A DNA stretch of 64,000 bases from an uncultured Gammaproteobacteria bacterium (GTDB lineage: Bacteria; Pseudomonadota; Gammaproteobacteria; GCA-001735895), in contig CAWIHJ010000074.1 in assembly GCA_963835795.1 (NCBI GenBank), positions 14,392 through 78,391 on the forward strand, written 5' to 3'. The position numbers were made by a program, and so were the translations under genes. The notes beneath the pieces were generated by a model. The model worked only from the letters and a program-made list of their open reading frames with translations. It was not told the DNA's origin and made no database searches. Of the stretch, positions 1 through 64,000 are shown piece by piece (position 1 is the first letter of the stretch; each line of letters starts with the position of its first letter).

Positions 1-638
1 GTAAGGAAAAAGCCGACCGCGTTGTGCCCGTACCACCACTGCACCATGGCATCCTGCACCCCGGCGTAGGCCGAGTAGGACTTCCACAAAGAAACCGGCA
101 GGGCAGCGCTGTTGAAGATGTGCAGCACCGCGACGGTGATAATGAAGGCGCCGAAAAACCAGTTGGCGACGTAGATGTGCGGGATGCGGCGTTTGGCGAT
201 GGTGATAAAGAACACTATCGCGTAACTGACCCAGACCAGCGTGATGAGGATATCGATGGGCCATTCCAGCTCGGCGTATTCCTTGCTGGAGGTAATGCCC
301 AGCGGCAAGGTAATTGCGGCCAGTACGATTACCGCCTGCCAGCCCCAGAAGGTGAAAGCGGCGAGTGCAGGAAAGGCCAGCTTGACGTGGCAGGTGTGCT
401 GTACCACGTAGTAGGAACAGGCGAACAATGCGCAGCCACCGAAGGCGAAGATAACCGCGTTGGTGTGCAATGGCCGCAGGCGGCTGAAGGTCAGCCACGG
501 AATGTCGAAATTGAGCGCTGGCCAGGCTAACTGCGCCGCGATCAAAACGCCGATTGACATACCGACCAGGCCCCACACGATGGTCATGATCGCGAATTGC
601 CGCACGACCGTGTAATTGTAGGTTTCTGCGTTCTTCAT
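1..638 (-). CDS. ccoN: cbb3-type cytochrome c oxidase subunit I (CcoN), N-terminal part; gene continues beyond window start
   Basis: Reverse-complement of 638..1 translates [68 protein letters not shown]..., the conserved CcoN N-terminus. ATG at 638-636 with GAGGA-like SD. No stop before position 1. The ORF track shows only the antisense artefact (24..530 +). Confidence 0.85.
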
Positions 639-700
639 CTAAGGCGTCCTCGGGAATTGACTGACATCAGGCGGGTGAGTCGATGGGCTGCAAGCGGCCA

Positions 701-1303
701 TCAATAGGTAAAAACCGGTTGCAGGCCAAATCCCCACAGCAGCGCGGTCATCGCCAGCATCGCCACCAGCGCCACCAGTCCAACCGCGAGTACCGCCGAG
801 GAGTAAACAAAGCCGCGCTCGGCAGGAATCTGCATCATGATGGGCAGTCCCGAGTAAAGCAGGTAGACGGTATAGGCAAGCGCCGGCAGGCCAATTATCA
901 GGTTCAGCCACAGCACCGGGTAAACCTGCATGATGCCGATCAGGAACAGGGGGGTTGCGGTGTAGGCGGCGAGCGCGATGCACAGCGGTAACGGCTTGAC
1001 CAGTTCGTAGGCCTTGCCCAGCAGGTGGATGACCCAGCCGATGGAAACCACGCCAACCAGCAGCGCGATGTAGTAAATGATGGCGATCACCAGCGCCGAA
1101 TCGCCGGTAATGCGGATGGGGTCGCCTACGCCGATGCGCCAGCCGACCTGGGTGGTGCCGATGTAACCCGAGATTGCCGGTACCAGCGCGAGGATCAAAA
1201 TGTGACCCACCGGACCGCCACTACCGCTCTGGTACTGGTCGCGAATTTTTTCCCACTGTCGCGCAGGATCGCTGAAGAGGCCAATGATGTGCTGAATGAA
1301 CAT
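701..1303 (-). CDS. Yip1/DUF1282-family integral membrane protein
   Basis: 200-aa ORF with 5 hydrophobic helices. N-terminus MFIQHIIGLFSDPARQWEKIRDQ resembles Yip1-domain proteins. It sits upstream of ccoN on the same strand. Confidence 0.55.
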   Translation of the reverse strand: MFIQHIIGLFSDPARQWEKIRDQYQSGSGGPVGHILILALVPAISGYIGTTQVGWRIGVGDPIRITGDSALVIAIIYYIALLVGVVSIGWVIHLLGKAYELVKPLPLCIALAAYTATPLFLIGIMQVYPVLWLNLIIGLPALAYTVYLLYSGLPIMMQIPAERGFVYSSAVLAVGLVALVAMLAMTALLWGFGLQPVFTY

Positions 1304-1372
1304 AGTTAACCAAGCCTGGATTGGATCAAGATTATTATTCAGGGGATTATTCCCGGTGGAGGGACCGGGGTA

Positions 1373-1386
1373 TTGATTCAGGTCAA
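1373..1386. promoter_or_regulatory. FNR/Anr-type box TTGATtcagGTCAA (1 mismatch to TTGAT-N4-ATCAA) in the divergent yip1/ccoN - ccoI intergenic region
   Basis: Read directly in sequence. Sits between the minus-strand yip1-ccoN unit and plus-strand ccoI. cbb3 loci are classically Anr/FNR regulated. Confidence 0.4.
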
Positions 1387-1432
1387 GTTAATATCAGGTT
1401 AATATTGCATCGGTAGCCGGACTGTACATCCT

Positions 1433-3823
1433 GTGCATTCAACTATTTGCCGAGACCGGGATATGGCATCGACCCTTGCACAATATCCGCCCTTGACTGC
1501 CGCTATCACCGCGGACAGCCATTGTTTTCATTGCGGATTGCCAGCCTCTGCGGGTCCCGACCTGCGGCTGACCATCGATGGCGCCGAGCGTTCGCTTTGC
1601 TGTCACGGTTGCCTGGCCGTGGCGCAGGCCATCATTGCTGCCGGTCACGAGAATTTTTACCGGGTACGTACCGAGGTCGCGCCGACCGGCGAGCTGCTGG
1701 TTCCCGAATTTATTCGCGAGAGCGAAATCTATGACGACGCTGAAATTCAGCGTCAGTACCTGCACCGGCTGCCGGGGGAGGTTTGCGAAATCAGCCTGAT
1801 GCTCGAAGGCATTACCTGCGCGGCCTGTATCTGGCTCATCGAGCAAACCATCGCTAAACTGCCGGGGGTCGAGCAGGTACGGGTCAACTACACCACCCAG
1901 CGCGCGCTGCTGCGCTGGAATTCCGGGCGCATCAAGCTCAGCGAAATTCTGCAGGCGATACACCGCATCGGCTATCGCGCATTACCCTATGACCCGGGAC
2001 AACAACAGCAGCGCGATCACCGCGAACGGCGCGCGCAGCAGCGCCGGCTGGCGGTCGCCGGCCTGTTCGGTATGCAGGTGATGATGTTGTCCATCAGTCT
2101 GTATGCCGGGGCCTGGTCCGGTATGGAAGCTGGCTTTGTGCAATTGTTTCGCTGGCTTTGTCTCGGCTTGACGCTGCCCGTGGTGGGCTACGCGGCGCTA
2201 CCTTTTTTCAAGGCCGCCATGCGCGACCTCAGGCAACGCCAGGTGAGCATGGATTTGCCGGTGAGCGTTGCCATCCTGATTGCCTTTGCCAGCAGTTGCC
2301 TGGCGACCTTCAGCGGCCAGGGCGAAATCTATTTCGATTCGGTGGTGATGTTCGTTTTTTTCCTGTCGGCGAGCCGCTACTTTGAAACCATGGCACGCCA
2401 GCGTTGCGCGGCCTCGGTAGAGCGCCTGGTGCAGGCCTTGCCATTGACCGCGTCGCGAATCAATGCCGATACCGATGAGCTGACGACGGTGGCCGCCAAT
2501 ACGCTGCGCGTTGGGGAGCGGGTACTCGTCCGCCCGGGCGAAACCGTGCCGGCCGATGGCGTCATACTGCACGGATTCTCGGCTCTGGATGAATCACTGT
2601 TGAGCGGCGAAGCCAGTCCACTCGACAAGCGTCCCGGCGATCGCCTGTTCGGCGGCAGTATCAACGTCAGTCAGTCCTTACAGATGGAAGTTCGCGCGAC
2701 CGGCGCCGATACGGTGATGGCCGAGATCCAGCGTAGCATCGAGCGTGCCCAGGCCGACAAGCCAGCGCTGGCGCAACTCGCCGATCGTGTCGCCGCTCGA
2801 TTCATCAGCCTGGTGTTGTTGATCGTGGTAGCGGTGGGCAGTTACTGGTGGCTCGCCGATTCGCCGCTGTGGTTCGAGATTGCACTGGCGGTGCTCATCG
2901 TCAGTTGTCCCTGTGCCCTGTCATTGGCCACACCTACCGCCATCAGCGCCACGCTTGGCAAACTGCAGCTGCAGGGGTTGCTGGTGAAGCGCGCCACCGC
3001 GCTGGAAACGCTGAACCAGGTCACACACGTGGTGTTCGACAAAACCGGCACGCTGACCCGCGGTATTCCGAGCCTCAACCGGGTGCGCTGCAATTCGACC
3101 CTCGCCAGTGGCGAATGCCTGGCGCTAGCGGCAGCGCTGGAAAAGCACTCTGCGCATCCGCTGGCGCGCGCGTTGTCGCGCGTAACCCACGGTGAATCAC
3201 AGGTCGTTGTGGATAGTGTGAACAACGTTGCGGGTGGCGGTTTGCGCGGCCGTATCGAGGGCCGTGAATACTGGATTGGTAGCGCCGAGTTCGTCATCCG
3301 TGAAACGGGTGTCGCGTTACCTCCGGACTGGCTCGACAGCCTCGAAGCCGAGGCGGTTACCGCGGTGCTACTGGTAAATGCCGAGCAGGCGCTGGCGATG
3401 TTTACCTTTACCGATGAACTGCGCGGCGATGCAATCGCCAGTGTGGCGGCGCTGCAGGCGCAGGGCAAGGAAGTATTGTTGATGACCGGTGACCGAGAGC
3501 CGGTGGCGCAACGGGTCGCACGGCAGATCGGAATCCACGATTGTCGCGCGCAGTTGACCCCGCAGGCAAAAATCGCTGCGGTGCAGGAAATGCAGGCCGC
3601 TGGCGCGGTGGTGCTGATGGTCGGTGACGGCATCAATGACGCACCGGTGCTGGCGGGTGCGGACGTATCGATTGCGATGGCCGGCGCCAGTTCGCTCGCC
3701 AAGGTCAACGCCGACATCGTATTGATGCGCGACAAGCTGTCGGAGATTAGCCAGATCTTCGCCATGGCCACCAAAACACGCCGCATCGTCCTGCCAGAAC
3801 CTGGGCTGGGCGCTGCTCTATAA
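1433..3823 (+). CDS. ccoI: copper-translocating P1B-type ATPase CcoI/FixI (cbb3 maturation)
   Basis: N-terminal CFHCGLP and HMA GITCAACIW (CxxC) motifs; CPC; DKTGTLT; GDGINDAP. Start is GTG 1433 or ATG 1463. Apparent +1 frameshift near 3797 (extra C in ctgCCag): the true C-terminus RQNLGWALLYNFAAIPAAAMGLVAPWLAALGMSLSSLLVVLNAMRLTR continues in another frame to 3939. Possible pseudogene or sequence error. Confidence 0.8.
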   Translation: MHSTICRDRDMASTLAQYPPLTAAITADSHCFHCGLPASAGPDLRLTIDGAERSLCCHGCLAVAQAIIAAGHENFYRVRTEVAPTGELLVPEFIRESEIYDDAEIQRQYLHRLPGEVCEISLMLEGITCAACIWLIEQTIAKLPGVEQVRVNYTTQRALLRWNSGRIKLSEILQAIHRIGYRALPYDPGQQQQRDHRERRAQQRRLAVAGLFGMQVMMLSISLYAGAWSGMEAGFVQLFRWLCLGLTLPVVGYAALPFFKAAMRDLRQRQVSMDLPVSVAILIAFASSCLATFSGQGEIYFDSVVMFVFFLSASRYFETMARQRCAASVERLVQALPLTASRINADTDELTTVAANTLRVGERVLVRPGETVPADGVILHGFSALDESLLSGEASPLDKRPGDRLFGGSINVSQSLQMEVRATGADTVMAEIQRSIERAQADKPALAQLADRVAARFISLVLLIVVAVGSYWWLADSPLWFEIALAVLIVSCPCALSLATPTAISATLGKLQLQGLLVKRATALETLNQVTHVVFDKTGTLTRGIPSLNRVRCNSTLASGECLALAAALEKHSAHPLARALSRVTHGESQVVVDSVNNVAGGGLRGRIEGREYWIGSAEFVIRETGVALPPDWLDSLEAEAVTAVLLVNAEQALAMFTFTDELRGDAIASVAALQAQGKEVLLMTGDREPVAQRVARQIGIHDCRAQLTPQAKIAAVQEMQAAGAVVLMVGDGINDAPVLAGADVSIAMAGASSLAKVNADIVLMRDKLSEISQIFAMATKTRRIVLPEPGLGAAL

Positions 3824-3937
3824 TTTTGCTGCTATCCCGGCCGCGGCCATGGGGCTGGTCGCACCGTGGCTGGCAGCGCTGGGCATGTCGTTGAGTTCCC
3901 TGCTGGTGGTGTTGAATGCGATGCGGCTGACGCGCTG

Positions 3938-4135
3938 ATGGAAATCATTTACCTGTTGATTCCGATTTCACTGGTCCTGCTGGGATTGATCGTATGGATC
4001 TTGTTCTGGGCAGTCCGCTCCGGGCAGTTCGACGATCTCGAAGGCCCGGCGCACAGCATCCTCATGGACGAAGAACGAATCGTCGATCGGCGCGACGATC
4101 AGGCAAAAGAAAGCCGACGAAGTGGGCCGGCTTAA
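3938..4135 (+). CDS. ccoS: cbb3-type cytochrome oxidase maturation protein CcoS/FixS
   Basis: MEIIYLLIPISLVLLGLIVWILFWAVRSGQFDDLEGPAHSILMDEE is the canonical CcoS. ATG overlaps the shifted-frame ccoI stop (TGATGG). The track ORF 3866..4135 is the same frame with a GTG start inside ccoI. Confidence 0.75.
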   Translation: MEIIYLLIPISLVLLGLIVWILFWAVRSGQFDDLEGPAHSILMDEERIVDRRDDQAKESRRSGPA

Positions 4136-4199
4136 GTACTCTAATGTGACTAAGAGTAGGAGTCGAGTAGCAGTTTATGCCTGCCGAACTTGAGCGTAA

Positions 4200-4213
4200 T
4201 TGACCTGGATCAA
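4200..4213. promoter_or_regulatory. FNR-like palindrome TTGACctggATCAA located between convergent ccoS and hemN 3' ends
   Basis: Read in sequence; 1 mismatch to consensus. The position, downstream of both genes, makes a promoter role doubtful. Confidence 0.2.
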
Positions 4214-4219
4214 TTCGCG

Positions 4220-5617
4220 CTAAATCGTGCGTGAGAAAGCGTTTTGGGTTTTGGCTTGTTGCTGGAAGCGATCGAAGATCATGCAGATATTACGTACCAG
4301 TATGCGGCCCGCTTGTTGCACCACGATTTCATCATCATCGATAGTCATCAGCCCGTCCTTTATCATGTCCGCCAGTTGCGTCAGTTCGGTGGCAAAGTAG
4401 TGATTGAAGTCAATGTTCCAGCTGCGCGAAATGGCCTGCGTATCGAGCCTGAAGTGGCAGGTCAGTTGCTGAATGATGTCGCGTCGCAGCAAGTCATCCT
4501 GCGTACTCAGATATCCGCGTATCACCGGCAGCGCCGAGCGTGCGAGGCTTTCGTGATAGGCATCGAGATCGAGGGTGTTCTGGTTGAAGTTGTCGGCGAC
4601 ATGGCTGATCGCGGAAACGCCAAATCCAATGGAATCGCATTGCGCGTGGGCCGAGTAACCCTGGAAATTACGCTGCAGGCTGCGGTTGCGTTGCGCGATG
4701 GCGAGTTCATCGTTGGCCCTGGCAAAATGATCCATGCCAATGTATTCATAGCCCGCGTCCATCAGCTGGTCAATTGCAGCGTGCAGGATATCCAGCTTGC
4801 TGGCCGCGTCCGGCAGATCCTCTGCCTGGATGCGCCGCTGCGGCGGGAAACGATGAGGCAGGTGCGCGTAGTTGTACAGCGCGATGCGATCGGGAGTAAG
4901 CTCGATAATCTGCCGTAGCGTGTCGGCGAAACTTTGCCGGGTCTGGTGGGGCAGGCCGTAGATCAGGTCAATATTGACCGAGCGGAATCCATGCTGACGA
5001 CTGCTGTCGATCACCGCCGCGGTGGTCTCGAAGCTCTGTATCCGATTGACCGCCTGTTGTACTTTGGGATCCAGGTCCTGCACCCCGAGGCTGATGCGGT
5101 TGAAACCGATCTGGCGCAGGTTGGCGATATCGCCCGCATCGACGACCCGCGGATCGAGCTCGATCGAATAGTCGTTGCCAACGCCGCTGCGCAAGTTGAA
5201 GTGGCGCGTAATTTGCTCCATCAGTTCTGCACTTTGTTGCTGTGACAGGAATCCGGGTGTGCCGCCACCCCAATGCATTTGGCGCACCTCGCGATCGGCG
5301 TCGAACAGGCTGGCCTGGATTTCTATTTCGCGGTGCAGGTCGCGCAAATAGGGTTCGGCGCGTTCCTTGCGTTTGGTGATGATCTTGTTGCAGGCACAGT
5401 AGTAACAGATCGAACTGCAAAACGGGATGTGAAAGTAAAGCGACAGTGGCCTGGGAATAGGTTCCTCGTTGCTTTGTCGCGCCCAGTCGCGGTAATCGGA
5501 TTCGCCGATGCCGGGGTGAAACTCGGTTGCCGGCGGGTAAGAGGTGTAGCGCGGACCGGGCTTATCGTATCGGGTGATCAGGTCCTGGTGAAAAAGAGAG
5601 ATTTTCGGCATCGCCAT
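4220..5617 (-). CDS. hemN: oxygen-independent coproporphyrinogen III oxidase (radical SAM) HemN
   Basis: ISLFHQDLITRYDKPGPRYTSYPPA..., a CxxxCxxC radical-SAM motif (CSSICYYCAC) and GGGTPGFL. Length about 465 aa. Start chosen at the internal ATG (MAMPK); the ORF can extend to 5668. Confidence 0.9.
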   Translation of the reverse strand: MAMPKISLFHQDLITRYDKPGPRYTSYPPATEFHPGIGESDYRDWARQSNEEPIPRPLSLYFHIPFCSSICYYCACNKIITKRKERAEPYLRDLHREIEIQASLFDADREVRQMHWGGGTPGFLSQQQSAELMEQITRHFNLRSGVGNDYSIELDPRVVDAGDIANLRQIGFNRISLGVQDLDPKVQQAVNRIQSFETTAAVIDSSRQHGFRSVNIDLIYGLPHQTRQSFADTLRQIIELTPDRIALYNYAHLPHRFPPQRRIQAEDLPDAASKLDILHAAIDQLMDAGYEYIGMDHFARANDELAIAQRNRSLQRNFQGYSAHAQCDSIGFGVSAISHVADNFNQNTLDLDAYHESLARSALPVIRGYLSTQDDLLRRDIIQQLTCHFRLDTQAISRSWNIDFNHYFATELTQLADMIKDGLMTIDDDEIVVQQAGRILVRNICMIFDRFQQQAKTQNAFSRTI

Positions 5618-5667
5618 GAGCAGCTTCAATTGATGCGCTAATGTTACCGTGCATCGTCCTATCCGCA

Positions 5668-5681
5668 TTGATGTGGATCAA
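5668..5681. promoter_or_regulatory. perfect FNR/Anr box TTGATgtggATCAA upstream of hemN
   Basis: Perfect match to TTGAT-N4-ATCAA, centred about 57 bp upstream of the hemN start. Anr-dependent hemN expression is established in pseudomonads. Confidence 0.55.
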
Positions 5682-6867
5682 GGTTCGCAGTCCTTACCTT
5701 GCCTGATTGCAGCGCCGACCAGGCGCGCGAAATGCTGTTGCACCGGATCCCAGTAGGGCGACAGCACGCCGCCGTCGAAACCATCGGAACGACGCCCGGC
5801 CTGCATGCGCTCGATGATGCCGATGTCCTCGTGGTTGAGATCGTTCCAGTTCTCGACCACGTAGCGCCGCGCCTCGGCATATTTTTCGGCGCTGGCGCCG
5901 TCATCGACGAAATACAGCGCGATGGTTTCGCGGCAGCGATCGGCGGCCTGCGGCCAGGCGACGAAGACGTCCACCTGGTCGGGAAATATTTCGAAGCCGA
6001 AATTGGGAAACAGCACGAACCAGTCGCCGCGGTTCTGCTTGTCCGCCGGCAGGTTCGGAAACCAGGGCAACTGCCCGCCGCGCGCGGGGTCGGGCTTTTG
6101 AAAACGATAGCCGCAGGACAACACCCTGTCTTCGAAACCAGGCGGTTCGCGTTCATCCATACCGACGAAATCGTTCAGCCAGGGATGGCAGGAAAATACG
6201 TGGTAGGGCTCGATGAAATTCTCGATCGGCAGCTTCCAGTTGGCCTGCAGGTCGAATTCGAGCGCTTCACAAAAGCGCATCGCGCCGAGATCATAACCTT
6301 CGAGCTTGCGCTCGATCGGCGCGATACAGGCATCGAAATCGTCCGCATCGCCGCCCAGGTTGACGAACACCCAGTCGTGCCAGGTGACGCAGCGAACCGC
6401 GGCGAGGTCGGCGCGATGGCTGCCGCTTTGTTGACGTCGTGGCGTTCGCCACCGTGAAAGTGCGGCCGTCGCGATCAACTGGCCGGACAGGCTGTAGCTC
6501 CAGGAATGATTTGGGCAGATGAACTTGCGGCTGTTGCGGCACTCGCTCACCAGTTGGGCGCCGCGATGTCGGCAGACGTTGTGAAAAGCGCGGATGATGG
6601 CGTTTTCGTCGCGCACCAGCACCAGTGGCTGCCCGGATACCTCGACCGGTTGCATGTCACCGACTGCGCGAACTGATGCGCAAAACCGGCAAACACCCAG
6701 TTGTCGTGAAACAGGGTCTGTTGTTCGAGCTGGTAATAATCGGGGCAGGTGTAAGCCAGGTTGGGCAGGGCTGAACCCTCGGCCACCGGCCTGTCGAGTC
6801 GACCGTCATCGAGTTCGCGCAGGAAATCACGCTGAACCTGTTGCTGGGCTGCGCTTAGCCGGGCCAT
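5678..6867 (-). pseudogene. Rieske [2Fe-2S] aromatic-ring-hydroxylating/demethylating oxygenase alpha subunit (Stc2/GbcA-like), frameshifted
   Basis: Two overlapping ORFs (6867..6547 and 6655..5678) form one about 395-aa protein. N-part AYTCPDYYQLEQQTLFHDNWVFAGFAHQ. Rieske motif CRHRG...CPNHSW in the C-part. Lesion near 6660 (gg where ggg would be needed). Confidence 0.7.
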
Positions 6868-6972
6868 GGATCGCGATTATCGAATGAAAATAGTATTGCG
6901 ATATTTTGCATAAATGAAAATTTAATGCTAATTTTTCATTTTTCGCAAGCGATATTTACGCACCGGGAACCG
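6868..6972. promoter_or_regulatory. AT-rich divergent control region with inverted repeat (aatgaaaat...attttcatt) and direct gcgatatt repeats between Rieske and OYE genes
   Basis: Read in sequence; about 30% GC versus about 60% flanks. Likely operator and promoters for the divergent catabolic genes. Confidence 0.3.
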
Positions 6973-8924
6973 ATGTACGAACAGTTGCTGCAGCCCCTGG
7001 AGCTGGGTCCGACGCGGATACGTAACCGTGTCTTCAATCCCCCGCACGGTACCTCGCTGGGTCACGGCGGCACGTCACCGACGAGTTGATCGCTTATCAC
7101 AGAGCGCGTGCGCGTGGCGGCGCGGGCCTGATCATTCTCGAAGGCATGACCGTGCACCCCAGTTACGGTTTCGAGGAATCGTTTCTGTACGCGGGTAGCG
7201 ATCGCATCATCGACGGCATGCAGCGGCTCGGCGAGAGTTGCCGGGCGGAAGGTACGCCGGTGTTCGGGCAGTTGTTTCATGCCGGGCGCGGCGTGCGCCT
7301 GAGCCACGATGGTTCGCGCCCGCTGAGTTACTCCGCTTCCGACGTGCCCGACGAGCGCTATCGCGTGGTGCCGATGCCGATGCCGAACGAGATGGTCTGG
7401 GAAATTATCGACAGCTACGCCGATGCCGCCGCTAGGCTGGCGGCGGCCAATCTCGACGGGGTCGAGATACTCGCCAGCATGGGCTACCTGATTCCGCAAT
7501 TTCTCAATCCGCACACCAATCGTCGCGACGACGAGTTCGGCGGCGATGCCGAAGGCCGCATGCGCCTGTTGCGCGAGATAGTGACCCGTTGCCGTAAGCG
7601 CATCGGCGCCAGAGCGAACCCTTGGCGTGCGCGTGACGCTGGATGAGAAACGCGATAACGGTTATCCCGCGAGCACCATGATCGAGGTGTGCCAGCGACT
7701 GGAAGCTGACGGGCACGTCGACTATTTCAGCGTGATCTCGGGTAGTTCGGCATCGCCCGATGGCTGGATTCACGTGTTTCCACCGATGTCGGTGGCCAGC
7801 GGTTTTGTGGCCGACGATGCCGCCCGTTTGAAGCAGGCGGTCAACAAGCCGGTGTTGGTCGCCGGGCGCATCAATCAGCCGCAGCTGGCCGAGGCCATCC
7901 TCGCTGACGGTAAAGCGGACATGATCGGTCTGGCGCGTGCGCTGATCGCCGACCCCGAGTTCGTCAACAAGATGGCCGCCGGTCGCGCCGACGATATTCG
8001 CGCCTGCATCGGTTGCAACCAGGCCTGTGTCGGGCATCGCCTGGCGCATTTCCCGGTTTCCTGCATTCAGAACCCGGTCAGCGGGCGCGAGCTTGCGTTT
8101 GGGGTTAGCGAACCCGCGGCAACGGCGCAAAAAATCCTGGTCATCGGCGCTGGCCCCGCGGGCATGAAGGCCGCGGTGGTCGCGGCGCGAGCGCGGTCAC
8201 CTGGTCGAGCTGCATGAGCACGAAGCGCGCCTCGGCGGGCAGGTCAATCTCGCCGAGGCGTTGCCCGGGCGTGCTGAATTTGGCGGGGTGACGACCAACC
8301 TGGTGCACGAGCTGGAACGCGCGGGAGTGGCGATAACGCTGAACTCGCACGTGGACAAAGCTGCGCTGCGAGGCGATTGCCCCTGATCACGTGGTGATTG
8401 CGATCGGCGCCAGCACCCGACTGCCGGAGGTCGAAGTGGAAGGTATCGAAATGATTGATGCCTGGTCGGTTATTCGCGGCGACGTTATCCCCGGTAAACG
8501 CGTGGTGATTGCCGACTGGTCTTGCGACTGGTCTGCGCTTGGTGTTGCCGAGAAGCTCGCGCGCGACGGCCATTACGTGCGCTTGCTATCGGGGGGCAGC
8601 GTCGCCGGCGAATCGATCCAGGGCATCGTGCGCGACCAGTGGATCGGCGTGTTGCATGGTCTCGGCGTCGAAATGATTCCCTACGCCCGCTTCTGCGGTG
8701 GCGTCGACGGTAGCGCTTTCTTCCAGCATATGACCGGGGGTGAAGCCATCGTCTGCGACGAGGTTGATACCATCGTCACCTGTTACGCGTCCGCGTCGAA
8801 TCGCGACTGCGACTGGATCGAGGCGCGACCTGGCATGAGCGTGACTCGCATCGGCGATGCCATGGCGCCGCGCACGGTCGAGGAAGCGGTGCTCGAAGGC
8901 TGGCAGCTCGCGAGGTGTTTGTAG
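6973..8924 (+). pseudogene. NADH:flavin oxidoreductase (Old Yellow Enzyme TIM barrel + 4Fe-4S + FAD/NAD(P)-binding; StcD/DgcA/2,4-dienoyl-CoA reductase-like), multiply frameshifted
   Basis: Fragments MYEQLLQPLELGPTRIRNRVFNPPHGTSLGHGG | LIAYHRARARGGAGLIILEG...FGQLFHAGR | ...CIGCNQACVGH (Fe-S motif)...VIGAGPAGMKAAVVAA | ...VIAIGASTRLPEVEVEGIEMIDA... span ORFs 6973-7080, 7086..7646, 7627..8217, 8391..8924. At least 4 frame changes, near 7075, 7620, 8200 and 8385. Confidence 0.7.
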
Positions 8925-9545
8925 ATGGCCGCCAACGCAGCACGATCTGCTAACCAGCCGCTGGCTGACCTCGGTAACGAGATTCGTCAGTTGCGCAAGG
9001 TGCGTGGCATAACACTGCAGAAACTGGCGCTTGCGACGGGCAAATCGGTCGGTTTTTTGAGCCAGGTGGAACGCAACCTGACGCGGCCTTCGGTGGCTGC
9101 ACTACAGGATATATCGGAGGTGCTCGGGGTTCACATCGGCTGGTTTTTTCCGGAAGATGTCAACGGTTCGCCCGAGGAACGCGAACACATCGTGCGCCAG
9201 CCGAACCGGCGTCAACTGACTTATTCGAAACTCAGTGGCACCGAGTATCTCGGCTTACACGATCACCTGTTGTCGGCTAATCTCAACGGTGAGCTGGCGC
9301 TGGGTATATCGCGTTACGAACCGGGTGCTTCGACCGGTGATGATCGCTATGCCCACGATGGCGAAGAAGCGGGACTGGTGTTAGCCGGCCAGCTCGAACT
9401 GACCATCGAGGAGCGTGTGCACCTGCTCGAAGCGGGTGACAGTTTTTCCTTCAAGAGCAACTTACGCCATCGCTACGCCAACCCGTCCACGCACGAAGAC
9501 ACGCTGGTCGTCTGGGCCAATACGCCGATCACCCTGCGCAAGTAG
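8925..9545 (+). CDS. XRE-family HTH + cupin transcriptional regulator (PuuR-like)
   Basis: HTH ITLQKLALATGKSVGFLSQVERN. C-terminal cupin (HAHDGEEAGLVLAGQLELTI). ATG overlaps the stop of the upstream reading frame. Confidence 0.8.
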   Translation: MAANAARSANQPLADLGNEIRQLRKVRGITLQKLALATGKSVGFLSQVERNLTRPSVAALQDISEVLGVHIGWFFPEDVNGSPEEREHIVRQPNRRQLTYSKLSGTEYLGLHDHLLSANLNGELALGISRYEPGASTGDDRYAHDGEEAGLVLAGQLELTIEERVHLLEAGDSFSFKSNLRHRYANPSTHEDTLVVWANTPITLRK

Positions 9546-9570
9546 TTACTGTCATTCTCCTGCAATATTG

Positions 9571-9603
9571 TCATTCCCCGGTCCGACGCATCGGGGAATG
9601 ACG
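9571..9603. repeat. GC-rich hairpin gtcattcccc-N13-ggggaatgac (REP-like; no U-tract)
   Basis: Perfect 10-bp inverted repeat read in sequence, between the regulator and the convergent amidase. Confidence 0.3.
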
Positions 9604-9646
9604 TAATAAGGAGGTGGGAATGACGGGAAAGGGGGTGCCGGCAGCG

Positions 9647-11002
9647 TCAGCGGGGGAGTGCGGCTTCGATGGCGGCTGCTGCACGGTAGAGCGCTTCGTC
9701 GTCGCCGTTGGCGGCTGCCAGCATCAAGCCGACCGGCGCTTCGCCCTGTTGGTGACAGGGCAGACTGATGGCGCAGCCATTGAAGTAATTGACGGTAGCT
9801 GTATTGCGCAGGCAGCGCAGGTTGACCAGGCGCGCTTCCTCGGCATCCTCAGTGGCTGATACAGGCGGTGGCACGCAGGCTACCGTCGGATAGATCAACG
9901 CATCGACCTGCAAGTCGGCAAACTCGCGTTCGAATTCCTCCACCAGTAGATTGCGATCACGCTGGCGGGATTGTTGCTCGGCGTCGCTGATGTCAGAACC
10001 CGTGCGCATGCGCACGCCGACAAAGGGGTCATACTCGTCCAGGTGTTTTTCCAGCATGTCGCGGTGATGGTCCCAGACTTCCCGCACCACCACTGGCCGC
10101 TGGATAAAGAAATCGTCACAACGATCGAGCAGGGGCATGGGGAGCTGGCGGATGTCGGCGCCAGCTTTTGATAAGGCCTCGATTGCCGTGGCGAATGCGG
10201 ATTGTACTTCGTCATCCAGCGCCTGCATCACGCGCGAATCGGGGATCAGCAGTTTGAGCTGCGCAAGTTTTGCGGGCTGCAGGCGTGGTAATTTTGCATC
10301 GGGCTTGCTGCGGCCACACATCAACTGGTCGAGGATGTAGCAACTATCGACGTCGATGGCGATAGGCCCGGGCGCATCCAGGGTCGGCGACAACGGGTAA
10401 ATTCCCGTCAATGACATGCGACCGAAGCTCGGCTTGACGCCAACCACGCCATTGAAAGCGGCGGGAATTCGACAGGAGCCCGCTGTATCCGACCCCAGGG
10501 TTGCCGGCACGATGCCCTCGGCCACGGCCACGGCGCTACCCGACGACGAACCGCCCGGCAGGCGTCCAGTAGCGCGATCCCAGATGCACAGCGGCGTTCC
10601 ATGGTGCGGGTTTTTACCGATGCCTGAATAAGCGAATTCGCTCATGTTGGTACGCCCCAAGAACAGCAGCCCGGCAGCACGCAGCGGTGCGACAACCTCC
10701 GCGTCAGCGTCCTCGGGTTGCGCGTAATGCCGGCGCACTATCGATCCGGCCAGGGTTTTCTCATTACGTATGTTAAACAGATCCTTGAGTGCGATGGGAA
10801 TTCCTGCGAGCGGCGATTGCCGCGGTGATTTCTGCCGCGCGCGGTCGATGGCCGCGGCGAGGCTGGCGAGCCCCGGGTTAATCGCGGTAAACACAGACTG
10901 CGATTTCTGCGCGCGCGCGAGCGCGTTTTCCACCAGTTCGCTGGCGCTGGTCTGGCCAGTTTGCAGCGCCGCCGCAAGTTCACGTAATCCAGCCATGTTC
11001 AT
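9647..11002 (-). CDS. amidase-signature family amidase
   Basis: GGSSSGSAVAVA signature and Ser-cisSer-Lys context. Start MNMAGL, with the first ATG forming an ATGA overlap with the stop of the upstream sulfatase (GGAGGA SD). The 518-aa track ORF has a non-coding-looking N-extension. Confidence 0.8.
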   Translation of the reverse strand: MNMAGLRELAAALQTGQTSASELVENALARAQKSQSVFTAINPGLASLAAAIDRARQKSPRQSPLAGIPIALKDLFNIRNEKTLAGSIVRRHYAQPEDADAEVVAPLRAAGLLFLGRTNMSEFAYSGIGKNPHHGTPLCIWDRATGRLPGGSSSGSAVAVAEGIVPATLGSDTAGSCRIPAAFNGVVGVKPSFGRMSLTGIYPLSPTLDAPGPIAIDVDSCYILDQLMCGRSKPDAKLPRLQPAKLAQLKLLIPDSRVMQALDDEVQSAFATAIEALSKAGADIRQLPMPLLDRCDDFFIQRPVVVREVWDHHRDMLEKHLDEYDPFVGVRMRTGSDISDAEQQSRQRDRNLLVEEFEREFADLQVDALIYPTVACVPPPVSATEDAEEARLVNLRCLRNTATVNYFNGCAISLPCHQQGEAPVGLMLAAANGDDEALYRAAAAIEAALPR

Positions 11003-12525
11003 TCCTCCGGAAAGCGATAATCGACGATGTCCTGGTAGGCCCATTTTGAATAGACCTTGTCGGCGCGCAGGCAGTGTTGCTCGAGTTCGTCCGCCGCGCG
11101 GAAGTCCCAGTCCTGCAATTGTCCTTTGGCCAGCACTTCGCGTAGAAACTTGCGGCGCCGCTGGCTGGCGAGGATGTCGCGCGTCAGGCTCTCGTTGTCC
11201 CACTTTTTCTCGATCAGATCGGCAAGCACGGTACGCACCGCGAGGTAATCCGGATTGTCGATCTGATTGGTCTGTTCGTGCGGATCGACCGCGAGGTCGA
11301 ACAGCTGGTGGGATTCGATCGCACTGTAGATGTATTTAACCTGGTCCTGCTTCACCATCAACAACGGCGTCGCCGCACCTTCAGCCAGGTTTTCGGCGTA
11401 CACCGGAAAATTCCAGTCGCTGGACGGATCATTGACCAACCCCCACAAGCTGTGGCCGGCAATCGGGTCGACAAGACTGCTTTGGGTTTTGTCCCCGGCG
11501 ATATCGAGCAGTGTCGGCAACAGGTCAACCAGCGACACGTTAGCATCGACCCGACGTTCGGCGAGCTGCGGATGGCTGATGATCAGCGGGATGCGGCAGG
11601 CTTCCTCGAAAAACGATTTCTTGTACCACAAGCCGTGCTCGCCGAGCATTTCGCCGTGATCCGTGGTGAAGATGATGACGGTGTTGTCGTACAGGCCACT
11701 GTCCTTGAGTACTGCGATTAATTCACCGACCAGGTCGTCGAGATAACTGATCGAGCCGAGATAGGCGTGCCGGGCGACGCGTATTTGCTCGTCGCCTGGT
11801 GGTTTGCCGTTAAGACCGTACTGGGCGATCAGGCGCAGGCTGTAGGGATCCATGTCCGCTTGCGCAGTATTTACCGCGGGTAGCCCGACATCGTCGTGCC
11901 GATAGCGGTCCCAGTGTTCCTGGCGGCATTGAAACGGGTCGTGCGGATGGGTAAACGAGGTGAAAAGCAGAAATGGCCGCTCGTCTTTGGCGCGCGCCAG
12001 GTCGTAAATCTTGCGACGTGCGCGATGGCAAACCTCGTCGTCGTATTCGATCTGTACGTTACGCTTGCAGATGCCGGCATCGGTAAAAGTGATTACATCA
12101 TTGCCAAACTTGGGCCTGACCTCGGTCCAGTCGCCGGTCCAGCCGAAGTCGCCCGGGTAAATGTCGGTGGTCAGGCGCTGTTCGAAGCCGTGCAACTGGT
12201 CGGCGCCGACGAAGTGCATCTTGCCAACCAGGCAAGTCTGGTAGTCGAGATTGCGCAGGTAATGGGCGAAGGTCGGGATCGATGAGGTGAACTCGGCGCC
12301 GTTATCGAAGGCCTCGATGCTGGAGGCAAGCTGTCCGGACATCATCGAGAAGCGCGATGGCGCACACAGCGGGAAATTCGTATAGGCCGCGTCAAACACG
12401 GTACCCGTCGCCGCCAGCGAATCGATGTGTGGGGTGCTGGCGATCGGATAACCATAGGCGCCGAGATATTTAGCTGCCAGCTGATCGGCCTGGATCACGA
12501 GGATATTGGGTTGGTCAGTCGTCAT
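10999..12525 (-). CDS. betC: sulfatase, choline-sulfatase (BetC)-like
   Basis: CAPSRFSMMSG (C-x-P-S-R formylglycine motif). 508 aa with BetC-like length and N-terminus MTTDQPNILVIQADQL. Confidence 0.75.
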   Translation of the reverse strand: MTTDQPNILVIQADQLAAKYLGAYGYPIASTPHIDSLAATGTVFDAAYTNFPLCAPSRFSMMSGQLASSIEAFDNGAEFTSSIPTFAHYLRNLDYQTCLVGKMHFVGADQLHGFEQRLTTDIYPGDFGWTGDWTEVRPKFGNDVITFTDAGICKRNVQIEYDDEVCHRARRKIYDLARAKDERPFLLFTSFTHPHDPFQCRQEHWDRYRHDDVGLPAVNTAQADMDPYSLRLIAQYGLNGKPPGDEQIRVARHAYLGSISYLDDLVGELIAVLKDSGLYDNTVIIFTTDHGEMLGEHGLWYKKSFFEEACRIPLIISHPQLAERRVDANVSLVDLLPTLLDIAGDKTQSSLVDPIAGHSLWGLVNDPSSDWNFPVYAENLAEGAATPLLMVKQDQVKYIYSAIESHQLFDLAVDPHEQTNQIDNPDYLAVRTVLADLIEKKWDNESLTRDILASQRRRKFLREVLAKGQLQDWDFRAADELEQHCLRADKVYSKWAYQDIVDYRFPEE

Positions 12526-12583
12526 GCTGGCTCCTGTGGGTCATCGAATTGCCAGGCCCAGGGATTGCAGGTATTTTGTATGC

Positions 12584-13758
12584 ATGTTTCGCCTGCCTGC
12601 CTGTCTGATTGTCTGCCTGTTGCTACTGATGCAGGGATGCGCCAGCAGCGTGCCGTCCAGTTTAACCAATTCCGCTTTGAATCGCGATCACGACTGGACC
12701 CGGATAACGCTCGACGGCAGTGGTTTCGATGTCGCAGCCATGCGGCGCCTCGATGCGGATCTCGAAGCCGGTGCCTTTCCGAAAATTCACATGGTGCTGG
12801 TGGAGCAAGGTGCCCGGCTGGTGTTCGAAAAATACCTGGCCGGTGACGACTGGATCTGGGTGGTACCAGCGGCTATCGCGAGTTTGACGTCGACAGTCGC
12901 CACGATCTGCGTTCGATTTCGAAGAGTGTGACCTCGCTGCTGCTCGGCATCGCGCTCGGCGACGACTTTGCAGCGGCACTGGATCGACCGATTCTGGATT
13001 ATTTTCCGGAACTGTTGGGCGAGGTTGCACCCGGGGTCGAGCGGGTCACCTTGCATCACGTTTTGACCATGACGGCGGGCTTCGAATGGAATGAAATGAC
13101 GGTGCCCTATACGAGCCACTTAAACGATGCGCGGCGCATGCACAACACGCCCGATCCGGTTCGCTATGCACTCGGCAAACCGCTGTACAGCCAACCTGGC
13201 GAGCGCTGGTTCTACAACGGTGGCATGACCCTGGTGCTGGCTGCGGTGATCGAAAAAGTCAGCGGTCAGGATTTTCTAGAGTTTGCCTACCAGGCGCTGG
13301 CCGTACCGCTTGGCATCGGTGAAAGCGAGGTCGAATGGCACGGGCTTGGAATCTGGCGAAACCGTTCAACTTTACCGAGTGCTTCGAGTGGACTGCGCGC
13401 CTCGGGCCGCAACCTGTTGAAACTAGGCGCGCTGGTGCTGGACCAGGGCCGCTGGCGCGGGCGCCAGGTGGTGCCGCGTAAATGGATAGAGATATCCACC
13501 AGGCGTCACACCGAACAAAGTTTTCCAAACTGGAGCCTGGACGGCATCTACGGTTATGGCTACCAATGGTGGCATGGTAATTTTACCGGCAGCTACGGTG
13601 AATACAGTGCGATTGTCGGAGTAGGACTTGGCGGGCAACGCCTGTTCATCGTGCCCGAGCGGGACCTGGTGGTGACCATTTTTGCCGGCAACTACGATAC
13701 TGGTCTGTGGCGGGTATCGGAGCAGGTCATGGCGCGGATAATCGCTGCCGCGCCGTGA
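12584..13758 (+). pseudogene. class C beta-lactamase/esterase-family serine hydrolase lipoprotein, frameshifted
   Basis: Lipobox LLLLMQGCAS in ORF 12506..12931. S-x-x-K motif SISKSVT and the rest of the fold are in ORF 12928..13758. Frame change near 12860. Confidence 0.65.
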
Positions 13759-13779
13759 GGAAACCTGACCTGCGGCGTT

Positions 13780-14820
13780 TCATTCGCGCTCGAGCACCAG
13801 GTCGATAGATTCCGCAAAGGTTTCCAGCTGGTGCTTTTTGATGGTCGTCTTGAAACCCTGCGCCTGTACCGCCAGGGTCAACGGATGACCGCCGAGGTCG
13901 GCAAACTGAAACGCACCGTTGGCATCGGTCGCCACCGAGCGAAAGGAATAGGAGTGATACTCATCGGTGGCGAACGCCGATTTCACGGTGACGGTTACTG
14001 CTTCGAGTGGAATACCGTCCCTGTCGCGCACCCATCCGGCCAGGTGATAATTCCCTCGGTCAATCATCAAGGTGAGGTTGCGATACTCGCCAGGGCGCAA
14101 TTCCAGCCCCTTGATGCGGTAGTAATCCGACTGGTTGGTGGCGATGCGCCATTCACCCGCGGGAAATCCCCTGAGGCTGAAATAGCCGCTGGAATCGCTG
14201 CGGATGACGCGCTCGGGAAAAACCAGGTTCAGGTGGCGCAAGTGCAGTTCGAAGTCGGCCACGGGCGCCGAGTTGGCGTCGACAATCAAACCATCGATAT
14301 CCACCAGTTCGACGCGCTCGAGCAGGATATCCTGCAATAAATCGGCGTTGGCATCGGTGAAACCATCGAGCAGGTAACCGGCATAATTGCCCGCTGCCTG
14401 GATCGACAACCGATACTGGCGCGCTGGAACCAGCTGCAAGCTGAAGTTTCCATGCAGGTCGCTTTCGACCTGGACGGTTACAATTTCTTCGCCATCGAAT
14501 CCCTTGTTCTGCAGTTCGATTTTGACCTCGGCGAGCGACGCACCCGAGGTATCACCGACCTGTCCGCTGACGCTTACGCCAGGCTCGGCAGGTGCCGGGT
14601 CGGTCACGCTTTCGGTACTGGCTTCGGGCTTTGCGGGGGTCGTGGTAAATGTCCTCACCAGGGCCGGTTGTTCAGCGGCGCTCTCGGCAAGTGGTGTGGG
14701 TGGCTCGGGTGGCGCTTCGATGCGGTTTGCATGCTGCGCTATCTTCGACATCGGTAGCAGCAGGAACAAGGCGACACAGGCGACGGCAATCGCGACGACG
14801 AGGAAGCTTATCGGGCGCAT
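13780..14820 (-). CDS. membrane-anchored protein with carboxypeptidase-regulatory-like (CarbopepD_reg) beta-sandwich repeats
   Basis: Start MRPISFLVVAIAVACVALFLL (signal anchor). Pro/Ala-rich linker. Repeated SGxVxD...G beta-sandwich segments. The upstream ORF extension is Arg-rich junk. Confidence 0.45.
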   Translation of the reverse strand: MRPISFLVVAIAVACVALFLLLPMSKIAQHANRIEAPPEPPTPLAESAAEQPALVRTFTTTPAKPEASTESVTDPAPAEPGVSVSGQVGDTSGASLAEVKIELQNKGFDGEEIVTVQVESDLHGNFSLQLVPARQYRLSIQAAGNYAGYLLDGFTDANADLLQDILLERVELVDIDGLIVDANSAPVADFELHLRHLNLVFPERVIRSDSSGYFSLRGFPAGEWRIATNQSDYYRIKGLELRPGEYRNLTLMIDRGNYHLAGWVRDRDGIPLEAVTVTVKSAFATDEYHSYSFRSVATDANGAFQFADLGGHPLTLAVQAQGFKTTIKKHQLETFAESIDLVLERE

Positions 14821-14852
14821 CAGCGTGGGATCAGCCGGGATGCATTCGGCGC

Positions 14853-16688
14853 CTACCTGTGCGGCAGGTTCATGGTCGGATTCTCGTCGAAGAAGCCGTC
14901 GGGCATCCAGTGAAAGCCGACGTACACGGTCGGTTGTACCGGCCAGTCTTCGGGGCGCGGCCAGTGATGGTAATTGACCGTATGCCAGATCACGATGTGC
15001 TCGTCGTCGATGGCGCGATCGGCCGAGGTCCATTTGGGCAGGCCGTCGCCGCCGGCGTGCTGGTTGGGAAACCAGCCGGCCGGATAGAGTTCGTCGGCGT
15101 CGTGGCGGGTCACCCACAGGTGCTTGTACATGAACGCGGCGCGCTGACCGACCGATGAGTCCGGGTGTTGCAGCGGGAAGGCGTTGGTTCCCGGTTGCAG
15201 TTTGTAAGCGACCGGTTCGCCGTAACGATTGTGGACTTTCGGGTTCAACACCCGCCAGTAGCGCGCCTGGCGGGCATCGATTTCACGCTGCGCCTGGAGT
15301 TCGCTGTGGAAACGCGTTTCCTCGCTGAGAATGGCATTGCCGTGAGGGTTGTCGGCGCCTGCCGGGGCGGGCCTGAAATTCATTTCGCTGACCGAGTTGT
15401 GCTCACCGTCGAGCGCCATGTCGAAACGAAAGCTGAACACGTGCTGGTGTACGTGCGATTCGACCTGGTTGCCGATCTGGCGGCCATAAGGGCTCGGCTG
15501 ACCATTTTCCATTGCGGATGGAAACGGGATGCCGGTCGCCTTGACCTCGACCCCGATGGTGCCGTCGAGATAAAAGTACCAGAAGAATCCATAGACATAG
15601 TTGCCAATTGTTGCAATGGACGACACCACCAGCCGGCGCGAGCGTGTCACTGTGCTCTGGCCTGCGCCCGGCACCGAGTATTTCCACTGGATGCCGTAGT
15701 CTTCTTCGTGCATGCAGACCGCGTTTTTGATCAGGCTGGGTTCGCCTTGCCAGTCATGGGTGCAGACGTCGAAGTAGTGAATGTGGCCGAGGCAATCGCA
15801 ACCCAGCGACAGCGAATCCAGCGAACCGCCGATACCGTATTCACCCGTGTCGAAGGCATTGCGGCGAAAACTGGCGCCGCGTGGATCGCCGTAAGGCACC
15901 ACCATTTCCGCCATCGAGGCGCGTTTCATGATCGGGCGCAGGCGTCCCTGGTCGCGGATGCCGATGTCGTAAAGCACCAGCCCGTCGCGCTGCGCGAAAC
16001 CCACCTGCAGTTCCCAGTCGTGCCAGCGCACGTGGTAGCCGTCAACCTCGAAGCTTGGGCCATCAGGCTGAGTGATGGCAATTTCGCGCAGATTGTCGCG
16101 CTGCTCGGTGCGGCGGATCGGGCCGGGATCCGGCGGTATTGGCACCACGCCGAAATCGTCGATGCGGATGATCTCGCGCGCGGCCAGGTCGAATACCGGG
16201 TGCAGGTTGGAGATGGGGCGCGCATAAGGATTGTCACCGGCATCGTTCATCAACCAGCAGTGACCGTAGGCGATGCGCAGGTCCTGTTCTTCAGGATTGC
16301 CAAAATTCCCCGGCGACCAGCTTTCGATCAGCACCCGCGAGGCGTCATCGAGGCCACGTTTTTTAAGCGCCGCTAGAAACTCGTCGTTCTCGCGCGCAAG
16401 CTTGCAGGCCATGAGGAATTCGTCGGGAACGATGCGCGCCTGGCCGGCTTCGATTGCGCGCCAGTCGTGCAGGGCGTCCTGGTCGAACAGCACTATGCCG
16501 CTCAGGGTGCGGTTGGTGGTGGGTTCGTAGCAGCAGACGTAGGCGCCGCGTTGTTGCTCGAAACGCCCCGATTCGTCGAGGCTGATGGTTTCGAACCAGG
16601 CGGATTCGTCGAGCCCTGCATCGCGCCGAACGACTTCCACTGCTCGGATGATTTCGGCCTGGTCTAAGGGCGCCTTGAAATGGTTCAT
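14853..16688 (-). CDS. copper-containing (TPQ) primary amine oxidase
   Basis: Strong similarity to bacterial Cu-amine oxidases (TIGNY[V]YGFFWYFYLDGTIGVEVKATG; HQHVFSFRFD copper ligands). 611 aa. Confidence 0.85.
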   Translation of the reverse strand: MNHFKAPLDQAEIIRAVEVVRRDAGLDESAWFETISLDESGRFEQQRGAYVCCYEPTTNRTLSGIVLFDQDALHDWRAIEAGQARIVPDEFLMACKLARENDEFLAALKKRGLDDASRVLIESWSPGNFGNPEEQDLRIAYGHCWLMNDAGDNPYARPISNLHPVFDLAAREIIRIDDFGVVPIPPDPGPIRRTEQRDNLREIAITQPDGPSFEVDGYHVRWHDWELQVGFAQRDGLVLYDIGIRDQGRLRPIMKRASMAEMVVPYGDPRGASFRRNAFDTGEYGIGGSLDSLSLGCDCLGHIHYFDVCTHDWQGEPSLIKNAVCMHEEDYGIQWKYSVPGAGQSTVTRSRRLVVSSIATIGNYVYGFFWYFYLDGTIGVEVKATGIPFPSAMENGQPSPYGRQIGNQVESHVHQHVFSFRFDMALDGEHNSVSEMNFRPAPAGADNPHGNAILSEETRFHSELQAQREIDARQARYWRVLNPKVHNRYGEPVAYKLQPGTNAFPLQHPDSSVGQRAAFMYKHLWVTRHDADELYPAGWFPNQHAGGDGLPKWTSADRAIDDEHIVIWHTVNYHHWPRPEDWPVQPTVYVGFHWMPDGFFDENPTMNLPHR

Positions 16689-16925
16689 ATCGAATGCCTC
16701 TGCGCTGGAAGGTGGATGCTACCGAAAAAGTAGTCCGCTGACGACGGCTGCGAACAAAATCAGCCAGAAATGCCGTATGGAATGATCAGCAATTACTTTC
16801 GATTGCCAAAAGATTCTCATTTATTGTGGGAACAAGTTGCTATCGATTTCGGGTATTAAGTTACCGGAAATCTTGCCTGCCGGACCTATAAGTAGTGCAA
16901 CGAAAAGACAATCTGAGGTGGGATT

Positions 16926-17159
16926 ATGAACAGCGTAACTAGCAAAGATACAAAAATTAGCGGGTTAACCCGGGTTTTCTATCCCGTTTACCCGCTTCTG
17001 AATCAGGTCGCGGCAGTTGCCAGGATGCTGGAACACTGGCGCAGGCGCCAGCAGGCCAACGTGCAGTTTGCGCACCTCGACCCGCGAATCCTGCGCGATG
17101 CGGGTATCAGTGAAGCGCAACGATTTATTGAGGTGAACAAGCCATTCGGCCAGGAATAG
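16926..17159 (+). CDS. DUF1127-like small protein
   Basis: 77 aa with C-terminal LDPRILRDAGIS motif typical of DUF1127. Confidence 0.45.
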   Translation: MNSVTSKDTKISGLTRVFYPVYPLLNQVAAVARMLEHWRRRQQANVQFAHLDPRILRDAGISEAQRFIEVNKPFGQE

Positions 17160-17174
17160 GTTGAGATTATTTTT

Positions 17175-17543
17175 TCAGGCGGGTTGCCCAGGCTTTATGG
17201 CGTAACGCTCGTAGAGTTCCTGGGCCAGCCAGTTACCGCGTCGAATCTGATCCCAGTTCATGCGCAACTGGATGTATTTGAGTTTGCGCCGCGCCCGACG
17301 CGAATGCTGGAACGCGGCCACTTTGCACCAGGCGTATGCTTGCGCATAGCTTTGTGTGACACCCTGGCCACGCGCGTACATCATCGCGAGACGATGCTGC
17401 GCCTGGCGTGAACCGTGCTGCGCCGCCGTCAGGTACCACTTGAAGGCCTCTTCGAAATCGCGCGTCTGGCGATTACCCTTGCGAAACATTTCACCCAGTT
17501 CGAACTGGGTGGTACAACTGCGATCTTCAGCGTAAGTCACCAT
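17175..17543 (-). CDS. Sel1-repeat (TPR-like) protein
   Basis: Repeated AxxWYxxAAxQG motifs (AFKWYLTAAQHGSRQAQHRLAMMYARGQG). Confidence 0.6.
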   Translation of the reverse strand: MVTYAEDRSCTTQFELGEMFRKGNRQTRDFEEAFKWYLTAAQHGSRQAQHRLAMMYARGQGVTQSYAQAYAWCKVAAFQHSRRARRKLKYIQLRMNWDQIRRGNWLAQELYERYAIKPGQPA

Positions 17544-17668
17544 GAGGGAGTTCCCTTCACCAATGTGTCGATTAATCAGATCTGGATAGTAGCTAATTTA
17601 TCTGGGTAACTTTGTGATCGAATTAACAGAGGGTCGGGATTACCCCATTCGGGTGATTGCCGCATTGC

Positions 17669-17697
17669 TCGCGACCGACTATGATGGCGGGAAGATG
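17669..17697 (+). promoter_or_regulatory. sigma70-like promoter TTGCCG-N17-TATGAT
   Basis: Read in sequence, upstream of small ORF 17724..17939. Confidence 0.3.
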
Positions 17698-17723
17698 GCG
17701 CGAACCTTAAAAAATCGAGGATC

Positions 17724-17939
17724 ATGAATCAAAGGCGAAGCAGCGAGGCCCTGTACTGGGCCGATGAGGAAAGCACCCGCATTGACGATCTTGTCAGAAT
17801 GAGCGGCGGGAATATCTGGCGCCTGGTGTGGAAGCGTATCGAAGACAGCAAACCGCTACACGGTTTGCCCGCTCGAAAACGCAAAGATTTACCGCAGCCG
17901 CCCTGCGATTATGTTGTCGAGACCGATAGACTGAACTAA
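17724..17939 (+). CDS. hypothetical small protein (71 aa)
   Basis: GAGGA SD; candidate promoter upstream and an intrinsic terminator 54 nt downstream. No recognisable domain. Confidence 0.4.
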   Translation: MNQRRSSEALYWADEESTRIDDLVRMSGGNIWRLVWKRIEDSKPLHGLPARKRKDLPQPPCDYVVETDRLN

Positions 17940-17992
17940 ACCCTGTATCCACGACTGCCGACGGTGGTCGTAAGCAAGAAACACCCACTCGT

Positions 17993-18019
17993 AGCCCGCC
18001 CTTTGCAGCGGGCTTTTTC
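17993..18019 (+). terminator. rho-independent terminator (agcccgc-loop-gcgggct + TTTTT)
   Basis: 7-bp GC stem, 8-nt loop and a T5 tract read in sequence. Confidence 0.5.
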
Positions 18020-18188
18020 ATGCGCGACACTATTTGGCGAGCCTGTGTTGTCAGCCTGGTTAGCGGAAAATGATTGTCGGCACGATCTATCGGTATGGAG
18101 AACGCTGTGGCAGCAGGGTAATTTCGGTCGGGCAAACGGTGGGCGCCAGCGAAATCACGAAGAGTACAGTGTGCGCAATCGTCGCCCG

Positions 18189-19109
18189 TCAGTGGCCGAA
18201 AATTGACCAGCCGGTGTGTTGCACCAGCATTTCCAGTGCCCGGGTTCCGAGCTTGCTGTTGCCGATGCGGTCGAGGCCCGGGGACCACACCGCAATCGAC
18301 GCCTTGCTCGGCGCGATGGCGAGGATGCCGCCACCGACACCGCTTTTACCGGGCAAGCCGACACGATAGGCGAATTCGCCGGAACCATCGTAGTGCCCGC
18401 ACATCAACATCAGTGAATTGATGCGCCGCGCCTGCTGCGGCGAGACCACGCGCGTGTGGCTGCCGGTGATCATGCCGTCGGCTACCAGGTAACGGCCCGC
18501 GGCGGCGAGTTGCGCGCAACTCATCGCGATCGAGCAGTGGCTGAAATAAGTGTCGAGGACGGCAGCGGCCGGGTTGTTAAGGTTGCCGAACGAGGCGATA
18601 AAGTGCGCCAGCGAGGCGTTGCGGTCGCCGCTTTGTTTTTCGGATTGCGCGACTTTCTCGTCGATGTCGATGGAGTTGTCGTCGGCCAGCAGGCGCACGA
18701 ATTGCAGAATTTCCTCGAGTGCCGCTGCGGGTTGGGGCTGCCGCATGATGGCGTCGGCGATGGCGATCGCACCGGCATTGATGAACGGGTTGCGTGGCTT
18801 GCCGCGCTCGTGTTCGAGTTGCACGATGGAATTGAATGGATCGCCCGACGGTTCGCGCCCGACGCGTGACCAGATGGCGTCGCCGAGGTGCTCGAGCGCG
18901 AGCGTAAAGGTGAAAACCTTGGAGATGCTCTGTATCGAAAACGCTTCGTGCGCATCACCGGCGCTGAAACGCGTGCCATTTTCGAGCACCACGGCAATAC
19001 CGAATTTCGCCGGATCGATACCGGCGAGCTGCGGAATGTAACTGGCTACCTGGCCGCGCTCAGGGCTCGCGCTTATCGCGGTGTGAATTTCATCGAGTAT
19101 GGCCTGCAT
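18189..19109 (-). CDS. glsA: glutaminase A
   Basis: 306 aa; QSISKVFTF (Ser-x-x-Lys) plus the full glutaminase fold signature. Confidence 0.9.
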   Translation of the reverse strand: MQAILDEIHTAISASPERGQVASYIPQLAGIDPAKFGIAVVLENGTRFSAGDAHEAFSIQSISKVFTFTLALEHLGDAIWSRVGREPSGDPFNSIVQLEHERGKPRNPFINAGAIAIADAIMRQPQPAAALEEILQFVRLLADDNSIDIDEKVAQSEKQSGDRNASLAHFIASFGNLNNPAAAVLDTYFSHCSIAMSCAQLAAAGRYLVADGMITGSHTRVVSPQQARRINSLMLMCGHYDGSGEFAYRVGLPGKSGVGGGILAIAPSKASIAVWSPGLDRIGNSKLGTRALEMLVQHTGWSIFGH

Positions 19110-19209
19110 GTGCCGGGGTCTCCGAACCTGGTAACTGATGTTTCATAGTGTGGCAGTGCGAACAACGGATAATACCCTGTTTCACTTTGCAATATTCAAA
19201 TCTGATCCG

Positions 19210-19704
19210 TCAGCCTGGCTGCTGGATTAAGTCGCGTTGACATGCGTCCAGAACTTCAACGGAAAAATCGCTCCAGCCGGTTGCGGTCAATGCGATAGGT
19301 CGCACTGACATGACCTTTGCAATGGCATCGACGCTACTGAGGTTGTGCCGGGCCATCAAATAATAGGCCATGAACAGACCGGTGCGATCCTTGCCGTGGC
19401 GGCAATGCACCATCACCACCTTGTCCGTTTCGATTTCACCGCGGGCGAAGGCGTATGCCTGCGGTAAGCGTTGGCGGCAGAGTTCCAGGTCACCCGGGCG
19501 CGGTGGTGCGTTGCTGGCGAGTGGAATGCAGCGGCAGGCCATGCCGATGGATTCGAATTCGTCGGCGTAGACCGATTCGCCGTTGTTGACCGACAATACG
19601 GCTCCGATGCCGGCATCTTTGAGTTCCTGCGCCCGCCAGGGTTGGTGATTCGGGCCGGGGCGCCCGCAGAGCTTATCGGGAACTAACCAGAACAGGTGTT
19701 GCAT
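19210..19704 (-). CDS. dual-specificity/tyrosine protein phosphatase (CX5R)
   Basis: VHCRHGKDRTG P-loop. Confidence 0.7.
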   Translation of the reverse strand: MQHLFWLVPDKLCGRPGPNHQPWRAQELKDAGIGAVLSVNNGESVYADEFESIGMACRCIPLASNAPPRPGDLELCRQRLPQAYAFARGEIETDKVVMVHCRHGKDRTGLFMAYYLMARHNLSSVDAIAKVMSVRPIALTATGWSDFSVEVLDACQRDLIQQPG

Positions 19705-19722
19705 GCTTGTATTGCCAATTGC

Positions 19723-20211
19723 TCAGTTGGAGTCGATTGTGGGTGGTGATTTCACAGCGGCATCCAGCCCCCATATTTCCGCCGATCTGAAGCCGTATTT
19801 ATACAGGGCCAGGTATTGAAAGAACATCAGCGGAATCAGCAGTAGTGCGATCAGGGCCAGGGAAAAGTACATTTCTTCGGCCGACTCAAAGCCCCAGTCC
19901 AGCAAGATGAGCGTGTATGCGTCATAGATCAATCCAATCGGTATCAGTGCAATCCAGAATCTGCGGAACAACAATTTGCGGCTATAAGCGAAACCGAAGA
20001 TGCCGGTCAGAATTGACAGGTAAATGATTGTTTCGAGTAGCGTTTTCAGCAGGGTTTCTGCGGGATCGATGATCATGTAGGCGAGCGATAGAATTTCGAG
20101 CACCAGCAATATCCAGAAAAAAACTTTCCAACGGGTTTTGGAAACCGTTTCGCGCACTTCGACATTGGCTTGCGGTGTTTTATACGGGTCGTTCATCTCG
20201 GGGGTATCCAT
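19723..20211 (-). CDS. hypothetical 4-TM membrane protein
   Basis: 162 aa, hydrophobic helices, no known motif; lower GC than the core. Confidence 0.45.
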   Translation of the reverse strand: MDTPEMNDPYKTPQANVEVRETVSKTRWKVFFWILLVLEILSLAYMIIDPAETLLKTLLETIIYLSILTGIFGFAYSRKLLFRRFWIALIPIGLIYDAYTLILLDWGFESAEEMYFSLALIALLLIPLMFFQYLALYKYGFRSAEIWGLDAAVKSPPTIDSN

Positions 20212-20241
20212 GGGGGAAGTTGCGCGTTGACAGCGCCTGGA

Positions 20242-21252
20242 TCAGGGTGACGGCGAACCGGGCGACAGGTAAAGACCGGCGAGTAGTTTAGCCAGGTTTT
20301 CGGAGTCCTCGGGCGGCGTTTGCCGCAGGAACCCCTGCTGCTGCAACAAGCCGATCAGTTTTGTCGGAACCTGGTTACTGTTGCCGACGATTTCCACGTG
20401 CCCGGCTTTGACTTCCAACGGAATCAAGCCCGCTTGTGCATTAACCAATGGCTGATTTTGTTCAGCAATGCTGAAGACAAAATCGTCTTCCACACAGGCG
20501 CCACTCGCGTCATGAACGCGACAGGTACCGGTTTCATCGGTGACGATCTTCAGATGCCGGCTGACGGAGGGAATCAACTCGCCCGGCTTCAGGATGAAAT
20601 CAGAGGTCGCGGGAATGTCCTGATACTTGCGCCCGGTAATCATCTGGCAGACCAGTTTGACGATGCCGAGCGACAGCCACGCCGCCGTATCTGAGCCACA
20701 ATGCGCCGCGGCTGCAATGCCGCCAAAGGGCGCTGAAACCGTCGCCAGTTCGATTTCCATATCGCGTTTGGCCTCGGTGCTATTGGCAAGATTATTGGGC
20801 TGCCCGGTAGTCAGCGCGTGGCGCGCGATCAGCCCACCCTGGCTGTGGCCGATCACCGAGATTCTGGGTTCTTCCAGCACCGACGCCAGTTCTTCGAGTG
20901 CGGTTTTCAGCTGGCTCGCGCTGGTTGTCAGGCGTTCACGATCGTCGTAACTGAAGCAGACGGTTTGTTGCCCGTGAAACGCGAACACTTCGGCGAGCGA
21001 GCGAAATCGGCCCGCCGAGGAAAAGCATCCGTGCACGATCACCGTAACCGGTTCGCTGGTATTCAGCCGCAGATCGCCATTGCCATGATTGGTGCAATTG
21101 CCGAGTGAGGCGATTTGTACGCTGACATTCGGATCCGACAGGTTGCTGGGATAGTTGGTCGGAATCTCGATGAAAGCGTCGTCCTGGCTGCTGCAGGCAA
21201 CCAGCAGCAGGCAGCAAAGGTAGACGAGCGGGCGCATCGACGGAATCACCAT
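20242..21252 (-). CDS. alpha/beta-hydrolase (lipase/esterase-like) lipoprotein
   Basis: Lipobox LLVACSS. GHSQGG nucleophile-elbow motif. Start chosen at MVIPSMRP; the 371-aa track ORF has an N-extension. Confidence 0.6.
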   Translation of the reverse strand: MVIPSMRPLVYLCCLLLVACSSQDDAFIEIPTNYPSNLSDPNVSVQIASLGNCTNHGNGDLRLNTSEPVTVIVHGCFSSAGRFRSLAEVFAFHGQQTVCFSYDDRERLTTSASQLKTALEELASVLEEPRISVIGHSQGGLIARHALTTGQPNNLANSTEAKRDMEIELATVSAPFGGIAAAAHCGSDTAAWLSLGIVKLVCQMITGRKYQDIPATSDFILKPGELIPSVSRHLKIVTDETGTCRVHDASGACVEDDFVFSIAEQNQPLVNAQAGLIPLEVKAGHVEIVGNSNQVPTKLIGLLQQQGFLRQTPPEDSENLAKLLAGLYLSPGSPSP

Positions 21253-22325
21253 CTGGCAGGCTGAGACTGTTTTGGCAAGTTCAAGATTTTGGATACAGGT
21301 TGAAACAATTTCAGCCAGCTTGCAGACAATGCCGTTGAAAAACAAGCGAAATGTCAACGCTGCGCGAGCCTGTCAAAAGGGTAAGAGAGGATATCTCCGG
21401 CTACCGACTTATCCATTACCGGCAAGTTGACCGTGAACATGACGCGCATTAAAAAATTGTCTATTATTGCCGGACGTGCAGCGCAACAAGACCAGGCTCC
21501 ATCGAGCCAGTGCCACCCGCTCGCAAACAGGAGACGCCAAGGTGAACCAGCCCAAAGAACCTACGCACCACGTACCTTTATCCATTTCAATGTTGATTTC
21601 GGAATGGGTTTACAAGCTGGTGGTTTTGATCGAGCGGACCATTCGCTGGATCGCCAGATACATTTTCCGCCCCTGTTTGCTGCAGGTTCGTTGCCTGCTG
21701 TGGTTTTGAATCGACAGCGATTTGACGCTCTGCCTTGCGAGGGCTTGTCACCATCTGTTAAGTAGCTTGTACCTCGCGTAAACTGGCTCTAGGATTTTTG
21801 CAAGCTCTCGCGAAACTTGATCTCGCCCATCGACCAGGTCGATGAGTGAGGCAAGGCTTTTGGGGCAGGGGGATAGCAGCCCCTCGATCTGATTAATTGC
21901 AATGTCCGTGACGAAGGCAGACGACCCTTCCAGTCCTTTACTATTCACTTCTCCATCCTCGCATCGCTATTGTCTGCTGCCCGATTGCAGGTCACGGCTG
22001 TAAGCGATTCAGTTAATGGTCTGGACAGTATATTCCAGTAGTGTCGTAATGAAAATTGGCGATCGGATCTGTTAAACAAGGCGACTTCAGTGTGCTGTGC
22101 CTATTTTTTCAGGGCGTGTGTCCCTCTAGTTTGCTTTTATTCCAACCGATGCCTGCTTCTCGCTGCCAGCGAGCTTCACAGCGGGGAATTTCAAGGAAAT
22201 GGTTTGGCGCGTGAACAACTTGCGTTATCGGAAGGGGAAGATGGATTCGATTCAATTGAAGCCGGAGTTGTCGGAATGATAAAAGCAGACGCCCAGATTC
22301 TATAAGTCAGGGGCGGTTAAGTGCC

Positions 22326-24002
22326 CAGACTGTGTGAAAACTCGATTGAAGGTATAATCATACTTTCCAACTGATGGGCTATCCAATGAGCGGTTTCATT
22401 GTAGGCACATGCCGAACACAAGCCACATTATTCCCCGATCGTCTGGACGATTACATTACCGAAGAAAACGCGATTCGAGTCATCGATGCATTTATCGATA
22501 GTCTCGATCTTGCGACATTGGGTTTCAAGACAGTGCCCGCTGATACCGGTCGACCAGCGTACCATCCGTCTACGATGCTCAAGTTATTTGTTTACGGATA
22601 TTTAAATCGTGTTCAGTCATCACGCCGACTGGAACGGGAAGCCGGTCGTAATGTTGAGTTGATGTGGTTGCTGGGACGTTTGGCGCCAGACTTTAAAACC
22701 ATTGCTGATTTCAGAAAGGATAACGGTAAAGGTATCAAAAATACCTGCCGGACATTCATTGGCCTTTGTCGTCAAATGAACATGTTTACCGACGCGATAG
22801 TTGCGATTGATGGCAGTAAATTTAAAGCGGTCAACAGCAAGGAAAATAACTACACGCCGAAGAAGCTGCAGTTCCATATCGAGCGGGTTGAAAAGCATAT
22901 CGATGATTATTTGAAACAGCTGGATGATACCGACAAGGAAGAAGAAAAAACCAGCGATGAAACGCCCATCAAAGAAAAGATTGACTGGCTTAAGAAGCGG
23001 CTTGCAGAGTTGAAGGCTCTGGAAGTGCAGGTGAACAGTCATCCTGAAAAGCAGCTTTCCACGATTGATCCAGATTCCCGGTTATTGAAAACACAGGGGA
23101 TGACCAGGGCGGTTTGCTATAACGTACAAAGTGCAGTCGATACAAAGCACCATTTAATCGTTGCCCACGAGGTCACGAATAAACAGGACCGAGGGCAGCT
23201 CTGCAGCATGGGGGAACAAGTCCAGGTTGCATTGGGCAAGGATGCAGTCACGGTACTTGCGGATAAGGGTTACTACAGTGGCCCGGACATCAAGGAGACT
23301 CAGGATGCAGGCATGACACCACTCGTGCCTAAGGGCGATACCTCGGGTAGTGAGAAGAAAGGGATCTTTAACCGATCCCGGTTTAAATACGATGCAGATA
23401 GAGATGTTTATATTTGCCCGGCGAATCAGGTATTGCCCTATCGCTGTCACCAGTTTAGAACACGGAATGATGCAGAAGCGATATTGGGCCCATGACCCAA
23501 CCTGCCGGGCGTGCGAATTGAAACCACAATGTTCGAACAGTAAGCAGTCTCGGAGGATAACGCGCTGGGAGCATCAGGATCAGATTGATCAAATGGATGA
23601 GTTAATGACATCCATGCCAGATAGCATGCTGATCAGAAAACAAACGGTTGAGCATCCGTTTGGAACGATTAAATCCTGGATGGGATCAACACACTTTCTG
23701 ACAAGACGACTTCAAAATGTCAGCACTGAAATGAGCCTGCATGTGCTGGCTTATAATCTCAGGCGAATGATGTCGATACTTGGGCCGGGCAATTTGATTG
23801 CAGCGATGAGGACATAAAGCTTATGGCCTTATCGTCGAAAAATAGGCTGTATATGGTCGAATCCCTGGCGATATAACCAATGCAGTATATTTAAGTTCAA
23901 CACAACACTGGGAAAACGATAATTGCTTGAAATCGATTCTCTGAAGCCTGACGACCAGGCGCGAAGAAACAAATATCAACATGGGCGTTTTCACACAGTC
24001 TG
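22326..24002. mobile_element. IS1182/IS5-group insertion sequence, about 1.68 kb, with 16-bp terminal inverted repeats CAGACTGTGTGAAAAC and a possible 4-bp TSD (TGCC)
   Basis: Left IR 22326..22341 and right IR 23987..24002 are perfect reverse complements. They flank a transposase and are embedded in a low-GC island. Confidence 0.65.
22374..23817 (+). pseudogene. IS1182-family DDE transposase, frameshifted
   Basis: N-terminal FPDRLDDYITEENAIRVIDAFIDSLDL and C-terminal HPFGTIKSWMGSTHFLTRRL...LAYNLRRM are hallmarks. ORFs 22374..23495 and 23350..23817 are in different frames (lesion near 23450). Confidence 0.75.
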
Positions 24003-24149
24003 TGCCCTGAGCGGACTCCCGAAGCATGAAAGTGGGAGGCAATCTTCGGCCAGCAGCGGACGCATGGCAACAGATAATATATTATCGGGCTAATTGCCAT
24101 TTACTTATGCTGTTAGGCTAATACGGCTCTTCGTAGAAAGGGGCAAAAT

Positions 24150-24863
24150 ATGGAAGACAAGAAAATTTGTGTCGATTGCCAGAGTGCAATTAATAAAAAT
24201 GCAAAACGTTGCATTAAGTGTGGCGCGTTTCTGGACTGGAGGCGTTACTCAAGTCAAGTAAGTACGCTCCTAGCCCTTATTCTAGCTGCAATAGCAACCT
24301 TTGCTTGGGCAGAGCCGATGCTGAAAAAATATATTCTTGGCTATGATGATGAGCTGTCAATCATGGCTGCCAACACTTATTTTAATGTTGTTTCTCATGC
24401 GGAAGCAGGAAGCTCATTGAAAGGTCTTCAAATTGCCATATCCAACACAGGAGATAGGTCCGCATTTGTTCAAGATATCGCTGTTTTCTTCGAGTTCTCA
24501 GTGGAAGACAATGAAAAATCAAAATCAAAAAGTGACGAACCGAATTCAAGTGGGTTTGTTTACTTGAATGAGTTACCTGAGATTTACAGAAATTCTTGGA
24601 TTATAAAGCCGGGAAATAGTGAATTATTTAAAGTATTCCTTACTAAGTCAATCGCACTTCCAGAGATGAAGAAAAGCCTAATTTACTATGGGCCAGAAAT
24701 AGGGTCAGGGAATTACAGCGCGGCTTGCAAAGCTTCCGTCGACTGGGTTAGCTTCGAGGGAGAAACAGGAAAGTTGGTAAAGGTGTTAGATAACAACAAT
24801 TGTAGTTGGATCTTAAAAATGGTGTTAATGCGGTTAATGGAATTTGAGAATGATAAAGCCTAA
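24150..24863 (+). CDS. hypothetical zinc-ribbon + single-TM protein with about 180-aa C-terminal domain
   Basis: CVDCQSAINKNAKRCIKCGA (C-x2-C-x11-C-x2-C) followed by a TM helix (VSTLLALILAAIATFAWA). About 38% GC versus about 60% genome. Confidence 0.5.
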   Translation: MEDKKICVDCQSAINKNAKRCIKCGAFLDWRRYSSQVSTLLALILAAIATFAWAEPMLKKYILGYDDELSIMAANTYFNVVSHAEAGSSLKGLQIAISNTGDRSAFVQDIAVFFEFSVEDNEKSKSKSDEPNSSGFVYLNELPEIYRNSWIIKPGNSELFKVFLTKSIALPEMKKSLIYYGPEIGSGNYSAACKASVDWVSFEGETGKLVKVLDNNNCSWILKMVLMRLMEFENDKA

Positions 24864-25213
24864 TAAACGCATGTAGTTGAGCAATGGCATGAGCGTCTCA
24901 GTTGGTGCGATTGCAGAGTTTTTCGGTGCTCAATTGAACAGCGGCTAACGGAAAATTCGATCTTTAGAATCACTTGAAAATTTCGGCTTCGTGCCCGTAG
25001 CTGCCCCTCAGTATCGTCATGCCAATCTTCGAGCCGATACTCCTGGCGAAAATGCCAGTGTCCACTGACATGAAAACGGGTGCTGAGAATCAACACGGCC
25101 ATTTATGCCGACTTTTGTAGTCTCGATCGATCGATACTGACCCTTTTAGTTTACAACTGAAACAGTTAGCAGATGTCCATGCGAGCCTGTATGACCCGAG
25201 CCAAAATCCTGGG

Positions 25214-25828
25214 TCAGATCACTTCGAAATGCGCATTGCGGGGCTGGTTGCCGCAGATCGAGGTGATGTCCTGTGGGCAGGCTGACAGGCAGATCACCAG
25301 GTCCATTTCCGCGCGCATGACGATGTAATCGCCCTTCTTGCTGACCGGCGGATGTGGTTTGATCACGCCATTGGCTTCGACCGGGGTGTTTTGCCAGAGA
25401 TTAAACGGTGCCGGTAATTCGATCGGTTTCAGGCCCAGCGCAACCATCGCCTCCCAGAAATTATCGGTGCAATTGCGGTGATACTCTTTGCATCCCAGCA
25501 ACTCGTAGCGGTAGCGATCACAGGCCGCGAGCAAGGTGTCGTGGGTGCCCGGGGCCGAATCCTGCATGATTTTCACTATGGGCCGGCGCCGGTTGGTAAT
25601 CATGACATCGCCCTTGCGCGGGCAGACGCGTTCGAGCGATACGCGGCAATGTTCCAGGGACATGTATTCACCGAGGTTGTCGGCATTCAGCGCCCAGCAA
25701 TCGACCACCTGCGTGCCGTGGGTATTGATCACCTTGATACGGCGGCCTTTTTTAACGAAGGCGGCCTTTGCGTGCCGTGCAGGAATGGAAACCCGCTGAT
25801 TGGAAACTGCGCTGTTTTGCTTTGCCAT
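25214..25828 (-). CDS. DUF1989-like (urea-carboxylase-associated family) protein
   Basis: 205-218 aa; weak recognition from memory only. Alternative start at 25870. Confidence 0.4.
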   Translation of the reverse strand: MAKQNSAVSNQRVSIPARHAKAAFVKKGRRIKVINTHGTQVVDCWALNADNLGEYMSLEHCRVSLERVCPRKGDVMITNRRRPIVKIMQDSAPGTHDTLLAACDRYRYELLGCKEYHRNCTDNFWEAMVALGLKPIELPAPFNLWQNTPVEANGVIKPHPPVSKKGDYIVMRAEMDLVICLSACPQDITSICGNQPRNAHFEVI

Positions 25829-26000
25829 GTCACTTGCCTGTCTATGCGGAAACCAGTCAGACTTCACCATGTTTTGCTATTGAAGTAAATGTCAGAACTT
25901 TCAGGCCAGGGATCAGGTCATAGGTGAAACGGGTCAAACAACGCTATCGGGTTTCAGGGATATTATTGACCGAGAGTTGTCGAGTAATCAGGATGTCGGC

Positions 26001-26366
26001 ATGACTTACGCGGAATTCAACCAGTACTGCGGCTCGCTGCAGGCGACGACTCACGTGATTCAATGGGGTGGTTCGCAGGTGTGGAAAGTCGGTGGCAAGG
26101 TGTTTGCCATCGGTGGTTGGGAGCAGGCCGGTAAGCCCGCGTTCACCTTTAAAACCTCCGAACTCAACTATCATTTCCTCGCCGACAAGCCCGGTTATCG
26201 GCCGGCGCCTTACCTCGCCTCACGCGGCATGAAGTGGATACAGCAGTACGATGTGCCGGATTCAGATGACGAGGAACTCATCTATTACCTGGGTGAATCT
26301 TACCGGATTGTTTCCCTGGGACTCACAAAGAAGAAGCAAAAAGAACTGGGGCTCAACCAGGCGTAA
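26001..26366 (+). CDS. MmcQ/YjbR-family protein
   Basis: MTYAEFNQYCGSLQATTHVIQWGGSQVWKVGGKVFA matches the YjbR/MmcQ fold family. AGGA SD before the ATG at 26001. Confidence 0.5.
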   Translation: MTYAEFNQYCGSLQATTHVIQWGGSQVWKVGGKVFAIGGWEQAGKPAFTFKTSELNYHFLADKPGYRPAPYLASRGMKWIQQYDVPDSDDEELIYYLGESYRIVSLGLTKKKQKELGLNQA

Positions 26367-26410
26367 TCGGATAGTCACGGTAAAGCAGGAGCAGGTAAAT
26401 CCTTCAACCC

Positions 26411-26953
26411 TCAGATTTTTTCGATCACCAGCATGATGCGACCGACCTCGAAACCCCACTTGGTCATGATCGACTCGTTCAGCAACACCCGCTCGGAGAC
26501 CAGGTACATGCGATCGTCGATGCGCAGATCGAGCGTGTCGCCGTCGTAAGGTATGCGCAGCACGTAATCCAGAAACAGGCTGTTACCGGCGACCTGCATC
26601 TTGCCGTCGCCGATCACGTCGCCGGCGGTCGCAACATAGTGGTTATCTCCCATCGGTCGCAATGTCCAAACGCGCGTCTGTAGCTCACCGTCGTCGAAAA
26701 CGAAACGCTCATCGAGAGTGCCGATACCATCCTGCCACGACGCATCGATGCTGGCGCTGAAGTAACGAATCACCTTGCCGCCGCGATCTTTGACGACGCC
26801 GTGCGCCACCAGTTGACCGTTAAAAAATTGCTCCGCCACCAGCCGCGGCTGATTATCGGCATAATCGTCTACCGTAACCGAGGTACAGGCACTGAGCAAA
26901 AATCCACAAACAGCGATCAATACTCGTTGAAGCGACAGTTTTTCGCGATTCAC
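26411..26953 (-). CDS. DUF3833-family lipoprotein
   Basis: GTG start with GGGAGG SD; lipobox LLSACTS. GTGA overlap with the upstream gene. Confidence 0.55.
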   Translation of the reverse strand: MNREKLSLQRVLIAVCGFLLSACTSVTVDDYADNQPRLVAEQFFNGQLVAHGVVKDRGGKVIRYFSASIDASWQDGIGTLDERFVFDDGELQTRVWTLRPMGDNHYVATAGDVIGDGKMQVAGNSLFLDYVLRIPYDGDTLDLRIDDRMYLVSERVLLNESIMTKWGFEVGRIMLVIEKI

Positions 26954-27765
26954 GACTGGCCTCCCGGCATCACCTGGACGTCGGAGCCATCGGTCACCTT
27001 CGGCTCGGATAGCCGACACGCCTGCGCTGGCATATCGTCATAGCGATAGCGGATATCGACCACCATGCCCTTGCCGTTTCTATCACCGATGTTGGACAGG
27101 CCACGAAACCGGGTCAGCTGACGTGACTCGGCATCGTAGCCGAGCTCGATGGGTTTCACCGCCAGGCGCAACAGCCAGCTGGCAAGATCGAGGCGAAAAC
27201 ATTGGTCGCTTTGCGTCGCGTAGCTGCAGGCCCGCGACTGAATCCGCAGCTCCACCAGACTGGTTCGGTCGGCGAGGGGAAACTGAAACTCGAGGCTTTC
27301 ACCAGCCAGCAGGCGATCCCATTGCTGGCGCACAAATTCGTCAAAACCGGCATCGATGACCACCGGCAAGTTCGCACTGGGCTCGGCCAACGCCGATTTG
27401 CTCACGACCCGCGTATCGCTGTCGATCACCGACATCCTCACCGAGCCCTGTTGCAGCGATACTTCAATCGACTCCTGCGAGTAGTAGTTGTGTTGCACGA
27501 AGGAAGGCGTGGTACTCCCGGAGCGGTAATCGACCCGCTTGTGCGCAATCAGGTTATCCTTCGCGTCCTGGTAGGTCACCTCGCGCTCGCTGCCATCGGT
27601 GCTCAGGCAGTGGGTCTCGCGATACATCAGTTCGTCGCTTTGCAGATCATAGGCCATGCCAATGGTCTGACTGGTCTTACCGGCGGCGCCCGACGGGTTC
27701 GCCAGGGCGAACAGAATCAGCCCGGCGAACAGGCGCACCCATGGATTTTCAAACAGCTTGTTCAT
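26950..27765 (-). CDS. periplasmic hypothetical protein (signal peptide) of the ChrR-regulon operon
   Basis: MNKLFENPWVRLFAGLILFALANPSGAAG signal peptide; overlaps both neighbours. Confidence 0.5.
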   Translation of the reverse strand: MNKLFENPWVRLFAGLILFALANPSGAAGKTSQTIGMAYDLQSDELMYRETHCLSTDGSEREVTYQDAKDNLIAHKRVDYRSGSTTPSFVQHNYYSQESIEVSLQQGSVRMSVIDSDTRVVSKSALAEPSANLPVVIDAGFDEFVRQQWDRLLAGESLEFQFPLADRTSLVELRIQSRACSYATQSDQCFRLDLASWLLRLAVKPIELGYDAESRQLTRFRGLSNIGDRNGKGMVVDIRYRYDDMPAQACRLSEPKVTDGSDVQVMPGGQS

Positions 27766-28273
27766 TGACGCTCCGTAACGGTTGCTTCATTTTTGCGGCA
27801 AACCAGATGCCCAGCGGAAACAGCAGCGCCCAGCCAACGCTCATGATGGCCAGCGATCCCAGCACCGGCACGCGCAACTCGGCGTCGCTAAGATTGCTGC
27901 CAAACCAGTAGCTGGCCGGGCCGAATACCGCGGCCAGCAGGGCCGCAAACAGGGGAAAGGCGCGCAACCACAGCAGGCTGTGCATGAAGGTGGTCGCGAA
28001 GATCACCCACAGGCAAACCAGCCACAGCGGGATACCCGCCAAATCTCCGTCCGCGTAGAGAATCACACCCGCTTGCGCCATCCCCACATCCCACAGGCAA
28101 CCGACCAGCGCGACTGTGCCGATCAGTTTCCACTCTCGCGCGTCGACGAGCACCAGCCATTGATGCAGCAACAGGGCGATGAGGGTATAGGCGCCGGCAT
28201 ACCAGTTACCACCGAGCACGCACACCAGCCAGCCCATCTGGAACAACCCCAGGTTGATCAATGTTTTTTTCAA
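27749..28273 (-). CDS. DUF2878-family membrane protein
   Basis: 174 aa, 5 TM helices; a typical member of the cfa/DUF1365 operon. Confidence 0.5.
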   Translation of the reverse strand: MKKTLINLGLFQMGWLVCVLGGNWYAGAYTLIALLLHQWLVLVDAREWKLIGTVALVGCLWDVGMAQAGVILYADGDLAGIPLWLVCLWVIFATTFMHSLLWLRAFPLFAALLAAVFGPASYWFGSNLSDAELRVPVLGSLAIMSVGWALLFPLGIWFAAKMKQPLRSVNEQAV

Positions 28274-28297
28274 AGGGTTTTTATCACAGGTTTATAA

Positions 28298-29558
28298 TCA
28301 GGCCAGCGCGCGTTGCCGCCATTGCGGCTTGGCCAACAGGATCTGCGCGGTGCCGATGATGCGCTCTTCAAAGCCGCCCTGGCAGTAACACAGGTAGTAA
28401 TGCCACATGCGCATGAAAAATTCATCGAAGCCGAGTGCCTGCACTTCGTCGCTGGCGCGCGAGAAAGCGTTCACGCCAGATGGCGAGAGTGCGCGCATAG
28501 TCTTCGCCGATTTCCTGCATGCCCACCATCACCATATCGGTGTTGCGTTTGACCGCGGTAAACAACACTTCGTGGCCCGGCAGCGAACCGCCCGGGAAAA
28601 TATAGCGCTGGATAAAGTCGACCGAACGGCGCGCGTATTCGTAGCGTTGATCGGGTATGGTAATGGTCTGCAACAGCATCAGGCCATCGTCCTTGAGCAG
28701 CGCCGAACAGCCGCTGAAATACTGGTCGTAGTATTGATGTCCGACCGCCTCGATCATTTCCACCGACACCAGCTTGTCGAAGCTGCCTTCGAGGTTGCGA
28801 TAATCTTCCAGCAACAGCGTCACGCGGTCTTCCAGGCCTGCGTCGCGCACCCTTTGGCTTGCGATCTCGTACTGTTCGCGAGAAATGGTGGTGGTAGTGA
28901 CCCGACAGCCGTAGTGGCGGGCGGCATAGATCGCGAGCCCGCCCCAGCCAGTGCCGATTTCCAGCAGGTGATCTTCCGCTTTCAGCTCGAGCTTGCGGCA
29001 AACCACTTCGAGCTTGTGCACCGCTGCCTGTTCCAGACTGTCTTCGGGATGCTCGAAAATGGCCGCCGAATACATCATTTCGGGGTCGAGGAACAAGGCG
29101 AAAAAATCGTTGCTGAGATCGTAGTGACGCGAAATATTTGCGCGCGCCTGCTTCTCGGTGTTGCGATTCAAAAAGTGGAACAGCTTGTCACCGGCGCGTT
29201 GCAACAGGGGCGTGCCGCCATCGATCTGGTTCAGAAAATCGATATTGATACACATCAGACGCACCAGTTCGAGCAGGTTCGGGGTGGTCCATTTGCCGAG
29301 CACGTAGGCTTCGGCGCCACCCATCGAGCCGCCGAAAGCGATGTCGCGATAAGCGCTGATGTCATTGATGACCATCTTCGCGCGCACCGGGTTTTCACCC
29401 AGCGGATTGCCAAACGCGTGCGTCTCCTCGCCATCTTCGATTACCAGGTAACCGCGTGGCAAGGCCTTCAGGCGCTTGAGCAACTGGCGCCTGGCCAGGT
29501 TGCCAAACAAACCGAGGCCGGTGGAAGTGTTTATTGCAGAAGTCGTTAAGCCATTCAT
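28298..29558 (-). pseudogene. cyclopropane-fatty-acyl-phospholipid synthase-family SAM methyltransferase, frameshifted
   Basis: ORF 29558..28422 holds SAM motif LLEIGTGWGGLA and ends abnormally. ORF 28498..28298 holds the conserved C-terminus ALGFDEFFMRMWHYYLCYCQGGFEER. One-base lesion near 28470. Confidence 0.75.
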
Positions 29559-30361
29559 ATCTTGGTCTTCAGTTGGTTTGTTGTTGGTTCGTCATGCTGT
29601 TCGCGCTCCAGGGCGACAGGATGGTCGTAAACAGGGTTACGCTTGAACCACAGTTTCAGCGCCTGCCAGTAAATTAAAAACGCCACCTTGCCGGTCATCC
29701 ACGGAAACCGCAGCAACACACTGGTCAGCGCGCCGGCAGTGAGTTCACGCCTTTTCAAGGCCATGGTGGCATCCATCTGTGATTCATTATCGCGTTCGGT
29801 TTCAAGGTTCAGCGCCAGCACCTTTTGCGGCTGGTTACTGCACCAGCGATAAGTCATATCCATCGGGTTAAACGGCGAAACATGCATTTGCTTTTCAAAC
29901 TTAATACGCTGGTAGCGCTGCTTCGGATCACAGGTCAGCACGTAACTCTGGCGTTCGCCCCAGGGCGTGTTGGTGACTTCGACGACAATGTAACGCAGGG
30001 CTTCCTGCCGATCGAAGCAGTAGTAGCAGGCGATCGGATTCATGTTGAAACCGAAATATCGCCAGTTCGCCAGCAGGCGCACACTGCCCTCGTGTCTTAC
30101 CCCTGTTTCTTCCTGAATACGTTCGCACACCGCCTGCTTCAACGGCACTGCCGGATCGCCATGAAAGTCGCTGCGCTGGAATCGAGCCGGGCGAAAAGCC
30201 TTGCGCGACCAGAACGGAGAGAGTGCCAGCACCTGGTCGAGCTCGTCGAGGTCCAGGTACATCATGAAAATCGGGTAGGTGAAACAATGCGCGCGCGGCA
30301 AAAACCGGCGGTGACGCAAATATCCCTGGTAGATGGCGCTATGCATGGGCAGGGATAGCAC
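29555..30361 (-). CDS. DUF1365-family protein (UfaO-like)
   Basis: 268 aa, MHSAIYQGYLRHRRFLP... It is the conserved partner of the FAD oxidoreductase and Cfa in ChrR regulons. Confidence 0.7.
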   Translation of the reverse strand: MLSLPMHSAIYQGYLRHRRFLPRAHCFTYPIFMMYLDLDELDQVLALSPFWSRKAFRPARFQRSDFHGDPAVPLKQAVCERIQEETGVRHEGSVRLLANWRYFGFNMNPIACYYCFDRQEALRYIVVEVTNTPWGERQSYVLTCDPKQRYQRIKFEKQMHVSPFNPMDMTYRWCSNQPQKVLALNLETERDNESQMDATMALKRRELTAGALTSVLLRFPWMTGKVAFLIYWQALKLWFKRNPVYDHPVALEREQHDEPTTNQLKTKI

Positions 30362-31631
30362 CCGGGTATTCGGTGCTCGCCGGGTTCAGCTTATTGATCG
30401 CCGCGGCAACCTGCTTGCCACTGACCACGCCGTCTTCGTGAAATCCATTGCCGAGATAGGCGCCCGCAAACCAGCTTCGATTGTATCCGTTGTAGCCCTG
30501 GATGTGTTTTGCCGCGGCAATCGCATCGAGCGAGAATACCGGGTGAGCGTAATTGAAGCGGTCGATGATTTTATCCTCGGCGATCGCTTCGCTGGCGTTC
30601 AGCGTAACGCAAAAAGTGGTATCGGACTCGATCCCCTGCAAGATGTTCATATTGTAATTCAGCACCGCTCGCTGCTGGTCGTGTTCGCGCAACCAGTAAT
30701 TCCAGCTCGACCAGGCGCGGTGGCTGCGCGGTAACAGGCTGGCGTCGGTATGCAGCACCACCTCGTTCGACTGGTAGGGAATTGCACCCAGCGCATCGCG
30801 TTCTGCCTGCGTCGAGTCGCCGATCAGCGCCAGCGCCTGATCGCTGTGACAGGCGAATACAACCTGATCAAACTGTGCCCGCTCGCCATTGTGCATTACG
30901 ATTTCGACTCCCGCCTGCAGGCGCAGTACCGAAGCGATCTGCACGTTGCAGTGAATCGCATCGCGAAACTTGCGTGTCAGCGGTTCAAGATACGCCCGCG
31001 AACCACCCTCGATGACTCGCCACTGCGGACGATTGTTGACGCTTAACAGCCCATGATTCCTGAAAAAACGGATTAAGAACAGCAGCGGAAAGTCGTTCAT
31101 TGCATCGATCGACGCCGACCAGATCGCCGATCCCATCGGCAGTAAATAGTGGCGGATAAAGTTTTCACCATAGCCGCTCCCGGCCAGGTATTCACCCAGC
31201 GTAGTTTCTGCAGACAGATGACCCCTGTCAAGATCGCGAACCGCCTCGCGGTTGAAGCGCAATATATCCTGCAGCATGCGGTGGAACGAGGGCCGTAGCA
31301 GGTTACGGCGTTGCGCGAAAAGCGTATTCATATTATTGCCGCCGTACTCCAGTCCAGTGTTATCACAACGCACGCTGAAACTCATCTCGGTCGGTTTGCT
31401 GGCAACGCCAAGCCGCTCCAGCAGTTCGATGAAATTGGGGTAGGTCCAGTCGTTATAAACAATGAACCCGGTGTCGATCGCATAGTTTCGTCCCTGCCAG
31501 TCGACGTCGACCGTCGCCGTGTGGCCGCCAACTCGCGCAGCGGATTCGTAAATCGTCAGCTGGTGGTCGTCGCTCAGATAGTAGGCGGCACTGAGGCCCG
31601 AAATTCCGGCGCCGATAATCGCAATTTTCAT
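30339..31631 (-). CDS. FAD-dependent oxidoreductase, amine-oxidase fold (UfaD-like desaturase homolog)
   Basis: MKIAIIGAGISGLSAAY dinucleotide-binding motif; 430 aa. Confidence 0.8.
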   Translation of the reverse strand: MKIAIIGAGISGLSAAYYLSDDHQLTIYESAARVGGHTATVDVDWQGRNYAIDTGFIVYNDWTYPNFIELLERLGVASKPTEMSFSVRCDNTGLEYGGNNMNTLFAQRRNLLRPSFHRMLQDILRFNREAVRDLDRGHLSAETTLGEYLAGSGYGENFIRHYLLPMGSAIWSASIDAMNDFPLLFLIRFFRNHGLLSVNNRPQWRVIEGGSRAYLEPLTRKFRDAIHCNVQIASVLRLQAGVEIVMHNGERAQFDQVVFACHSDQALALIGDSTQAERDALGAIPYQSNEVVLHTDASLLPRSHRAWSSWNYWLREHDQQRAVLNYNMNILQGIESDTTFCVTLNASEAIAEDKIIDRFNYAHPVFSLDAIAAAKHIQGYNGYNRSWFAGAYLGNGFHEDGVVSGKQVAAAINKLNPASTEYPGAIPAHA

Positions 31632-31634
31632 GCT

Positions 31635-32417
31635 TCAGCTTTCCGTTTTTTGCGTGCTGGTTGCCTTGTTATCCGCGGAAACGATTTTCTGCCACAGCGC
31701 AGGTGCGATTTTGGACAGCGCGAGCAGTAGCGACAGGCGCTTCGGGAAGCTGTAGGTTCGCGGGCGTGTTGCAAGCCGGGCGACAATGCGTCGCGCAGCT
31801 TCCTCGACATCCATCAGAAACGGCATGTCGAAATCATTCTTGCGCGTCAGCGGCGTATCGACGAAACCCGGGTTGACCACGCTGACATCGATTTGCTCGG
31901 GCGCGAGGTCAATCCGCAGGCTGTCACTGAAGTACTGTAACGCGGCCTTCGATGCACCGTAGGCCTCGGCGCGCGGAAACGGCGCCGCCGTTACCTGCGA
32001 TGCCACCACTACCAGTTGCGCCCGCTCATTGCTGCTGGCCCGCAAATAGGGCAGCACAAACTCGACGCAGTTGACACTGCCGAAGAAATTGACTTCCATG
32101 ACGCGTCTGACGGCCGCCCAGTCGGGGTCGGGGAAATCCAGGTATTCGCAGCTTCCAGCATTCAATATCGCCACATCGATGTGCGCCGATATCGCCGTCA
32201 TGCGTTCTCCGAGAGCTGCCATCGCTGCGGCATCGGTAATGTCGCAGGCCAGCGGCCGGATGTTCTCGCTGTGGGCCGCGAGATCGTCCAGCGCCTGCTG
32301 GTTGCGCGCGGTCGCGATCACCAGCGCGCCGCTGTTCGCCAGCTGCAGGGCCATGCTGTGACCCAGCCCACTACTGGCGCCAGTCACCCAGATTACTCGC
32401 TTTGCCGCGTTCGACAT
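31635..32417 (-). CDS. short-chain dehydrogenase/reductase (SDR)
   Basis: TGASSGLG Rossmann motif, YGASK catalytic motif. Confidence 0.8.
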   Translation of the reverse strand: MSNAAKRVIWVTGASSGLGHSMALQLANSGALVIATARNQQALDDLAAHSENIRPLACDITDAAAMAALGERMTAISAHIDVAILNAGSCEYLDFPDPDWAAVRRVMEVNFFGSVNCVEFVLPYLRASSNERAQLVVVASQVTAAPFPRAEAYGASKAALQYFSDSLRIDLAPEQIDVSVVNPGFVDTPLTRKNDFDMPFLMDVEEAARRIVARLATRPRTYSFPKRLSLLLALSKIAPALWQKIVSADNKATSTQKTES

Positions 32418-32419
32418 GA

Positions 32420-32848
32420 CTAACTCGCAAGCCGCATTTTGAGCCAGCGCGTGACGTTACCAAGCAGCGGCAATTGGTCATAAAGCATGGCGCCCATATC
32501 GTAGAAATCCTCGTGGTACTCGATCTTGTCGCCCAGTTTGAGGTGGCTCACGCCGCGCACACTGATGAGCCGGTTACCCAGGCGGGGGTGCTTGAAATGC
32601 ATCATCCATTTCACATAAGCCGCATCTTCGCCAACCTGTTCGTCGAGATACTCGAAACGGCAGTCGCTGAGGTCTGCGCACATCGAGGTGAAATAGTCCT
32701 CGAGTTCGACTAGCCCGCGGATTTCATGCACGGGATCCTTGAACACGACCTGGTCGGCGTAAAGCTCTCCCAGCCGGCTGAGATCGGCTTCGTGCAGTAG
32801 TTTGAAGTAGTTTTTGAAGTTCTCTATTAATAAGGTACTGTTGTTCAT
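32420..32848 (-). CDS. NTF2-like/SnoaL-like protein
   Basis: 142 aa. It is the first gene of the minus-strand operon downstream of the sigmaE-type promoter. Confidence 0.5.
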   Translation of the reverse strand: MNNSTLLIENFKNYFKLLHEADLSRLGELYADQVVFKDPVHEIRGLVELEDYFTSMCADLSDCRFEYLDEQVGEDAAYVKWMMHFKHPRLGNRLISVRGVSHLKLGDKIEYHEDFYDMGAMLYDQLPLLGNVTRWLKMRLAS

Positions 32849-32886
32849 TCACTGTTTCCGCGAGTTTCGTTTGTGCAATTGCTGGA

Positions 32887-32915
32887 TTATACGCGGCAAG
32901 CGGCTTTTTGGATCA
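32887..32915 (-). promoter_or_regulatory. ECF sigmaE(ChrR)-type promoter TGATCC-N16-CGTATAA for the minus-strand 8-gene operon
   Basis: Plus strand reads TTATACG-N16-GGATCA, which is the reverse complement of TGATCC-N16-CGTATAA. It sits about 35-65 bp upstream of the SnoaL-like start. Confidence 0.45.
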
Positions 32916-32920
32916 GGCAG

Positions 32921-32948
32921 TGATCCACGTCTGCAATCGGCCCGTATA
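32921..32948 (+). promoter_or_regulatory. ECF sigmaE(ChrR)-type autoregulatory promoter TGATCC-N16-CGTATA for rpoE-chrR
   Basis: TGATCC (32921-26), 16-nt spacer, CGTATA (32943-48), about 30 nt before the rpoE ATG. Matches the RpoE/ChrR-group consensus. Confidence 0.5.
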
Positions 32949-32979
32949 ATCTCCAACACTCGGACTATGAACCTATATA

Positions 32980-33567
32980 ATGGCCCTTATGACCAACAAA
33001 CGATCAGGCAATGATCAGCTGACCCTACTCAGCGAATGCCTCGCGCGCGTTGCGGAGCAACGCGACAAGGCGGCCTTCGCGCAACTGTTCGATCACTATG
33101 CACCATTGATTCGAGCTTTCAGTCTGGCCCGAGACCCCGGTGCCGACCTCGTCGCCGATGACCTGGTGCAGGAAGTCATGACGCGGGTCTGGCTCAAGGC
33201 CGACAAATATAACGTACGCCTGGCCAACCTGAACACCTGGATTTTCACCCTGGCGCGCAACTGTCGGATCGACTACCTGCGCCGCAACAGTCGCTTCGTT
33301 AGTGCGATTGATCCGACGGACATCTTTAATGACATCGAGGACGAAGGTCCCGGGCCCTTCCAGCAGGTACAACAAAATCGGGCTGGAGAAAGCGTCAGGG
33401 CAGGATTAAAACAACTACCGCGTGAACAGGCGGAAATATTAACCAAGGTTTATTTGGAGGGAAAAAGTCATCAACAAGCCAGCGACGAGCTGCAGCTGCC
33501 ACTCGGTACCGTGAAATCGCGCGTACGCCTGGCGCTGAAAAAGCTCGAAGCAGTGATTGCGAGGTAA
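32980..33567 (+). CDS. rpoE: ECF RNA polymerase sigma factor, RpoE(ChrR-partnered) group
   Basis: Sigma-70 region 2 (DLVQEVMTRVW) and region 4 (ILTKVYLEGKSHQQASDELQLPLGTVKSR). Confidence 0.85.
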   Translation: MALMTNKRSGNDQLTLLSECLARVAEQRDKAAFAQLFDHYAPLIRAFSLARDPGADLVADDLVQEVMTRVWLKADKYNVRLANLNTWIFTLARNCRIDYLRRNSRFVSAIDPTDIFNDIEDEGPGPFQQVQQNRAGESVRAGLKQLPREQAEILTKVYLEGKSHQQASDELQLPLGTVKSRVRLALKKLEAVIAR

Positions 33568-33569
33568 TC

Positions 33570-34232
33570 ATGGAAACAGCAAACAAACACCCACAAGATG
33601 AATTACTGGCAGCTTACTCGGCCGGTAGCCTGCCGCTCAGTCAGGCGCTGTGTATTTCGACTCATATCGAACACTGCGACGACTGTGCACGCAATCTGCA
33701 GCGGCTGAACCGCGTCGGCAGTGAATTGATGCAGCAATTGCATCCGGCGCCCGCTTCCGCTGCGCTCAAAGACAAATTGTTCGCACAACTTGATTCGCTC
33801 AGTGAAGATGACATCGAAACAAGCAGCGTCGATCCGGCCTCTCCAGTGCCACGCTGCCTGCAGCAATTCGTGCGCGATGGTTATGACGATTTGCCGTGGC
33901 GGCGCGTATCGCTCGCCATTCACAGCGTTGAACTGTGCCGCGACAGCAGTGGCGCCAGGGTCGAGTTGCTGAAGATCCGCCCCGGCGGTTCGGCGAATAC
34001 GCACACCCACCTCGGTGATGAATACACCGTTGTGCTCGAAGGCAGCTTTTCCGATGACGCTGGCGTCTACAGCAAAGGCGATTTCATGCTGCGTGATCAA
34101 AACGACAAACACCGACCGGTGGCGACCCAGGATCGTGAATGCATCTGCCTCGCGGTGACCGAAGGACCGATTCAGTTTACCGGTGTATTCAACCGTTTGC
34201 TGAATCCGTTGCTACGGCGCGATTTTGGGTGA
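33570..34232 (+). CDS. chrR: ChrR-family anti-sigma factor (zinc-binding, cupin C-terminal domain)
   Basis: HIEHCDDCARN zinc-binding motif (H-x3-C-x2-C). Directly follows rpoE with a 2-nt gap. Confidence 0.8.
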   Translation: METANKHPQDELLAAYSAGSLPLSQALCISTHIEHCDDCARNLQRLNRVGSELMQQLHPAPASAALKDKLFAQLDSLSEDDIETSSVDPASPVPRCLQQFVRDGYDDLPWRRVSLAIHSVELCRDSSGARVELLKIRPGGSANTHTHLGDEYTVVLEGSFSDDAGVYSKGDFMLRDQNDKHRPVATQDRECICLAVTEGPIQFTGVFNRLLNPLLRRDFG

Positions 34233-34241
34233 CGCGGTATT

Positions 34242-35211
34242 TTGATGAATCCGAATGTCGCGTCCGACACGGGCAAAATTCTGGTCGGCATCAGCAGCTG
34301 CCTGGTCGGCGAGAAAGTCCGCTTCGACGGTGGCCACAAGCAAAACCGCTACATCCTCGACACCCTGGGAAAATTCTTTCGCTTTCGGCCATTCTGTCCG
34401 GAGATGGCCATCGGCCTCGGCGTTCCGCGCGAAACCATTCGCCTGGTGTCGATCGATGGTCGTACCGAGGCCGTCGGCAACAAGAACAGCCATTTGAACT
34501 TTACCCAGGCATTAATCCAGAGCGCCGAGGACCAGGCTGACTGGCATGCGCAGATTTTCGGCTACATCGTCAAGAAAGATTCGCCGAGCTGTGGCATGGA
34601 GCGGGTCCGGGTATACCGCGGCGAACTGCCCAGCCGCGATGGCGTGGGCCTGTATACCGAAACCCTGATGCGCAACTTCCCGGCCCTGCCGGTAGAAGAA
34701 GAGGGCCGTCTCGGTGACCCCGTACTGCGCGAGAGTTTCGTCAAGCGCGTGATCATCTACAAGCGCTGGCACGACTTGCTCGAGGCCGGTCTCGACTGGC
34801 CCGGGCTAACCGACTTTCACGCTCGCCACAAGCTGATTCTCTACTCGCACAATCAGGAGCTCGGACGCAAGCTCGGGCGCGAACTCGCGGTCGCCCAGCA
34901 GCCAGCCGATTGAGACCTATGGCGCGCAATACCTGGCGCAATTGATGGCCATTCTGAAAATCAGCGCGAAACGCTCGAACCACGTCAACGTACTGGAACA
35001 CATTCGCGGTTACCTGAAGCAGGATCTCGACAAGGAAGACAAGCAGGAATTGACCGACAGCATCGAAAATTACCGGCTCGGCCTGTTACCACTGATCGTA
35101 CCGATCACCCTGCTGCGCCATCATTTTCGGCGTTACCCCGACCCCTACATCGAGCAGTCCTATTACCTGCAGCCGCATCCCGATGAACTGATGCTGCTGA
35201 ATTCGTTGTAG
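34242..35211 (+). pseudogene. ybgA: DUF523 + DUF1722 (YbgA-like) protein, frameshifted
   Basis: ORF 34242..34913 holds DUF523 and the start of DUF1722. ORF 34942..35211 holds the DUF1722 C-terminus (NVLEHIRGYLKQDL...PLIVPITLLRHH). Frame change near 34915. ybgA-phr linkage is the same as in E. coli. Confidence 0.6.
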
Positions 35212-35222
35212 AGGGCCAGTCA

Positions 35223-36651
35223 ATGAATCAACCCCTCGCCATCGCCTGGTTTCGCCAGGATCTGCGCATTCACGATAATCCGGCCTTGCGCGCCGCCGCC
35301 GAACACGATTCGGTGTTACCGATTTATATTCTGGACGACGACAACGCCGGGCACTGGGCCATGGGCGGCGCCAGCCGCGCCTGGTTGCATCATTCACTGC
35401 AGGCATTGAATCGCAGCCTGGATGGCCGCTTGCAGCTGTTCCAGGGTGATGCGCGCGCGATTATCGAGCGCCTGGTCGAAGACCACGACGTCGATGCGGT
35501 TTACTGGAATCGTTGTTACGAACCCTGGCGGGTACAGCGCGACCAGCTGATCAAGCAGGACCTGATGGAAAGTGGCGTCGACGCGCGCAGTTACAATGCG
35601 TCGCTGCTGTGGGAACCCTGGGAGGTGGCCAAGAAGGACGGTACGCCCTACCGTGTGTTTACCCCTTTTTATCAAAATGGCTGCCGCCAGGCGCAGCCCC
35701 CGCGCGCGGCGCTGCCGGCCCCGCAAAACCTGCGCTGTTTGCGACGCCGACGTCGACTTCGCGCAATCGCTACAAGCGCTGAAATTGCTACCCGAGGACC
35801 TGGATTGGCATCAGGGCCTGGTCTCAGAGTGGTCAATCGGTGAAGACGCCGCCAGCGCACAACTGCAGCAATTCTGCGAGCAAGACCTCGATGACTACAA
35901 GCGCGCGCGTGACTTCCCCGCCGTCGACGCTACTTCGCGACTGTCACCCCACCTGCACTTCGGCGAAATTTCGCCGCATCAACTGTGGCATCGCCTCGAG
36001 CACGATGGATCGCAGGCAGCGGGTGAAAATGCGGCCCACTTTCTGCGCGAAATTGCCTGGCGCGAGTTTTCCTATCACCTGCTGTATCAATTTCCGGGCC
36101 TGCCCCGCGACAATTTCAACGCCAAATTCGATCGCTTCGAATGGCGCGACGATGCTGCGGCGCTCGAGCGCTGGCAGCGCGGTCAAACCGGTTTTCCGAT
36201 CGTCGATGCCGGCATGCGCGAACTCTGGCAAACCGGTTACATGCACAACCGCGTGCGCATGATCGTTGCTTCTTTCCTGATCAAAAACCTGCTGATCCAC
36301 TGGCGCGCGGGCGCTGACTGGTTCTGGGATTGCCTGTTCGACGCCGACCTCGCCAACAACAGCGCGAGCTGGCAATGGTGTGCCGGGTCCGGGGCTGACG
36401 CCTCACCCTATTTCCGCATCTTCAACCCGGTATTGCAGAGCCAGAAATTCGATCCTGAAGGCGAGTACCTGCTGCGTTACTGTCCGGAGCTTGGCGGCTT
36501 GCCCGCGCGCCTGCGTCACCAGCCCTGGCAGGCCAGCGAGGCCCAATTACAGGAAGCCGGTATTCGTCTCGGGGAAGACTACCCGCTACCGATGGTGGAT
36601 TTGAAAGTCACGCGAGAACGCGCGTTACAACGATTCAAAGAACTCGCCTGA
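35223..36651 (+). pseudogene. phr: deoxyribodipyrimidine photolyase (CPD photolyase), frameshifted
   Basis: N-domain ORF 35223..35843 (IAWFRQDLRIHDNPAL) and FAD domain ORF 35572..36651 (WREFSYHLLYQFP, TGFPIVDAGMRELWQTGYMHNRVRMIVASFL) are in different frames. Lesion near 35745. Confidence 0.8.
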
Positions 36652-36674
36652 GCGAGCATTGGTCTGATCACCGG

Positions 36675-39206
36675 TCAGGCGGCTTCGATTTCGCGAATCT
36701 GCTGCTGGCAACGCTGCATCGCCAGCGCCATTTGTTTACCGCTTTGAAAGCGCTGGTCCGCCTCTTTCTGTAACGCCTTGTTGATCAGGCTGCTGACGCA
36801 TTTAGGCAGTTCAGCGCGAATCTCACGAATCTCGGGATGCTTTTCGTTGGCGATGTTGTACATCAGGTTGGCGATCGACTCGCCATTGAACGGCAACACA
36901 CCACAGAGCATCTGGTAAAAGGTGACGCCCAGTGAAAACAGGTCGGCGCGGCCGTCGACTTTTTTGCCTGCCAGTTGTTCGGGGGACATGTAGTACGGGC
37001 TGCCAAGGACGGTGCCGGTCTTGGTCTTGCTGGCGTCGGTCAGGCAGGCGACGCCGAAGTCGGTAATCTTGGCGATGTTTTTATCACGTCGTAAATGATG
37101 TTGGCCGGTTTGATATCGCGATGCACCACGTGTTGCTCGTGCGCATAGTCGAGTGCCATCGCGACACTGGAAATGACGCTGAACACCTGGCTTACCGGTA
37201 GCAAGGTCTTGGTGGTGCAGTAGGCGGTCAAATCCTTGCCCTTGAGATAATCCATCGCGATATAGGCGAGATCCTGTTCGTCACCGACGTCGTAAACGGT
37301 GACAATATTGGGGTGATTCAGCCGGCCTGCCGCTTCGGCTTCGCGGAAAAAGCGGGTGCGCACTTCGTCGCGCAAGTCGTCTTCGATTTCGTCAGCCAGC
37401 AACATGGTCTTGATCGCTACGGTGCGTCCGATCTTGTCGTCGTGACCGAGATACACCATGCCCATGGCGCCCCGGCCGATTTCACTGTCGATCTGGTAGC
37501 GTCCGAGCTTCGGCTTCTGCACGCCGTCCTGATCGCTGATCAAATTTTGCCCCGGGCCGCTGCTGTCGCGCCCGGCGAGCACCACGGTATTGGCGGCTTG
37601 CGTGTTTTGCGCGACGCGTTCGCTGACGTCGTTGTATTTGGCATCGTGCTGGAGAATGAACTTGAACACCGCACCCGCCTTGTTGAACTGGCGCTTGCGC
37701 TCGTAGTCCAGCCCGAGGTTGTACAGCTGGCCGAGCAAGGATTCATCGACCCGGCAATGGCGATATTTTTCGAAAGCCTGGTCGAGATTGCCCTGCGCCT
37801 GCAGTGCCATACCCAGTTGCCGGTTGGCGACAGACAACTCGTCTCGCGTACCCAACAGATGCGCCTTCACCGCCTGCCTGGTGCCGACCACCAGGTGACC
37901 CACCAACAGCATGACCACCGCGGTCATCATCGGCAACCACAGCGACTGCGTACTCATCAACAGGAAGTGCGCATTGAAAAGCATCAGCGTCAGGAACAGG
38001 CTGAGGAAAAAGGCCGTGTTGGTACGAAAACGGCCCAGTACCAGCATCAGGTAGAGCCCGAGTGCCAGGATCAAGCCCGCGCTGCGCCCAGCCCGCCCAT
38101 TCGGGAAGGCGGTATTGCTCGTTGTTGAGCAGGCTCGACACGGTGTGCGCCGAGGCGACTGTGCTGGAAATCGATTCGCCGGAAGGTGTCGGCAACAGCG
38201 ACGCCAGGCGTGGCGAGGTCAATCCGACGATGACGATTTTTTCCTTGAAGCGGTGCATGTCGACGCTGCCGTCGAGGACATCGATCAGCGAAAATACGCT
38301 AAACGCGGGTTTGCCATTGTCACCCGGGTAGTATCGCGGGTAGATCTTCATTTCGACATCTGCACCAAGATCCTTGCCACCCAGCGCCGGACTGATCTGA
38401 CTCAGGGACTCAACGTGTTCCATCGACATGCCCTTGCTGCGGGTAGTGACCATCAATGCGAATGACGGCAACACTTCGCTGCCGTACTTCACCACCAGTG
38501 GTTCGCCGTTAAAGACCGAATCTGTGACCATCACGCCAATCGCTCCGACGCGCCGGGTGAAGCTTTCCAGCGGTGGATAAATATCGCCAGCGCGGGTGAC
38601 CCCGGGTGTAGGCCAGCCAAATCCTCGACTGGCGTTGTTGACATTGACTTTATGCAAGGCGAAACGCTGCATGTATGCCGGTAGCGCAGGGGTCAAACCG
38701 GTCGCCGATTGATCGCTTTCGAGATAAGTCATGCCAAGCACGATGCGACCCGCCGATTTGAAACTAGCAGCAAGTTTGTCGTCACCGCGCAGCATCGATT
38801 CGGTCGCGCGGATGGCGCGGTTGACATTGCGGCTGAGTTTTTTCTCCTGTTTCAACACATTGCGCAGATGTGCCAATGACTGGATGCTTGACTGGTTCTG
38901 GGGATGATCGAGTGGCAGGTGGTAGCCGATGACTCGCGGACCTGCACGGCCCAGATGCAGCGTGGTTTCGGCCAGCACCTCGCGCGACCAGGGCCAGGCG
39001 CCGAGCGCCTCGATCGATTTGTCGTCGATCGCGACCACAACAATGTCTTCATGCGCTTCCTTGTTTGCGGAAAACTGCACGCCGAGGTTATAGGCCTGGT
39101 GATCAAGCGCCACAAACCATTCCGCTTCTGCGGCAAGCAGAAACAGCAGCGTGATCATCAGCCCGATGAACCAGTCGCGTTTGATCAGGGATTTCTTCAA
39201 TAACAT
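36675..39206 (-). pseudogene. CHASE2 sensor - TM - TPR - Ser/Thr protein kinase, two frameshifts
   Basis: ORF 39206..37743 is the CHASE2 domain. ORF 38074..37040 is TM helices + TPR + kinase N-lobe (GRGAMGMVYLG, VAIK, HRDIKPANI). ORF 36989..36675 is the kinase C-lobe (SPEQLAGKKVDGRADLFSLGV). Lesions near 38095 and 37043; the second is A5 where A6 would restore VIKNIAKITDFG. Confidence 0.7.
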
Positions 39207-39445
39207 ACAGGCAAGGCGTAACCACAGCAGGTACCAATGGCTGTTTTATAGTTCATTCAGGGCAGATTTTCCGCTTACATTTACAACCCATTTCTCGTTT
39301 TTTCATATCGACTACTCCATGCAAGCGGCAATGCTGCCCCGTCGGGGTCGGCCGGGAAGCGCGGCGAGGGGTCTGATCGGTGCTAGTATTGTTGAAAGTC
39401 TCCTCAAGTATCTGATTGACTGGTTATTCCAGAGGCCATACTGAT

Positions 39446-41317
39446 ATGCCCGAATCTACCCGGCTTTTGACCAGTTCGCGTTTTCGACCCTTCTTCGTCA
39501 CGCAGCTCCTGGGCGCCTTCAACGACAACCTTTACAAGAATGCGTTAACCATTTTCATCGCCTTCCAGGCGGTAGGCATAACCCAGCAGCAAAGCAATAC
39601 CCTGGTCAACATCGCCGCGGCGATGTTCATACTGCCCTTTTTCCTGTTTTCACCAATCGCCGGTCAGCTTGCCGACAAGCACGAAAAGGCCATGCTCATT
39701 CGCCGTATCAAACTGCTTGAGATCGTGGTCATGCTGCTGGGCGCTGCCGCCTTTTTACTGCAAAGCCCCATCTTGCTGGTTTCCATTTTGTTCCTGATGG
39801 GCACGCAATCCGCGCTGTTCGGGCCGGTCAAGTACAGCCTGCTACCCCAGGCGCTCAAACCGCAGGAGTTGATTGCCGGCAATGCGTTGGTCGAGTTTGG
39901 TACTTTTCTCGCGATCCTGGTTGGCATGATCGTGAGCGTCTACCTGATGTCCCTGGGCCTGGTGGCCATTGCCCTGGCCGTCATTCTCACCGCCGGCATC
40001 GGCTACTGGGCCAGCCGTGCGATTCCACCACTGCCAGCGGCCGTACCCGACCTGCGCATCAGCTTTAACCTCCCGCGCCAGACGCTCAGCATTATGCGTG
40101 ACGCGCGCGCCAATCGAACCGTGTTTTACGCGGTGATGGGCATCTCCTGGTTCTGGTTTATCGGCATTACCTACGTGACCCAGCTACCCAACTTTGTACG
40201 CTACGAGCTGGGTGGTAATGAACAGGTCTACGTGTTGTTGCTGGCGATGTTTTCGCTCGGCATCGGTGGCGGATCATTCCTCTGCGAACGCCTGTCGGGC
40301 GGCAAGGTCGAGATCGGACTGGTGCCGATCGGCGCGCTTGGATTGACCCTGTTTGGCATGGATCTGTTTTTCAGTCGGGAAATTACGGCCCTCGGCTGGC
40401 TTATCGGCCCAGGTGATTTTATCGTGCAGATCAATAGCCTGCGGGTCTGTTTCGACATGATTATGCTCGGCGTCAGCGGCGGCCTGTACATCGTACCGCT
40501 CTATGCCCTGGTGCAGCAGCGCAGCGAACCCAGCAAGCGGTCGCGCATCATCGCCGCCAACAATGTCATCAATGCGCTGTTTATGGTGGTGGCCTCGCTG
40601 TACGCGGGATTTGCGTTGTCTCACGGGGTGACCGTCCCCATGCTGTTTTTGATCATGTCGCTGATGAATGCCGCAGTCACCCTGTTTATCTTCATGCTGG
40701 TGCCGGAATTCATCATGCGCCTGCTGGTGTGGCTGTTACTGCATACGATTTATAGCGTTCGCCATAGCGGGCTCGACAAGATTCCAGACGAAGGCCCCGC
40801 GCTGCTGGTCTGCAACCACGTCAGCTTCGTCGACGCGCTGGTGCTGGCAGGTTGTATCCGCCGGCCGATTCGTTTCGTCATGTACTACCGCATTTTCCAG
40901 CTACCGCTGCTGTCGTTTATTTTCAGGACCGCCCAGGCGATTCCGATCGCGGCGGCCCATGAAGATGAGGAAATGATGAACCAGGCTTTTGCGCGCATCA
41001 GCGACGCACTCGCCGCGGGTGAACTGGTGTGCATCTACCCCGAGGGTAAAATAACCGAGGACGGTCAGATGAACGAGTTCAAGCCGGGAGTCATGCGTAT
41101 TCTCGAGCGCGATCCGGTGCCGGTCGTGCCGCTTGCGCTGCGCGGATTGTGGGGGAGTTTCTTCAGCCGCGCGCACGGCAAAGCGATGACGCGTTTTTTG
41201 CCGCGCGGATTGATGAACCGCATCGAACTGGTGGCCGGCGATGTGATGCGCGATCAGGATATTTCGCTGCAGGTATTGCAGCAGACAGTCGCCGGGCTGC
41301 GCGGGGATCAACTGTAA
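39446..41317 (+). CDS. lysophospholipid transporter (MFS, LplT-like) fused to 2-acylglycerophosphoethanolamine/lysophospholipid acyltransferase (PlsC/Aas-like)
   Basis: 12-TM MFS N-domain, then C-terminal NHVSFVDA (HX4D) acyltransferase motif. Start chosen at ATG (MPESTRLL); the track ORF uses TTG 39416. Confidence 0.75.
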   Translation: MPESTRLLTSSRFRPFFVTQLLGAFNDNLYKNALTIFIAFQAVGITQQQSNTLVNIAAAMFILPFFLFSPIAGQLADKHEKAMLIRRIKLLEIVVMLLGAAAFLLQSPILLVSILFLMGTQSALFGPVKYSLLPQALKPQELIAGNALVEFGTFLAILVGMIVSVYLMSLGLVAIALAVILTAGIGYWASRAIPPLPAAVPDLRISFNLPRQTLSIMRDARANRTVFYAVMGISWFWFIGITYVTQLPNFVRYELGGNEQVYVLLLAMFSLGIGGGSFLCERLSGGKVEIGLVPIGALGLTLFGMDLFFSREITALGWLIGPGDFIVQINSLRVCFDMIMLGVSGGLYIVPLYALVQQRSEPSKRSRIIAANNVINALFMVVASLYAGFALSHGVTVPMLFLIMSLMNAAVTLFIFMLVPEFIMRLLVWLLLHTIYSVRHSGLDKIPDEGPALLVCNHVSFVDALVLAGCIRRPIRFVMYYRIFQLPLLSFIFRTAQAIPIAAAHEDEEMMNQAFARISDALAAGELVCIYPEGKITEDGQMNEFKPGVMRILERDPVPVVPLALRGLWGSFFSRAHGKAMTRFLPRGLMNRIELVAGDVMRDQDISLQVLQQTVAGLRGDQL

Positions 41318-41324
41318 TCACGCG

Positions 41325-42215
41325 TCAGCCCATCATCAGTGCCGAGTTCTGACCGAGGATGCGGGTTAGAAACTGGCACACCGCATCGACGCGCGCGACG
41401 TGGCGCAAGTCTTCGTGAACCAGCAGCCAGTAAGTTCGCTCAACCGAGATTTGCCGCGGCAAGATCACCTTTAGCCCGGGCTCGCGCTGCGCCATGAAGC
41501 AGTGCACCAGGCCGAGCCCGATCCCCTGCAGAATGGCGTTGAACTGCGCGCTGACATTGGTGCTGCGAAACACCACGTGGGCATTTTTGATGGTGTTGTC
41601 GAAAAACCGCAGTTCCGGCATTTCGATCAAGTCTTCGATGTAGGAAACGAAATCGTGCTGCGCCAGGTCATCGACGCCGGTAATCGGCGCGTGGCGCGCC
41701 AGGTAATCCGCCGAGCCATAAAGCTGCAGGCGATAATCGCACAGTTTCCACGCGATCAAGCGCCCGCTGTCGGGCCGCGAAAAGCTGATCGCAATATCCG
41801 CTTCGCGTTTCGACAGGCTCATGCGCCGGGTTTCCGCCACCAGCTCGATTTCGATGTCCGGATGCTGCTCGGCAAACTCGCCAACGTGGCGCGCGATGAC
41901 CTGCGAACCCAGCGCCTCGGGCGTGGCAACCCTCACGGTACCGCTCAAGCGCGCATCCTTGCCGGCGATTTCCTGGTACACCCGGTTGGAGCGGGTTTCG
42001 ATCGCCTCGGCTAACGGCAACAGGCGTAACCCGGCATCGGTTAACTGGTAACCGTTCGGTGACTTGTCGAACAGGCGCACGTCGAGCTGCTTTTCCAGCG
42101 CGGCGATGCGGCGGCTGACCGTGGTGTGATCGACCTGCAGTCGCGCGGCGGCGCGTACCAGCTTGCCCTGGCGCGTCAATTCAAGGAAATACTTCAGGTC
42201 GTTCCAGTCATACAT
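41325..42215 (-). CDS. LysR-family transcriptional regulator (divergent from mmsA)
   Basis: N-terminal HTH MYDWNDLKYFLELTRQGKLVRAAARLQVDHTTVSRRI plus a LysR substrate-binding domain. Confidence 0.75.
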   Translation of the reverse strand: MYDWNDLKYFLELTRQGKLVRAAARLQVDHTTVSRRIAALEKQLDVRLFDKSPNGYQLTDAGLRLLPLAEAIETRSNRVYQEIAGKDARLSGTVRVATPEALGSQVIARHVGEFAEQHPDIEIELVAETRRMSLSKREADIAISFSRPDSGRLIAWKLCDYRLQLYGSADYLARHAPITGVDDLAQHDFVSYIEDLIEMPELRFFDNTIKNAHVVFRSTNVSAQFNAILQGIGLGLVHCFMAQREPGLKVILPRQISVERTYWLLVHEDLRHVARVDAVCQFLTRILGQNSALMMG

Positions 42216-42319
42216 GTGTAAAAATGCACATTGGATGTGAGTTTCCAACTATATCCTTGCAGAAATATCTTGTCTATACTGCGCGCCCTTGTCATTAATC
42301 AATCCCTGCAGGAGCCGTC

Positions 42320-43846
42320 ATGAGCCAGCCCGCCGAAGCCGTATCGAGTGAATTCACCCGTTTGCATCACTACATCAATGGCGCTCAGGTCGCAGGTCAC
42401 AGCGACCGTTTCGGCGACATCTTCAGCCCGACGCAGGGCGCCAAGATCAGCGAAGTACCGCTGGCATCGAAATCCGAAGTCGAGGCCGCCATCGCCGTCG
42501 CCGAGGAAGCCTTTCCTGCCTGGGCCGCGACTTCCGTATTACAGCGTTCGCGCATCATGGCGCGTTACGTGCAATTGCTCTACAAGCATCAACACGAACT
42601 GGCCACGCTGGTTTCCAGCGAACACGGCAAGGTAATCGAAGACGCCATGGGTTCAGTTTTGCGCGGTATCGAGGTCATCGAATTCGCCTGCGCCGCACCC
42701 CACGCGCAGAAAGGCGAGTTTTCCGACAACGTCGCGCGCGGCATCGACATCTACTCGATGCGCAAGCCGCTCGGCGTGGTCGCCGGCATCACCCCGTTCA
42801 ACTTCCCGGCAATGATTCCGCTGTGGATGGCGGGAATGGCCCTGGTCACCGGCAACACGGTGGTACTCAAGCCCTCCGAAAAAGATCCTTCTTGCCCGCT
42901 GCGCATGGCCGAACTGTTTATCGAAGCCGGCGGGCCCGCGGGCGTGTTCAACGTGGTCAACGGCGACAAGGAAGCCGTCGACACGCTGCTCAACGACACG
43001 CGCATCAAGGCGGTCAGTTTCGTCGGTTCCACCCCCATCGCAAAATACGTCTACGCCACCGCTACCGCCAATGGCAAGCGTTGCCAGGCCATGGGCGGCG
43101 CCAAGAATCACATGCTGATCCTGCCCGATGCCGATCTCGAAGACGTCGCCAACGCCTTGATGGGCGCCGCCTACGGTTCCGCCGGCGAGCGTTGCATGGC
43201 CATTTCGGTGGGTGTTTGCATCGGCGACGAAGTGGCTGACAAGCTGATCGAAATATTGAAGCCGCGCGTGGAAGCCTTGCGCATTGGCGCGAGCCTCGAT
43301 ACCGGCCTCGAAATGGGTCCACTGGTAACCCGCGAGCACCGCGAGAAAGTCATGAACTACATCCAGATGGCCGCAGACGAGGGTTCACGCCTGGTGGTCG
43401 ATGGTCGTGATTTCGTCTGCGACGGTCACGAAAATGGTTATTTTCTGGGTGGTTCGCTGATCGACAACGTCACCTCCGAGATGCAGTCCTACCAGGAAGA
43501 AATCTTCGGCCCGGTATTGCAGATCATGCGCGTCGGTTCATTCGAGGAAGGCGCGGCGCTGGCTACCGACCACCCTTATGGAAACGGCACTTCGATTTTC
43601 ACCAAGAATGGCGCCGCCGCGCGCAACTTTGCCGACAAGGTCGAGGTCGGTATGGTTGGTATCAACGTGCCGATTCCGGTGCCGATGGCATTCCACAGTT
43701 TTGGTGGCTGGAAAGACTCCGCCTTTGGCGATCACAATCAGTACGGTATGGAAGGCCTGCGTTTTTACACCAAGGTGAAAACGGTAACCTCGCGTTGGGT
43801 CGATAGCGGGCTCGATGCGGAATTCACCATGCCGGTACTAAAATAA
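42320..43846 (+). CDS. mmsA: CoA-acylating methylmalonate-semialdehyde dehydrogenase
   Basis: 508-aa aldehyde dehydrogenase with the MmsA-specific C-terminus (FHSFGGWKDSAFGDHNQYGMEG) and catalytic Cys context (GERCMA). Confidence 0.85.
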   Translation: MSQPAEAVSSEFTRLHHYINGAQVAGHSDRFGDIFSPTQGAKISEVPLASKSEVEAAIAVAEEAFPAWAATSVLQRSRIMARYVQLLYKHQHELATLVSSEHGKVIEDAMGSVLRGIEVIEFACAAPHAQKGEFSDNVARGIDIYSMRKPLGVVAGITPFNFPAMIPLWMAGMALVTGNTVVLKPSEKDPSCPLRMAELFIEAGGPAGVFNVVNGDKEAVDTLLNDTRIKAVSFVGSTPIAKYVYATATANGKRCQAMGGAKNHMLILPDADLEDVANALMGAAYGSAGERCMAISVGVCIGDEVADKLIEILKPRVEALRIGASLDTGLEMGPLVTREHREKVMNYIQMAADEGSRLVVDGRDFVCDGHENGYFLGGSLIDNVTSEMQSYQEEIFGPVLQIMRVGSFEEGAALATDHPYGNGTSIFTKNGAAARNFADKVEVGMVGINVPIPVPMAFHSFGGWKDSAFGDHNQYGMEGLRFYTKVKTVTSRWVDSGLDAEFTMPVLK

Positions 43847-43890
43847 CCGGCGAACCATCGTCGGCTTCTGGCCGCTACCTCGCAATACCG

Positions 43891-43922
43891 CCATCCCCAT
43901 TGATAATGGGGATGGTTTTTTT
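43891..43922 (+). terminator. rho-independent terminator (ccatcccca-ttgataa-tggggatgg + TTTTTTT)
   Basis: 9-bp stem plus T7 read in sequence, 45 nt after the mmsA stop. Confidence 0.6.
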
Positions 43923-43942
43923 GGGCGGTCTCAAACCAATAG

Positions 43943-44650
43943 CTAGTTATTGAAGCCGTAGTCGTAGCTTTGCGCGCCGCTGGAATTGAATACCTGCGCG
44001 TGGAAGGAAACGATGACGCGGTCTTCCTCGCCATTGTAGGGGAATGGCATGTGCTTGATGTGCGCCGGGAAAATACACAACTTGCCGTCTTCGGCAAACG
44101 AATCCCAGCTGTTGTCGTGCAGGTAGAGATTGCCGTAATCGCCAAAACCACCCGCCATATGCTCAAGGTGCGGGCCGTAAAAACGGGTTACGCCATTCGG
44201 TTGCTGGCCGGGACTGGATTGCAGCGAAGTCGCGCAGTCGGCGGAGCGCACGTAGTACACGCCTGACCAGGAACAGTTGCCGTGAACGTGCGCTTCGTGA
44301 AATGAGTGGCCGTTGGAAATCTGGAACCACAGGCCGGTGATGTTGACGCGCACTTTTTCATCGCTGCGCCACAGTCCGGCGTTTGCCTCGCGCGCCACTT
44401 CGACAATTCCCTGGCTGATGAACTCGGCGAGTTCATTCAACTCCTTGTGCAATGGATACTGGCTGAGCAGATCGTCCTTGCTGGCATAAGCCTGTTGCGG
44501 GCTGCGCTGTTCACGATCGCGATGCTGGTAAAACAGCTCCAGCAGCGCCGGGTTAACCTTCTGGTAATGCGCAAAACGCTTGGCCAGCATGGTTGTCGGC
44601 CACAGCTTGACAATATTCGGATTTCCACCCGCTTTCGCTTTTTTCGCCAT
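43943..44650 (-). CDS. conserved hypothetical protein, 2OG-Fe(II)-oxygenase-like (TIGR02466-type)
   Basis: 235 aa; His-rich HxD...H-like motifs (FHEAHVHGN). Assignment from memory, moderate. Confidence 0.45.
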   Translation of the reverse strand: MAKKAKAGGNPNIVKLWPTTMLAKRFAHYQKVNPALLELFYQHRDREQRSPQQAYASKDDLLSQYPLHKELNELAEFISQGIVEVAREANAGLWRSDEKVRVNITGLWFQISNGHSFHEAHVHGNCSWSGVYYVRSADCATSLQSSPGQQPNGVTRFYGPHLEHMAGGFGDYGNLYLHDNSWDSFAEDGKLCIFPAHIKHMPFPYNGEEDRVIVSFHAQVFNSSGAQSYDYGFNN

Positions 44651-44728
44651 GGTTGTTTCGCTGACTCTCCCGGGCCGGTTATTGTACGCTGTTGATTTAG
44701 ATTAGTGCGCCGCGCGAGGCGCAGGCGC

Positions 44729-45673
44729 TTAATTCTGCAAAGCGCGGCCGTAACGTTTGCACTTTTCGAAATAGATTTCGGTGCTCTTTGGCATCGGTAC
44801 ACGGGCACTGGCGACAAATCCGATCAGGCGCTGGCCTTCCTGGATCAGTGCGCGGCCGTAGGCGACGCGCATGCGCAGCATTTGATCGGCATTTTCCGGC
44901 ACATTAGGGCGGAAGCCGTCGAGCTTTTCGCCCAGCGCGACAAAATTCGGCCAGACCTGGAAAATGATCGGATCCTTCTTCATCGTCTCGGCGGCGTGAC
45001 GGGCGGCATCGGCATAGTCGATGATGAGCTGCTCGAGCCCGATAAACAGTTCACGATGGCAAAACTCTTCGATCATACAGGCGGCGATCTCGTCAATTTC
45101 GCGCATGCTCTGGGCGATCTTGATGAAACGTGACTGGTAAAAGTCGGCGATGGGCATGGTAAACGCCTTGAAGGGTTCACCCCAGACTTCGTCGATACCC
45201 TCGCAGCCGCTGTGATGCTTGACCTGTTGACCCAGCGCCAGCGCTTCCTGAAAACAGTTGCTGCACTGGCGCATCAACTCGTTGTCGCGGCTGATCTGGA
45301 CGCCTTTCTCGCCCAGTTCCACGATGCTGGTGAATAAATCGGTCGCGCGATTGAACAATGCGCCGGCCAACATCGCGGCATTGATGCGCTGGCGCTCAGG
45401 GTCGGTTTCATTGTCGTAGGCCAAGCGTGCCTGCTCGAGGCTTTTGCCCGGCGTATTGATGCCGGCTTCGGTGTGATGGAAGGCACGCCGGGTCAGGCTG
45501 TCGATCAGGCGTTTGCGATTTGACAGGGTATCGTCGAGCGGGGCGTAATAGCGTATCCAGTAGCCATCGTAGTAAATAAACTCGATGCCATCGGTAACAC
45601 GACATTCGCCATCGGCGGGTAAATAATTAATTTCGGGCGCGGATTCCATGGTCTCCGCCAGTATGTCAGCCAT
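44729..45673 (-). CDS. hypothetical protein
   Basis: About 314-aa ORF with uniform codon usage and no recognisable motif. Confidence 0.4.
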   Translation of the reverse strand: MADILAETMESAPEINYLPADGECRVTDGIEFIYYDGYWIRYYAPLDDTLSNRKRLIDSLTRRAFHHTEAGINTPGKSLEQARLAYDNETDPERQRINAAMLAGALFNRATDLFTSIVELGEKGVQISRDNELMRQCSNCFQEALALGQQVKHHSGCEGIDEVWGEPFKAFTMPIADFYQSRFIKIAQSMREIDEIAACMIEEFCHRELFIGLEQLIIDYADAARHAAETMKKDPIIFQVWPNFVALGEKLDGFRPNVPENADQMLRMRVAYGRALIQEGQRLIGFVASARVPMPKSTEIYFEKCKRYGRALQN

Positions 45674-45851
45674 TGTGAGCCAGATAATCAAAAATCAATG
45701 GGGTTACAATGTTATGAAATCTGCCGGGGTTAGCAATTAGTTTTTTTCATCCTCGCGGTGGACGCCCGGCCGATCTGGCTCATCCTGTGAGCCGCCGGCT
45801 GCCTATAATAGCCCATCCAGTCAATCGCCAACGCAGGATTGTTGTTGCACC

Positions 45852-48800
45852 ATGGCATTAACCATCTACCGTTCCAATCAAGTAGAAACGCTACAGTCCA
45901 GGCTCGCACAGCACATGGCCAGGAAGCCACTGGCCAACCCGTTTGCAGAGGAAACCGTGGTGGTTCCCACCTACGCGATGGCGCGCTGGCTCAATCTGAA
46001 CATCGCCCGCCAGCAGGGTGTTGCCGCCAACATCCGCTATCCACAACCGGCAGAATGGCTGTGGAGCCTTGCAACCCAACTGCTCGATGAGGTTCCGCAA
46101 CAGGACCCCTGTGTCGGTGATGCGCTCGCCTGGTCAATCTTCGACGCGCTGCCCGGCCTGCTCGATGATTCCGCCTTTGCGACATTACGCCACTATCTCG
46201 ACGACGACGATAACGGCATCAAGCGCTGGCAATTAAGCCGGCGCATCAGCGACTGCTTCGATCGCTATCAATCGTTTCGTCCGGATCTGATCCGCCGCTG
46301 GAGCAACGCTGAAGAAGACGGCTGGCAGGCGCAACTGTGGCGCCACGCGGTCAGCGCGCGCCAGTTACCACACCGTGTCGAATTGATGCAACGGCTGGAA
46401 TCCAGGCTGGCGCACGAAGTGCAACATGATCTATTGCCCGAGCGCGTCAGCCTGTTCGCGCTGTCGCGGCTCGCCCCGGCCTGGTTCAAGATCATTCACG
46501 CGCTGGCCGAACGCACCGAGGTATTGTTGTTCCAGCACAACCCTACCGACCAGTACTGGGCCGACCTCGTCAGCGAGAAAGACCAGGCGCGCAAGCGCTT
46601 GCAGGATCCCCGCCAGGGTGACTATTACGACAGTGGCAATCATCTGCTGACTTCCTGGGGTCGGCAAGGACAGGCTATGCAGGATCTATTGCTCAACATG
46701 GGTTCGGTCACCGCCGCCGAGATCGAAGACAATCAGCCTCCGCTAAGCCACAGCTTGCTACACCGCCTACAGTCCAGCCTGTTTCACCTCGAACAACCAG
46801 GTCTGCAGAGCCTGGCCGACGATTCGGTTTCGATTCGCCTGTGCCACAGCCCGCTACGCGAATGCCAGGTACTACACGACCACCTGTTGGCGCTTCTGGA
46901 TCGGCACGACGACCTGGTCAGCGAGGACATCCTGGTGATGGTGCCGGAAATCAGCCGCTACGCACCATATATTGAAGCGGTGTTTCAGGCAGATGCCAGC
47001 CATCATCGGCCCAGGATTGCGTGGAATATTTCCGACATCAGCGTCAGTAACGGCCATCCACTGGTCGGTGTTTTTCTGCAATTGCTGAACCTGCCCGATA
47101 GTCGTTTCACGCGCTCGGACATCCTCGCGCTACTGGAATGCAGCGAAGTTTGCACCGCCTTCGGACTCGACGCGGCTATGCTCGATGACATTCGTCGCCT
47201 GCTCGATGCAGCCCAGGTACGCTGGGGCATCGACGCCGGGCAACGCGGCGATCTCGGCCTGCCGAGGATTCACGAAAATACCTGGCAGCAGGCCTGGGAA
47301 CGGATTTTCGCCGGATACGCGATGCCGAGCGACACGCCCTGGCAGGACACCGTTCCCATCAGCGAGGTTGATGCTGACAGCGGGCTCGCCATCGCGCGCT
47401 TTCGCTACCTGTTTGAAAGGCTGGTTCACTGGCGACAACGTCTAAGTCAGCCTGCCGGCACCATCGCCTGGCAGCAGCGCCTGCATCAGCTGGTGGACGA
47501 GTTCCTGGCCCCCGGGTCGACGACCGATGATTTGCTGCAACCACTGCGTCACGCGATTGCCGAGCTCGGCCAAAGCGATTCACCGACGCTCGGCCCCAAA
47601 CTGATCCGTTACTGGATGGAGCGGCAACTGGCGACCAACCAGCAGCCCGGACGCCTCTACTCCGGCGGTGTCACTTTTTGTGGTATGCAACCGATGCGCA
47701 ACATTCCGTTCGCGGTCATCTGCGTACTCGGCATGCAGGACGACGCGTTCCCAAGGCGCGAACGCCCCGCCGAATTCGACCTGATGCGTGACAACTGGCG
47801 ACCGGGCGACCCGCATCGCGGCGACGAAGATCGCTACCTGATGCTGGAGACGCTGCTGTGTGCTCGCCGCTACCTGTATTTCAGTTACTGCGCGCGCAGC
47901 CTGAAGGACAACAGCGAGTGCCAGCCATCGGTGTTGTTGCGTGAACTGCTGGATTACATCGATCGCCATGTGAGCGAGACCGACCAGGCACCCGTCAGCC
48001 AACAGATTTCACAGTTGCACCCGATGCAACCCTTTTCGCCGCGTAACTTTCAAGGCACCGCACCGGGATACGACCGCCACTGGTACGAGACGGCCTGCCG
48101 CCTGGCGCAGCCTTTTGCCAATGCAGTCGTCGGTCAGTGGAATCGCCAGTCTTTGCCTTCCACTGCGGAACCCGGTGCGGTGATCGATCTCGATTCGCTG
48201 GTGCGTTTTTTCCAGCACCCATTGCGCTATTTTTACAACCACCGGTTGGGAATTCGCATTCCGCGCCAACGCAGCATCGAGAACGAAGAAGCCTTTGCCC
48301 TGCAAGGCTTGCAAAAATGGTCCATTGCCGAGCAGCTTGCGCAGCAATACCTGATCGGGGCGCCGCTCGAACGCCGCCACTTCTCGGCACGCGGCCTGTT
48401 GCCCCACGGTCGTGCGGCCGAAACCGAATGGTTCGCACTGTTGGCCGAGTATCACGATCTGCTCGATCGCCTGCAGCCATTTTGCGACATAACACCTGCA
48501 GCGAGATTCGTCGATTTCGAACTTGACGACGGCAGCCAGCTGTACGGCGAAGTTGCTGGGTGTTATGCCGGCCTCGGCCTGATGCACTTCAGCGCCAGCA
48601 AATCCATCAGGAGCCGCTCGCTGATCGCCCTGTGGCTGAACCATCTCGCGTTATGCGCGGCCGGTGAGTTCACGCCGACGGAAATCAGCCAGTTGTTCGC
48701 GCCATCAACCCGTGGCTGGCGCTTTGGCTGGCTCGATGCGCCGGCCGCCCGGCAACTGCTGGGCGGCTACCTCGACCTGTATCGCCAGGGCCAGCTATTT

Positions 48801-49052
48801 CCGTTGCCGGTTTTCCCGGAAACGAGTTTGGCTTTTGCCAGTGAAAGTGACCCGGAACAGGCGATGCGCAAGGCGTTGGCAGAGTGGAACGGTAGCGATT
48901 TCAACCATGGCCAGGGCGGTGAACGCTGCGACGACTTCATCCAGCTTGCGCTGCACAACAATACGACTGAAGTGCTCGGCGACGCATTGTTTCAGCGCTG
49001 CGCGCAGCAAATTTACGGGCCGCCTATGGAGCTTGGAGGTCAAATTGACTAG
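45852..49052 (+). CDS. recC: exodeoxyribonuclease V gamma subunit RecC
   Basis: 1066 aa; N-terminus MALTIYRSNQVETLQSRL typical of RecC. Immediately followed by recB and recD. Confidence 0.9.
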   Translation: MALTIYRSNQVETLQSRLAQHMARKPLANPFAEETVVVPTYAMARWLNLNIARQQGVAANIRYPQPAEWLWSLATQLLDEVPQQDPCVGDALAWSIFDALPGLLDDSAFATLRHYLDDDDNGIKRWQLSRRISDCFDRYQSFRPDLIRRWSNAEEDGWQAQLWRHAVSARQLPHRVELMQRLESRLAHEVQHDLLPERVSLFALSRLAPAWFKIIHALAERTEVLLFQHNPTDQYWADLVSEKDQARKRLQDPRQGDYYDSGNHLLTSWGRQGQAMQDLLLNMGSVTAAEIEDNQPPLSHSLLHRLQSSLFHLEQPGLQSLADDSVSIRLCHSPLRECQVLHDHLLALLDRHDDLVSEDILVMVPEISRYAPYIEAVFQADASHHRPRIAWNISDISVSNGHPLVGVFLQLLNLPDSRFTRSDILALLECSEVCTAFGLDAAMLDDIRRLLDAAQVRWGIDAGQRGDLGLPRIHENTWQQAWERIFAGYAMPSDTPWQDTVPISEVDADSGLAIARFRYLFERLVHWRQRLSQPAGTIAWQQRLHQLVDEFLAPGSTTDDLLQPLRHAIAELGQSDSPTLGPKLIRYWMERQLATNQQPGRLYSGGVTFCGMQPMRNIPFAVICVLGMQDDAFPRRERPAEFDLMRDNWRPGDPHRGDEDRYLMLETLLCARRYLYFSYCARSLKDNSECQPSVLLRELLDYIDRHVSETDQAPVSQQISQLHPMQPFSPRNFQGTAPGYDRHWYETACRLAQPFANAVVGQWNRQSLPSTAEPGAVIDLDSLVRFFQHPLRYFYNHRLGIRIPRQRSIENEEAFALQGLQKWSIAEQLAQQYLIGAPLERRHFSARGLLPHGRAAETEWFALLAEYHDLLDRLQPFCDITPAARFVDFELDDGSQLYGEVAGCYAGLGLMHFSASKSIRSRSLIALWLNHLALCAAGEFTPTEISQLFAPSTRGWRFGWLDAPAARQLLGGYLDLYRQGQLFPLPVFPETSLAFASESDPEQAMRKALAEWNGSDFNHGQGGERCDDFIQLALHNNTTEVLGDALFQRCAQQIYGPPMELGGQID

Positions 49053-52000
49053 CTTTGATACCCAGGCAGCGGCTTCCGTGACCACGCTGGATGCACAGGC
49101 AATCCTCAACCTCGAGCTTTCCGGCAGCAAGCTCATCGAGGCCAGTGCCGGTACCGGTAAAACCCACACGATAGCCGACCTCTACCTGCGCCAAGTACTC
49201 GATGGCCGGCTGACATCGCAGATCCTGGTGGTTACCTATACCAACGCTGCGACCGAGGAATTACGCGGGCGTGTGCAGGATCGGCTTTACCAGGCCCTCG
49301 CACTGATCAGCGAAGGTCAGACCGGCGTTGCCGGGCAAACGGCGCAGGGATTTCTGCCGTTGTGGTACGCACAGTGGCAGGATCTGGATCGCGAACTACA
49401 GGATCTGCAGCATGGCCGCCTGCAACTGGCGGTACGCAGCTTCGATGAAGCCTGCATCTCGACCATACACAGTTTTTGCCAGCGCAGTCTCCAGGAGCAT
49501 GCGCTGGCGGGTAACCAGCTGTTCGAAACCGAGTTGTTGAACGATGATGATGCGCTTTGGGAATCTGCGCTCAAGGACTGGTGGCGGATGCAGAGCTACG
49601 ATCTCGACCGCGACACCTGGCTACTGCTGCGCGATGAACTCGGCAGCCTGGAAAAGCTGACGCGTGAACTGCTGCAGTTACGTAACAAGCCCGCGGCGCG
49701 GTTGATACCCGATAGTGGTGAAGACCTGCAGACATTTCTCGCGCGGCCACGGCAGATCGCACAGGAGTTACATCAGCTTGCGCCACAATGGATCAGTCAT
49801 AAGGCGGAGATTAACGACACGCTGCGCAACAGCAAGGTGTTGAGCCGCAGGAAAGATTTGCCCTATTGCCCGGCAAAAATAGACACCTGGCTAGATGCTG
49901 CCGATTACTTCTTCAATGCCGTGGAGGCCGGGCCGCTATTTGAGAATTTCGAGTTTATGGGGTCAGCGTGGCTGGAGCGCGAATCAAAACCAAAGCAACG
50001 CGGTAATGACCCCCGGCTCGAGGGCGACTTCTTTTCTGCAGTCAACCAGGTCGCGCTTGCCTGGGAGACGTTTCGTGGGGATATAGGTCCGCTGTTGCGC
50101 ATCGATGCACTGCGCAAGGTAAGCGCTCGGGTTCAGGCAAGTAAGCGCGAGCTTGCCGTACTTTCGTTTCAGGATCAGCTGAACTTGCTGCTGGAAGCAC
50201 TGGAGTCGATCAGTGGCAAGGATCTGGCGCAGCAGTTACGTCAGCAGTTTCCAGTGGCGTTGATCGACGAATTCCAGGATACCGATGCCATTCAGTATCG
50301 TATTTTCACGCTGATTTATGTGGATCATGATGACGTGAGTCTGACCCTGATTGGCGACCCCAAGCAGGCGATTTACAGTTTCCGTGGTGGTGACATATTC
50401 ACCTACATGCAGGCACGCAAGCTGCCGGCTATCGAGCACTACAATCTACAGGTCAACTGGCGCTCGGAGCCGCGCCTGGTACAAGCCGTCAACACCTTGT
50501 TTGGCATGCGTCCCGATGCTTTCGTCTATCCTGATTCGATCGACTTTCTCCCCGCCGAGGCGAATCCCGAAAACCACCGTTACCAGCTTCGGCTCGGCGC
50601 GCATTCCCCGGCTGCGCTAACCCTGTGGCAGTTACCACTAACGCCCGAGGGCGAAAATTACAGCCGCGCCGACATGCGTGCAATGGTTAACCAGGCAATT
50701 GTCTTCGAGATCAGCGCCTTGTTGCAGGCCGCCCGTGACGGCAGCGCCAGCATCGATGGCAAGCCGCTGCAAAGCGGTGATATCGCCATCCTGGTGCGCA
50801 CCGCTATCGAGGGACAGACGCTTGCCCGCGCGCTTCGTGTGCAGGGCCTGCGCTCGGTGACCATCGGACGGGATTCGGTGTTCGCAAGCGACGAAGCGCG
50901 CGGCCTTTACGATCTGCTGCTCGCCGTTTCAGGGTGCACCGATACTGCCATTGCCGCACGCTCGCTGGCGTCAAACCTGTTACAGCTCGGCTATCGTGAA
51001 ATTGCCGATATCGTCGATGACGATCGTGCCTGGCAAAGCTGGCTGGAAGATCTCGCCGAACTGCGTCAGCTGTGGCAGCGGCAAGGTTTCATCGCGATGT
51101 TCGAGGCGTTGCTGCATCGCTTCGAAATCACCCGTCGCCTGACCCAGCTGGACAGCCGCGAAAGGCGCATCACCAATCTGCTACACCTGGGGGATTTACT
51201 GCAGCAGCAATCGCTACTCACCGCCGGTCAACAACCATTGCTGCGCTGGCTCGAAGACCAGTTCGAGGAAAGCCGGGGTGAGGATGCCGAGCTGCGCCTC
51301 GAGGACGACGAAGAACTGATCAAGATTGTCACCATTCACAAGGCCAAGGGCCTGCAATACCCGATCGTGTTCGTGCCCTTCCTGTGGACCTGCAGACCCG
51401 TCGTCAACAAAGGCCCGCTGCACTTTCACGACACCGACTTACGCGCCTGTATCGACCTGCGCAGCAACGTCGTCGAGGAACACTGGCTAAGGGCCGAGAA
51501 AGAACGCCTGGCCGAGGATTTGCGCCTGCTATACGTGGCCTTGACGCGTGCGCGCTCGCGGCTGTACCTGGCCTGGGGTACCGCCGGCCAGGCGTACAAA
51601 CCCGGATATGCAAAACAAACCGCTCTCGCCTACCTGTTACATTCCCGGCAGACCCATGCCGACCTGGATCACACGGCTGCGAATGGCTTCGCGGACGATA
51701 TGGATATTGACGCGGACTTGCAGCGACTGGTCGACAGCAGTGCGGCCAGCATCGAATGCTGCCCGCTGCCGCAACAGGCGGCCACGCCACCCCGGCATCA
51801 TGACAGGGACAATGCCAGGCTGGAGCTCGCCAGTTGCAAACGCATCCAGCCGACCCAGTGGCGGGTCAACAGCTTTACCGCGCTGACCCGCGCGGTACAT
51901 CAACCCGCCAGCGGCGGTGCGCGGAGCGCCGAACAGGATCCGATCCTCGACTTTCCGGCGGGTAGCCACGTGGGCTTGCTACTGCACTCGTTGCTCGAAC

Positions 52001-52671
52001 ATCTGGATTTCGAGACCGATGTCGCTGCGCAATGCGGGCCACTGTTCGCGCGCCTGCTGGCGCCGTCCGGTATCGGCGATGAATTGCGACCGACGCTGCT
52101 ACGCTGGTTGCAAAATATTCTGCAGACCCCGCTGGACGACGCATCGCTGACCTTGAACCGTATCACCAGCGCGCGGCGGTTGAATGAACTGAGTTTCGAC
52201 TTTGCCCTCGATCAACTCGACTTCGCGTCACTTAACCGGTTCATGCAGTCACGCCATCCGCAACCATTGCAATCACTGACCGGTATCGACTTTCGCGGAC
52301 TGATCACCGGTGTGATCGACCTGGTATTCGAGTACCAGGGACGCTACTACCTGGCCGATTACAAGAGTAACTATCTTGGCAGCGAATTAGCCGATTACAG
52401 CCCTGACCGACTTGAACAGGCGATGCTCGATCGGCGTTACGATTTGCAGTCGTTACTGTATGCCCTGGCCCTGCATCGCCTGTTGGCACAGCGCATCCCT
52501 GATTATGATTACGAACGTCATTTTGGCGGTAGCTATTACCTGTTCCTGCGCGCCATGCGCCCACATCACGGACCAGGCTACGGCGTGTATTTTGAACGCC
52601 CCGAGCGCACTACCATTGATGGTTTCGATGCCTTGTTCGGCTTTACTCCAACCCAGGTGATCGAAGCATGA
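49045..52671 (+). CDS. recB: exodeoxyribonuclease V beta subunit RecB (helicase-nuclease)
   Basis: TTG start with GGAGG SD, overlapping the recC stop (TTGACTAG). EASAGTGKTHTI Walker A; C-terminal nuclease motif. The 1335-aa track ORF is an upstream extension of the same frame. Confidence 0.9.
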   Translation: MTSFDTQAAASVTTLDAQAILNLELSGSKLIEASAGTGKTHTIADLYLRQVLDGRLTSQILVVTYTNAATEELRGRVQDRLYQALALISEGQTGVAGQTAQGFLPLWYAQWQDLDRELQDLQHGRLQLAVRSFDEACISTIHSFCQRSLQEHALAGNQLFETELLNDDDALWESALKDWWRMQSYDLDRDTWLLLRDELGSLEKLTRELLQLRNKPAARLIPDSGEDLQTFLARPRQIAQELHQLAPQWISHKAEINDTLRNSKVLSRRKDLPYCPAKIDTWLDAADYFFNAVEAGPLFENFEFMGSAWLERESKPKQRGNDPRLEGDFFSAVNQVALAWETFRGDIGPLLRIDALRKVSARVQASKRELAVLSFQDQLNLLLEALESISGKDLAQQLRQQFPVALIDEFQDTDAIQYRIFTLIYVDHDDVSLTLIGDPKQAIYSFRGGDIFTYMQARKLPAIEHYNLQVNWRSEPRLVQAVNTLFGMRPDAFVYPDSIDFLPAEANPENHRYQLRLGAHSPAALTLWQLPLTPEGENYSRADMRAMVNQAIVFEISALLQAARDGSASIDGKPLQSGDIAILVRTAIEGQTLARALRVQGLRSVTIGRDSVFASDEARGLYDLLLAVSGCTDTAIAARSLASNLLQLGYREIADIVDDDRAWQSWLEDLAELRQLWQRQGFIAMFEALLHRFEITRRLTQLDSRERRITNLLHLGDLLQQQSLLTAGQQPLLRWLEDQFEESRGEDAELRLEDDEELIKIVTIHKAKGLQYPIVFVPFLWTCRPVVNKGPLHFHDTDLRACIDLRSNVVEEHWLRAEKERLAEDLRLLYVALTRARSRLYLAWGTAGQAYKPGYAKQTALAYLLHSRQTHADLDHTAANGFADDMDIDADLQRLVDSSAASIECCPLPQQAATPPRHHDRDNARLELASCKRIQPTQWRVNSFTALTRAVHQPASGGARSAEQDPILDFPAGSHVGLLLHSLLEHLDFETDVAAQCGPLFARLLAPSGIGDELRPTLLRWLQNILQTPLDDASLTLNRITSARRLNELSFDFALDQLDFASLNRFMQSRHPQPLQSLTGIDFRGLITGVIDLVFEYQGRYYLADYKSNYLGSELADYSPDRLEQAMLDRRYDLQSLLYALALHRLLAQRIPDYDYERHFGGSYYLFLRAMRPHHGPGYGVYFERPERTTIDGFDALFGFTPTQVIEA

Positions 52672-54440
52672 GTTCGCTACTGTACAAGCTGGCGCGCGAT
52701 GGCGACATCAGCTGGTTGAGTTTTTATTTCGCCGACTTCATCAGTAGTCGCGACGGTAGTTCGCCAGACGATCTGCCAGGCCTCGGCGCCGCGCTGGTCA
52801 GCGAAGCCAACCTTGCCGGCAATGTCTGCGTCGAACTCGAGCATTTTCACGGCCGGGCGTTGTTCCCGGGCAGTCGCATCGACGCAGCGCAAATGCCTGC
52901 CGGGCCTTCCACTGAGGCCTGGCACAAAGGCCTGGCAGACAGTCGTTGCGTCGGCGAGCCTGGACAGCAGAGCCCGTTAATCCTTGAAGACGGCCGTCTT
53001 TATCTCAACCGCTACTGGCTTTACGAACATTGTGTGGCCGAGAAACTTGGCGCGATGCTGGCCGCTAAACCCGATACCGACAGGGTACAGCTGGACAGCT
53101 CGATGGCGTCACTGTTAAACCAGCAGCCGGATGTTGACGCCGACCAGGTAGCCGCGATCAAGGCCGCGGCCGACAAATCCTTCAGCGTTATCTCGGGTGG
53201 TCCCGGCAGTGGCAAAACCTCCACCGTTATTCGAATCCTGGCGGTTTTGCTGGCGCAACGCCCGAACTTTCGCATCGCTCTCGCGGCGCCTACCGGCAAG
53301 GCAGCCGCGCGCATGATGGATTCGATACGGCAACGCCTCGAATCACTGGATATCGACAGTGATATCAAGGCCGCGATACCGCTCGAGGCGCGCACCCTCC
53401 ATCGGCTGCTGGGTTATCGTCACCAGGCCTTCTTCTACGATGCACAGCATCGCTTGCCGGTGGATTGCGTGGTGGTCGATGAGGCATCGATGATCGACTT
53501 GAAACTGATGTACCAGTTACTCATTGCGCTGCCCGACGACGCGCAACTGATCCTGCTCGGCGATCGTGACCAGCTGGCGTCAGTGGCCGCCGGAAATGTG
53601 CTCGGCGATATTACCGGTCACGGCCACCGTGCTGGCGCAAACGACCCCGCCATTGCTTCAAGCATCAGCTTGCTGCGCAGCAGTTATCGGTTTGGTCATG
53701 ACAGCGCCATTGGCGAACTGGCGCAACGGGTCCGGCTCGGCGAGGCCAATCAGGCCATCGACCTGTTGAGAAGCAATGCGACTGGACTGGGCTGGTTCGA
53801 GGTCGCACAACAGGCCGACGGTGGGGAACAGGTCGACGCGGATGCGCTGGCATGGATTTACGCTGCCTACCAACCCATTTTCAGCTGCGACTCACCCACC
53901 GAGGCACTCGACCACTATGACCGTACCCGGGTACTCTGCGCTACCAACCGCGGGCCCCTCGGTGTCGATGCACTGAATAGCAGAATTTCGACCGCGTTAC
54001 TGGCGCACAATCAACTACCTGACGCCGAGCTGTTTGCGGGATTGCCGATCATGATTACGCGCAACCTGCACCCACTGGAATTGTTCAATGGCGATACCGG
54101 CGTGCTGTGGTCCTTTAGCGGTGAGCTACGCGCCTGCTTTCGCAACAGCGAGGGTGCCATTCGCGATTTCGCCATCAATCGCCTGCCCGAATTCAAACCC
54201 GCCTGGGCGAGCACCGTACACAAGTCACAGGGGTCCGAGTTTGACTCGGTATTGTTGTTGTTGCCCGCGGATGTCCAGTCCGAGGTGTTATCACGCGAAC
54301 TGGTTTATACCGGAATCACGCGCGCGCGACGCGAGTTTCTGTTGCAGGCACAGGCAGCGGTGTTAACCCAGGCTATAAGCCGCATCACCCGACGTCATTC
54401 GGGGCTTGCCAGCAAACTGGGATGGTCCCCCGTCGAGTGA
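52668..54440 (+). CDS. recD: exodeoxyribonuclease V alpha subunit RecD
   Basis: ATGA overlap with the recB stop; ISGGPGSGKT Walker A; SF1 helicase motifs. Confidence 0.9.
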   Translation: MSSLLYKLARDGDISWLSFYFADFISSRDGSSPDDLPGLGAALVSEANLAGNVCVELEHFHGRALFPGSRIDAAQMPAGPSTEAWHKGLADSRCVGEPGQQSPLILEDGRLYLNRYWLYEHCVAEKLGAMLAAKPDTDRVQLDSSMASLLNQQPDVDADQVAAIKAAADKSFSVISGGPGSGKTSTVIRILAVLLAQRPNFRIALAAPTGKAAARMMDSIRQRLESLDIDSDIKAAIPLEARTLHRLLGYRHQAFFYDAQHRLPVDCVVVDEASMIDLKLMYQLLIALPDDAQLILLGDRDQLASVAAGNVLGDITGHGHRAGANDPAIASSISLLRSSYRFGHDSAIGELAQRVRLGEANQAIDLLRSNATGLGWFEVAQQADGGEQVDADALAWIYAAYQPIFSCDSPTEALDHYDRTRVLCATNRGPLGVDALNSRISTALLAHNQLPDAELFAGLPIMITRNLHPLELFNGDTGVLWSFSGELRACFRNSEGAIRDFAINRLPEFKPAWASTVHKSQGSEFDSVLLLLPADVQSEVLSRELVYTGITRARREFLLQAQAAVLTQAISRITRRHSGLASKLGWSPVE

Positions 54441-54565
54441 TGGGCGCTGCAACGCTGCAACCCGCACCTTGATTTCGACGCCGCTTGTACTAAACAAGTA
54501 GACAACTTCTAGCCTGCAGCGTCTTGCCAACCGGGTAACTCCCCGTTTGCGGACGACACACATTA

Positions 54566-56260
54566 ATGATGAACTCCGGACCCGGTAAAGCCCTGATCGT
54601 CGACGACGAAAAAACCTACCGGCTGGTCTTGAAGGCGTTGCTGGTGAAACAGGGCTACCAGATCATCGAAGCCGAAAACGGGCAACAGGCAGTTGACCTT
54701 TTCCGCCAGCAAAACCCGAGTATCGTCTTCATGGATGTGATGATGCCCGTACTCGACGGCTACCAGGCGACCCAGCAGATCAAGGCGTTCGCGGGCAATC
54801 GCTTCGTACCGGTAATCTTCCTCACCGCGAAAACCGACGAATCGGCGTTGGCGCGCTGCATCGAGGCTGGCGGTGACGACTTCCTCGCCAAACCCTATGA
54901 CACGGCAATACTGCAGAGCAAAATCCGCTCGCTGCAACGCATTGCCGCGCTCAATCGTGAAGTACAGGGCATGTACAGCATGATTCACCGCGAACAGGAA
55001 ATTGCGGAAGCTGTTTTCGTCAACGCCATTCAAGGTTCCAACATCGACAATCCCTGCTTGCGCCAGGCGGTGCGCCCGGCCAGCATTTTCAGTGGAGACA
55101 TGGTGTTGTCGGCCTACTCACCGGCGCGTGACCTGTTCTTTCTGATTGGCGATTTTACTGGTCACGGGTTGCTAGCCGCCCTCGGCGCAATGCCCGTTTC
55201 CGAGTTATTTCGCGCGATGACCGCGAAGGGATTCAGCCCCGGTGATATTCTGCTGGAGATCAATACCAAGCTGCGCCAGATCTTGCCGGTCGGCATGTTT
55301 TTTGCTGCACAGCTGGTGGTTGTCGACCACGATCTCAAGCACGTTCGTGTGTTTAATGCGGGTATGCCCGATTTGTTGATCGTCGATGGTAGCAGCCATC
55401 GCATCAAGCATCGACTGACATCCACCGGCCTGCCGTTGGGCGTGGATGCCGACAGCAATCCGCACGACATGCTGCAGTACGCGCCCATAACCAACAACGA
55501 CAAGATTTTAATGTACAGCGATGGCTTGATCGAAGCCCGTGACAGCGAAGATCGCGAATTCGGCGGCAAGCGGCTCATCGACGCCATCGCCAGGGCGCCT
55601 CAAGACCAGATTTTCGATCACCTGTTCACCGCGCTGGACGGCTTTTGCCGCGGTCGCGCACAGGCCGATGACGTCACCCTGGTGGAAATTACCTGTGTGG
55701 ACGACCTGTTACCCGCCACCAGAATTCCGCTTGCCCACAAACCCGCGGTAAATCAACCGCGCGACCAGAGTGACTGGAAACTGTCGCTACGCTTTGACAG
55801 CCCACGACTGCGCGCAACCAACCCGGTACCGGTGCTGGCCAACTACCTGATGGAAATGGAAGCTCTCGACAATGAACGCCAGGCGCTGTTTACGGTGTTG
55901 ACGGAACTCTACTCAAATGCGCTCGATCACGGAGTGCTGGCGCTGGATTCATCGCTGAAAAATGATCCGGCTGGATTCGAGACTTATTCTCAAATTCGCG
56001 AAAGCCGATTGACCCGGCTCGACAGCGGTTTTGTTCTCTTCGATATGACCGCAGAGCAACGGGGTGATCAACGCAGCATACTGTTGCGGATCGAGGACAG
56101 CGGTGAGGGTTTCGACTTCGCCAACCAGGCATCATCCGCTAGCGTGGAAAACGCGCTCAGTGGCCGCGGGCTGATATTGATCCGTGAGCTGTGCGAATCG
56201 CTGGAGTTCGCCGGCCAGGGCAATATTGCCATGGCCCGCTTCAGCTGGCACACCGGTTAA
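54566..56260 (+). CDS. response regulator receiver - PP2C phosphatase - HATPase_c (anti-sigma-like kinase) fusion, HsbR-like
   Basis: REC domain (LIVDDEKTYRL...FMDVMMPVLDG). PP2C/SpoIIE region (GDFTGHG...YSDGLIEA). C-terminal RsbW-like ATPase (LYSNALDHG...GRGLILI). Confidence 0.7.
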   Translation: MMNSGPGKALIVDDEKTYRLVLKALLVKQGYQIIEAENGQQAVDLFRQQNPSIVFMDVMMPVLDGYQATQQIKAFAGNRFVPVIFLTAKTDESALARCIEAGGDDFLAKPYDTAILQSKIRSLQRIAALNREVQGMYSMIHREQEIAEAVFVNAIQGSNIDNPCLRQAVRPASIFSGDMVLSAYSPARDLFFLIGDFTGHGLLAALGAMPVSELFRAMTAKGFSPGDILLEINTKLRQILPVGMFFAAQLVVVDHDLKHVRVFNAGMPDLLIVDGSSHRIKHRLTSTGLPLGVDADSNPHDMLQYAPITNNDKILMYSDGLIEARDSEDREFGGKRLIDAIARAPQDQIFDHLFTALDGFCRGRAQADDVTLVEITCVDDLLPATRIPLAHKPAVNQPRDQSDWKLSLRFDSPRLRATNPVPVLANYLMEMEALDNERQALFTVLTELYSNALDHGVLALDSSLKNDPAGFETYSQIRESRLTRLDSGFVLFDMTAEQRGDQRSILLRIEDSGEGFDFANQASSASVENALSGRGLILIRELCESLEFAGQGNIAMARFSWHTG

Positions 56261-56310
56261 ACCGCCCACGGCAGCAAACCGCGCCAGGGCTTCAGCTACA
56301 CGGCCCGTGG

Positions 56311-56937
56311 TTATTGCGCCAGTTCCCTGGCGACGAGGAAATCGATGATCTCGATCATGCGCTCGTTACTGCCCGCGAGCGACCCGGATACCAGGTACTT
56401 GCCATTGACAATGACGGCGGGGACACCACTGTTCCCGTAACGCTTTTCCTTGCCCATATTCTTGCGAACCTGGGTTTCGACCGGAAACGAATAATAGTAC
56501 TCACGGAACAACTTTTCGTCGAGCCCCTGTTCGGCCACAAATGCGGCGATGGTGTCGACATTGGTCAAGCGTTGACGTTTTAAATGAAGGGCATCAAAAA
56601 ACTGTCGGTGGGTTTTATCCAGGGCACCCATCAATTGAAACGAATAATAGGCGCGGGCGTGCTCGGTCCAGCTCGGATTGAGCGAGGAAGGTACCTGCTC
56701 GAAGACGACGTTTTCGGGCAGATTAGCCGACCAGCGTTCCACGTATGGCTCGAAGCGGAAACAGTGCGGGCAGCCGTACCAGAACATTTCGGTGACGACC
56801 ACCTTGTCGGGCTGTGACGTTTTAACCGCTGGCGATACCAGCTCGAAATCCTTTCCGACGACAAACGAATTTTGCGCCATTGCGCTTCCTGAGATCATCG
56901 ACAGCAGGGCAATGCCCAATAGCCAGCGCTTTATCAT
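56311..56937 (-). CDS. dsbA: thiol:disulfide interchange protein DsbA family
   Basis: Signal peptide MIKRWLLGIALLSMISGSAMA (AGGAG SD). CPHC active site (FWYGCPHCFRF). Confidence 0.75.
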   Translation of the reverse strand: MIKRWLLGIALLSMISGSAMAQNSFVVGKDFELVSPAVKTSQPDKVVVTEMFWYGCPHCFRFEPYVERWSANLPENVVFEQVPSSLNPSWTEHARAYYSFQLMGALDKTHRQFFDALHLKRQRLTNVDTIAAFVAEQGLDEKLFREYYYSFPVETQVRKNMGKEKRYGNSGVPAVIVNGKYLVSGSLAGSNERMIEIIDFLVARELAQ

Positions 56938-57094
56938 TATTAGTTCTCCTGAGTTGTATTTACCTAGAGACAGGGAAAATGCCAAATAGTTTGGATCAAC
57001 CGATTCTAGTCGACAATTATAAAGCCACTTGATACGGGTCGAGTTTATCGCCGACAGGTGAATGCCGGCTTAATTTACCCGTTTGTTTCCGGGT

Positions 57095-57712
57095 TTATTG
57101 AATGCCGGCAATGTAGGCTGCGACCGATTGCATTTCTTCTGCAGACATGCGCACGACCAGGTTGCGCATCATGCCACCGGTATCGTTGGCGCGACTGCCT
57201 TCCTTGAATTTTTGCAACTGGGCGACGATGTACTCGGGATGCTGGCCTTTCAGCGATGGCCAGCCGGCGGGGCCATTACCTTTACCGCTCGGCATATGGC
57301 AACCCATGCAGGCGGCAACCCGGGTTTCGGTAATGCCACCGCGATAAATGCTCTCGCCCTTCTCAACCATTGCACCATCGAAGGCTACTGCCTTGGGCTG
57401 CTGGCTTTCGAAGTAGGCGGCCAGGTCCTTCATGTCGTCCTCACTGAGACCGGCAACCATGCCCGCCATCGATGGATCGACCCGACGCTCGGCCTTGAAA
57501 TCCTGGAGCTGTTTGACGATATAAGACGCGTGTTGACCAGCCAGTGACGGCCAGATCGGATTAATGCTGTTACCATCGACTCCGTGGCATGCTGCACAGA
57601 CGACGCTTTTGGCTTTTCCAGCTTCGACATCACCGCCAGCAACAGCAGTTGGGGCGAATGAGGACAGGCCGGACAGGACCAGCACGATGACTCCAATTAG
57701 GCTCGCTTTCAT
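57095..57712 (-). CDS. diheme cytochrome c4
   Basis: Two CxxCH sites (CAACHG, CMGCHMPSGKG) and a signal peptide. The cc4-engB-polA neighbourhood is as in pseudomonads. Confidence 0.8.
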   Translation of the reverse strand: MKASLIGVIVLVLSGLSSFAPTAVAGGDVEAGKAKSVVCAACHGVDGNSINPIWPSLAGQHASYIVKQLQDFKAERRVDPSMAGMVAGLSEDDMKDLAAYFESQQPKAVAFDGAMVEKGESIYRGGITETRVAACMGCHMPSGKGNGPAGWPSLKGQHPEYIVAQLQKFKEGSRANDTGGMMRNLVVRMSAEEMQSVAAYIAGIQ

Positions 57713-57793
57713 TTTTTCTCCAGGGGGAAAACGTACGGAAATTCAGGGCGCAAATGTATATCATACCCCAGCCACTCGTTCAACCGTAACCCG

Positions 57794-58393
57794 ATGTTAA
57801 CCATGAGTATTTCATTCAGACAGGCAAAATTCATTACCAGCGCATTCGAGCTCTCGCAGCTGCTGCCCGACACGGGTGCGGAAGTGGCTTTTGCGGGACG
57901 CTCGAATGCCGGCAAATCCAGCGCGATCAATTGCCTCACCGGGCAGAAAAACCTGTGTAAAACCAGCAAGACCCCGGGGCGTACGCAGTTGATCAATTTT
58001 TTCGAAGTGGGTGAGGACAAGCGGCTGGTGGATTTACCCGGCTATGGTTTCGCCAAAGTCTCGAAACAACTGCGCAATCACTGGAACCTGGTGCTGTCCA
58101 CTTTCCTCTTGCAGCGCGAGGCGCTACGTGGACTGGTGATCGTGGTGGATATCCGTCGGGGCATCAGCGATCTTGACCGGGCCTTGATCCACATGATGGA
58201 TAACAGCCTGCCGTTACACATCCTGTTGACCAAATCCGACAAGTTATCGCGCAGCGCCAGGCTCCAGGCGGTGGCGCGCACCGAGGCGCAACTGGTCGGC
58301 CCCGGGCAGAGCGTATCCACGCTGTCGATCCAGACCGGTACAGGTCTCGACCTGCTGGAACAGCAGTGCGGTGCCTGGTTATCGACGCCGTAA
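57794..58393 (+). CDS. engB: ribosome biogenesis GTP-binding protein EngB/YihA
   Basis: GRSNAGKSS G1 motif, DLPGYG G3 motif, TKSDK G4 motif. Confidence 0.85.
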   Translation: MLTMSISFRQAKFITSAFELSQLLPDTGAEVAFAGRSNAGKSSAINCLTGQKNLCKTSKTPGRTQLINFFEVGEDKRLVDLPGYGFAKVSKQLRNHWNLVLSTFLLQREALRGLVIVVDIRRGISDLDRALIHMMDNSLPLHILLTKSDKLSRSARLQAVARTEAQLVGPGQSVSTLSIQTGTGLDLLEQQCGAWLSTP

Positions 58394-58431
58394 ATTCGCA
58401 AACTATGGGGATTTTAAGGCTGATTGACGCG

Positions 58432-58791
58432 TTACGCGTTTAACCACAACAGCGTTTCCCTGAAAGCTGACCACTGTTTCACCAAATCATCCAGCCTGGC
58501 CGATACGGCCGCGCTTTTCCCACTTGCCGGCAGCGGATTCGCCGCGGCCTCCAGCAAAGCATCGACGATGGCATCGGCCTCATCAAATGTGCAGCTGACC
58601 AGGCAATAATCGTCGAATGGGTGACCCGTGTGTTTGCGCGGTTTCTCTACTTTGCCGCTCATCAGTGCGATGGCAACGAGAGCAGCCTGTTTCGCCTCGT
58701 AACGCCTAAGATAAGTCAGGGTTTCTTGCAGATCCGACACCTTGAAGGCATTCTGCTGGCAACAAATTTCCTTATACTCTAGCGAATTCAT
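58432..58791 (-). CDS. hypothetical protein (about 120 aa)
   Basis: ORF between engB and the polA-proximal sRNA candidate. Start at ATG (MNSLEYKE); the track ORF starts at TTG 58809. No motif recognised. Confidence 0.35.
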   Translation of the reverse strand: MNSLEYKEICCQQNAFKVSDLQETLTYLRRYEAKQAALVAIALMSGKVEKPRKHTGHPFDDYCLVSCTFDEADAIVDALLEAAANPLPASGKSAAVSARLDDLVKQWSAFRETLLWLNA

Positions 58792-58810
58792 CGGCGCTCT
58801 TGGCGGCAAG

Positions 58811-58840
58811 AAAAAATCCCTGGCAGAAAACTGCCAGGGA
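58811..58840 (-). terminator. rho-independent terminator on minus strand (tccctggcag-tttt-ctgccaggga + TTTTTT)
   Basis: 10-bp perfect stem and a T6 tract read on the reverse complement. Terminates transcription coming from the polA side. Confidence 0.55.
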
Positions 58841-58922
58841 TAAACGTGTGACCCGGATGGGGTTTCCGGATCGTTGTCCGCTCATAGGAGGGAGAACGGA
58901 CATAGCGCCGGGCTAAAGCGCT
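58811..58922 (-). ncRNA. candidate Spot42/ErsA-like small RNA at the conserved polA-downstream locus
   Basis: AlgU/sigmaE-type promoter GAACTA-N16-TCTAC at 58929..58955 (minus). No ORF. Intrinsic terminator at 58811..58840. About 110-nt transcript. E. coli spf and Pseudomonas ersA occupy the same position between polA and engB. Confidence 0.35.
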
Positions 58923-58928
58923 ACTTTG

Positions 58929-58955
58929 GTAGACATTCGACGCGTGGGTTAGTTC
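58929..58955 (-). promoter_or_regulatory. AlgU/RpoE-like promoter GAACTA-N16-TCTAC
   Basis: Read on the reverse complement of 58955..58929; consensus GAACTT-N16/17-TCTGA. Confidence 0.35.
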
Positions 58956-59059
58956 CGATTTCCACTACTGCAAATCCGCATCGAAAGGCGTCAATAACTA
59001 TTCATATGGGGTTTGCAGGGCACAAATCAAGTTTGCCTACGAACCGTTGTATAAATTTA

Positions 59060-59132
59060 CGCTATCCATGGGCCATTGGATCAGTTTCCGGCAAAAAAGT
59101 TTTATGCCGGATAGCCGCTATCCATGGGCCAT
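59060..59132. repeat. two copies of 17-bp direct repeat CGCTATCCATGGGCCAT (59060..59076, 59116..59132), each with near-palindromic core ATGGGCCAT
   Basis: Read in sequence. Located between the polA stop and the sRNA promoter. Confidence 0.45.
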
Positions 59133-59163
59133 CAGAATGGAACCCATGTGGCTGCAGGCGAAC

Positions 59164-61884
59164 TCAGTGGGCCTCGTTCCAGTTAAAGCCGATGCCGGCA
59201 TCCACTTCCAGCGCGACATCGAGACTGGCCGCGGAAGTCATTAAACCGGCGATGGTGTCACGACAGGATTCGACCTCGTCGAGCGCCACTTCAAACACCA
59301 GTTCATCGTGCACCTGCATGATCATTTTGCATTCGGGCTTTGCCTCCCGCAGCCAGCTCTGGACACGGATCATCGCGCGCTTGATGATATCGGCGGCAGT
59401 GCCCTGCATGGGCGCATTGATCGCCGTGCGTTCGGCATACTGGCGCACATTGGCATTGCGCGCATTGATGTCCGGCAAATACAGGCGCCGCCCGAACACG
59501 GTTTCCACGTATCCCTGGTCGCGCGCGCGTTGCTTGGTTTCTTCCATGTAGCGCTTGACGCCGGGGTAGCGTTCAAAATAAGTATCGACGTATTGCTGTG
59601 CCTCGTTGCGGCCAATATTCAGCTGCTTACCGAGACCGAAAGCCGACATGCCGTAGATCAGTCCGAAATTGATCGCCTTGGCGGCGCGGCGTTGATCGCC
59701 GTTGACCTGTTCGAGCTCGATGCCAAAGACCTCGGCCGCAGTCGCGCGGTGCACGTCGAGACCGCGAGCAAAAGCCTTTAGTAAACTTTCGTCCGCGGAC
59801 AGATGCGCCATGATGCGCAATTCGATCTGGGAATAATCGAGCGCCAGGATACGGCAGTCCGAGGGCGCAACAAATGCCTCGCGGATACGCCGACCTTCGC
59901 TGGTGCGAATCGGAATGTTTTGCAGGTTCGGGCTAGTCGACGACAGCCGACCGGTAGACGCTACCGCCTGCTGGTATGAAGTGTGCACCCGGCCGGTATT
60001 GGCATCGATTTCATGCGGCAGCTTGTCGATATAGGTCGACATCAGTTTGTTGAGGCTGCGGTGTTCCAGCAACAAGGCCGGGATTTCATAGTTGGCGCCG
60101 AGTTCTTCAAGCACGTCTTCGGCCGTCGACGGCTGTCCCTTGGGGGTTTTGCGCAAAACCGGCAACTCCAGTTTTTCGAACAATATGGCCTGGATCTGTT
60201 TGGGTGAACTGAGATTGAACACTTCGCCAGCTTCCTGGTAAATTTTTTGTTCGATCTCACCCAGCTTGCGATCGATTTCCTTGCCCTGTTTGCCCAGCAT
60301 GTCTTTGTCGATGAGCACGCCATTGCGCTCCACATCGAGCAGCACATCGACCAGGGGCATTTCGATATCGGTATACACCGAGTTCAACCTTGCGTCTTCG
60401 CGCAATCGACTGCTGAGCACCTGGTGTAACTGCAGCGTGATGTCGGCATCTTCGGCGGCATAGTGGCTGGCCGCTTCGATTTCAATTTGATCAAACGTCT
60501 TCTGCTTCGCGCCTTTACCGGCAATATCTTCAAAATGCACGGTGTCGTAATCGAGATAGTGTTTGGCCAGGTCATCCATGTTGTGCCGGCTGCCTGTCGA
60601 GTTGAGCACATAAGATTGCAGCATGGTGTCGTGCGCGAGGCCGCGCATGCGGATACCTTCGCTGATAAAGATGTGCGCGTCGTACTTGATGTTCTGCCCA
60701 ATTTTGCCGATGGCAGGATCTTCCAGTAGCGGTTTCAGCGCGGCGAGTACCGCAGCCTTGTCCAACTGCCGGGGCGCATCTTCGTAACTGTGCGCCAGCG
60801 GGATGTAACAGGCTTCACCGCTTTGCAGGCACAGCGAAATACCTACCAGCTCGGCGCGCATGTAATCGATGCTGGTGGTCTCGGTATCAATGGCGAACTC
60901 GTCTGCCACGCGCAGGCGTTGCAACCAGTCATCAAAATCGGCCTGCTCGAGAACGCACTGGTAATTTACCTGCGGGCGCGCATCGGCGGCTTTGGCAGAG
61001 GCGGGCGCGGCATCTCCTGCAGCCACGAGTTCATCGTACCAGCGGGTGAAACCGAACTCCTGGTAATAGTCGGCGAGCGCTGCGCGGTCGGGTTCCGCCT
61101 GCTGCAGTTGATCGATAGGAATACCGGTATCACAGTCGAGCTTGATCGTCGCCAGTTCATAGGACATGGGCAGGAAGTGCAGCGACTCGCGCAGATTCTC
61201 ACCCACCTTGCCGCCGATGTCGTCGGCATTCGCGATAACGGCATCAAGGCTTCCGAATTCCCCAATCCACTTCGCCGCTGTCTTTGGCCCCACTTTTGGC
61301 ACACCGGGAATATTATCCGAGGTATCGCCCATGAGCGCGAGATAATCGATGATCTGGTCGGCGCGGACCTGGAACTTTTCGACCACGCCGACTTCATCCA
61401 TGAACTGGTTGCTCATCGTGTTGACCAGGCTGACCTGGGCGTTGACCAACTGGGCCATATCCTTGTCGCCGGTTGAAATCAGTACCTGGTAACCCTGTTC
61501 CATAGCTTCGCGACTCATGGTGCCGATTATATCGTCTGCTTCGACTCCCTCTATGCAGACCAAAGGCAGGCCCTGGGCCTTGATAATTTCGTGCAAGGGC
61601 TCGATCTGGTCGCGCAATTCGTCCGGCATCGGTGGCCGATTGGCCTTGTACTCGGGATAAATATCGTTGCGAAAAGTCTTTCCCTTGGCGTCAAATACTA
61701 CGGCGATTCGGTCAGGCTGTTCATCCTTGACAAGCTTACGAAGCATATTGATTACAATAAATATCGCCTGGGTCGGAAAACCAGTCGAGCTCGTCATGGG
61801 TTGACGGAGGCGCGTATGGTAGGCGCGAAACAGGTAAGAACTACCGTCGACCAAAACCAGTTTTTTTCGTTTCTCTTGATTCAT
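59164..61884 (-). CDS. polA: DNA polymerase I
   Basis: 906 aa: 5'-3' exonuclease N-domain, 3'-5' exonuclease domain and polymerase domain. Motifs RRAAKAINFGLIYG and QVHDELVFE. Confidence 0.95.
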   Translation of the reverse strand: MNQEKRKKLVLVDGSSYLFRAYHTRLRQPMTSSTGFPTQAIFIVINMLRKLVKDEQPDRIAVVFDAKGKTFRNDIYPEYKANRPPMPDELRDQIEPLHEIIKAQGLPLVCIEGVEADDIIGTMSREAMEQGYQVLISTGDKDMAQLVNAQVSLVNTMSNQFMDEVGVVEKFQVRADQIIDYLALMGDTSDNIPGVPKVGPKTAAKWIGEFGSLDAVIANADDIGGKVGENLRESLHFLPMSYELATIKLDCDTGIPIDQLQQAEPDRAALADYYQEFGFTRWYDELVAAGDAAPASAKAADARPQVNYQCVLEQADFDDWLQRLRVADEFAIDTETTSIDYMRAELVGISLCLQSGEACYIPLAHSYEDAPRQLDKAAVLAALKPLLEDPAIGKIGQNIKYDAHIFISEGIRMRGLAHDTMLQSYVLNSTGSRHNMDDLAKHYLDYDTVHFEDIAGKGAKQKTFDQIEIEAASHYAAEDADITLQLHQVLSSRLREDARLNSVYTDIEMPLVDVLLDVERNGVLIDKDMLGKQGKEIDRKLGEIEQKIYQEAGEVFNLSSPKQIQAILFEKLELPVLRKTPKGQPSTAEDVLEELGANYEIPALLLEHRSLNKLMSTYIDKLPHEIDANTGRVHTSYQQAVASTGRLSSTSPNLQNIPIRTSEGRRIREAFVAPSDCRILALDYSQIELRIMAHLSADESLLKAFARGLDVHRATAAEVFGIELEQVNGDQRRAAKAINFGLIYGMSAFGLGKQLNIGRNEAQQYVDTYFERYPGVKRYMEETKQRARDQGYVETVFGRRLYLPDINARNANVRQYAERTAINAPMQGTAADIIKRAMIRVQSWLREAKPECKMIMQVHDELVFEVALDEVESCRDTIAGLMTSAASLDVALEVDAGIGFNWNEAH

Positions 61885-61977
61885 AACAGACGCTAAAATA
61901 CCCCATTCTGGAACCGGATCATATCACAGCCACGGCGATCTCCACGCTGCCTGACGATTATCCAATGGCGGGAATTC

Positions 61978-62919
61978 ATGTCTATCTACACATCGGTCGA
62001 TCGCGCTCAGCTCGAGCAGTTTTTGCTGCGTTACGACATCGGCAAAGCGCTTTCATTCCAGCCCATCGCGACTGGAATTACCAATTCGAATTATCGGCTC
62101 GACACCGATCATGGACTATACGTAATGACCTTGTACGAGCATCACAGCGATGACGAGCTCATCTACATGCTCGGCCTGCAAACCCACCTGGCCGGGCGAG
62201 GTGTCGCCTGTTCGCAGCCCGTAGCAGATCGGCGGGGCGAGTATTTTTCCAGCCTCAACCAGCGACCGACAGCCATCATCGAGCGCCTGCCGGGAGAAGT
62301 CGCCACGGCTCCCAATCTGCAACAATGCCGTCTGATTGGCCACGAACTGGCGCGGTTTCACCTTGCCGGGGTCGATTTCCAGCAATTTCGCCCCAATCCG
62401 CGTGGGCTCGACTGGATTGTTGCGGTACGCGATATGCTGAGCGAGTTTCTCGACAACAGCGACCGCCAAGCCATCGAAGCCAGCCTGCGCGCGACTCGCG
62501 AGTTTGAGCTGGAGGCGCTACCGCGCGGCGCGATTCACGCCGATTTGTTTCATGACAATGCGCTGTTCACCGAGACCGGTCTCGGAGGAATTCTTGATTT
62601 TGATTACGCCTGTAGTGACAGCTTCGTGTTTGATATCGCGGTGCTGCTGAACGACTGGTGTATTGATCAGGACTACCAGCTACTCGACAGCCGGGTCGAT
62701 GCCATAATCGACGGCTATCGGCAGATTCGTGACCTCGAAGCGATTGAAGTCGATGCCTTGCCGTTGATGCTGCGCGTGGCTGCCCTGCGGTTCTGGTTGT
62801 CCCGCCTTTATGACAAAAGCTTTCCGCTGAGCGGTGAACTGACCTTCATCAAGAATCCGGAGACCTACCGCAACATGCACCAGTTGCGCAGCGTAAACAT
62901 GCATTTTCCAGGCGTCTAG
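61978..62919 (+). CDS. thrB: homoserine kinase type II (APH-fold, Pseudomonas-type ThrB)
   Basis: 313 aa; aminoglycoside-phosphotransferase-like motifs (HADLFHDN, DFDYA). The polA-adjacent position is as in P. aeruginosa thrB. Confidence 0.7.
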   Translation: MSIYTSVDRAQLEQFLLRYDIGKALSFQPIATGITNSNYRLDTDHGLYVMTLYEHHSDDELIYMLGLQTHLAGRGVACSQPVADRRGEYFSSLNQRPTAIIERLPGEVATAPNLQQCRLIGHELARFHLAGVDFQQFRPNPRGLDWIVAVRDMLSEFLDNSDRQAIEASLRATREFELEALPRGAIHADLFHDNALFTETGLGGILDFDYACSDSFVFDIAVLLNDWCIDQDYQLLDSRVDAIIDGYRQIRDLEAIEVDALPLMLRVAALRFWLSRLYDKSFPLSGELTFIKNPETYRNMHQLRSVNMHFPGV

Positions 62920-62959
62920 CCTGGATGTTGCCATCCACTGGATCTGCCAGGGCCCGGGT

Positions 62960-64000
62960 TTACTTGCCGATGCAAAAGCTGGAAAAGATCTTGCCCAGCA
63001 AGTCATCGCTGCTGAATTCACCGGTGACCTCGTTCAGGCAAAGCTGGGCCTGGCGCAAGTCTTCCGCCATCAGTTCGGCGGATCCGGATTGCGCAAAACT
63101 GGCAGCTGCCTGGCGCAAAAAAGCGAGCGCGCGTTGCAGCGCATCGACGTGACGCCGCCGCGCCATGAAGGCGTGGTTATCCTGGTTGAAGTCACTCGCC
63201 TGTCCGGTAATACAATCGATCAAGGCATCCATACCATGGCCGCTCTGGGTCGAAATATAAAGATCGTCAGCGTCTGCAGTTAACGCCGAGTCGATCAGGT
63301 CGCTCTTGCTGTACACCAGTTGCAGGCGAGTAGCCGTCGTGTTTTGCGCGCGCCTGGTTGCCAGTTCGTCGAGGATACGCTGATCGGCCTCACCGAGTCC
63401 TTTGCTCGCATCCACCAGGTAGATCACTACGTCAGCCGCAGCGATGGATTCCCAGGCGCGCCTTACGCCCTCGCGTTCGACCGGATTTTGCACCTCGCGC
63501 AGTCCGGCTGTGTCGTTGATCTTGATCGGAATACCGCGCAACGCGATGTGTTCACGCAACACATCGCGGGTGGTGCCTTCGATTTCGGTCACGATAGCGG
63601 CCTCGTAACCGGCGAGATGGTTCAACAGGCTCGATTTACCGGCATTGGGCAAGCCGGCAAGGGCAACGCCCAGCCCTTCCTGCAGGGTTCTTCCTTGCTC
63701 GGCCTGGTGTAAAAGGTCTTGCAGACGTTGCCCAGCCGCGTCGATGCGTTGCCCTATGTCGCTGCCGGCAAGAAAGTCGATTTCTTCCTCGGCGAAGTCG
63801 AGCGCGGCTTCGATATAGGCGCGTAATTCGATGATGCTGTCGACCAACGCGTTGACCTGTTCTGAAAAGCGGCCTTCGAGCGAACGCATCGCGGCCCTGG
63901 ACGCGGCGCGGCTGCCGGATTCGATCAGGTCCGCAATGGCCTCGGCCTGGGCCAGGTCGACCTTGCCGTTTAGAAATGCGCGTTCAGAAAACTCCCCGGC
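62960..64000 (-). CDS. mnmE: tRNA modification GTPase MnmE (TrmE), C-terminal about 345 codons; gene continues past window end
   Basis: GLPNAGKSSLLN G1 motif, DTAGLR, C-terminal CIGK. The reading frame stays open upstream of 63889 (RAFLNGKVDLAQAEAIADLI) to the window edge. Confidence 0.9.
   Translation of the reverse strand, partial: AGEFSERAFLNGKVDLAQAEAIADLIESGSRAASRAAMRSLEGRFSEQVNALVDSIIELRAYIEAALDFAEEEIDFLAGSDIGQRIDAAGQRLQDLLHQAEQGRTLQEGLGVALAGLPNAGKSSLLNHLAGYEAAIVTEIEGTTRDVLREHIALRGIPIKINDTAGLREVQNPVEREGVRRAWESIAAADVVIYLVDASKGLGEADQRILDELATRRAQNTTATRLQLVYSKSDLIDSALTADADDLYISTQSGHGMDALIDCITGQASDFNQDNHAFMARRRHVDALQRALAFLRQAAASFAQSGSAELMAEDLRQAQLCLNEVTGEFSSDDLLGKIFSSFCIGK

What the first reader, a model, noticed from the sequence alone, without database searches (positions are those of the whole stretch)
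26411..32848. Eight-gene, tightly overlapped operon homologous to the furan-fatty-acid / singlet-oxygen regulon, with its methyltransferase frameshifted
The operon reads SnoaL-like, SDR, FAD amine-oxidase-fold oxidoreductase (UfaD-like), DUF1365 (UfaO-like), Cfa-family methyltransferase, DUF2878, periplasmic protein, DUF3833 lipoprotein.

The genes are packed with 4-23-nt overlaps, including ATGA and GTGA coupling junctions. The predicted sigmaE-type promoter lies upstream.

In Rhodobacter, the DUF1365 and FAD-oxidoreductase homologs convert methylated unsaturated fatty acids into furan fatty acids under ChrR/RpoE control. Here the Cfa-like SAM methyltransferase, the putative first step, carries a one-base frameshift near 28470. 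The desaturase-like and oxygenase-like genes are intact. The pathway may therefore be broken at its first step. The roles of the DUF2878, periplasmic and DUF3833 members remain uncharacterised anywhere.
Basis: partly seen in the sequence, partly recalled or inferred. Interest (0 to 1): 0.6.

Follow-up and report, generated by a model that had tools for sequence, protein, structure and literature searches.

The report
Known furan-fatty-acid stress operon; frameshift doubtful
This is an ordinary copy of the well-known sigmaE/ChrR-controlled operon that makes furan fatty acids against light and oxygen damage, and the "broken" methyltransferase is one of at least ten one-base frameshifts in this 64-kb stretch, so it is more likely an assembly error than a lost pathway.

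Summary
Eight co-directional genes lie on the minus strand, 32848 to 26411: SnoaL-like, SDR, FAD amine-oxidase-fold (UfaD-like), DUF1365 (UfaO-like), Cfa/CMAS methyltransferase (UfaM-like), DUF2878, a secreted 271-aa protein and a DUF3833 lipoprotein. An exact TGATCC-N16-CGTA promoter precedes them, facing a second one for a divergent rpoE-chrR pair. The methyltransferase carries one extra base, at 28451 rather than 28470.

The locus is the already described core sigmaE-ChrR (ECF11) regulon and furan-fatty-acid cluster. Its gene order is ufaD-ufaO-ufaM, as in Rhodopseudomonas palustris and Halomonas. The full eight-gene order recurs in related uncultured gammaproteobacteria and in Marinomonas.

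"Pathway broken at its first step" is weakly supported. A 95%-identical environmental copy is intact and differs by exactly that one base. Deleting the base restores the family-typical 419 aa. The window holds at least nine more ±1 frameshifts, in the photolyase, DUF523-DUF1722, a CHASE2-kinase (two), an OYE/FadH-like gene (three), a Rieske oxygenase and a beta-lactamase-like gene. There are no in-frame stops and no excess divergence, and the shifts sit in two patches. I rate an assembly artefact at about 0.65 and a real recent mutation at about 0.3. Reads are needed to decide. Interest is low.

The parts
32890..32915 (-). SigmaE(ChrR-type) promoter of the eight-gene operon: TGATCC-N16-CGTAtaat, 42 nt upstream of the SnoaL ATG
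   Evidence: 4 exact matches in the window against 0.08 expected. The motif is as published for RpoE/ChrR-type sigma factors (PMC5507510). It is conserved upstream of the first operon gene in relatives that have rpoE-chrR next door.
32420..32848 (-). Gene 1: SnoaL-like / NTF2-fold protein (142 aa)
   Evidence: Pfam SnoaL_2, E 7e-15. Full-length single-frame match to relatives at 77-79% identity.
31635..32417 (-). Gene 2: short-chain dehydrogenase/reductase (260 aa), counterpart of RSP1087
   Evidence: Pfam adh_short, E 8e-43. An SDR is listed in the core regulon.
30339..31631 (-). Gene 3: FAD amine-oxidase / phytoene-desaturase-fold oxidoreductase (430 aa), UfaD-like
   Evidence: Pfam Amino_oxidase and NAD_binding_8. 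UfaD = RSP1091 is described as this fold. It sits next to DUF1365-Cfa in 65 of 81 loci.
29555..30346 (-). Gene 4: DUF1365 protein (263 aa from the ATG; 268 aa from the GTG at 30361), UfaO-like
   Evidence: Pfam DUF1365, 263 bits. UfaO = RSP1090 is a DUF1365 protein.
29905..29930 (-). Second exact TGATCC-N16-CGTA, inside the DUF1365 gene, 372 nt upstream of the cfa start. Possible internal sigmaE promoter for cfa and the downstream genes.
   Evidence: The same position carries an exact motif in L002, L004 and five Marinomonas loci, but it is degenerate in L003, L005, L006, L007 and L020.
28298..29558 (-). Gene 5: Cfa/CMAS-family SAM methyltransferase, UfaM-like. It reads as 378 aa (28422-29558) plus a shifted 50-aa tail (28298-28450). 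Removing base 28451 gives 419 aa.
   Evidence: Pfam CMAS profile 3-238, then 238-273 in the next frame. Nearly all of the 120 best homologues are 416-423 aa. Alignments.
28451..28451 (-). The frameshift: one extra C on the coding strand (CGCCAG[C]GACGAAG), not in a homopolymer
   Evidence: DNA alignment with L001 (93% nt, 95% aa identical, intact) and with L002-L004.
27749..28273 (-). Gene 6: DUF2878 integral-membrane protein (170-174 aa)
   Evidence: Pfam DUF2878, 122 bits. Adjacent to cfa in 57 of 81 loci.
26950..27765 (-). Gene 7: secreted 271-aa protein with no Pfam family. The predicted fold is a LolA/RseB/DUF1849-like open beta-barrel.
   Evidence: No Pfam hit. 407 homologues, all unnamed. 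AlphaFold2 model with pLDDT 81.6. Foldseek hits to 6ntr, RseB, LolA, VioE and EPDR1, with TM about 0.45 at best. Present in 33 of 81 loci.
26411..26953 (-). Gene 8: DUF3833 lipoprotein (180 aa, GTG start in a GTGA overlap, lipobox LLSAC). Probable counterpart of RSP1088.
   Evidence: Pfam DUF3833, 202 bits. The start is supported by the gene call on Logan contig L082 and by the junction sequence. RSP1088 is reported as matching a lipoprotein.
32921..32946 (+). Divergent sigmaE-type promoter of rpoE-chrR (TGATCC-N16-CGTAtaat), 34 nt before the rpoE ATG
   Evidence: A minus-strand partner motif is seen in relatives.
32980..34232 (+). rpoE-like ECF sigma factor (32980-33567) and ChrR-family zinc anti-sigma factor (33570-34232)
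   Evidence: Sigma70_r2 and r4_2. TIGR02451 anti_sig_ChrR, 186.5 bits against a cut-off of 124.5. An H-x3-C-x2-C motif is visible in the translation.
34245..36651 (+). Downstream in the same transcription direction: DUF523-DUF1722 fusion gene (34245-35211, frameshift near 34903) and DNA photolyase (35223-36651, frameshift near 35745)
   Evidence: Pfam halves in different frames. Single intact ORFs in L002, L003, L004 and L006.
36675..39206 (-). CHASE2-Ser/Thr kinase gene with two frameshifts (GG to GGG near 38076; A6 to A5 near 37088). Context for the sequence-quality argument.
   Evidence: Intact ORFs of 843-844 aa in L003 and L004.

Best explanation
**What the locus is.** It is the core target operon of an ECF11-type sigmaE/ChrR switch.

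**How it is switched on (inferred from the Rhodobacter model).** Singlet oxygen or organic peroxides trigger loss of the zinc anti-sigma factor ChrR. Freed sigmaE then transcribes from TGATCC-N16-CGTA promoters in both directions:
- rpoE-chrR-(DUF523/DUF1722)-photolyase on the plus strand;
- the eight-gene operon on the minus strand.

**What the operon makes (inferred from homologues).**
- The Cfa-like enzyme (UfaM-like) methylates cis-vaccenoyl chains of phospholipids to 11-methyl-12-trans-18:1.
- The FAD enzyme (UfaD-like) desaturates this product to the conjugated diene.
- The DUF1365 enzyme (UfaO-like) inserts O2 to close the furan ring. The resulting furan fatty acids scavenge radicals and singlet oxygen in the membrane.
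- The roles of the SnoaL-like protein, the SDR, the DUF2878 membrane protein, the secreted LolA/RseB-like barrel and the DUF3833 lipoprotein are not known. They are conserved accessory envelope or lipid-handling components.

**The frameshift.** The one-base insertion in the methyltransferase is most likely an uncorrected indel in a metagenome-assembled contig, so the organism probably has an intact pathway.

**Shown here:** gene families, gene order, promoters, the exact position of the indel, and the excess of frameshifts in the window. **Inferred:** the enzymology (from R. sphaeroides, R. palustris and Halomonas) and the artefact status of the indel.
For: **Identity of the locus.**
- Family hits.
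- Exact promoter motifs, 4 in the window against 0.08 expected. They match the published RpoE/ChrR-type motif.
[quoted passage not shown] The three genes are also consecutive in Halomonas, whose ufaM makes 11-methyl-octadec-12-enoate in E. coli.
- Synteny: FADox-DUF1365-Cfa occurs in 65-80 of 81 related loci. The whole eight-gene order occurs in L003, L004 and Marinomonas.
- Scores lie below the curated cut-offs of all three cyclopropane-synthase equivalog models (255.7 against 600; 245.4 against 400; 226.2 against 650). This fits a separate subfamily.

**Artefact status of the indel.**
- The contig is a 99-kb metagenomic record (P0001). Its closest genomes are uncultured-gammaproteobacterium MAGs.
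- A 95%-identical gene (P0121 / L001) is intact and differs at the site by exactly one base.
- The repaired length of 419 aa equals that of nearly all homologues.
- At least nine further ±1 frameshifts occur at about 6664, 7065, 7615, 8200, 12855, 34903, 35745, 37088 and 38076. The five that could be checked against relatives lie in genes that are single ORFs in L002, L003, L004 and L006. Of the ten, five are insertions and five are deletions, and several sit in short base runs.
- No in-frame stop codons were seen. The identity of broken genes to relatives (62-81%) is the same as for intact neighbours.
- All ten shifts lie in two patches (5.7-13 kb and 28.4-38.1 kb). About 47 kb, including recBCD and polA, has none. 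Patchy polishing would produce this pattern.
Against: **Against the artefact reading.**
- No read-level evidence could be obtained. Two independent Logan contigs from run ERR12040029 match the window at 99.9% with no indels. One ends 82 nt and the other 249 nt short of a frameshift site.
- The cfa indel is not in a homopolymer.
- The broken genes are all dispensable accessory genes, while the housekeeping genes are intact. Genuine pseudogenisation would also produce this pattern.
- An IS5-like transposase lies nearby.

**Against the functional assignment.** The assignment as UfaM, UfaD and UfaO rests on family membership and synteny. I made no direct sequence comparison with the characterised proteins, which I did not have.
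Confidence: 0.65

Rival explanations
1. The frameshift is a genuine, recent inactivating mutation of the UfaM-like gene in this population. The organism keeps UfaD and UfaO but cannot make their substrate.
For: - The frameshift is unambiguous in the deposited sequence and is not in a homopolymer.
- The truncated product loses the conserved C-terminal element of the CMAS domain. This corresponds to E. coli Cfa residues about 331-372 in the 6BQC alignment, so the product would probably be inactive.
- Two short-read-like contigs of the same population agree with the window without indels wherever they overlap it. The contig is therefore not uniformly error-ridden.
Against: - It is one of at least ten frameshifts in 64 kb.
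- The 3' tail still reads as conserved coding sequence, with mostly synonymous differences from the 95% relative.
- Every other homologue seen is in a single frame.
Confidence: 0.2
2. The frameshifts are real and reflect relaxed selection: either decay of the light and photo-oxidative-stress module (ufaM, photolyase, DUF523-DUF1722, neighbouring sensor kinase) or genome-wide pseudogenisation in a lineage that became dark-living or host-restricted.
For: - Four of the broken genes cluster around rpoE-chrR, and two of them (cfa, phr) are core regulon members.
- Only accessory genes are hit, while polA, recBCD, engB and dsbA are intact.
- An IS5-like transposase and a low-GC island lie nearby.
Against: - Unrelated genes 20 kb away (Rieske oxygenase, OYE/FadH-like with three shifts, beta-lactamase-like) are hit in the same way.
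- The multiply shifted genes carry no in-frame stops and show no extra divergence.
- The regulators, both promoters and seven of the eight operon genes are intact.
- The hits cluster by position, not by function.
Confidence: 0.12
3. The shift is bypassed biologically, either by a programmed +1 ribosomal frameshift or by a functional split enzyme.
For: Only that the two frames overlap for about 100 nt and that the site contains tandem CGA codons.
Against: - There is no conservation. The 95% relative and all other homologues encode the junction in one frame.
- No slippery or stimulatory element is evident.
- The same kind of shift occurs in nine other places in the window.
Confidence: 0.02

Closest known systems
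Rhodobacter sphaeroides sigmaE-ChrR core regulon: rpoE-chrR, RSP1091-1087 (ufaD, ufaO, RSP1089, RSP1088, RSP1087) and RSP2143-2144 (phrB, ufaM)
   Same: - A divergent rpoE-chrR pair sits next to an operon that starts the furan-fatty-acid genes.
- It has the same families: FAD oxidoreductase, DUF1365, SDR, lipoprotein, Cfa-like methylase and photolyase.
- It has the same type of promoter.
   Different: - Here all core targets sit at one locus. ufaM follows ufaO, and the photolyase follows chrR.
- Extra genes are present: SnoaL-like, DUF2878 and the secreted 271-aa protein.
- No counterpart of the 402-aa RSP1089 was identified.
- The organism is an uncultured gammaproteobacterium.
Rhodopseudomonas palustris RPA2571-RPA2570-RPA2569 (ufaD-ufaO-ufaM)
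   Same: The order of the three enzymes is identical. [quoted passage not shown]
   Different: No FufM-like second methylase was seen in the window. Different accessory genes flank the trio.
Pseudomonas syringae DC3000 PSPTO_1121(phrB)-PSPTO_1114 locus, controlled by the RpoE/ChrR-like PSPTO_1043/1042
   Same: A gammaproteobacterial cluster with SDR, amine oxidase, DUF1365-type hypothetical protein and cfa in the same order. It is driven by a (T/a)GATCC-N16-CGTA promoter and induced by singlet oxygen and tBOOH.
   Different: In P. syringae the sigma/anti-sigma pair is at a separate locus and phrB heads the operon. Here the pair is divergent and adjacent. The Pseudomonas loci fetched here lack the exact motif and an adjacent rpoE-chrR.
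Halomonas sp. YLGW01 ufaD-ufaO-ufaM
   Same: Consecutive genes in a marine gammaproteobacterium. Its ufaM yields 11-methyl-octadec-12-enoate in E. coli and is distinct from its true cfa.
Marinomonas spp. and uncultured-gammaproteobacterium MAG loci (L003, L004, L009-L012, L016, L020)
   Same: The same eight genes occur in the same order, with divergent rpoE-chrR and the same promoter motifs. L003 and L004 also share the DUF523-DUF1722, photolyase and CHASE2-kinase neighbours.
   Different: All of these genes are uninterrupted there. Identity to the window is only 30-81%, depending on the gene.

Membership tests
SigmaE-ChrR (ECF11) regulon | Adjacent, co-transcribed ECF sigma factor and ChrR-family zinc anti-sigma factor | tested here: met
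   Sigma70_r2 and r4_2 in 32980-33567. TIGR02451, 186.5 bits against a cut-off of 124.5, in 33570-34232. The genes are 2 nt apart. An H-x3-C-x2-C motif is present in the translation.
SigmaE-ChrR (ECF11) regulon | TGATCC-N16-CGTA-type promoter upstream of rpoE (autoregulation) and of the target operon | tested here: met
   Exact matches at 32921-32946(+) and 32890-32915(-). The window holds 4 against 0.08 expected. The motif is as published in PMC5507510 and is conserved in relatives.
SigmaE-ChrR (ECF11) regulon | Presence of the conserved core targets (SDR, lipoprotein, DUF1365 protein, FAD oxidoreductase, Cfa-like methylase, photolyase) | tested here: met
   All six families are found at the locus, against the list. 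Orthology to the R. sphaeroides proteins is inferred from family and synteny, not from direct comparison.
SigmaE-ChrR (ECF11) regulon | Induction by singlet oxygen or organic peroxide through ChrR turnover | not testable with these tools
   Needs reporter or transcript measurements.
UfaM/UfaD/UfaO furan-fatty-acid pathway | UfaD: FAD/NAD-binding, phytoene-desaturase-like oxidoreductase | tested here: met
   Amino_oxidase and NAD_binding_8. Weak matches to HpnE and phytoene-desaturase models. Description of UfaD.
UfaM/UfaD/UfaO furan-fatty-acid pathway | UfaO: DUF1365 protein encoded next to ufaD | tested here: met
   DUF1365, 263 bits, profile positions 1-233 of 235. It overlaps the FAD gene by 8 nt.
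UfaM/UfaD/UfaO furan-fatty-acid pathway | UfaM: intact CMAS-family SAM methyltransferase that methylates rather than cyclopropanates | tested here: inconclusive
   CMAS family and the position after ufaO are met. Scores are below all Cfa equivalog cut-offs. The frame is interrupted in the record. No UfaM-specific model or reference sequence was available.
UfaM/UfaD/UfaO furan-fatty-acid pathway | Production of 11Me-12t-18:1 and 9M5-FuFA | not testable with these tools
   Needs FAME GC-MS.
Genuine pseudogene (inactivated ufaM) | Reading frame disrupted in the sequence | tested here: met
   One extra base at 28451.
Genuine pseudogene (inactivated ufaM) | Disruption reproduced in independent reads or assemblies | tested here: inconclusive
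   Logan contigs L082 and L083, from the same population, stop short of the sites. Look-ups of the fragment ORFs and a JGI pattern scan found nothing.
Genuine pseudogene (inactivated ufaM) | Signs of relaxed constraint (in-frame stops, excess divergence) and a background of otherwise clean sequence | tested here: not met
   There are no stops, and the 3' tail is conserved. At least ten frameshifts occur in 64 kb, in two patches.
Programmed ribosomal frameshift | Shift site conserved among homologues | tested here: not met
   All homologues are in a single frame, including the 95%-identical one.

The most novel reading that the evidence does not exclude
The frameshifts are real. This uncultured gammaproteobacterium would then be caught in the act of dismantling its light and singlet-oxygen defence (ufaM, photolyase, the photolyase-linked DUF523-DUF1722 gene and a neighbouring sensor kinase). 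Meanwhile it retains the sigmaE-ChrR switch, both promoters and the downstream UfaD and UfaO enzymes. That would be a natural 'first-step knockout' of furan-fatty-acid synthesis. Separately, the regulon here may include a conserved internal promoter inside ufaO and an unannotated small RNA of about 240 nt in the polA-engB spacer.
Probability: 0.2. Interest if true: 0.4.

Novelty: new member of a known kind. Interest (0 to 1): 0.15.

Why it matters
**The operon.** It is a textbook-conserved stress module, and finding another copy adds little. The practical lesson is about data quality. A single frameshift in a metagenome-assembled contig should not be read as pathway loss until the local indel rate is checked, and here that rate is about one frameshift per 6 kb.

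**What remains of modest value.**
- The compact "all core targets at one locus" arrangement, with three still-uncharacterised envelope proteins: DUF2878, a LolA/RseB-like secreted barrel and a DUF3833 lipoprotein. They co-travel with ufaM, ufaD and ufaO.
- Two extra exact sigmaE-type promoters, one inside ufaO and one in front of a terminator-bounded transcript between polA and engB. Both could be tested in a cultivable relative such as Marinomonas.

Tried and rejected
**Finding the source record or an independent copy that spans the frameshift.**
- Exact-protein look-ups failed for the DUF1365, FAD, truncated Cfa and DUF2878 proteins, the 206-aa photolyase fragment, the HTH-cupin regulator and the 88-aa DUF1722 fragment.
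- Two look-ups succeeded and gave short Logan contigs from run ERR12040029 (L082, L083). These end before the frameshift sites.

**Third homologue search.** I used the C-terminal 108 aa of the repaired Cfa, hoping for near-identical fragments that cross the junction. The best hit was 86% identical.

**JGI metagenome scan.** A pattern that allowed zero or one base at the frameshift site found nothing.

**Genome scan.** The GTDB-representative scan did not contain the source genome. The best match was 75% identical.

**Programmed frameshifting or a split enzyme.** Rejected, because every relative is in a single frame.

**A second cfa-like gene in the window that might compensate.** tblastn of the relatives' proteins placed Cfa-like matches only at this locus.

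**Rfam.** No family reached its threshold anywhere in the window. Only sub-threshold hits, driven by the terminator, appeared in the polA-engB spacer.

**Other dead ends.**
- PDB sequence searches for the DUF3833 and DUF1365 proteins gave nothing meaningful.
- Dufour et al. 2008 could not be read. I took the promoter consensus and the core-regulon list from later papers that cite it.

Full report
**1. Is the observation there?**

Yes. Eight ORFs on the minus strand fill 32848 to 26411.
- SnoaL_2 (32420-32848)
- adh_short (31635-32417)
- Amino_oxidase and NAD_binding_8 (30339-31631)
- DUF1365, 263 bits (29555-30346 or 30361)
- CMAS, 265 bits (28422-29558)
- DUF2878 (27749-28273)
- a 271-aa protein with no family (26950-27765)
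- DUF3833, 202 bits (26411-26953)

Read in coding direction, the junctions are as follows:
- SnoaL/SDR: 2-nt spacer.
- SDR/FAD: 3-nt spacer.
- FAD/DUF1365: 8-nt overlap (23 nt with the alternative GTG start).
- DUF1365/cfa: ATGA overlap.
- cfa/DUF2878: a spacer of at least 24 nt.
- DUF2878/p271: 17-nt overlap.
- p271/DUF3833: GTGA overlap.

The DUF3833 start is therefore 26953, which agrees with an independent gene call on contig L082. The other seven genes align end to end, in a single frame, with their counterparts in the closest relatives.

**2. Regulation**

Divergently, on the plus strand, lie an ECF sigma factor (32980-33567) and a ChrR-family anti-sigma factor (33570-34232). The latter scores 186.5 bits on TIGR02451 against a cut-off of 124.5.

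The 131-nt spacer contains two exact copies of TGATCC-N16-CGTA(taat). One faces the operon (32915-32890) and one faces rpoE (32921-32946). This is the motif reported by ChIP-seq for the RpoE/ChrR-like sigma factor of P. syringae. The authors say it closely resembles the Rhodobacter and Caulobacter motif (PMC5507510).

The window holds four exact matches, where 0.08 are expected from shuffles. Among 81 related loci, those with rpoE-chrR next door carry the same pair of motifs upstream of the first operon gene and of rpoE.

DUF523-DUF1722 and a photolyase follow chrR at gaps of 12 and 11 nt. They probably belong to the rpoE transcript.

**3. What it is**

The literature makes this a known system. 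In R. sphaeroides:
- UfaM (RSP2144, Cfa-like) methylates vaccenate chains to 11Me-12t-18:1.
- UfaD (RSP1091, FAD enzyme) desaturates that product.
- UfaO (RSP1090, DUF1365) inserts O2 to give the furan fatty acid 9M5-FuFA.
- Deleting RSP1087, RSP1088 or RSP1089 leaves the fatty-acid profile unchanged (PMC7380195).

rpoE-chrR, RSP1091-1087 and RSP2143-2144 (photolyase and cfaS) form the conserved "core sigmaE-ChrR regulon" (PMC3546557, PMC6852236, PMC5507510).

In R. palustris the three enzymes are encoded consecutively as ufaD-ufaO-ufaM, the same order as here. The three genes are also consecutive in Halomonas, where ufaM expressed in E. coli yields 11-methyl-octadec-12-enoate (PMC12089945).

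The window's methyltransferase scores below the curated cut-offs of all three cyclopropane-synthase equivalog models. This fits a separate, UfaM-like subfamily. I could not compare it directly with a characterised UfaM.

Synteny in 81 loci fetched with the repaired protein:
- DUF1365 lies next to Cfa in 75 loci.
- The FAD enzyme is present in 65.
- DUF2878 is present in 57.
- SnoaL and SDR are present in 41-43.
- rpoE-chrR are present in 33-34.
- The 271-aa protein is present in 33.
- DUF3833 is present in at least 10.

The complete eight-gene order recurs in the closest MAGs (L003, L004) and in several Marinomonas species.

**4. The frameshift**

The CMAS profile runs through positions 3-238 in one frame and 238-273 in the next. 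The truncated 378-aa ORF is itself on record as P0001, from a 99,199-bp NCBI/ENA contig. The 120 best homologues are almost all 416-423 aa, and most are 419.

A cluster-mate, P0121 (95% identical, ENA contig L001), is intact. It reads ...WRERFLARQDEVQALGF.... At the DNA level the window has CGCCAG[C]GACGAAG where L001 has CGCCAGGACGAGG. This is one extra C at window position 28451, not in a homopolymer. Removing it gives a 419-aa protein.

The lost tail aligns with E. coli Cfa residues about 331-372 (6BQC), a conserved C-terminal element. A truncated product would therefore probably be inactive; that is an inference.

**5. Why I doubt it is biological**

I searched the window with the translated ORFs of the related loci. 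This showed that neighbouring genes are also split between frames, although each is a single ORF in L002, L003, L004 and L006:
- DUF523-DUF1722 near 34903
- the photolyase near 35745
- a CHASE2-Ser/Thr kinase near 38076 and near 37088

Pfam confirms the split domains. Nucleotide alignments show single-base events:
- an inserted G in CCCA[G]CAGCC
- GG to GGG
- A6 to A5

A codon-usage map of the whole window, Pfam and inspection of the translations add:
- a Rieske oxygenase alpha subunit, near 6664
- an OYE/FadH-like gene with three shifts, near 7065, 7615 and 8200
- a beta-lactamase-like gene, near 12855, probably G4 to G3

That makes at least ten frameshifts in 64 kb, five net insertions and five net deletions. 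I saw no in-frame stop codon in any affected gene. The broken genes are no more diverged from relatives (62-81% identity) than the intact ones.

All ten shifts lie in two patches, 5.7-13 kb and 28.4-38.1 kb. About 47 kb has none, including recC, recB, recD, polA and several accessory genes.

Many independent, very recent, purely ±1 events, clustered by position rather than by function, fit uncorrected indels in a patchily polished metagenomic assembly. They fit natural decay less well.

Two counter-points remain. Only dispensable genes are hit. And two short contigs assembled independently from run ERR12040029 match the window at 99.9% with no indels over 2.9 kb. Neither reaches a frameshift site, so they decide nothing. 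I estimate artefact at about 0.65, genuine mutation or decay at about 0.3, and programmed shift or split enzyme at about 0.02.

**6. The uncharacterised members**

- The 271-aa protein has a signal peptide and 407 unnamed homologues. An AlphaFold2 model (pLDDT 81.6) most resembles the DUF1849 barrel 6NTR, RseB, LolA, VioE and EPDR1. TM-scores are modest, about 0.45 at best. This suggests a LolA-like open barrel that binds a hydrophobic ligand in the periplasm, but the lead is weak.
- DUF3833 carries a lipobox (LLSAC). It probably corresponds to the lipoprotein RSP1088.
- DUF2878 is a small, very hydrophobic membrane protein.

**7. Comparison with what is known, and verdict**

The locus is another member of a described system. 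It differs only in packaging: all core targets sit at one divergent locus, with three extra envelope genes. Relatives share that arrangement.

The "pathway broken" reading is not secure. Interest is low unless reads prove the indels real.

Noticed in passing
window 5678-13758 and 34245-39206: At least nine further ±1 frameshifts besides the one in cfa. They lie in a Rieske oxygenase (~6664), an OYE/FadH-like gene (~7065, ~7615, ~8200), a beta-lactamase-like gene (~12855), DUF523-DUF1722 (~34903), the photolyase (~35745) and a CHASE2-Ser/Thr kinase (~38076, ~37088). None was seen in 13-28 kb or 39-64 kb.
   Followed up: yes
window 29905-29930 (-): An exact sigmaE-type motif, TGATCC-N16-CGTA, inside the DUF1365 (ufaO-like) coding sequence, 372 nt upstream of the cfa start. 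The same position is exact in L002, L004 and five Marinomonas loci despite variable intervening codons. It is degenerate in L003, L005, L006, L007 and L020. It may be an internal promoter for cfa and the three downstream genes.
   Followed up: partly
window 58808-59083 (-): A fourth exact sigmaE-type motif (59083-59058) lies in the 770-nt polA-engB spacer. About 215 nt downstream is a strong intrinsic terminator (58841-58816; 11-bp stem plus a T-run). This is a candidate sigmaE-dependent small RNA of about 240 nt. No Rfam family reached its threshold (best: anti-hemB, 30.8 against 49.5 bits). From memory, the polA-engB spacer hosts Spot 42 / ErsA in other gammaproteobacteria.
   Followed up: partly
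window 59055-59130 (-): The 16-mer TGGCCCATGGATAGCG occurs twice about 55 nt apart, just upstream of and overlapping the motif in the polA-engB spacer.
   Followed up: no
window 26950-27765 (-): The secreted 271-aa operon member has no Pfam family. It models confidently (pLDDT 81.6) as an open beta-barrel whose nearest solved folds are DUF1849 (6NTR), RseB, LolA, VioE and EPDR1, which are lipid or hydrophobic-ligand binders.
   Followed up: partly
window 32980-36651 (+): rpoE, chrR, DUF523-DUF1722 and the photolyase are separated by only 2, 12 and 11 nt. They look like one autoregulated transcript, so the photolyase sits behind the sigma factor's own promoter.
   Followed up: partly
window 21400-25900: A low-GC island (44-48% against about 58% elsewhere) carries an IS5-like transposase (22374-23495; DUF772 plus a partial DDE_Tnp_1) and a 237-aa ORF with no family. 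The GC skew of the plus strand changes sign at about 26 kb, right at the end of the operon. This could be a rearrangement or insertion boundary, or a replication landmark.
   Followed up: no
L082 and L083 (Logan contigs, run ERR12040029): Independent short contigs from a public run match window 26718-28369 and 33413-34654 at 99.9%, with no indels. The same population is therefore present in that run, whose reads could settle the frameshift question.
   Followed up: partly

What the first reader, a model, noticed from the sequence alone, without database searches (positions are those of the whole stretch)
32887..32948. Overlapping divergent ECF sigmaE/ChrR-type promoters (TGATCC-N16-CGTATA) in a 62-bp core
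The plus strand carries TGATCC-16-CGTATA about 30 nt upstream of rpoE. The minus strand carries TGATCC-16-CGTATAA (read as TTATACG-16-GGATCA on plus) upstream of the SnoaL-SDR-ufaD-DUF1365-cfa operon. The two -35/-10 pairs are offset by only about 6 bp. A single autoregulated ChrR-partnered sigma factor thus appears to fire both the regulator operon and the effector operon from one compact bidirectional element.
Basis: partly seen in the sequence, partly recalled or inferred. Interest (0 to 1): 0.6.

Follow-up and report, generated by a model that had tools for sequence, protein, structure and literature searches.

The report
Back-to-back sigmaE/ChrR stress promoters
Two mirror-image promoters for a ChrR-partnered stress sigma factor sit back to back between the sigma-factor genes and a furan-fatty-acid-type lipid operon; the motifs are real and conserved, but the layout is already known from Rhodobacter, Shewanella and Pseudomonas.

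Summary
TGATCC-N16-CGTATAAT lies on the plus strand at 32921-32950. The same motif lies on the minus strand at 32915-32886. The two -35 hexamers are 5 bp apart. The core elements are back to back, not overlapping.

Exact TGATCC-N16-CGTA occurs 4 times in the window against 0.13 expected. In 67 related loci (sigma 39-82% identical) the four boxes are kept while the spacers diverge. There are 140 exact sites in 522 kb against about 1 expected. In the close clade the gap between hexamers stays at 3-8 bp.

The flanking genes fit the known system. The sigma's best solved-structure match is R. sphaeroides RpoE. ChrR passes its NCBIfam cut-off and keeps all eight zinc ligands. The divergent operon reads SnoaL-SDR-UfaD-like-DUF1365(UfaO-like)-CMAS.

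Published work establishes this consensus, rpoE-chrR autoregulation and a divergent sigmaE-dependent RSP1091-1087 operon.

The extra findings were:
- a conserved third sigmaE-type promoter inside the DUF1365 coding sequence (29905-29930), held by synonymous-codon constraint;
- an unconserved orphan site at 59058-59083, next to a conserved sRNA-like element.

No transcription data exist for this organism.

The parts
32886..32893 (-). -10 element CGTATAAT of the divergent (effector-operon) promoter
   Evidence: Sequence read. ATACG is invariant in a 12-locus alignment. The logo is CGTAtaaa over 63 promoters.
32910..32915 (-). -35 element TGATCC of the divergent promoter, followed by a conserved AAA
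   Evidence: TGGATCA is invariant.
32916..32920 (.). 5-bp gap (GGCAG) between the two -35 hexamers
   Evidence: In 40 of 41 close-clade loci that carry both sites the gap is 3-8 bp, most often 5-6. The gap sequence itself is not conserved.
32921..32926 (+). -35 element TGATCC of the rpoE-chrR promoter, preceded by a conserved G at 32920
   Evidence: The logo is GTGATCCa over 64 promoters.
32943..32950 (+). -10 element CGTATAAT of the rpoE-chrR promoter
   Evidence: CGTA is invariant, at exactly N16.
32980..33567 (+). ECF sigma factor (RpoE of the ECF11/ChrR-partnered type). Met4 at 32989 is the invariant candidate start.
   Evidence: Pfam Sigma70_r2 plus r4_2. The best PDB hit is R. sphaeroides RpoE 2Q1Z_A at E 1e-28; the next ECF sigma is at 4e-14. 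Met4 is invariant.
33570..34232 (+). ChrR anti-sigma factor (zinc-binding anti-sigma domain plus cupin domain)
   Evidence: TIGR02451 scores 186.5 bits against a cut-off of 124.5. PDB 2Z2S_B matches at E 1e-31. The ligand positions H7, H32, C36, C39 and H145, H147, E151, H181 are all conserved (ligand list from PMC6852236).
34242..36651 (+). Downstream genes probably co-transcribed with rpoE-chrR: a DUF523+DUF1722 (YbgA-like) gene and a DNA photolyase. Each is split into two frames in this window.
   Evidence: Pfam results. The first gene starts 10 bp after chrR. There is no sigmaE-type site upstream, even with 1 mismatch. The same gene order is seen in most of the closest relatives.
32420..32848 (-). 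First gene of the divergent operon: SnoaL_2 family protein
   Evidence: It is syntenic in 58 of 67 loci.
31635..32417 (-). Short-chain dehydrogenase (RSP1087 / PSPTO_1119-type)
   Evidence: The homology table is in PMC5507510.
30339..31631 (-). FAD amine-oxidase family protein of 430 aa, UfaD-like (RSP1091-type fatty-acyl desaturase)
   Evidence: Pfam Amino_oxidase. RSP1091 is also 430 aa (PMC3546557) and is UfaD (PMC7380195). Homology to RSP1091 itself was not tested.
29555..30361 (-). DUF1365 protein, UfaO-like
   Evidence: Pfam DUF1365 at 263 bits. UfaO (RSP1090) is a DUF1365 protein (PMC7380195).
29905..29930 (-). Third, intragenic sigmaE-type promoter TGATCC-N16-CGTA inside the DUF1365 coding sequence, about 345 nt upstream of the CMAS gene
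   Evidence: Exact site. It sits at homologous codons in 21 loci. Synonymous codons are fixed there. TGT at Cys144 is 0.89, rank 1 of 21 conserved Cys columns. CGT at Arg152 is 0.89, rank 1 of 76 Arg columns (median 0.37). GAT at Asp145 is 0.86, rank 3 of 58.
28422..29558 (-). Cyclopropane-fatty-acyl-phospholipid-synthase-family methyltransferase (UfaM/Cfa-like)
   Evidence: Pfam CMAS at 265 bits. It falls below the NCBIfam Cfa equivalog cut-offs. The ufaD-ufaO-ufaM order matches R. palustris RPA2571-2569 (PMC7380195).
26411..28273 (-). Distal operon genes: DUF2878, a 271-aa protein with no family hit, and DUF3833
   Evidence: The genes overlap or lie closely spaced on the same strand.
59058..59083 (-). 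Orphan fourth exact TGATCC-N16-CGTA site in the polA/engB intergenic region. Its membership of the regulon is doubtful.
   Evidence: 21.4 bits. It is not conserved in five relatives. Its spacer is one copy of a local 17-nt duplication.

Best explanation
The 65-bp core (32886-32950) holds two back-to-back promoters for the ECF11-type sigma factor encoded immediately downstream. When stress inactivates or degrades the zinc anti-sigma factor ChrR, free sigmaE-RNA polymerase would bind TGATCC-N16-CGTA on both strands. The rightward promoter transcribes rpoE-chrR, giving positive autoregulation, and probably also the YbgA-like and photolyase genes behind them. The leftward promoter transcribes the SnoaL-SDR-UfaD-like-UfaO-like-CMAS lipid-modification operon. 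A third sigmaE-type promoter embedded in the UfaO-like coding sequence probably boosts the distal methyltransferase genes.

Shown here: the motifs, their statistical excess, their deep conservation with divergent spacers, the identity of the sigma/anti-sigma pair, and the synteny.

Taken from published work on homologues: that this motif is the sigmaE promoter, and that both divergent operons are sigmaE-dependent.

Inferred: start sites, induction by singlet oxygen or peroxide in this organism, and whether two polymerases can occupy the element at once. With hexamers 5 bp apart, each -35 lies at about -42 to -47 of the other promoter.
For: - Motif excess in the window: 4 sites against 0.13 expected. 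The PWM separates sites from noise, at 21 bits or more against 13.7 or less in shuffles.
- Related loci: 140 exact sites in 522 kb against about 1 expected.
- In the close clade, 42 loci have upstream sequence. Both promoters match at 9 or more of 10 core positions in 41 of them, always with N16, and the spacers are unrelated in sequence.
- In more distant families, both promoters are found in 20 of 24 loci.
- In the alignment, the invariant columns upstream of the rpoE start region are exactly ATACG, TGGATCA, GTGATCC and CGTA.
- Six loci have a different divergent operon and still keep both motifs.
- No sigma70-type promoter was found in the intergenic region.
- Sigma and ChrR identity.
Against: - There are no transcript, start-site or binding data for this organism or its relatives, which are all uncultured MAGs.
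- The related sequences are not independent samples, although their spacers are saturated with changes.
- Both -10 elements read CGTATAAT and so contain a perfect sigma70 -10 hexamer. Some housekeeping-sigma activity cannot be excluded.
- The window carries at least three split genes within 4 kb, so the sequence may contain indel errors. Both spacers nevertheless match the N16 seen in relatives.
- Co-transcription of the photolyase genes rests only on the absence of another site and of a terminator.
Confidence: 0.85

Rival explanations
1. The inverted repeat TGGATCA-N5-TGATCCA is an operator for a dimeric transcription factor that controls both operons, rather than two -35 elements.
For: The arms are a perfect 7-nt palindrome with a 5-bp centre. 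Divergent operons are often controlled from a central operator.
Against: The arm-to-arm spacing varies from 3 to 8 bp within the close clade and from 4 to 200 bp in more distant families. That is incompatible with a fixed dimer site. Each arm is always accompanied by CGTA at exactly 16 nt on its own side. The same half-site plus CGTA also occurs singly inside the DUF1365 gene. The motif is the published sigmaE promoter (PMC5507510, PMC4336711).
Confidence: 0.03
2. Only the rpoE-side promoter is functional. The minus-strand copy would be a by-product of an inverted duplication, and the effector operon would be driven from elsewhere.
For: In L042 the two promoters are exact inverted copies, spacer included. 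This shows that inverted duplication or gene conversion happens at this locus.
Against: The minus-strand boxes are as conserved as the plus-strand ones across 60 or more loci, while their spacers have diverged completely. No alternative promoter is detectable in the 131-bp intergenic region. The homologous R. sphaeroides operon has its own RpoE-dependent promoter (PMC3818230).
Confidence: 0.05
3. Transcription is driven mainly by the housekeeping sigma through the TATAAT hexamers. Two are embedded in the CGTATAAT boxes. A third lies at 32976-32981, 7 nt before the Met4 ATG, and could give a leaderless rpoE mRNA.
For: All three hexamers are perfect TATAAT. The third is conserved in about 20 of the closest loci, at a fixed 7 nt from the invariant Met4 codon, with a conserved ...ACA 17 nt upstream.
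Against: There is no acceptable -35 for the two outer hexamers (2 of 6 matches, read from the sequence), and the consensus scan finds nothing. Beyond CGTA the logo is only 50-80% conserved. Sub-clades lacking the third TATAAT keep the sigmaE boxes. At most this adds a basal promoter; it does not replace the sigmaE promoters.
Confidence: 0.07

Closest known systems
Rhodobacter sphaeroides rpoE P1 / RSP1091 promoter pair (sigmaE-ChrR, ECF11)
   Same: - The same sigma/anti-sigma pair: both are the best PDB hits.
- The same promoter consensus, TGATCC(N15)GCGTA (PMC5036791).
- The same logic: an autoregulated rpoE-chrR operon, and a divergently transcribed operon containing ufaD (RSP1091) and ufaO (RSP1090, DUF1365). 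Both are preceded by RpoE-dependent promoters (PMC3818230, PMC3546557, PMC7380195).
   Different: - Here the divergent operon begins with SnoaL and SDR genes.
- It also carries the CMAS (ufaM-like) gene, which in R. sphaeroides lies elsewhere, next to the photolyase gene (RSP2143-2144).
- Here the photolyase sits behind chrR.
- The hexamer gap here is 5 bp. In R. sphaeroides a primer starting 99 bp upstream of RSP_1091 carries GGATCA at about -90 to -85, while the RSP_1091 promoter lies within 64 bp.
Shewanella oneidensis RpoE2-ChrR regulon
   Same: The promoter motifs are TGATCC-N16-CGTA(A/T)T, with start sites mapped downstream. Both rpoE2 (SO_1986) and the adjacent SO_1987 carry such promoters and are induced by RpoE2. 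A ybgA-phrB-...-cfa operon belongs to the regulon (PMC4336711).
   Different: The neighbouring target there is a Lon-domain protease, not the lipid operon. The lipid and photolyase genes form a separate operon with its own promoter.
Pseudomonas syringae PSPTO_1043/1042 regulon
   Same: The ChIP-seq consensus TGATCCnnnnnnnnnnnnnnnnCGTA is identical. The effector gene order SDR - amine oxidase - DUF1365 - cfa (PSPTO_1119-1116) matches the window (PMC5507510).
   Different: The regulator and effector operons lie at separate loci, so there is no bidirectional element. The effector operon starts with phrB.

Membership tests
ECF11 (sigmaE-ChrR) regulatory system | Group IV sigma with only regions 2 and 4, closest to R. 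sphaeroides RpoE | tested here: met
   Pfam Sigma70_r2 plus Sigma70_r4_2. PDB 2Q1Z_A matches at E 1e-28, against 4e-14 for the next ECF sigma.
ECF11 (sigmaE-ChrR) regulatory system | Adjacent, co-oriented ChrR anti-sigma factor with an N-terminal zinc anti-sigma domain (H, HxxxCxxC) and a C-terminal cupin domain with H, H, E, H ligands | tested here: met
   chrR starts 3 nt after the rpoE stop. TIGR02451 scores 186.5 bits against a cut-off of 124.5. Cupin_7 is present. H7, H32, C36, C39 and H145, H147, E151, H181 align with the R. sphaeroides ligands (PMC6852236).
ECF11 (sigmaE-ChrR) regulatory system | TGATCC-N16-CGTA promoter upstream of rpoE (autoregulation) | tested here: met
   The motif is at 32921-32946 and is conserved in 60 or more loci. 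This is the sequence criterion only; autoregulation itself was not tested.
ECF11 (sigmaE-ChrR) regulatory system | Core regulon genes (ufaD/RSP1091, ufaO/RSP1090, cfa-family methyltransferase, photolyase) carrying the promoter | tested here: met
   The divergent operon carries the motif. The photolyase has no promoter of its own but lies downstream of chrR. Family-level assignments only were made. Orthology to the R. sphaeroides proteins was not tested directly.
ECF11 (sigmaE-ChrR) regulatory system | Induction by singlet oxygen or organic peroxide through ChrR inactivation or turnover | not testable with these tools
   This needs experiments in the organism or in a heterologous host.
Bidirectional (back-to-back divergent) bacterial promoter | Two start sites on opposite strands within about 100 bp, with non-overlapping core elements | tested here: inconclusive
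   The core elements are 5 bp apart and do not overlap. Predicted start sites are about 70 bp apart. No start-site data exist.
Furan fatty acid pathway (UfaM-UfaD-UfaO) | A SAM methylase of the CFA-synthase family, an FAD desaturase of the amine-oxidase family, and a DUF1365 oxygenase encoded together | tested here: met
   Pfam CMAS, Amino_oxidase and DUF1365 lie in one operon. The same ufaD-ufaO-ufaM order is seen in R. palustris (PMC7380195). Enzyme activities were not tested.

The most novel reading that the evidence does not exclude
Two features would be functional adaptations rather than mere compaction.

First, the tightly held 3-8 bp gap between the two -35 hexamers in this clade would make two sigmaE holoenzymes bind either cooperatively or mutually exclusively. 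That would set a fixed ratio, or a stochastic choice, between making more regulator and making effector enzymes.

Second, the sigmaE promoter embedded in the UfaO-like coding sequence, held by selection on synonymous codons, would be a separate control point for the distal methyltransferase.
Probability: 0.2. Interest if true: 0.45.

Novelty: new member of a known kind. Interest (0 to 1): 0.25.

Why it matters
The result extends the well-studied sigmaE-ChrR photo-oxidative stress circuit to a clade of uncultured marine-sediment and symbiont Gammaproteobacteria. These relatives include the Olavius algarvensis Gamma 3 symbiont lineage.

It also shows the most compact form of the regulator/effector promoter pair seen in this data set. 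The whole core regulon (regulator, photolyase and furan-fatty-acid-type genes) is gathered around a single 65-bp element.

In practical terms, it gives a clean 65-bp bidirectional ECF promoter and a well-supported example of a promoter kept inside a coding sequence by synonymous constraint. It does not change understanding of how the system works.

Tried and rejected
- **Rfam.** At gathering thresholds over the whole window it found nothing.
- **Plasmid search.** A blastn of the locus gave only a marginal Azospirillum hit.
- **Source contig.** Two exact-protein look-ups for the source contig failed.
- **Dufour et al. 2008.** This paper (PMC2579311) defines the core regulon but is not held. It is cited only through papers that summarise it.
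- **R. sphaeroides intergenic sequence.** The geometry there was inferred only from primer data.
- **Relaxed motif search.** Allowing 1 mismatch added 5 sites against 3.2 expected, so no further regulon members can be claimed.
- **sigma70 scan.** A consensus scan of the intergenic region found nothing.
- **Operator hypothesis.** It was rejected because the spacing varies.
- **Orphan site at 59058.** It was tested for conservation in polA-engB regions of relatives and was not conserved.
- **Binomial codon test.** The simple test showed some bias at a control arginine as well. It was therefore replaced by an empirical ranking against all conserved Cys, Asp and Arg columns.
- **Literature.** A search found no paper describing a bidirectional or back-to-back ChrR-type promoter as such.

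Full report
**1. The observation**

- Plus strand: TGATCC at 32921-32926, a 16-nt spacer, and CGTATAAT at 32943-32950.
- Minus strand: TGATCC as the complement of 32915-32910, a 16-nt spacer, and CGTATAAT as the complement of 32893-32886.
- Five base pairs (32916-32920) separate the two -35 hexamers.
- The element is a dyad, with arms GATTATACG/CGTATAATC and TGGATCA/TGATCCA.

The core elements therefore do not overlap. They are back to back.

The motif is far more frequent than chance allows.
- Exact TGATCC-N16-CGTA occurs four times in the 64-kb window against 0.13 expected, and none of 100 shuffles reaches four.
- Widening the spacer to 15-18 nt adds nothing.
- Allowing one mismatch adds only a chance-level number of sites.
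- A weight matrix built from related loci puts the four sites at 21-32 bits, with shuffles peaking at 13.7.

**2. The genes around it**

To the right lie two genes.
- An ECF sigma factor at 32980-33567 has Sigma70 regions 2 and 4.
- Its best solved relative is R. sphaeroides RpoE (2Q1Z_A, E 1e-28), well ahead of the next ECF sigma at 4e-14.
- Three bases later comes ChrR at 33570-34232. It scores 186.5 bits on TIGR02451 against a cut-off of 124.5.
- It matches R. sphaeroides ChrR (2Z2S_B) at E 1e-31.

All eight published zinc ligands have counterparts. They are H7, H32, C36 and C39 in the anti-sigma domain, and H145, H147, E151 and H181 in the cupin domain (ligand list in PMC6852236).

Ten bases after chrR come a DUF523+DUF1722 (YbgA-like) gene and a DNA photolyase. 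No sigmaE-type site lies upstream of them and there is no convincing terminator. They are probably part of the same transcript.

To the left, on the minus strand, the operon reads as follows:
- SnoaL_2
- short-chain dehydrogenase
- a 430-aa amine-oxidase-family protein
- DUF1365
- a cyclopropane-fatty-acid-synthase-family methyltransferase
- DUF2878
- an unassigned 271-aa protein
- DUF3833

The amine-oxidase, DUF1365 and methyltransferase trio corresponds, at family level, to UfaD, UfaO and UfaM of the furan fatty acid pathway. It is in the same order as in R. palustris (PMC7380195).

**3. Comparative evidence**

A scan of one genome per species found 67 loci that encode a relative of the sigma factor, at 39-82% identity. 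Nearly all are uncultured marine Gammaproteobacteria. The set also includes the Olavius algarvensis Gamma 3 symbiont, Cellvibrionaceae and Granulosicoccaceae.

The SnoaL-led operon is divergent from rpoE-chrR in 58 of the 67 loci.

These loci hold 140 exact TGATCC-N16-CGTA sites in 522 kb, where about one is expected. The sites fall as follows:
- about 110 in the few hundred bases upstream of rpoE;
- 22 inside the DUF1365 gene;
- seven elsewhere.

In the close clade (sigma 64% identical or more), 42 loci have upstream sequence. Of these, 41 carry both promoters at 9 or more of 10 core positions, always with a 16-nt spacer. The spacer sequences are unrelated. In the more distant families both promoters are found in 20 of 24 loci.

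A 12-locus alignment shows invariant columns at ATACG, TGGATCA, GTGATCC and CGTA. The only other invariant columns are the rpoE ATG. The derived logos are GTGATCCa-N15-CGTAtaa on the rpoE side and TGATCCaaa-N13-CGTAtaaa on the divergent side.

Six loci have a different divergent operon, a distant methyltransferase plus DUF2878. They still keep both motifs.

**4. Geometry**

In the close clade the gap between the -35 hexamers is 3 to 8 bp in 40 of 41 loci, as it is in the window (5 bp). Counting the window, the values are 3 bp (5), 4 bp (6), 5 bp (10), 6 bp (15), 7 bp (4) and 8 bp (1), with one outlier at 34 bp. In Cellvibrionaceae and Granulosicoccaceae the gap ranges from 4 to 200 bp.

Two conclusions follow. 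First, variable spacing rules out a fixed dimeric operator. Second, the tight gap is a feature of this clade and not a requirement of the system.

With a 5-bp gap, each -35 hexamer lies at about -42 to -47 of the other promoter. That is where the alpha C-terminal domains of the polymerase would normally sit. This point is an inference from general knowledge of RNA polymerase footprints. Whether two holoenzymes help or exclude one another at this element is unknown.

**5. What is already known**

- The consensus TGATCC-N16-CGTA was defined by ChIP-seq and expression assays for P. syringae PSPTO_1043 (PMC5507510).
- In Shewanella, start sites were mapped for RpoE2. There rpoE2 and the neighbouring SO_1987 both carry the motif and both respond to RpoE2 (PMC4336711).
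- In R. sphaeroides the motif is written TGATCC(N15)GCGTA (PMC5036791).
- In R. sphaeroides the RSP1091-1087 operon is 'divergently transcribed from rpoE-chrR' and belongs to the conserved core regulon (PMC3546557, PMC6852236).

What this window adds is a new lineage, a very compact arrangement, and the gathering of the photolyase and lipid genes around one element.

**6. A third promoter inside a coding sequence**

The exact site at 29905-29930 (minus strand) lies within the DUF1365 gene, about 345 nt upstream of the methyltransferase gene. It falls on codons Cys-Asp-Pro ... Gln-Arg-Ile. The full motif is present at the homologous codons in 21 related loci.

Codon choice at this site is unusually fixed.
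- TGT is used in 39 of 44 loci, GAT in 32 of 37, and CGT in 31 of 35. The background share of CGT among arginine codons is 0.20.
- The next codon begins with A in 30 of 31 loci, even where the amino acid differs.
- The sequences are related, so I ranked these columns against all conserved Cys, Asp and Arg columns of seven proteins from the same loci. Cys144 ranks 1 of 21. Arg152 ranks 1 of 76, at 0.89 fixation against a median of 0.37. Asp145 ranks 3 of 58.

This is good evidence for selection on the DNA itself, and so for a functional internal sigmaE-type promoter.

A plasmid description in PMC7380195 mentions a 'potential promoter of RSP1089' retained within RSP1090. That hints at something similar in R. 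sphaeroides. Its position appears to differ, and I could not compare the sequences.

**7. The fourth site**

The site at 59058-59083 (minus strand) lies between polA and engB.
- It sits about 90 nt upstream of a conserved non-coding element of roughly 150 nt that ends in a strong terminator.
- The site itself is absent from five relatives. The closest has AGATCC-N15-CGTT.
- Its spacer is one copy of a local 17-nt duplication.
- One extra site by chance has a probability of roughly 0.1.

I do not count it as a regulon member, although a sigmaE-driven small RNA has a precedent in Pos19 (PMC5036791).

**8. Verdict**

The feature is a new member of a known kind. Confidence that both motifs are functional sigmaE-dependent promoters is about 0.85. 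The remaining uncertainty is the complete lack of transcript data. Interest is modest. A specialist would find the arrangement expected, with two points worth a small experiment: the constrained 3-8 bp geometry and the coding-sequence promoter.

Noticed in passing
window 29905-29930 (-): An exact sigmaE-type promoter motif lies inside the DUF1365 (UfaO-like) coding sequence, upstream of the CMAS gene. It is conserved at homologous codons in 21 loci, with the strongest synonymous-codon fixation of any Cys or Arg column tested.
   Followed up: yes
window 58808-58962 (-): A non-coding element lies between engB and polA. It is 87-95% identical at the nucleotide level in relatives whose EngB protein is only 73-87% identical. 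It folds into four hairpins, including a CU-rich (UCCCUCCU) loop and an 11-bp terminator stem. The only Rfam match is a sub-threshold hit to anti-hemB (RF02837, 30.8 bits against a gathering score of 49.5), and it is not Spot 42. It is a candidate small RNA.
   Followed up: partly
window 59058-59083 (-), with repeats at 59060-59076 and 59116-59132: A fourth exact TGATCC-N16-CGTA site lies about 90 nt upstream of that element. It is not conserved in relatives, and its spacer is one copy of a 17-nt direct repeat, ATGGCCCATGGATAGCG.
   Followed up: partly
window 58394-58810: About 420 nt lie between engB and the conserved RNA-like element and are absent from relatives. The stretch carries a 125-aa ORF (58432-58809, -) with no family hit and no tblastn match in related loci. 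It may be an insertion or a spurious ORF.
   Followed up: partly
window 34242-38074: Three genes are each split into two reading frames within 4 kb. They are DUF523+DUF1722 (34242-34913 / 34942-35211), the photolyase (35223-35843 / 35572-36651) and a Ser/Thr kinase (37040-38074 / 36675-36989, minus strand). Relatives have the photolyase in a single frame. The cause is either assembly indel errors or pseudogenes.
   Followed up: partly
window 32976-32991 (+): A perfect TATAAT overlaps the first in-frame ATG of rpoE and sits exactly 7 nt before the invariant Met4 ATG. It is conserved in about 20 of the closest loci, with a conserved ...ACA 17 nt upstream. It could be a basal sigma70 -10 element giving a leaderless rpoE mRNA, or an AU-rich translation signal. 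This is unresolved.
   Followed up: partly
L042, about 3910-3965 (upstream of rpoE at 4001): The two divergent promoters are exact inverted copies, including their 16-nt spacers, and form a 56-bp near-perfect palindrome. This suggests inverted duplication or gene conversion between the two promoters.
   Followed up: no
L001, L006, L014, L017, L026, L036 (upstream of rpoE): In these loci the divergent operon is not the SnoaL-UfaD-UfaO set. It is a distant CMAS-like methyltransferase (27-32% identity) plus DUF2878. Both sigmaE-type motifs are retained.
   Followed up: no

What the first reader, a model, noticed from the sequence alone, without database searches (positions are those of the whole stretch)
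58811..58955. Candidate Spot42/ErsA-like sRNA between polA and engB with an AlgU-type promoter and strong terminator
Immediately downstream of polA, on the same strand, there is no ORF. There is a GAACTA-N16-TCTAC promoter-like element and, about 110 nt later, a perfect 10-bp stem plus T6 terminator. This is the conserved chromosomal slot of spf (Spot 42) in enterobacteria and of ersA in Pseudomonas. ersA is AlgU/sigma22-dependent. The terminator T-tract abuts the putative start of a 120-aa hypothetical gene. That gene is not part of the canonical polA-spf-engB arrangement.
Basis: partly seen in the sequence, partly recalled or inferred. Interest (0 to 1): 0.55.

Follow-up and report, generated by a model that had tools for sequence, protein, structure and literature searches.

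The report
SigmaE-type small RNA beside polA
A non-coding RNA gene of about 115 bases with an envelope-stress (sigma-E type) promoter lies between the DNA polymerase I gene and engB; it is a real but divergent member of a widespread RNA family (Rfam anti-hemB) whose function is unknown, and it occupies the same chromosomal slot as the Pseudomonas regulator ErsA.

Summary
GGAACTA-N16-TCTAC lies at 58956..58929 (-) and an 11-bp stem plus T6 terminator at 58841..58810 (-). The RNA between them folds into four hairpins (z = -7.8).

It is a real RNA gene. In a sister lineage the RNA body differs at 1 of 114 positions, against 18% in the upstream spacer and dS of about 0.2 in the flanking genes. A covariance model containing no sequence from this lineage finds it at 76 bits (E 1e-14), the only hit in the window.

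Relatives sit on the polA strand, convergent with engB, in many gammaproteobacteria, or between hemB and engB. All four helices covary. A GAAC-N18-20-TC promoter precedes 51 of 71 members, against 1% of background windows.

No Rfam model reaches its threshold here. The best is anti-hemB (RF02837) at 30.8 bits against 49.5, but relatives in the same slot pass it. ErsA loci are hit only weakly (23-31 bits). Spot 42 is not supported.

The likely mechanism, inferred, is a sigma-E-driven trans-acting RNA. Its conserved C-rich loops (UCCCUCCU, CCCC) would pair with G-rich ribosome-binding sites.

The 119-aa gene downstream is a lineage-specific insertion.

The parts
58950..58956 (-). -35-like element GGAACTA of a sigma-E (RpoE/AlgU, ECF) type promoter
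   Evidence: It is unchanged in the sister lineage while the spacer carries 2 substitutions. (G)GAACT(T) sits at the same distance in relatives.
58929..58933 (-). -10-like element TCTAC, 16 nt after the -35 element
   Evidence: It is conserved in the sister lineage. Relatives carry TCTTA, TCTGA, TCTAA, TCCAA or TCTAC here.
58810..58925 (-). Predicted sRNA transcript of about 112-116 nt. The 5' end is inferred at 58925-58921, 4-8 nt after the -10 element; the 3' end lies in the U-tract.
   Evidence: MFE of four hairpins, z = -7.8. 1 substitution in 114 nt against the sister lineage. Leave-one-out model R3: 76 bits, E 1.4e-14, full length. The ends are not mapped experimentally.
58902..58924 (-). 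Hairpin 1 (GUAGCGCU / GGCGCUAU, 7-nt loop)
   Evidence: All 8 pairs of helix 1 show compensatory changes across 72 relatives. This hairpin is absent from the 81-nt Rfam anti-hemB model.
58876..58901 (-). Hairpin 2. Its apical loop UCCCUCCUAU (58893..58884) resembles the anti-Shine-Dalgarno sequence and is the presumed seed.
   Evidence: The family consensus loop is uuCCUCCCUg, with CCUCC conserved at 90% or more. All 8 pairs are compensated. It is recovered independently by MAFFT plus RNAalifold.
58850..58872 (-). Hairpin 3, with apical loop AACCCCA (58864..58858)
   Evidence: Family consensus CCGGy-nnCCCCAng-CCGG. It is recovered by RNAalifold.
58810..58841 (-). Intrinsic terminator: 11-bp stem, UUUU loop, U6
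   Evidence: The only difference from the sister lineage is U-A to U-G in this stem. Unlike most relatives, the loop is not C-rich.
58432..58791 (-). 119-aa gene inserted between the sRNA and engB; lineage-specific and not part of the RNA family's locus
   Evidence: dN/dS 0.106 with dS 0.24 against the sister lineage. Absent from all other loci. No Pfam or NCBIfam match. 53 remote homologues of unknown function.
57794..58393 (+). engB (GTPase), the conserved convergent neighbour of this RNA family
   Evidence: Pfam MMR_HSR1. In relatives the RNA ends 4-350 nt from the 3' end of engB.
59164..61884 (-). polA, the upstream gene on the same strand
   Evidence: The polA-to-RNA distance in relatives varies from 40 to 917 nt.

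Best explanation
Window 58925..58810 (-) encodes a stand-alone small regulatory RNA of about 115 nt. It is transcribed from an extracytoplasmic-stress (sigma-E/RpoE/AlgU-type) promoter at 58956..58929 and ended by its own intrinsic terminator. It is a divergent member of a large beta/gamma-proteobacterial family that is anchored next to engB. In this family the upstream gene is either polA on the same strand or a divergent hemB. Rfam describes part of the family as anti-hemB (RF02837; known as Bc7 or ncS04 in Burkholderia). What is shown here: the RNA's structure and its covariation, its conservation, the conserved promoter motif, and the synteny. What is inferred: under envelope stress the RNA accumulates and acts in trans. 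It presents the conserved C-rich apical loops of hairpin 2 (UCCCUCCU, a copy of the anti-Shine-Dalgarno sequence) and hairpin 3 (CCCC) to G-rich ribosome-binding sites of target mRNAs. This would block translation initiation and make the RNA a repressor arm of the sigma-E regulon. The inference rests on three analogies: sigma-22-dependent ErsA in the same slot, the C-rich loops of sX13 downstream of polA in Xanthomonas, and the co-purification of Bc7 with Hfq.
For: Structure: four hairpins, z = -7.8. Selection: 1 of 114 positions differs from the sister lineage, against 38 of 207 in the upstream spacer and dS 0.18-0.24 in polA, engB and the ORF. The two promoter substitutions both fall in the spacer. 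Family: the single-lineage model R1 found full-length hits downstream of polA in 12 or more distant MAGs. Model R3 was built from 72 sequences with none from this lineage. It hits the window at 76 bits, E 1.4e-14, and nowhere else in the 64 kb. Covariation: 93% of cells are paired and 34 of 35 pairs show compensatory changes, falling to 35-51% paired when partners are slid. Hairpins 2 and 3 and the terminator are also recovered from a MAFFT alignment not fitted to the model. Position: all 35 R3 hits in 518 kb of polA loci lie on the polA strand, and 34 of them lie 0.04-0.92 kb after polA. The RNA is convergent with engB at 4-350 nt. Promoter: GAAC-N18-20-TCNN[AC] occurs in the 50 nt before 51 of 71 members, against 1.0% of random windows, and before all ErsA loci. 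Link to a known family: contigs with the RNA between polA and engB pass the anti-hemB gathering score (L144 60.2, L117 54.1, L091 52.3 bits). So do hemB-engB contigs, at 62-79 bits. Literature: ErsA is sigma-22-dependent, Hfq-dependent and lies in the polA-engB spacer (PMC8575079, PMC6321483). The C-rich loops of sX13 repress mRNAs with G-rich motifs at the ribosome-binding site (PMC3771888). Bc7/ncS04 is expressed and binds Hfq (PMC5688073, PMC6321483).
Against: No expression data exist for this organism, so the transcript, its ends and its sigma-E dependence are all inferred from sequence. The -10 element TCTAC ends in C where most relatives have A. No rpoE or hfq gene lies in the 64 kb, which is uninformative either way. 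No convincing target was found in the window: complementarity to the hairpin-2 loop is at chance level. The window RNA scores only 30.8 bits against the Rfam anti-hemB model, whose threshold is 49.5. Its terminator loop lacks the C-rich motif that most relatives carry. A subgroup of the family has sigma-70-like promoters, so regulation is not uniform across the family. The covariation counts come from model-fitted alignments, which lean towards the structure.
Confidence: 0.7

Rival explanations
1. The structured RNA acts mainly by binding and titrating a protein (Hfq, a CsrA/RsmA-like protein or another RNA-binding protein), or as a sponge for other RNAs. It would not act by pairing its C-rich loops with ribosome-binding sites.
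For: The RNA is almost fully structured, with little single-stranded sequence. Bc7/ncS04 was recovered by co-purification with Hfq (PMC6321483, PMC5688073). No target was found in the window.
Against: The most conserved bases of the family are CCUCC(C) and CCCC in apical loops. This is the arrangement shown experimentally to mediate repression by sX13, which does not need Hfq (PMC3771888). There are no GGA repeats of the CsrA-sponge type.
Confidence: 0.12
2. The element is the 5' leader or attenuator of the downstream 119-aa gene. The sigma-E-type promoter would drive that gene, and the terminator would be a regulated attenuator rather than the end of an sRNA.
For: The ATG of the ORF lies 18 nt after the T-tract. 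No sigma-70-like promoter was found in 58300..59300. The arrangement is kept in the sister lineage.
Against: In every other member of the family, more than 80 loci, there is no co-directional gene after the RNA; the next gene is the convergent engB. The RNA therefore predates the ORF and exists without it. The terminator is strong and shows no alternative anti-terminator pairing in the MFE or centroid structure. Some read-through into the ORF remains possible in addition to sRNA function.
Confidence: 0.07
3. It is the local orthologue of Spot 42 (spf), a CRP-controlled regulator of carbon metabolism.
For: It occupies the same slot and strand relative to polA and engB. The family models R2 and R3 touch the spf loci at 21-25 bits, E 0.003-0.03.
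Against: Rfam Spot_42 gives no match here even at E<=10, while scoring 117-126 bits on the enterobacterial loci. The promoter is of the sigma-E type, not sigma-70/CRP. The single-stranded seed regions of Spot 42 are absent.
Confidence: 0.03
4. It is not an RNA gene but DNA-level features: terminators for polA and engB plus chance hairpins, or a repetitive palindromic element.
For: The terminator could serve neighbouring genes. A hairpin flanked by repeats lies just upstream at 59060..59132.
Against: Conservation is about 20-fold stronger than in the adjacent spacer. All four helices covary. Loop sequences are conserved. There is a conserved promoter at a fixed distance. It is a single copy in the window.
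Confidence: 0.03
5. It is a dual-function RNA that encodes a small protein (the 43-aa ORF at 58772..58903).
For: An ATG at 58903 opens a 43-codon frame.
Against: The frame starts inside the hairpin-1/hairpin-2 junction and runs through the terminator. No Shine-Dalgarno sequence is evident. The ATG is not conserved in relatives.
Confidence: 0.02

Closest known systems
anti-hemB RNA (Rfam RF02837; Burkholderia Bc7 / ncS04; CMfinder hemB/anti-hemB motif, PMC1950547)
   Same: Both have a hairpin with a CCUCCC loop, then a second hairpin, then a terminator (alignment). Relatives in the identical polA-RNA-engB arrangement pass the Rfam threshold. A model built from sequences of the same set, several of which were confirmed above that threshold, finds the window at 76 bits. 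Both are anchored next to engB.
   Different: The window scores 30.8 bits against a gathering score of 49.5. The upstream neighbour is polA rather than hemB. The loop reads CCCUCC rather than CCUCCC. The Rfam model lacks the 5' hairpin 1, which the whole family carries. One branch, which on its hemB context I take to be the Burkholderiales type, has sigma-70-like promoters and no adjacent engB. No function has been established for the family.
ErsA / Pseudomon-1 (Rfam RF01719), Pseudomonas
   Same: Both lie in the polA-engB spacer on the polA strand and are convergent with engB. Both have a GAACTT-N16/17-TCAGA-type promoter at the same distance; ErsA is experimentally sigma-22-dependent (PMC6321483). 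The 5' hairpin, a middle hairpin with a C-rich loop, and the terminator align to hairpins 1 and 3 and the terminator. Every ErsA locus is hit by R2 and R3 at 20-31 bits.
   Different: RF01719 gives no match at E<=10. ErsA has a 34-nt unstructured U-rich domain II as its seed (PMC8575079), where this RNA has the structured C-rich hairpin 2. Homology is plausible but weakly supported.
sX13 (Rfam RF02232), Xanthomonadaceae
   Same: Both are about 115 nt, lie downstream of polA and are highly structured, with C-rich (CCCC) apical loops. In sX13 these loops repress mRNAs carrying G-rich motifs at the ribosome-binding site (PMC3771888). Several family members score 27-31 bits against RF02232.
   Different: [quoted passage not shown] The promoter type of sX13 and its linkage to engB were not examined.
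Spot 42 (spf, Rfam RF00021), Enterobacterales and Vibrionaceae
   Same: The chromosomal slot is the same.
   Different: There is no detectable similarity of sequence or structure by the Rfam model. The promoter logic differs (CRP/sigma-70, from established knowledge), and so does the seed architecture.
Sigma-E-dependent repressor sRNAs of enterobacteria (RybB, MicA, MicL)
   Same: The proposed regulatory logic is the same: an sRNA transcribed from a GGAACTT-N16-TCxxA promoter that represses translation as the negative arm of the envelope-stress regulon (established knowledge). An earlier in silico study named RybB as the 'homolog' of Bc7 (PMC6321483).
   Different: No sequence relationship was detected here. 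Those RNAs use 5' single-stranded seeds and lie at other loci.

Membership tests
anti-hemB (RF02837) | Score at or above the Rfam gathering threshold (49.5 bits) | tested here: not met
   30.8 bits, E 4.7e-5 in a 1-kb search, full model 1-81 matched at 58902..58809 (-). No hit in gathering mode.
anti-hemB (RF02837) | Architecture: hairpin with a CCUCC(C) apical loop, a second hairpin, a terminator hairpin and a U-tract | tested here: met
   MFE and centroid structure; alignment to the Rfam consensus.
anti-hemB (RF02837) | Recognised by a model built only from other members, with none from the window's lineage | tested here: met
   R3 was built from 72 sequences. Those checked with Rfam (L104, L166, L152, L128, L151, L126, L124, L140, L157, L144, L117, L091) pass the anti-hemB threshold. 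R3 hits the window at 76 bits, E 1.4e-14, the only hit in the window.
anti-hemB (RF02837) | Genomic context: non-coding strand next to hemB, with following genes on the opposite strand (PMC1950547) | tested here: inconclusive
   There is no hemB in the window. However, members that pass the threshold also occur as polA-RNA-engB, and engB is the shared neighbour. Here a 119-aa gene separates the RNA from engB.
anti-hemB (RF02837) | Expressed as an sRNA of about 105 nt that binds Hfq (Bc7/ncS04) | not testable with these tools
   Literature only (PMC5688073, PMC6321483).
ErsA / Pseudomon-1 (RF01719) | Score at or above the Rfam gathering threshold (50 bits) | tested here: not met
   No match at E<=10. 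Positive control: L035 scores 105.5 bits.
ErsA / Pseudomon-1 (RF01719) | Gene in the polA-engB spacer, on the polA strand | tested here: met
   with one extra gene inserted before engB.
ErsA / Pseudomon-1 (RF01719) | Sigma-22/AlgU-dependent promoter | tested here: inconclusive
   The motif is present and conserved. Dependence itself needs an experiment.
ErsA / Pseudomon-1 (RF01719) | Unstructured U-rich domain II between SL1 and SL2, used as the seed | tested here: not met
   That position is occupied by the structured C-rich hairpin 2.
Spot 42 (RF00021) | Score at or above the Rfam gathering threshold (80 bits) | tested here: not met
   No match at E<=10. Controls score 117-126 bits.
Spot 42 (RF00021) | Sigma-70 promoter under cAMP-CRP control | tested here: not met
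   No sigma-70-like site in 58300..59300. The promoter-like element present is of the sigma-E type.
sX13 (RF02232) | Score at or above the Rfam gathering threshold (50 bits) | tested here: not met
   No match at E<=10 for the window. Relatives reach 27-31 bits.
sX13 (RF02232) | Three stem-loops with apical CCCC/CCCCC motifs, downstream of polA | tested here: inconclusive
   Two of the four loops are C-rich (hairpin 2 CCCUCC, hairpin 3 CCCC). The terminator loop is UUUU here but C-rich in most relatives.

The most novel reading that the evidence does not exclude
The window RNA belongs to a single ancient sRNA lineage that is linked to engB and driven by sigma-E, and that spans beta- and gamma-proteobacteria. 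Under this reading Rfam currently splits that lineage into unrelated families with no shared clan: anti-hemB, ErsA and sX13, and conceivably Spot 42. The lineage would have undergone promoter swaps: from sigma-E to sigma-70 in the hemB-linked branch that lacks engB (Burkholderiales-type, by my inference), and to CRP/sigma-70 in enterobacteria. It would also have had its seed remodelled, from the structured anti-Shine-Dalgarno loop to the unstructured U-rich domain of ErsA. This would give the uncharacterised anti-hemB RNAs a concrete predicted role as the repressor arm of the envelope-stress regulon. It would argue against the reading of anti-hemB as a cis-antisense regulator of hemB.
Probability: 0.4. 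Interest if true: 0.6.

Novelty: new member of a known kind. Interest (0 to 1): 0.42.

Why it matters
For this genome, the result adds a well-supported regulatory RNA gene that the standard Rfam gathering-threshold scan run here did not detect. It also shows that the hypothetical gene next to it is a recent insertion.

More broadly, the comparison shows two things. First, the 'sRNA slot' beside polA is really an engB-anchored slot shared by beta- and gamma-proteobacteria. Second, most occupants carry a sigma-E-type promoter and anti-Shine-Dalgarno-like loops.

That ties three separately described RNAs (anti-hemB, ErsA, sX13) together. It gives a testable function, translational repression under envelope stress, to a family that has been known since 2007 without one.

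Tried and rejected
1. It lacks the conserved loops and was not found by R2 or R3. I rejected it as spurious.

2. Target prediction inside the window. I ran RNAduplex of the hairpin-2 and hairpin-3 loops against candidate translation-initiation regions, and searched for the complement of the hairpin-2 loop (7 matches with up to 3 mismatches against 8.5 expected, and the only exact match is the gene itself). Nothing usable came out; 64 kb is too little sequence.

None is present, which is uninformative.

4. Plain sequence searches (blastn and nhmmer) with the RNA against 80 polA loci found only the sister lineage. Structure-aware models were needed.

5. The MAFFT alignment of distant members was too poor to build a model from. 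I seeded the model from the window and its sister lineage instead.

6. The 119-aa ORF. Pfam, NCBIfam, PHROGs and PDB sequence searches found nothing significant. The single-sequence AlphaFold model has pLDDT 44 and was not used for a fold search.

7. A relaxed sigma-E promoter pattern is not enriched across the window (6 matches against 3.7 expected).

8. The 17-nt repeat upstream has no further close copies in the window.

Full report
LAYOUT. polA lies at 59164..61884 on the minus strand and engB at 57794..58393 on the plus strand. A 119-aa ORF lies at 58432..58791 on the minus strand. The finding sits on the minus strand between polA and that ORF.

OBSERVATION. The minus strand reads GGAACTA (58956..58950), a 16-nt spacer, then TCTAC (58933..58929). 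About 88 nt further on there is an 11-bp perfect stem with a UUUU loop (58841..58816), followed by T6 (58815..58810). The promoter-like pattern GGAACT-N16/17-TCTA occurs once in the window, against 0.05 expected. The 118 nt from 58925 to 58808 fold into four hairpins at -56.8 kcal/mol. Shuffled sequences give -29.9 +/- 3.4, so z = -7.8. Hairpin 2 has the apical loop UCCCUCCUAU and hairpin 3 the loop AACCCCA.

IS IT UNDER SELECTION? The 119-aa protein has one close relative, at 94% identity, on six metagenomic contigs from one sister lineage, L001-L006.
- Aligning the whole spacer shows 38 differences in the 207 nt between the polA stop and the -35 element (18.4%).
- There are 2 differences in the promoter, both in the spacer between the two hexamers.
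- There is 1 difference in the 114 nt of the RNA body. It changes U-A to U-G in the terminator stem.
- Synonymous divergence in the flanking genes is 0.18-0.24.
The RNA is therefore about 20-fold more conserved than neutral sequence.

RELATIVES. A scan of species-representative genomes with the polA C-terminus returned 80 loci across the Gammaproteobacteria. The best are only 72-73% identical (Methylobacter and Chromatiales MAGs), so the host is poorly sampled. Plain sequence searches with the RNA found nothing beyond the sister lineage.

A covariance model of the window plus its sister sequence, using the MFE structure (R1), found full-length hits in 12 or more distant MAGs. All were on the polA strand just after polA. 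Rebuilding from these 13 sequences (R2) extended the set.

The definitive test was R3. It was built from 72 sequences, none from the window's lineage. It hits window 58925..58808 (-) at 76 bits, E 1.4e-14, over the full model, and nothing else in the 64 kb. In 518 kb of polA loci all 35 R3 hits are on the polA strand, and 34 of them lie 0.04-0.92 kb after polA.

COVARIATION. On the 72-sequence alignment 93% of cells are paired, against 35-51% when partners are slid by 1-3 columns. Thirty-four of 35 pairs show compensatory changes, in all four helices (the 13-sequence set gives 96% and 31 of 35). These alignments are fitted to the model, so they lean towards the structure. An alignment made without the model (MAFFT plus RNAalifold) still recovers hairpins 2 and 3 and the terminator, with 12 compensated pairs. 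Independent MFE folds of individual relatives also give the same layout. The conserved bases are CCUCC(C)U in the hairpin-2 loop, CCGG..CCCCA..CCGG in hairpin 3, and CCCC..GGGG in the terminator stem.

PROMOTER. The 50 nt before the modelled 5' end carry (G)GAACT(T), a spacer, and TCxxA in nearly every gammaproteobacterial member. The pattern GAAC-N18-20-TCNN[AC] is present in 51 of 71 members, against 1.0% of random 50-nt windows from the same loci. This is the signature of RpoE/AlgU-type ECF sigma factors. From established knowledge, not tested here, the E. coli sigma-E consensus is GGAACTT-N16-TCAAA and the P. aeruginosa AlgU consensus is GAACTT-N16/17-TCTGA. All Pseudomonas loci show the motif before ErsA, and ErsA is experimentally sigma-22-dependent (PMC6321483). 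So the window's promoter is a conserved family feature, not a chance match. A lower-scoring subgroup has TTGAAA-N17-TAAATT (sigma-70-like) instead.

SYNTENY. In the genome loci the RNA ends 15-140 nt from the 3' end of the convergent engB in most cases, and up to 338 nt in L023. The distance from polA varies from 40 to 917 nt. Only the window and its sister lineage have a gene between the RNA and engB.

A metagenome scan with the hairpin-2 pattern returned 80 loci, and 77 of them contain a full-length match. In many of these the upstream gene is polA. In many others it is a divergent hemB, with engB and then a cytochrome c4 gene downstream. The window's own order is the same on that side: dsbA-like gene, cytochrome c4, engB, RNA, polA. 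The stable anchor of the family is therefore engB, not polA.

COMPARISON WITH KNOWN FAMILIES. Rfam at gathering thresholds finds nothing in the window. At E<=10 the best match is anti-hemB (RF02837), at 30.8 bits against a threshold of 49.5. There is no match to Spot_42, Pseudomon-1/ErsA or sX13. The positive controls work: Spot_42 scores 117-126 bits in three enterobacterial loci and ErsA scores 105 bits in a Pseudomonas locus, each just after polA.

Family members score below threshold against three models:
- anti-hemB: up to 48.6 bits.
- sX13: 27-31 bits.
- ErsA: L028 at 34.3 bits.

Among the metagenomic loci, both arrangements pass the anti-hemB threshold:
- hemB-RNA-engB contigs score 62-79 bits.
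- polA-RNA-engB contigs score 60.2 (L144), 54.1 (L117) and 52.3 (L091) bits.

The polA-engB RNA and anti-hemB are therefore one family, and the window RNA is a divergent member of it. The Rfam model covers only hairpins 2-4 (81 nt). The family also has a covarying 5' hairpin.

R2 and R3 contain no Pseudomonas sequence, yet they hit all 11 ErsA loci at the ErsA coordinates (20-31 bits, E about 1e-4 to 0.05). They hit the three spf loci at 21-25 bits. The alignment puts SL1, SL2 and SL3 of ErsA on hairpin 1, hairpin 3 and the terminator, and puts its U-rich domain II where hairpin 2 is. With the shared slot and promoter, remote homology to ErsA is plausible but not proven. For Spot 42 the evidence is too thin.

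LITERATURE.
- anti-hemB was predicted in 2007 as a probable non-coding RNA ending in a terminator (PMC1950547).
- It is expressed in B. cenocepacia as the 105-nt ncS04, and binds Hfq as Bc7 (PMC5688073, PMC6321483).
- A 2026 preprint treats it as an antisense regulator of hemB (10.64898/2026.09.01.748597).
- sX13 is a 115-nt RNA downstream of polA. Its C-rich loops repress mRNAs that carry G-rich motifs at the ribosome-binding site. Its authors asked whether polA loci of other bacteria encode similar RNAs (PMC3771888).
- ErsA lies in the polA-engB spacer, has three stem-loops and needs Hfq (PMC8575079).
- No paper in the searched library mentions both ErsA and sX13, and only the ErsA papers mention the polA-engB spacer.

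MECHANISM. Shown here: a conserved, structured, single-copy RNA gene with its own conserved stress-type promoter and its own terminator. Inferred: it is induced by the RpoE-type envelope-stress sigma factor and acts in trans. The CCUCC and CCCC apical loops would pair with GGAGG- or GGGG-containing ribosome-binding sites and block translation. No targets could be proposed from the 64 kb.

The alternative that it is the leader of the 119-aa gene is unlikely, because the family exists without any downstream co-directional gene. Read-through into that gene remains possible.

THE 119-AA GENE. It is real: dN/dS is 0.106. It has 53 distant homologues of similar length and no annotated family, domain or solved structure. 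It is a lineage-specific insertion into the sRNA-engB junction.

VERDICT. The RNA is a new, divergent member of a known kind (anti-hemB in the broad sense). The wider pattern it exposes is an engB-anchored RNA lineage, mostly sigma-E-driven, that probably also includes ErsA and sX13. That pattern is the more interesting by-product.

Noticed in passing
window 59060..59132: Two exact 17-nt direct repeats (CGCTATCCATGGGCCAT at 59060-59076 and 59116-59132) flank a 12-bp A/T-topped hairpin (59087..59111), just after the polA stop. There are no other close copies in the window. In the sister lineage the copy nearer polA is almost intact and the other has diverged. This may be the polA terminator region with a local duplication.
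   Followed up: partly
window 58432..58791 (-): The 119-aa gene is under purifying selection (dN/dS 0.11). It belongs to an unannotated family of proteins of about 110-125 aa, with 53 representative clusters and invariant Tyr6 and Trp107. It has no Pfam, NCBIfam or PDB relative. Its ATG lies 18 nt after a strong terminator and no sigma-70-like promoter was detected, so how it is transcribed is unclear.
   Followed up: partly
L092, L113, L137, L148, L097, L109, L135, L120, L088, L105 (metagenome loci): This subgroup of anti-hemB RNAs has sigma-70-like promoters (TTGAAA-N17-TAAATT) instead of the sigma-E motif and no detectable engB. In the loci whose flanks I examined (L113, L137, L109) hemB is divergent upstream, and in L113, L137 and L088 a membrane-protein gene follows that looked VanZ-like to me by eye (not tested). 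This suggests a promoter swap within one RNA family.
   Followed up: partly
L014:3932-4028, L019:3881-3983, L027:3324-3428 (Methylococcaceae/Methylococcales): In L014 and L019, the loci whose alignment I inspected, the RNA after polA keeps hairpin 1, a C-rich hairpin 2 and the terminator but lacks hairpin 3, and a GGAACTT-type promoter is still present. These score only 17-19 bits; L027 scores 29 bits but its alignment was not inspected.
   Followed up: partly
Rfam RF02837 compared with alignments A5/A10: The Rfam anti-hemB model (81 positions) starts at the CCUCCC hairpin. It omits a 5' hairpin that is present and covaries (8 of 8 pairs) in the family, which fits the 105-nt transcript reported for ncS04. 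Adding it, together with gammaproteobacterial sequences, would probably let the model detect RNAs like the one in this window.
   Followed up: partly
L028:3900-4029: One gammaproteobacterial RNA scores below threshold with both the ErsA model (34.3 bits) and the anti-hemB model (32.8 bits). It may be an intermediate form linking the two families.
   Followed up: no
window 36640..36667 (+): GAACTCGCCTGAGCGAGCATTGGTCTGA is a good match to the AlgU-type consensus and sits at the 3' end of the ORF at 35572..36651. It could be a second sigma-E-type promoter in the window. The relaxed pattern as a whole is not enriched over chance.
   Followed up: no
window 56311..57712 and 57794..58393: The order DsbA-like gene, cytochrome c4, engB, sRNA, polA matches, from my memory of the annotation and not checked here, the P. 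aeruginosa order dsbA-cc4-engB-ErsA-polA. Metagenomic hemB-RNA-engB contigs also carry cytochrome c4 after engB. The engB/cytochrome c4 block is therefore conserved around this RNA across classes.
   Followed up: partly
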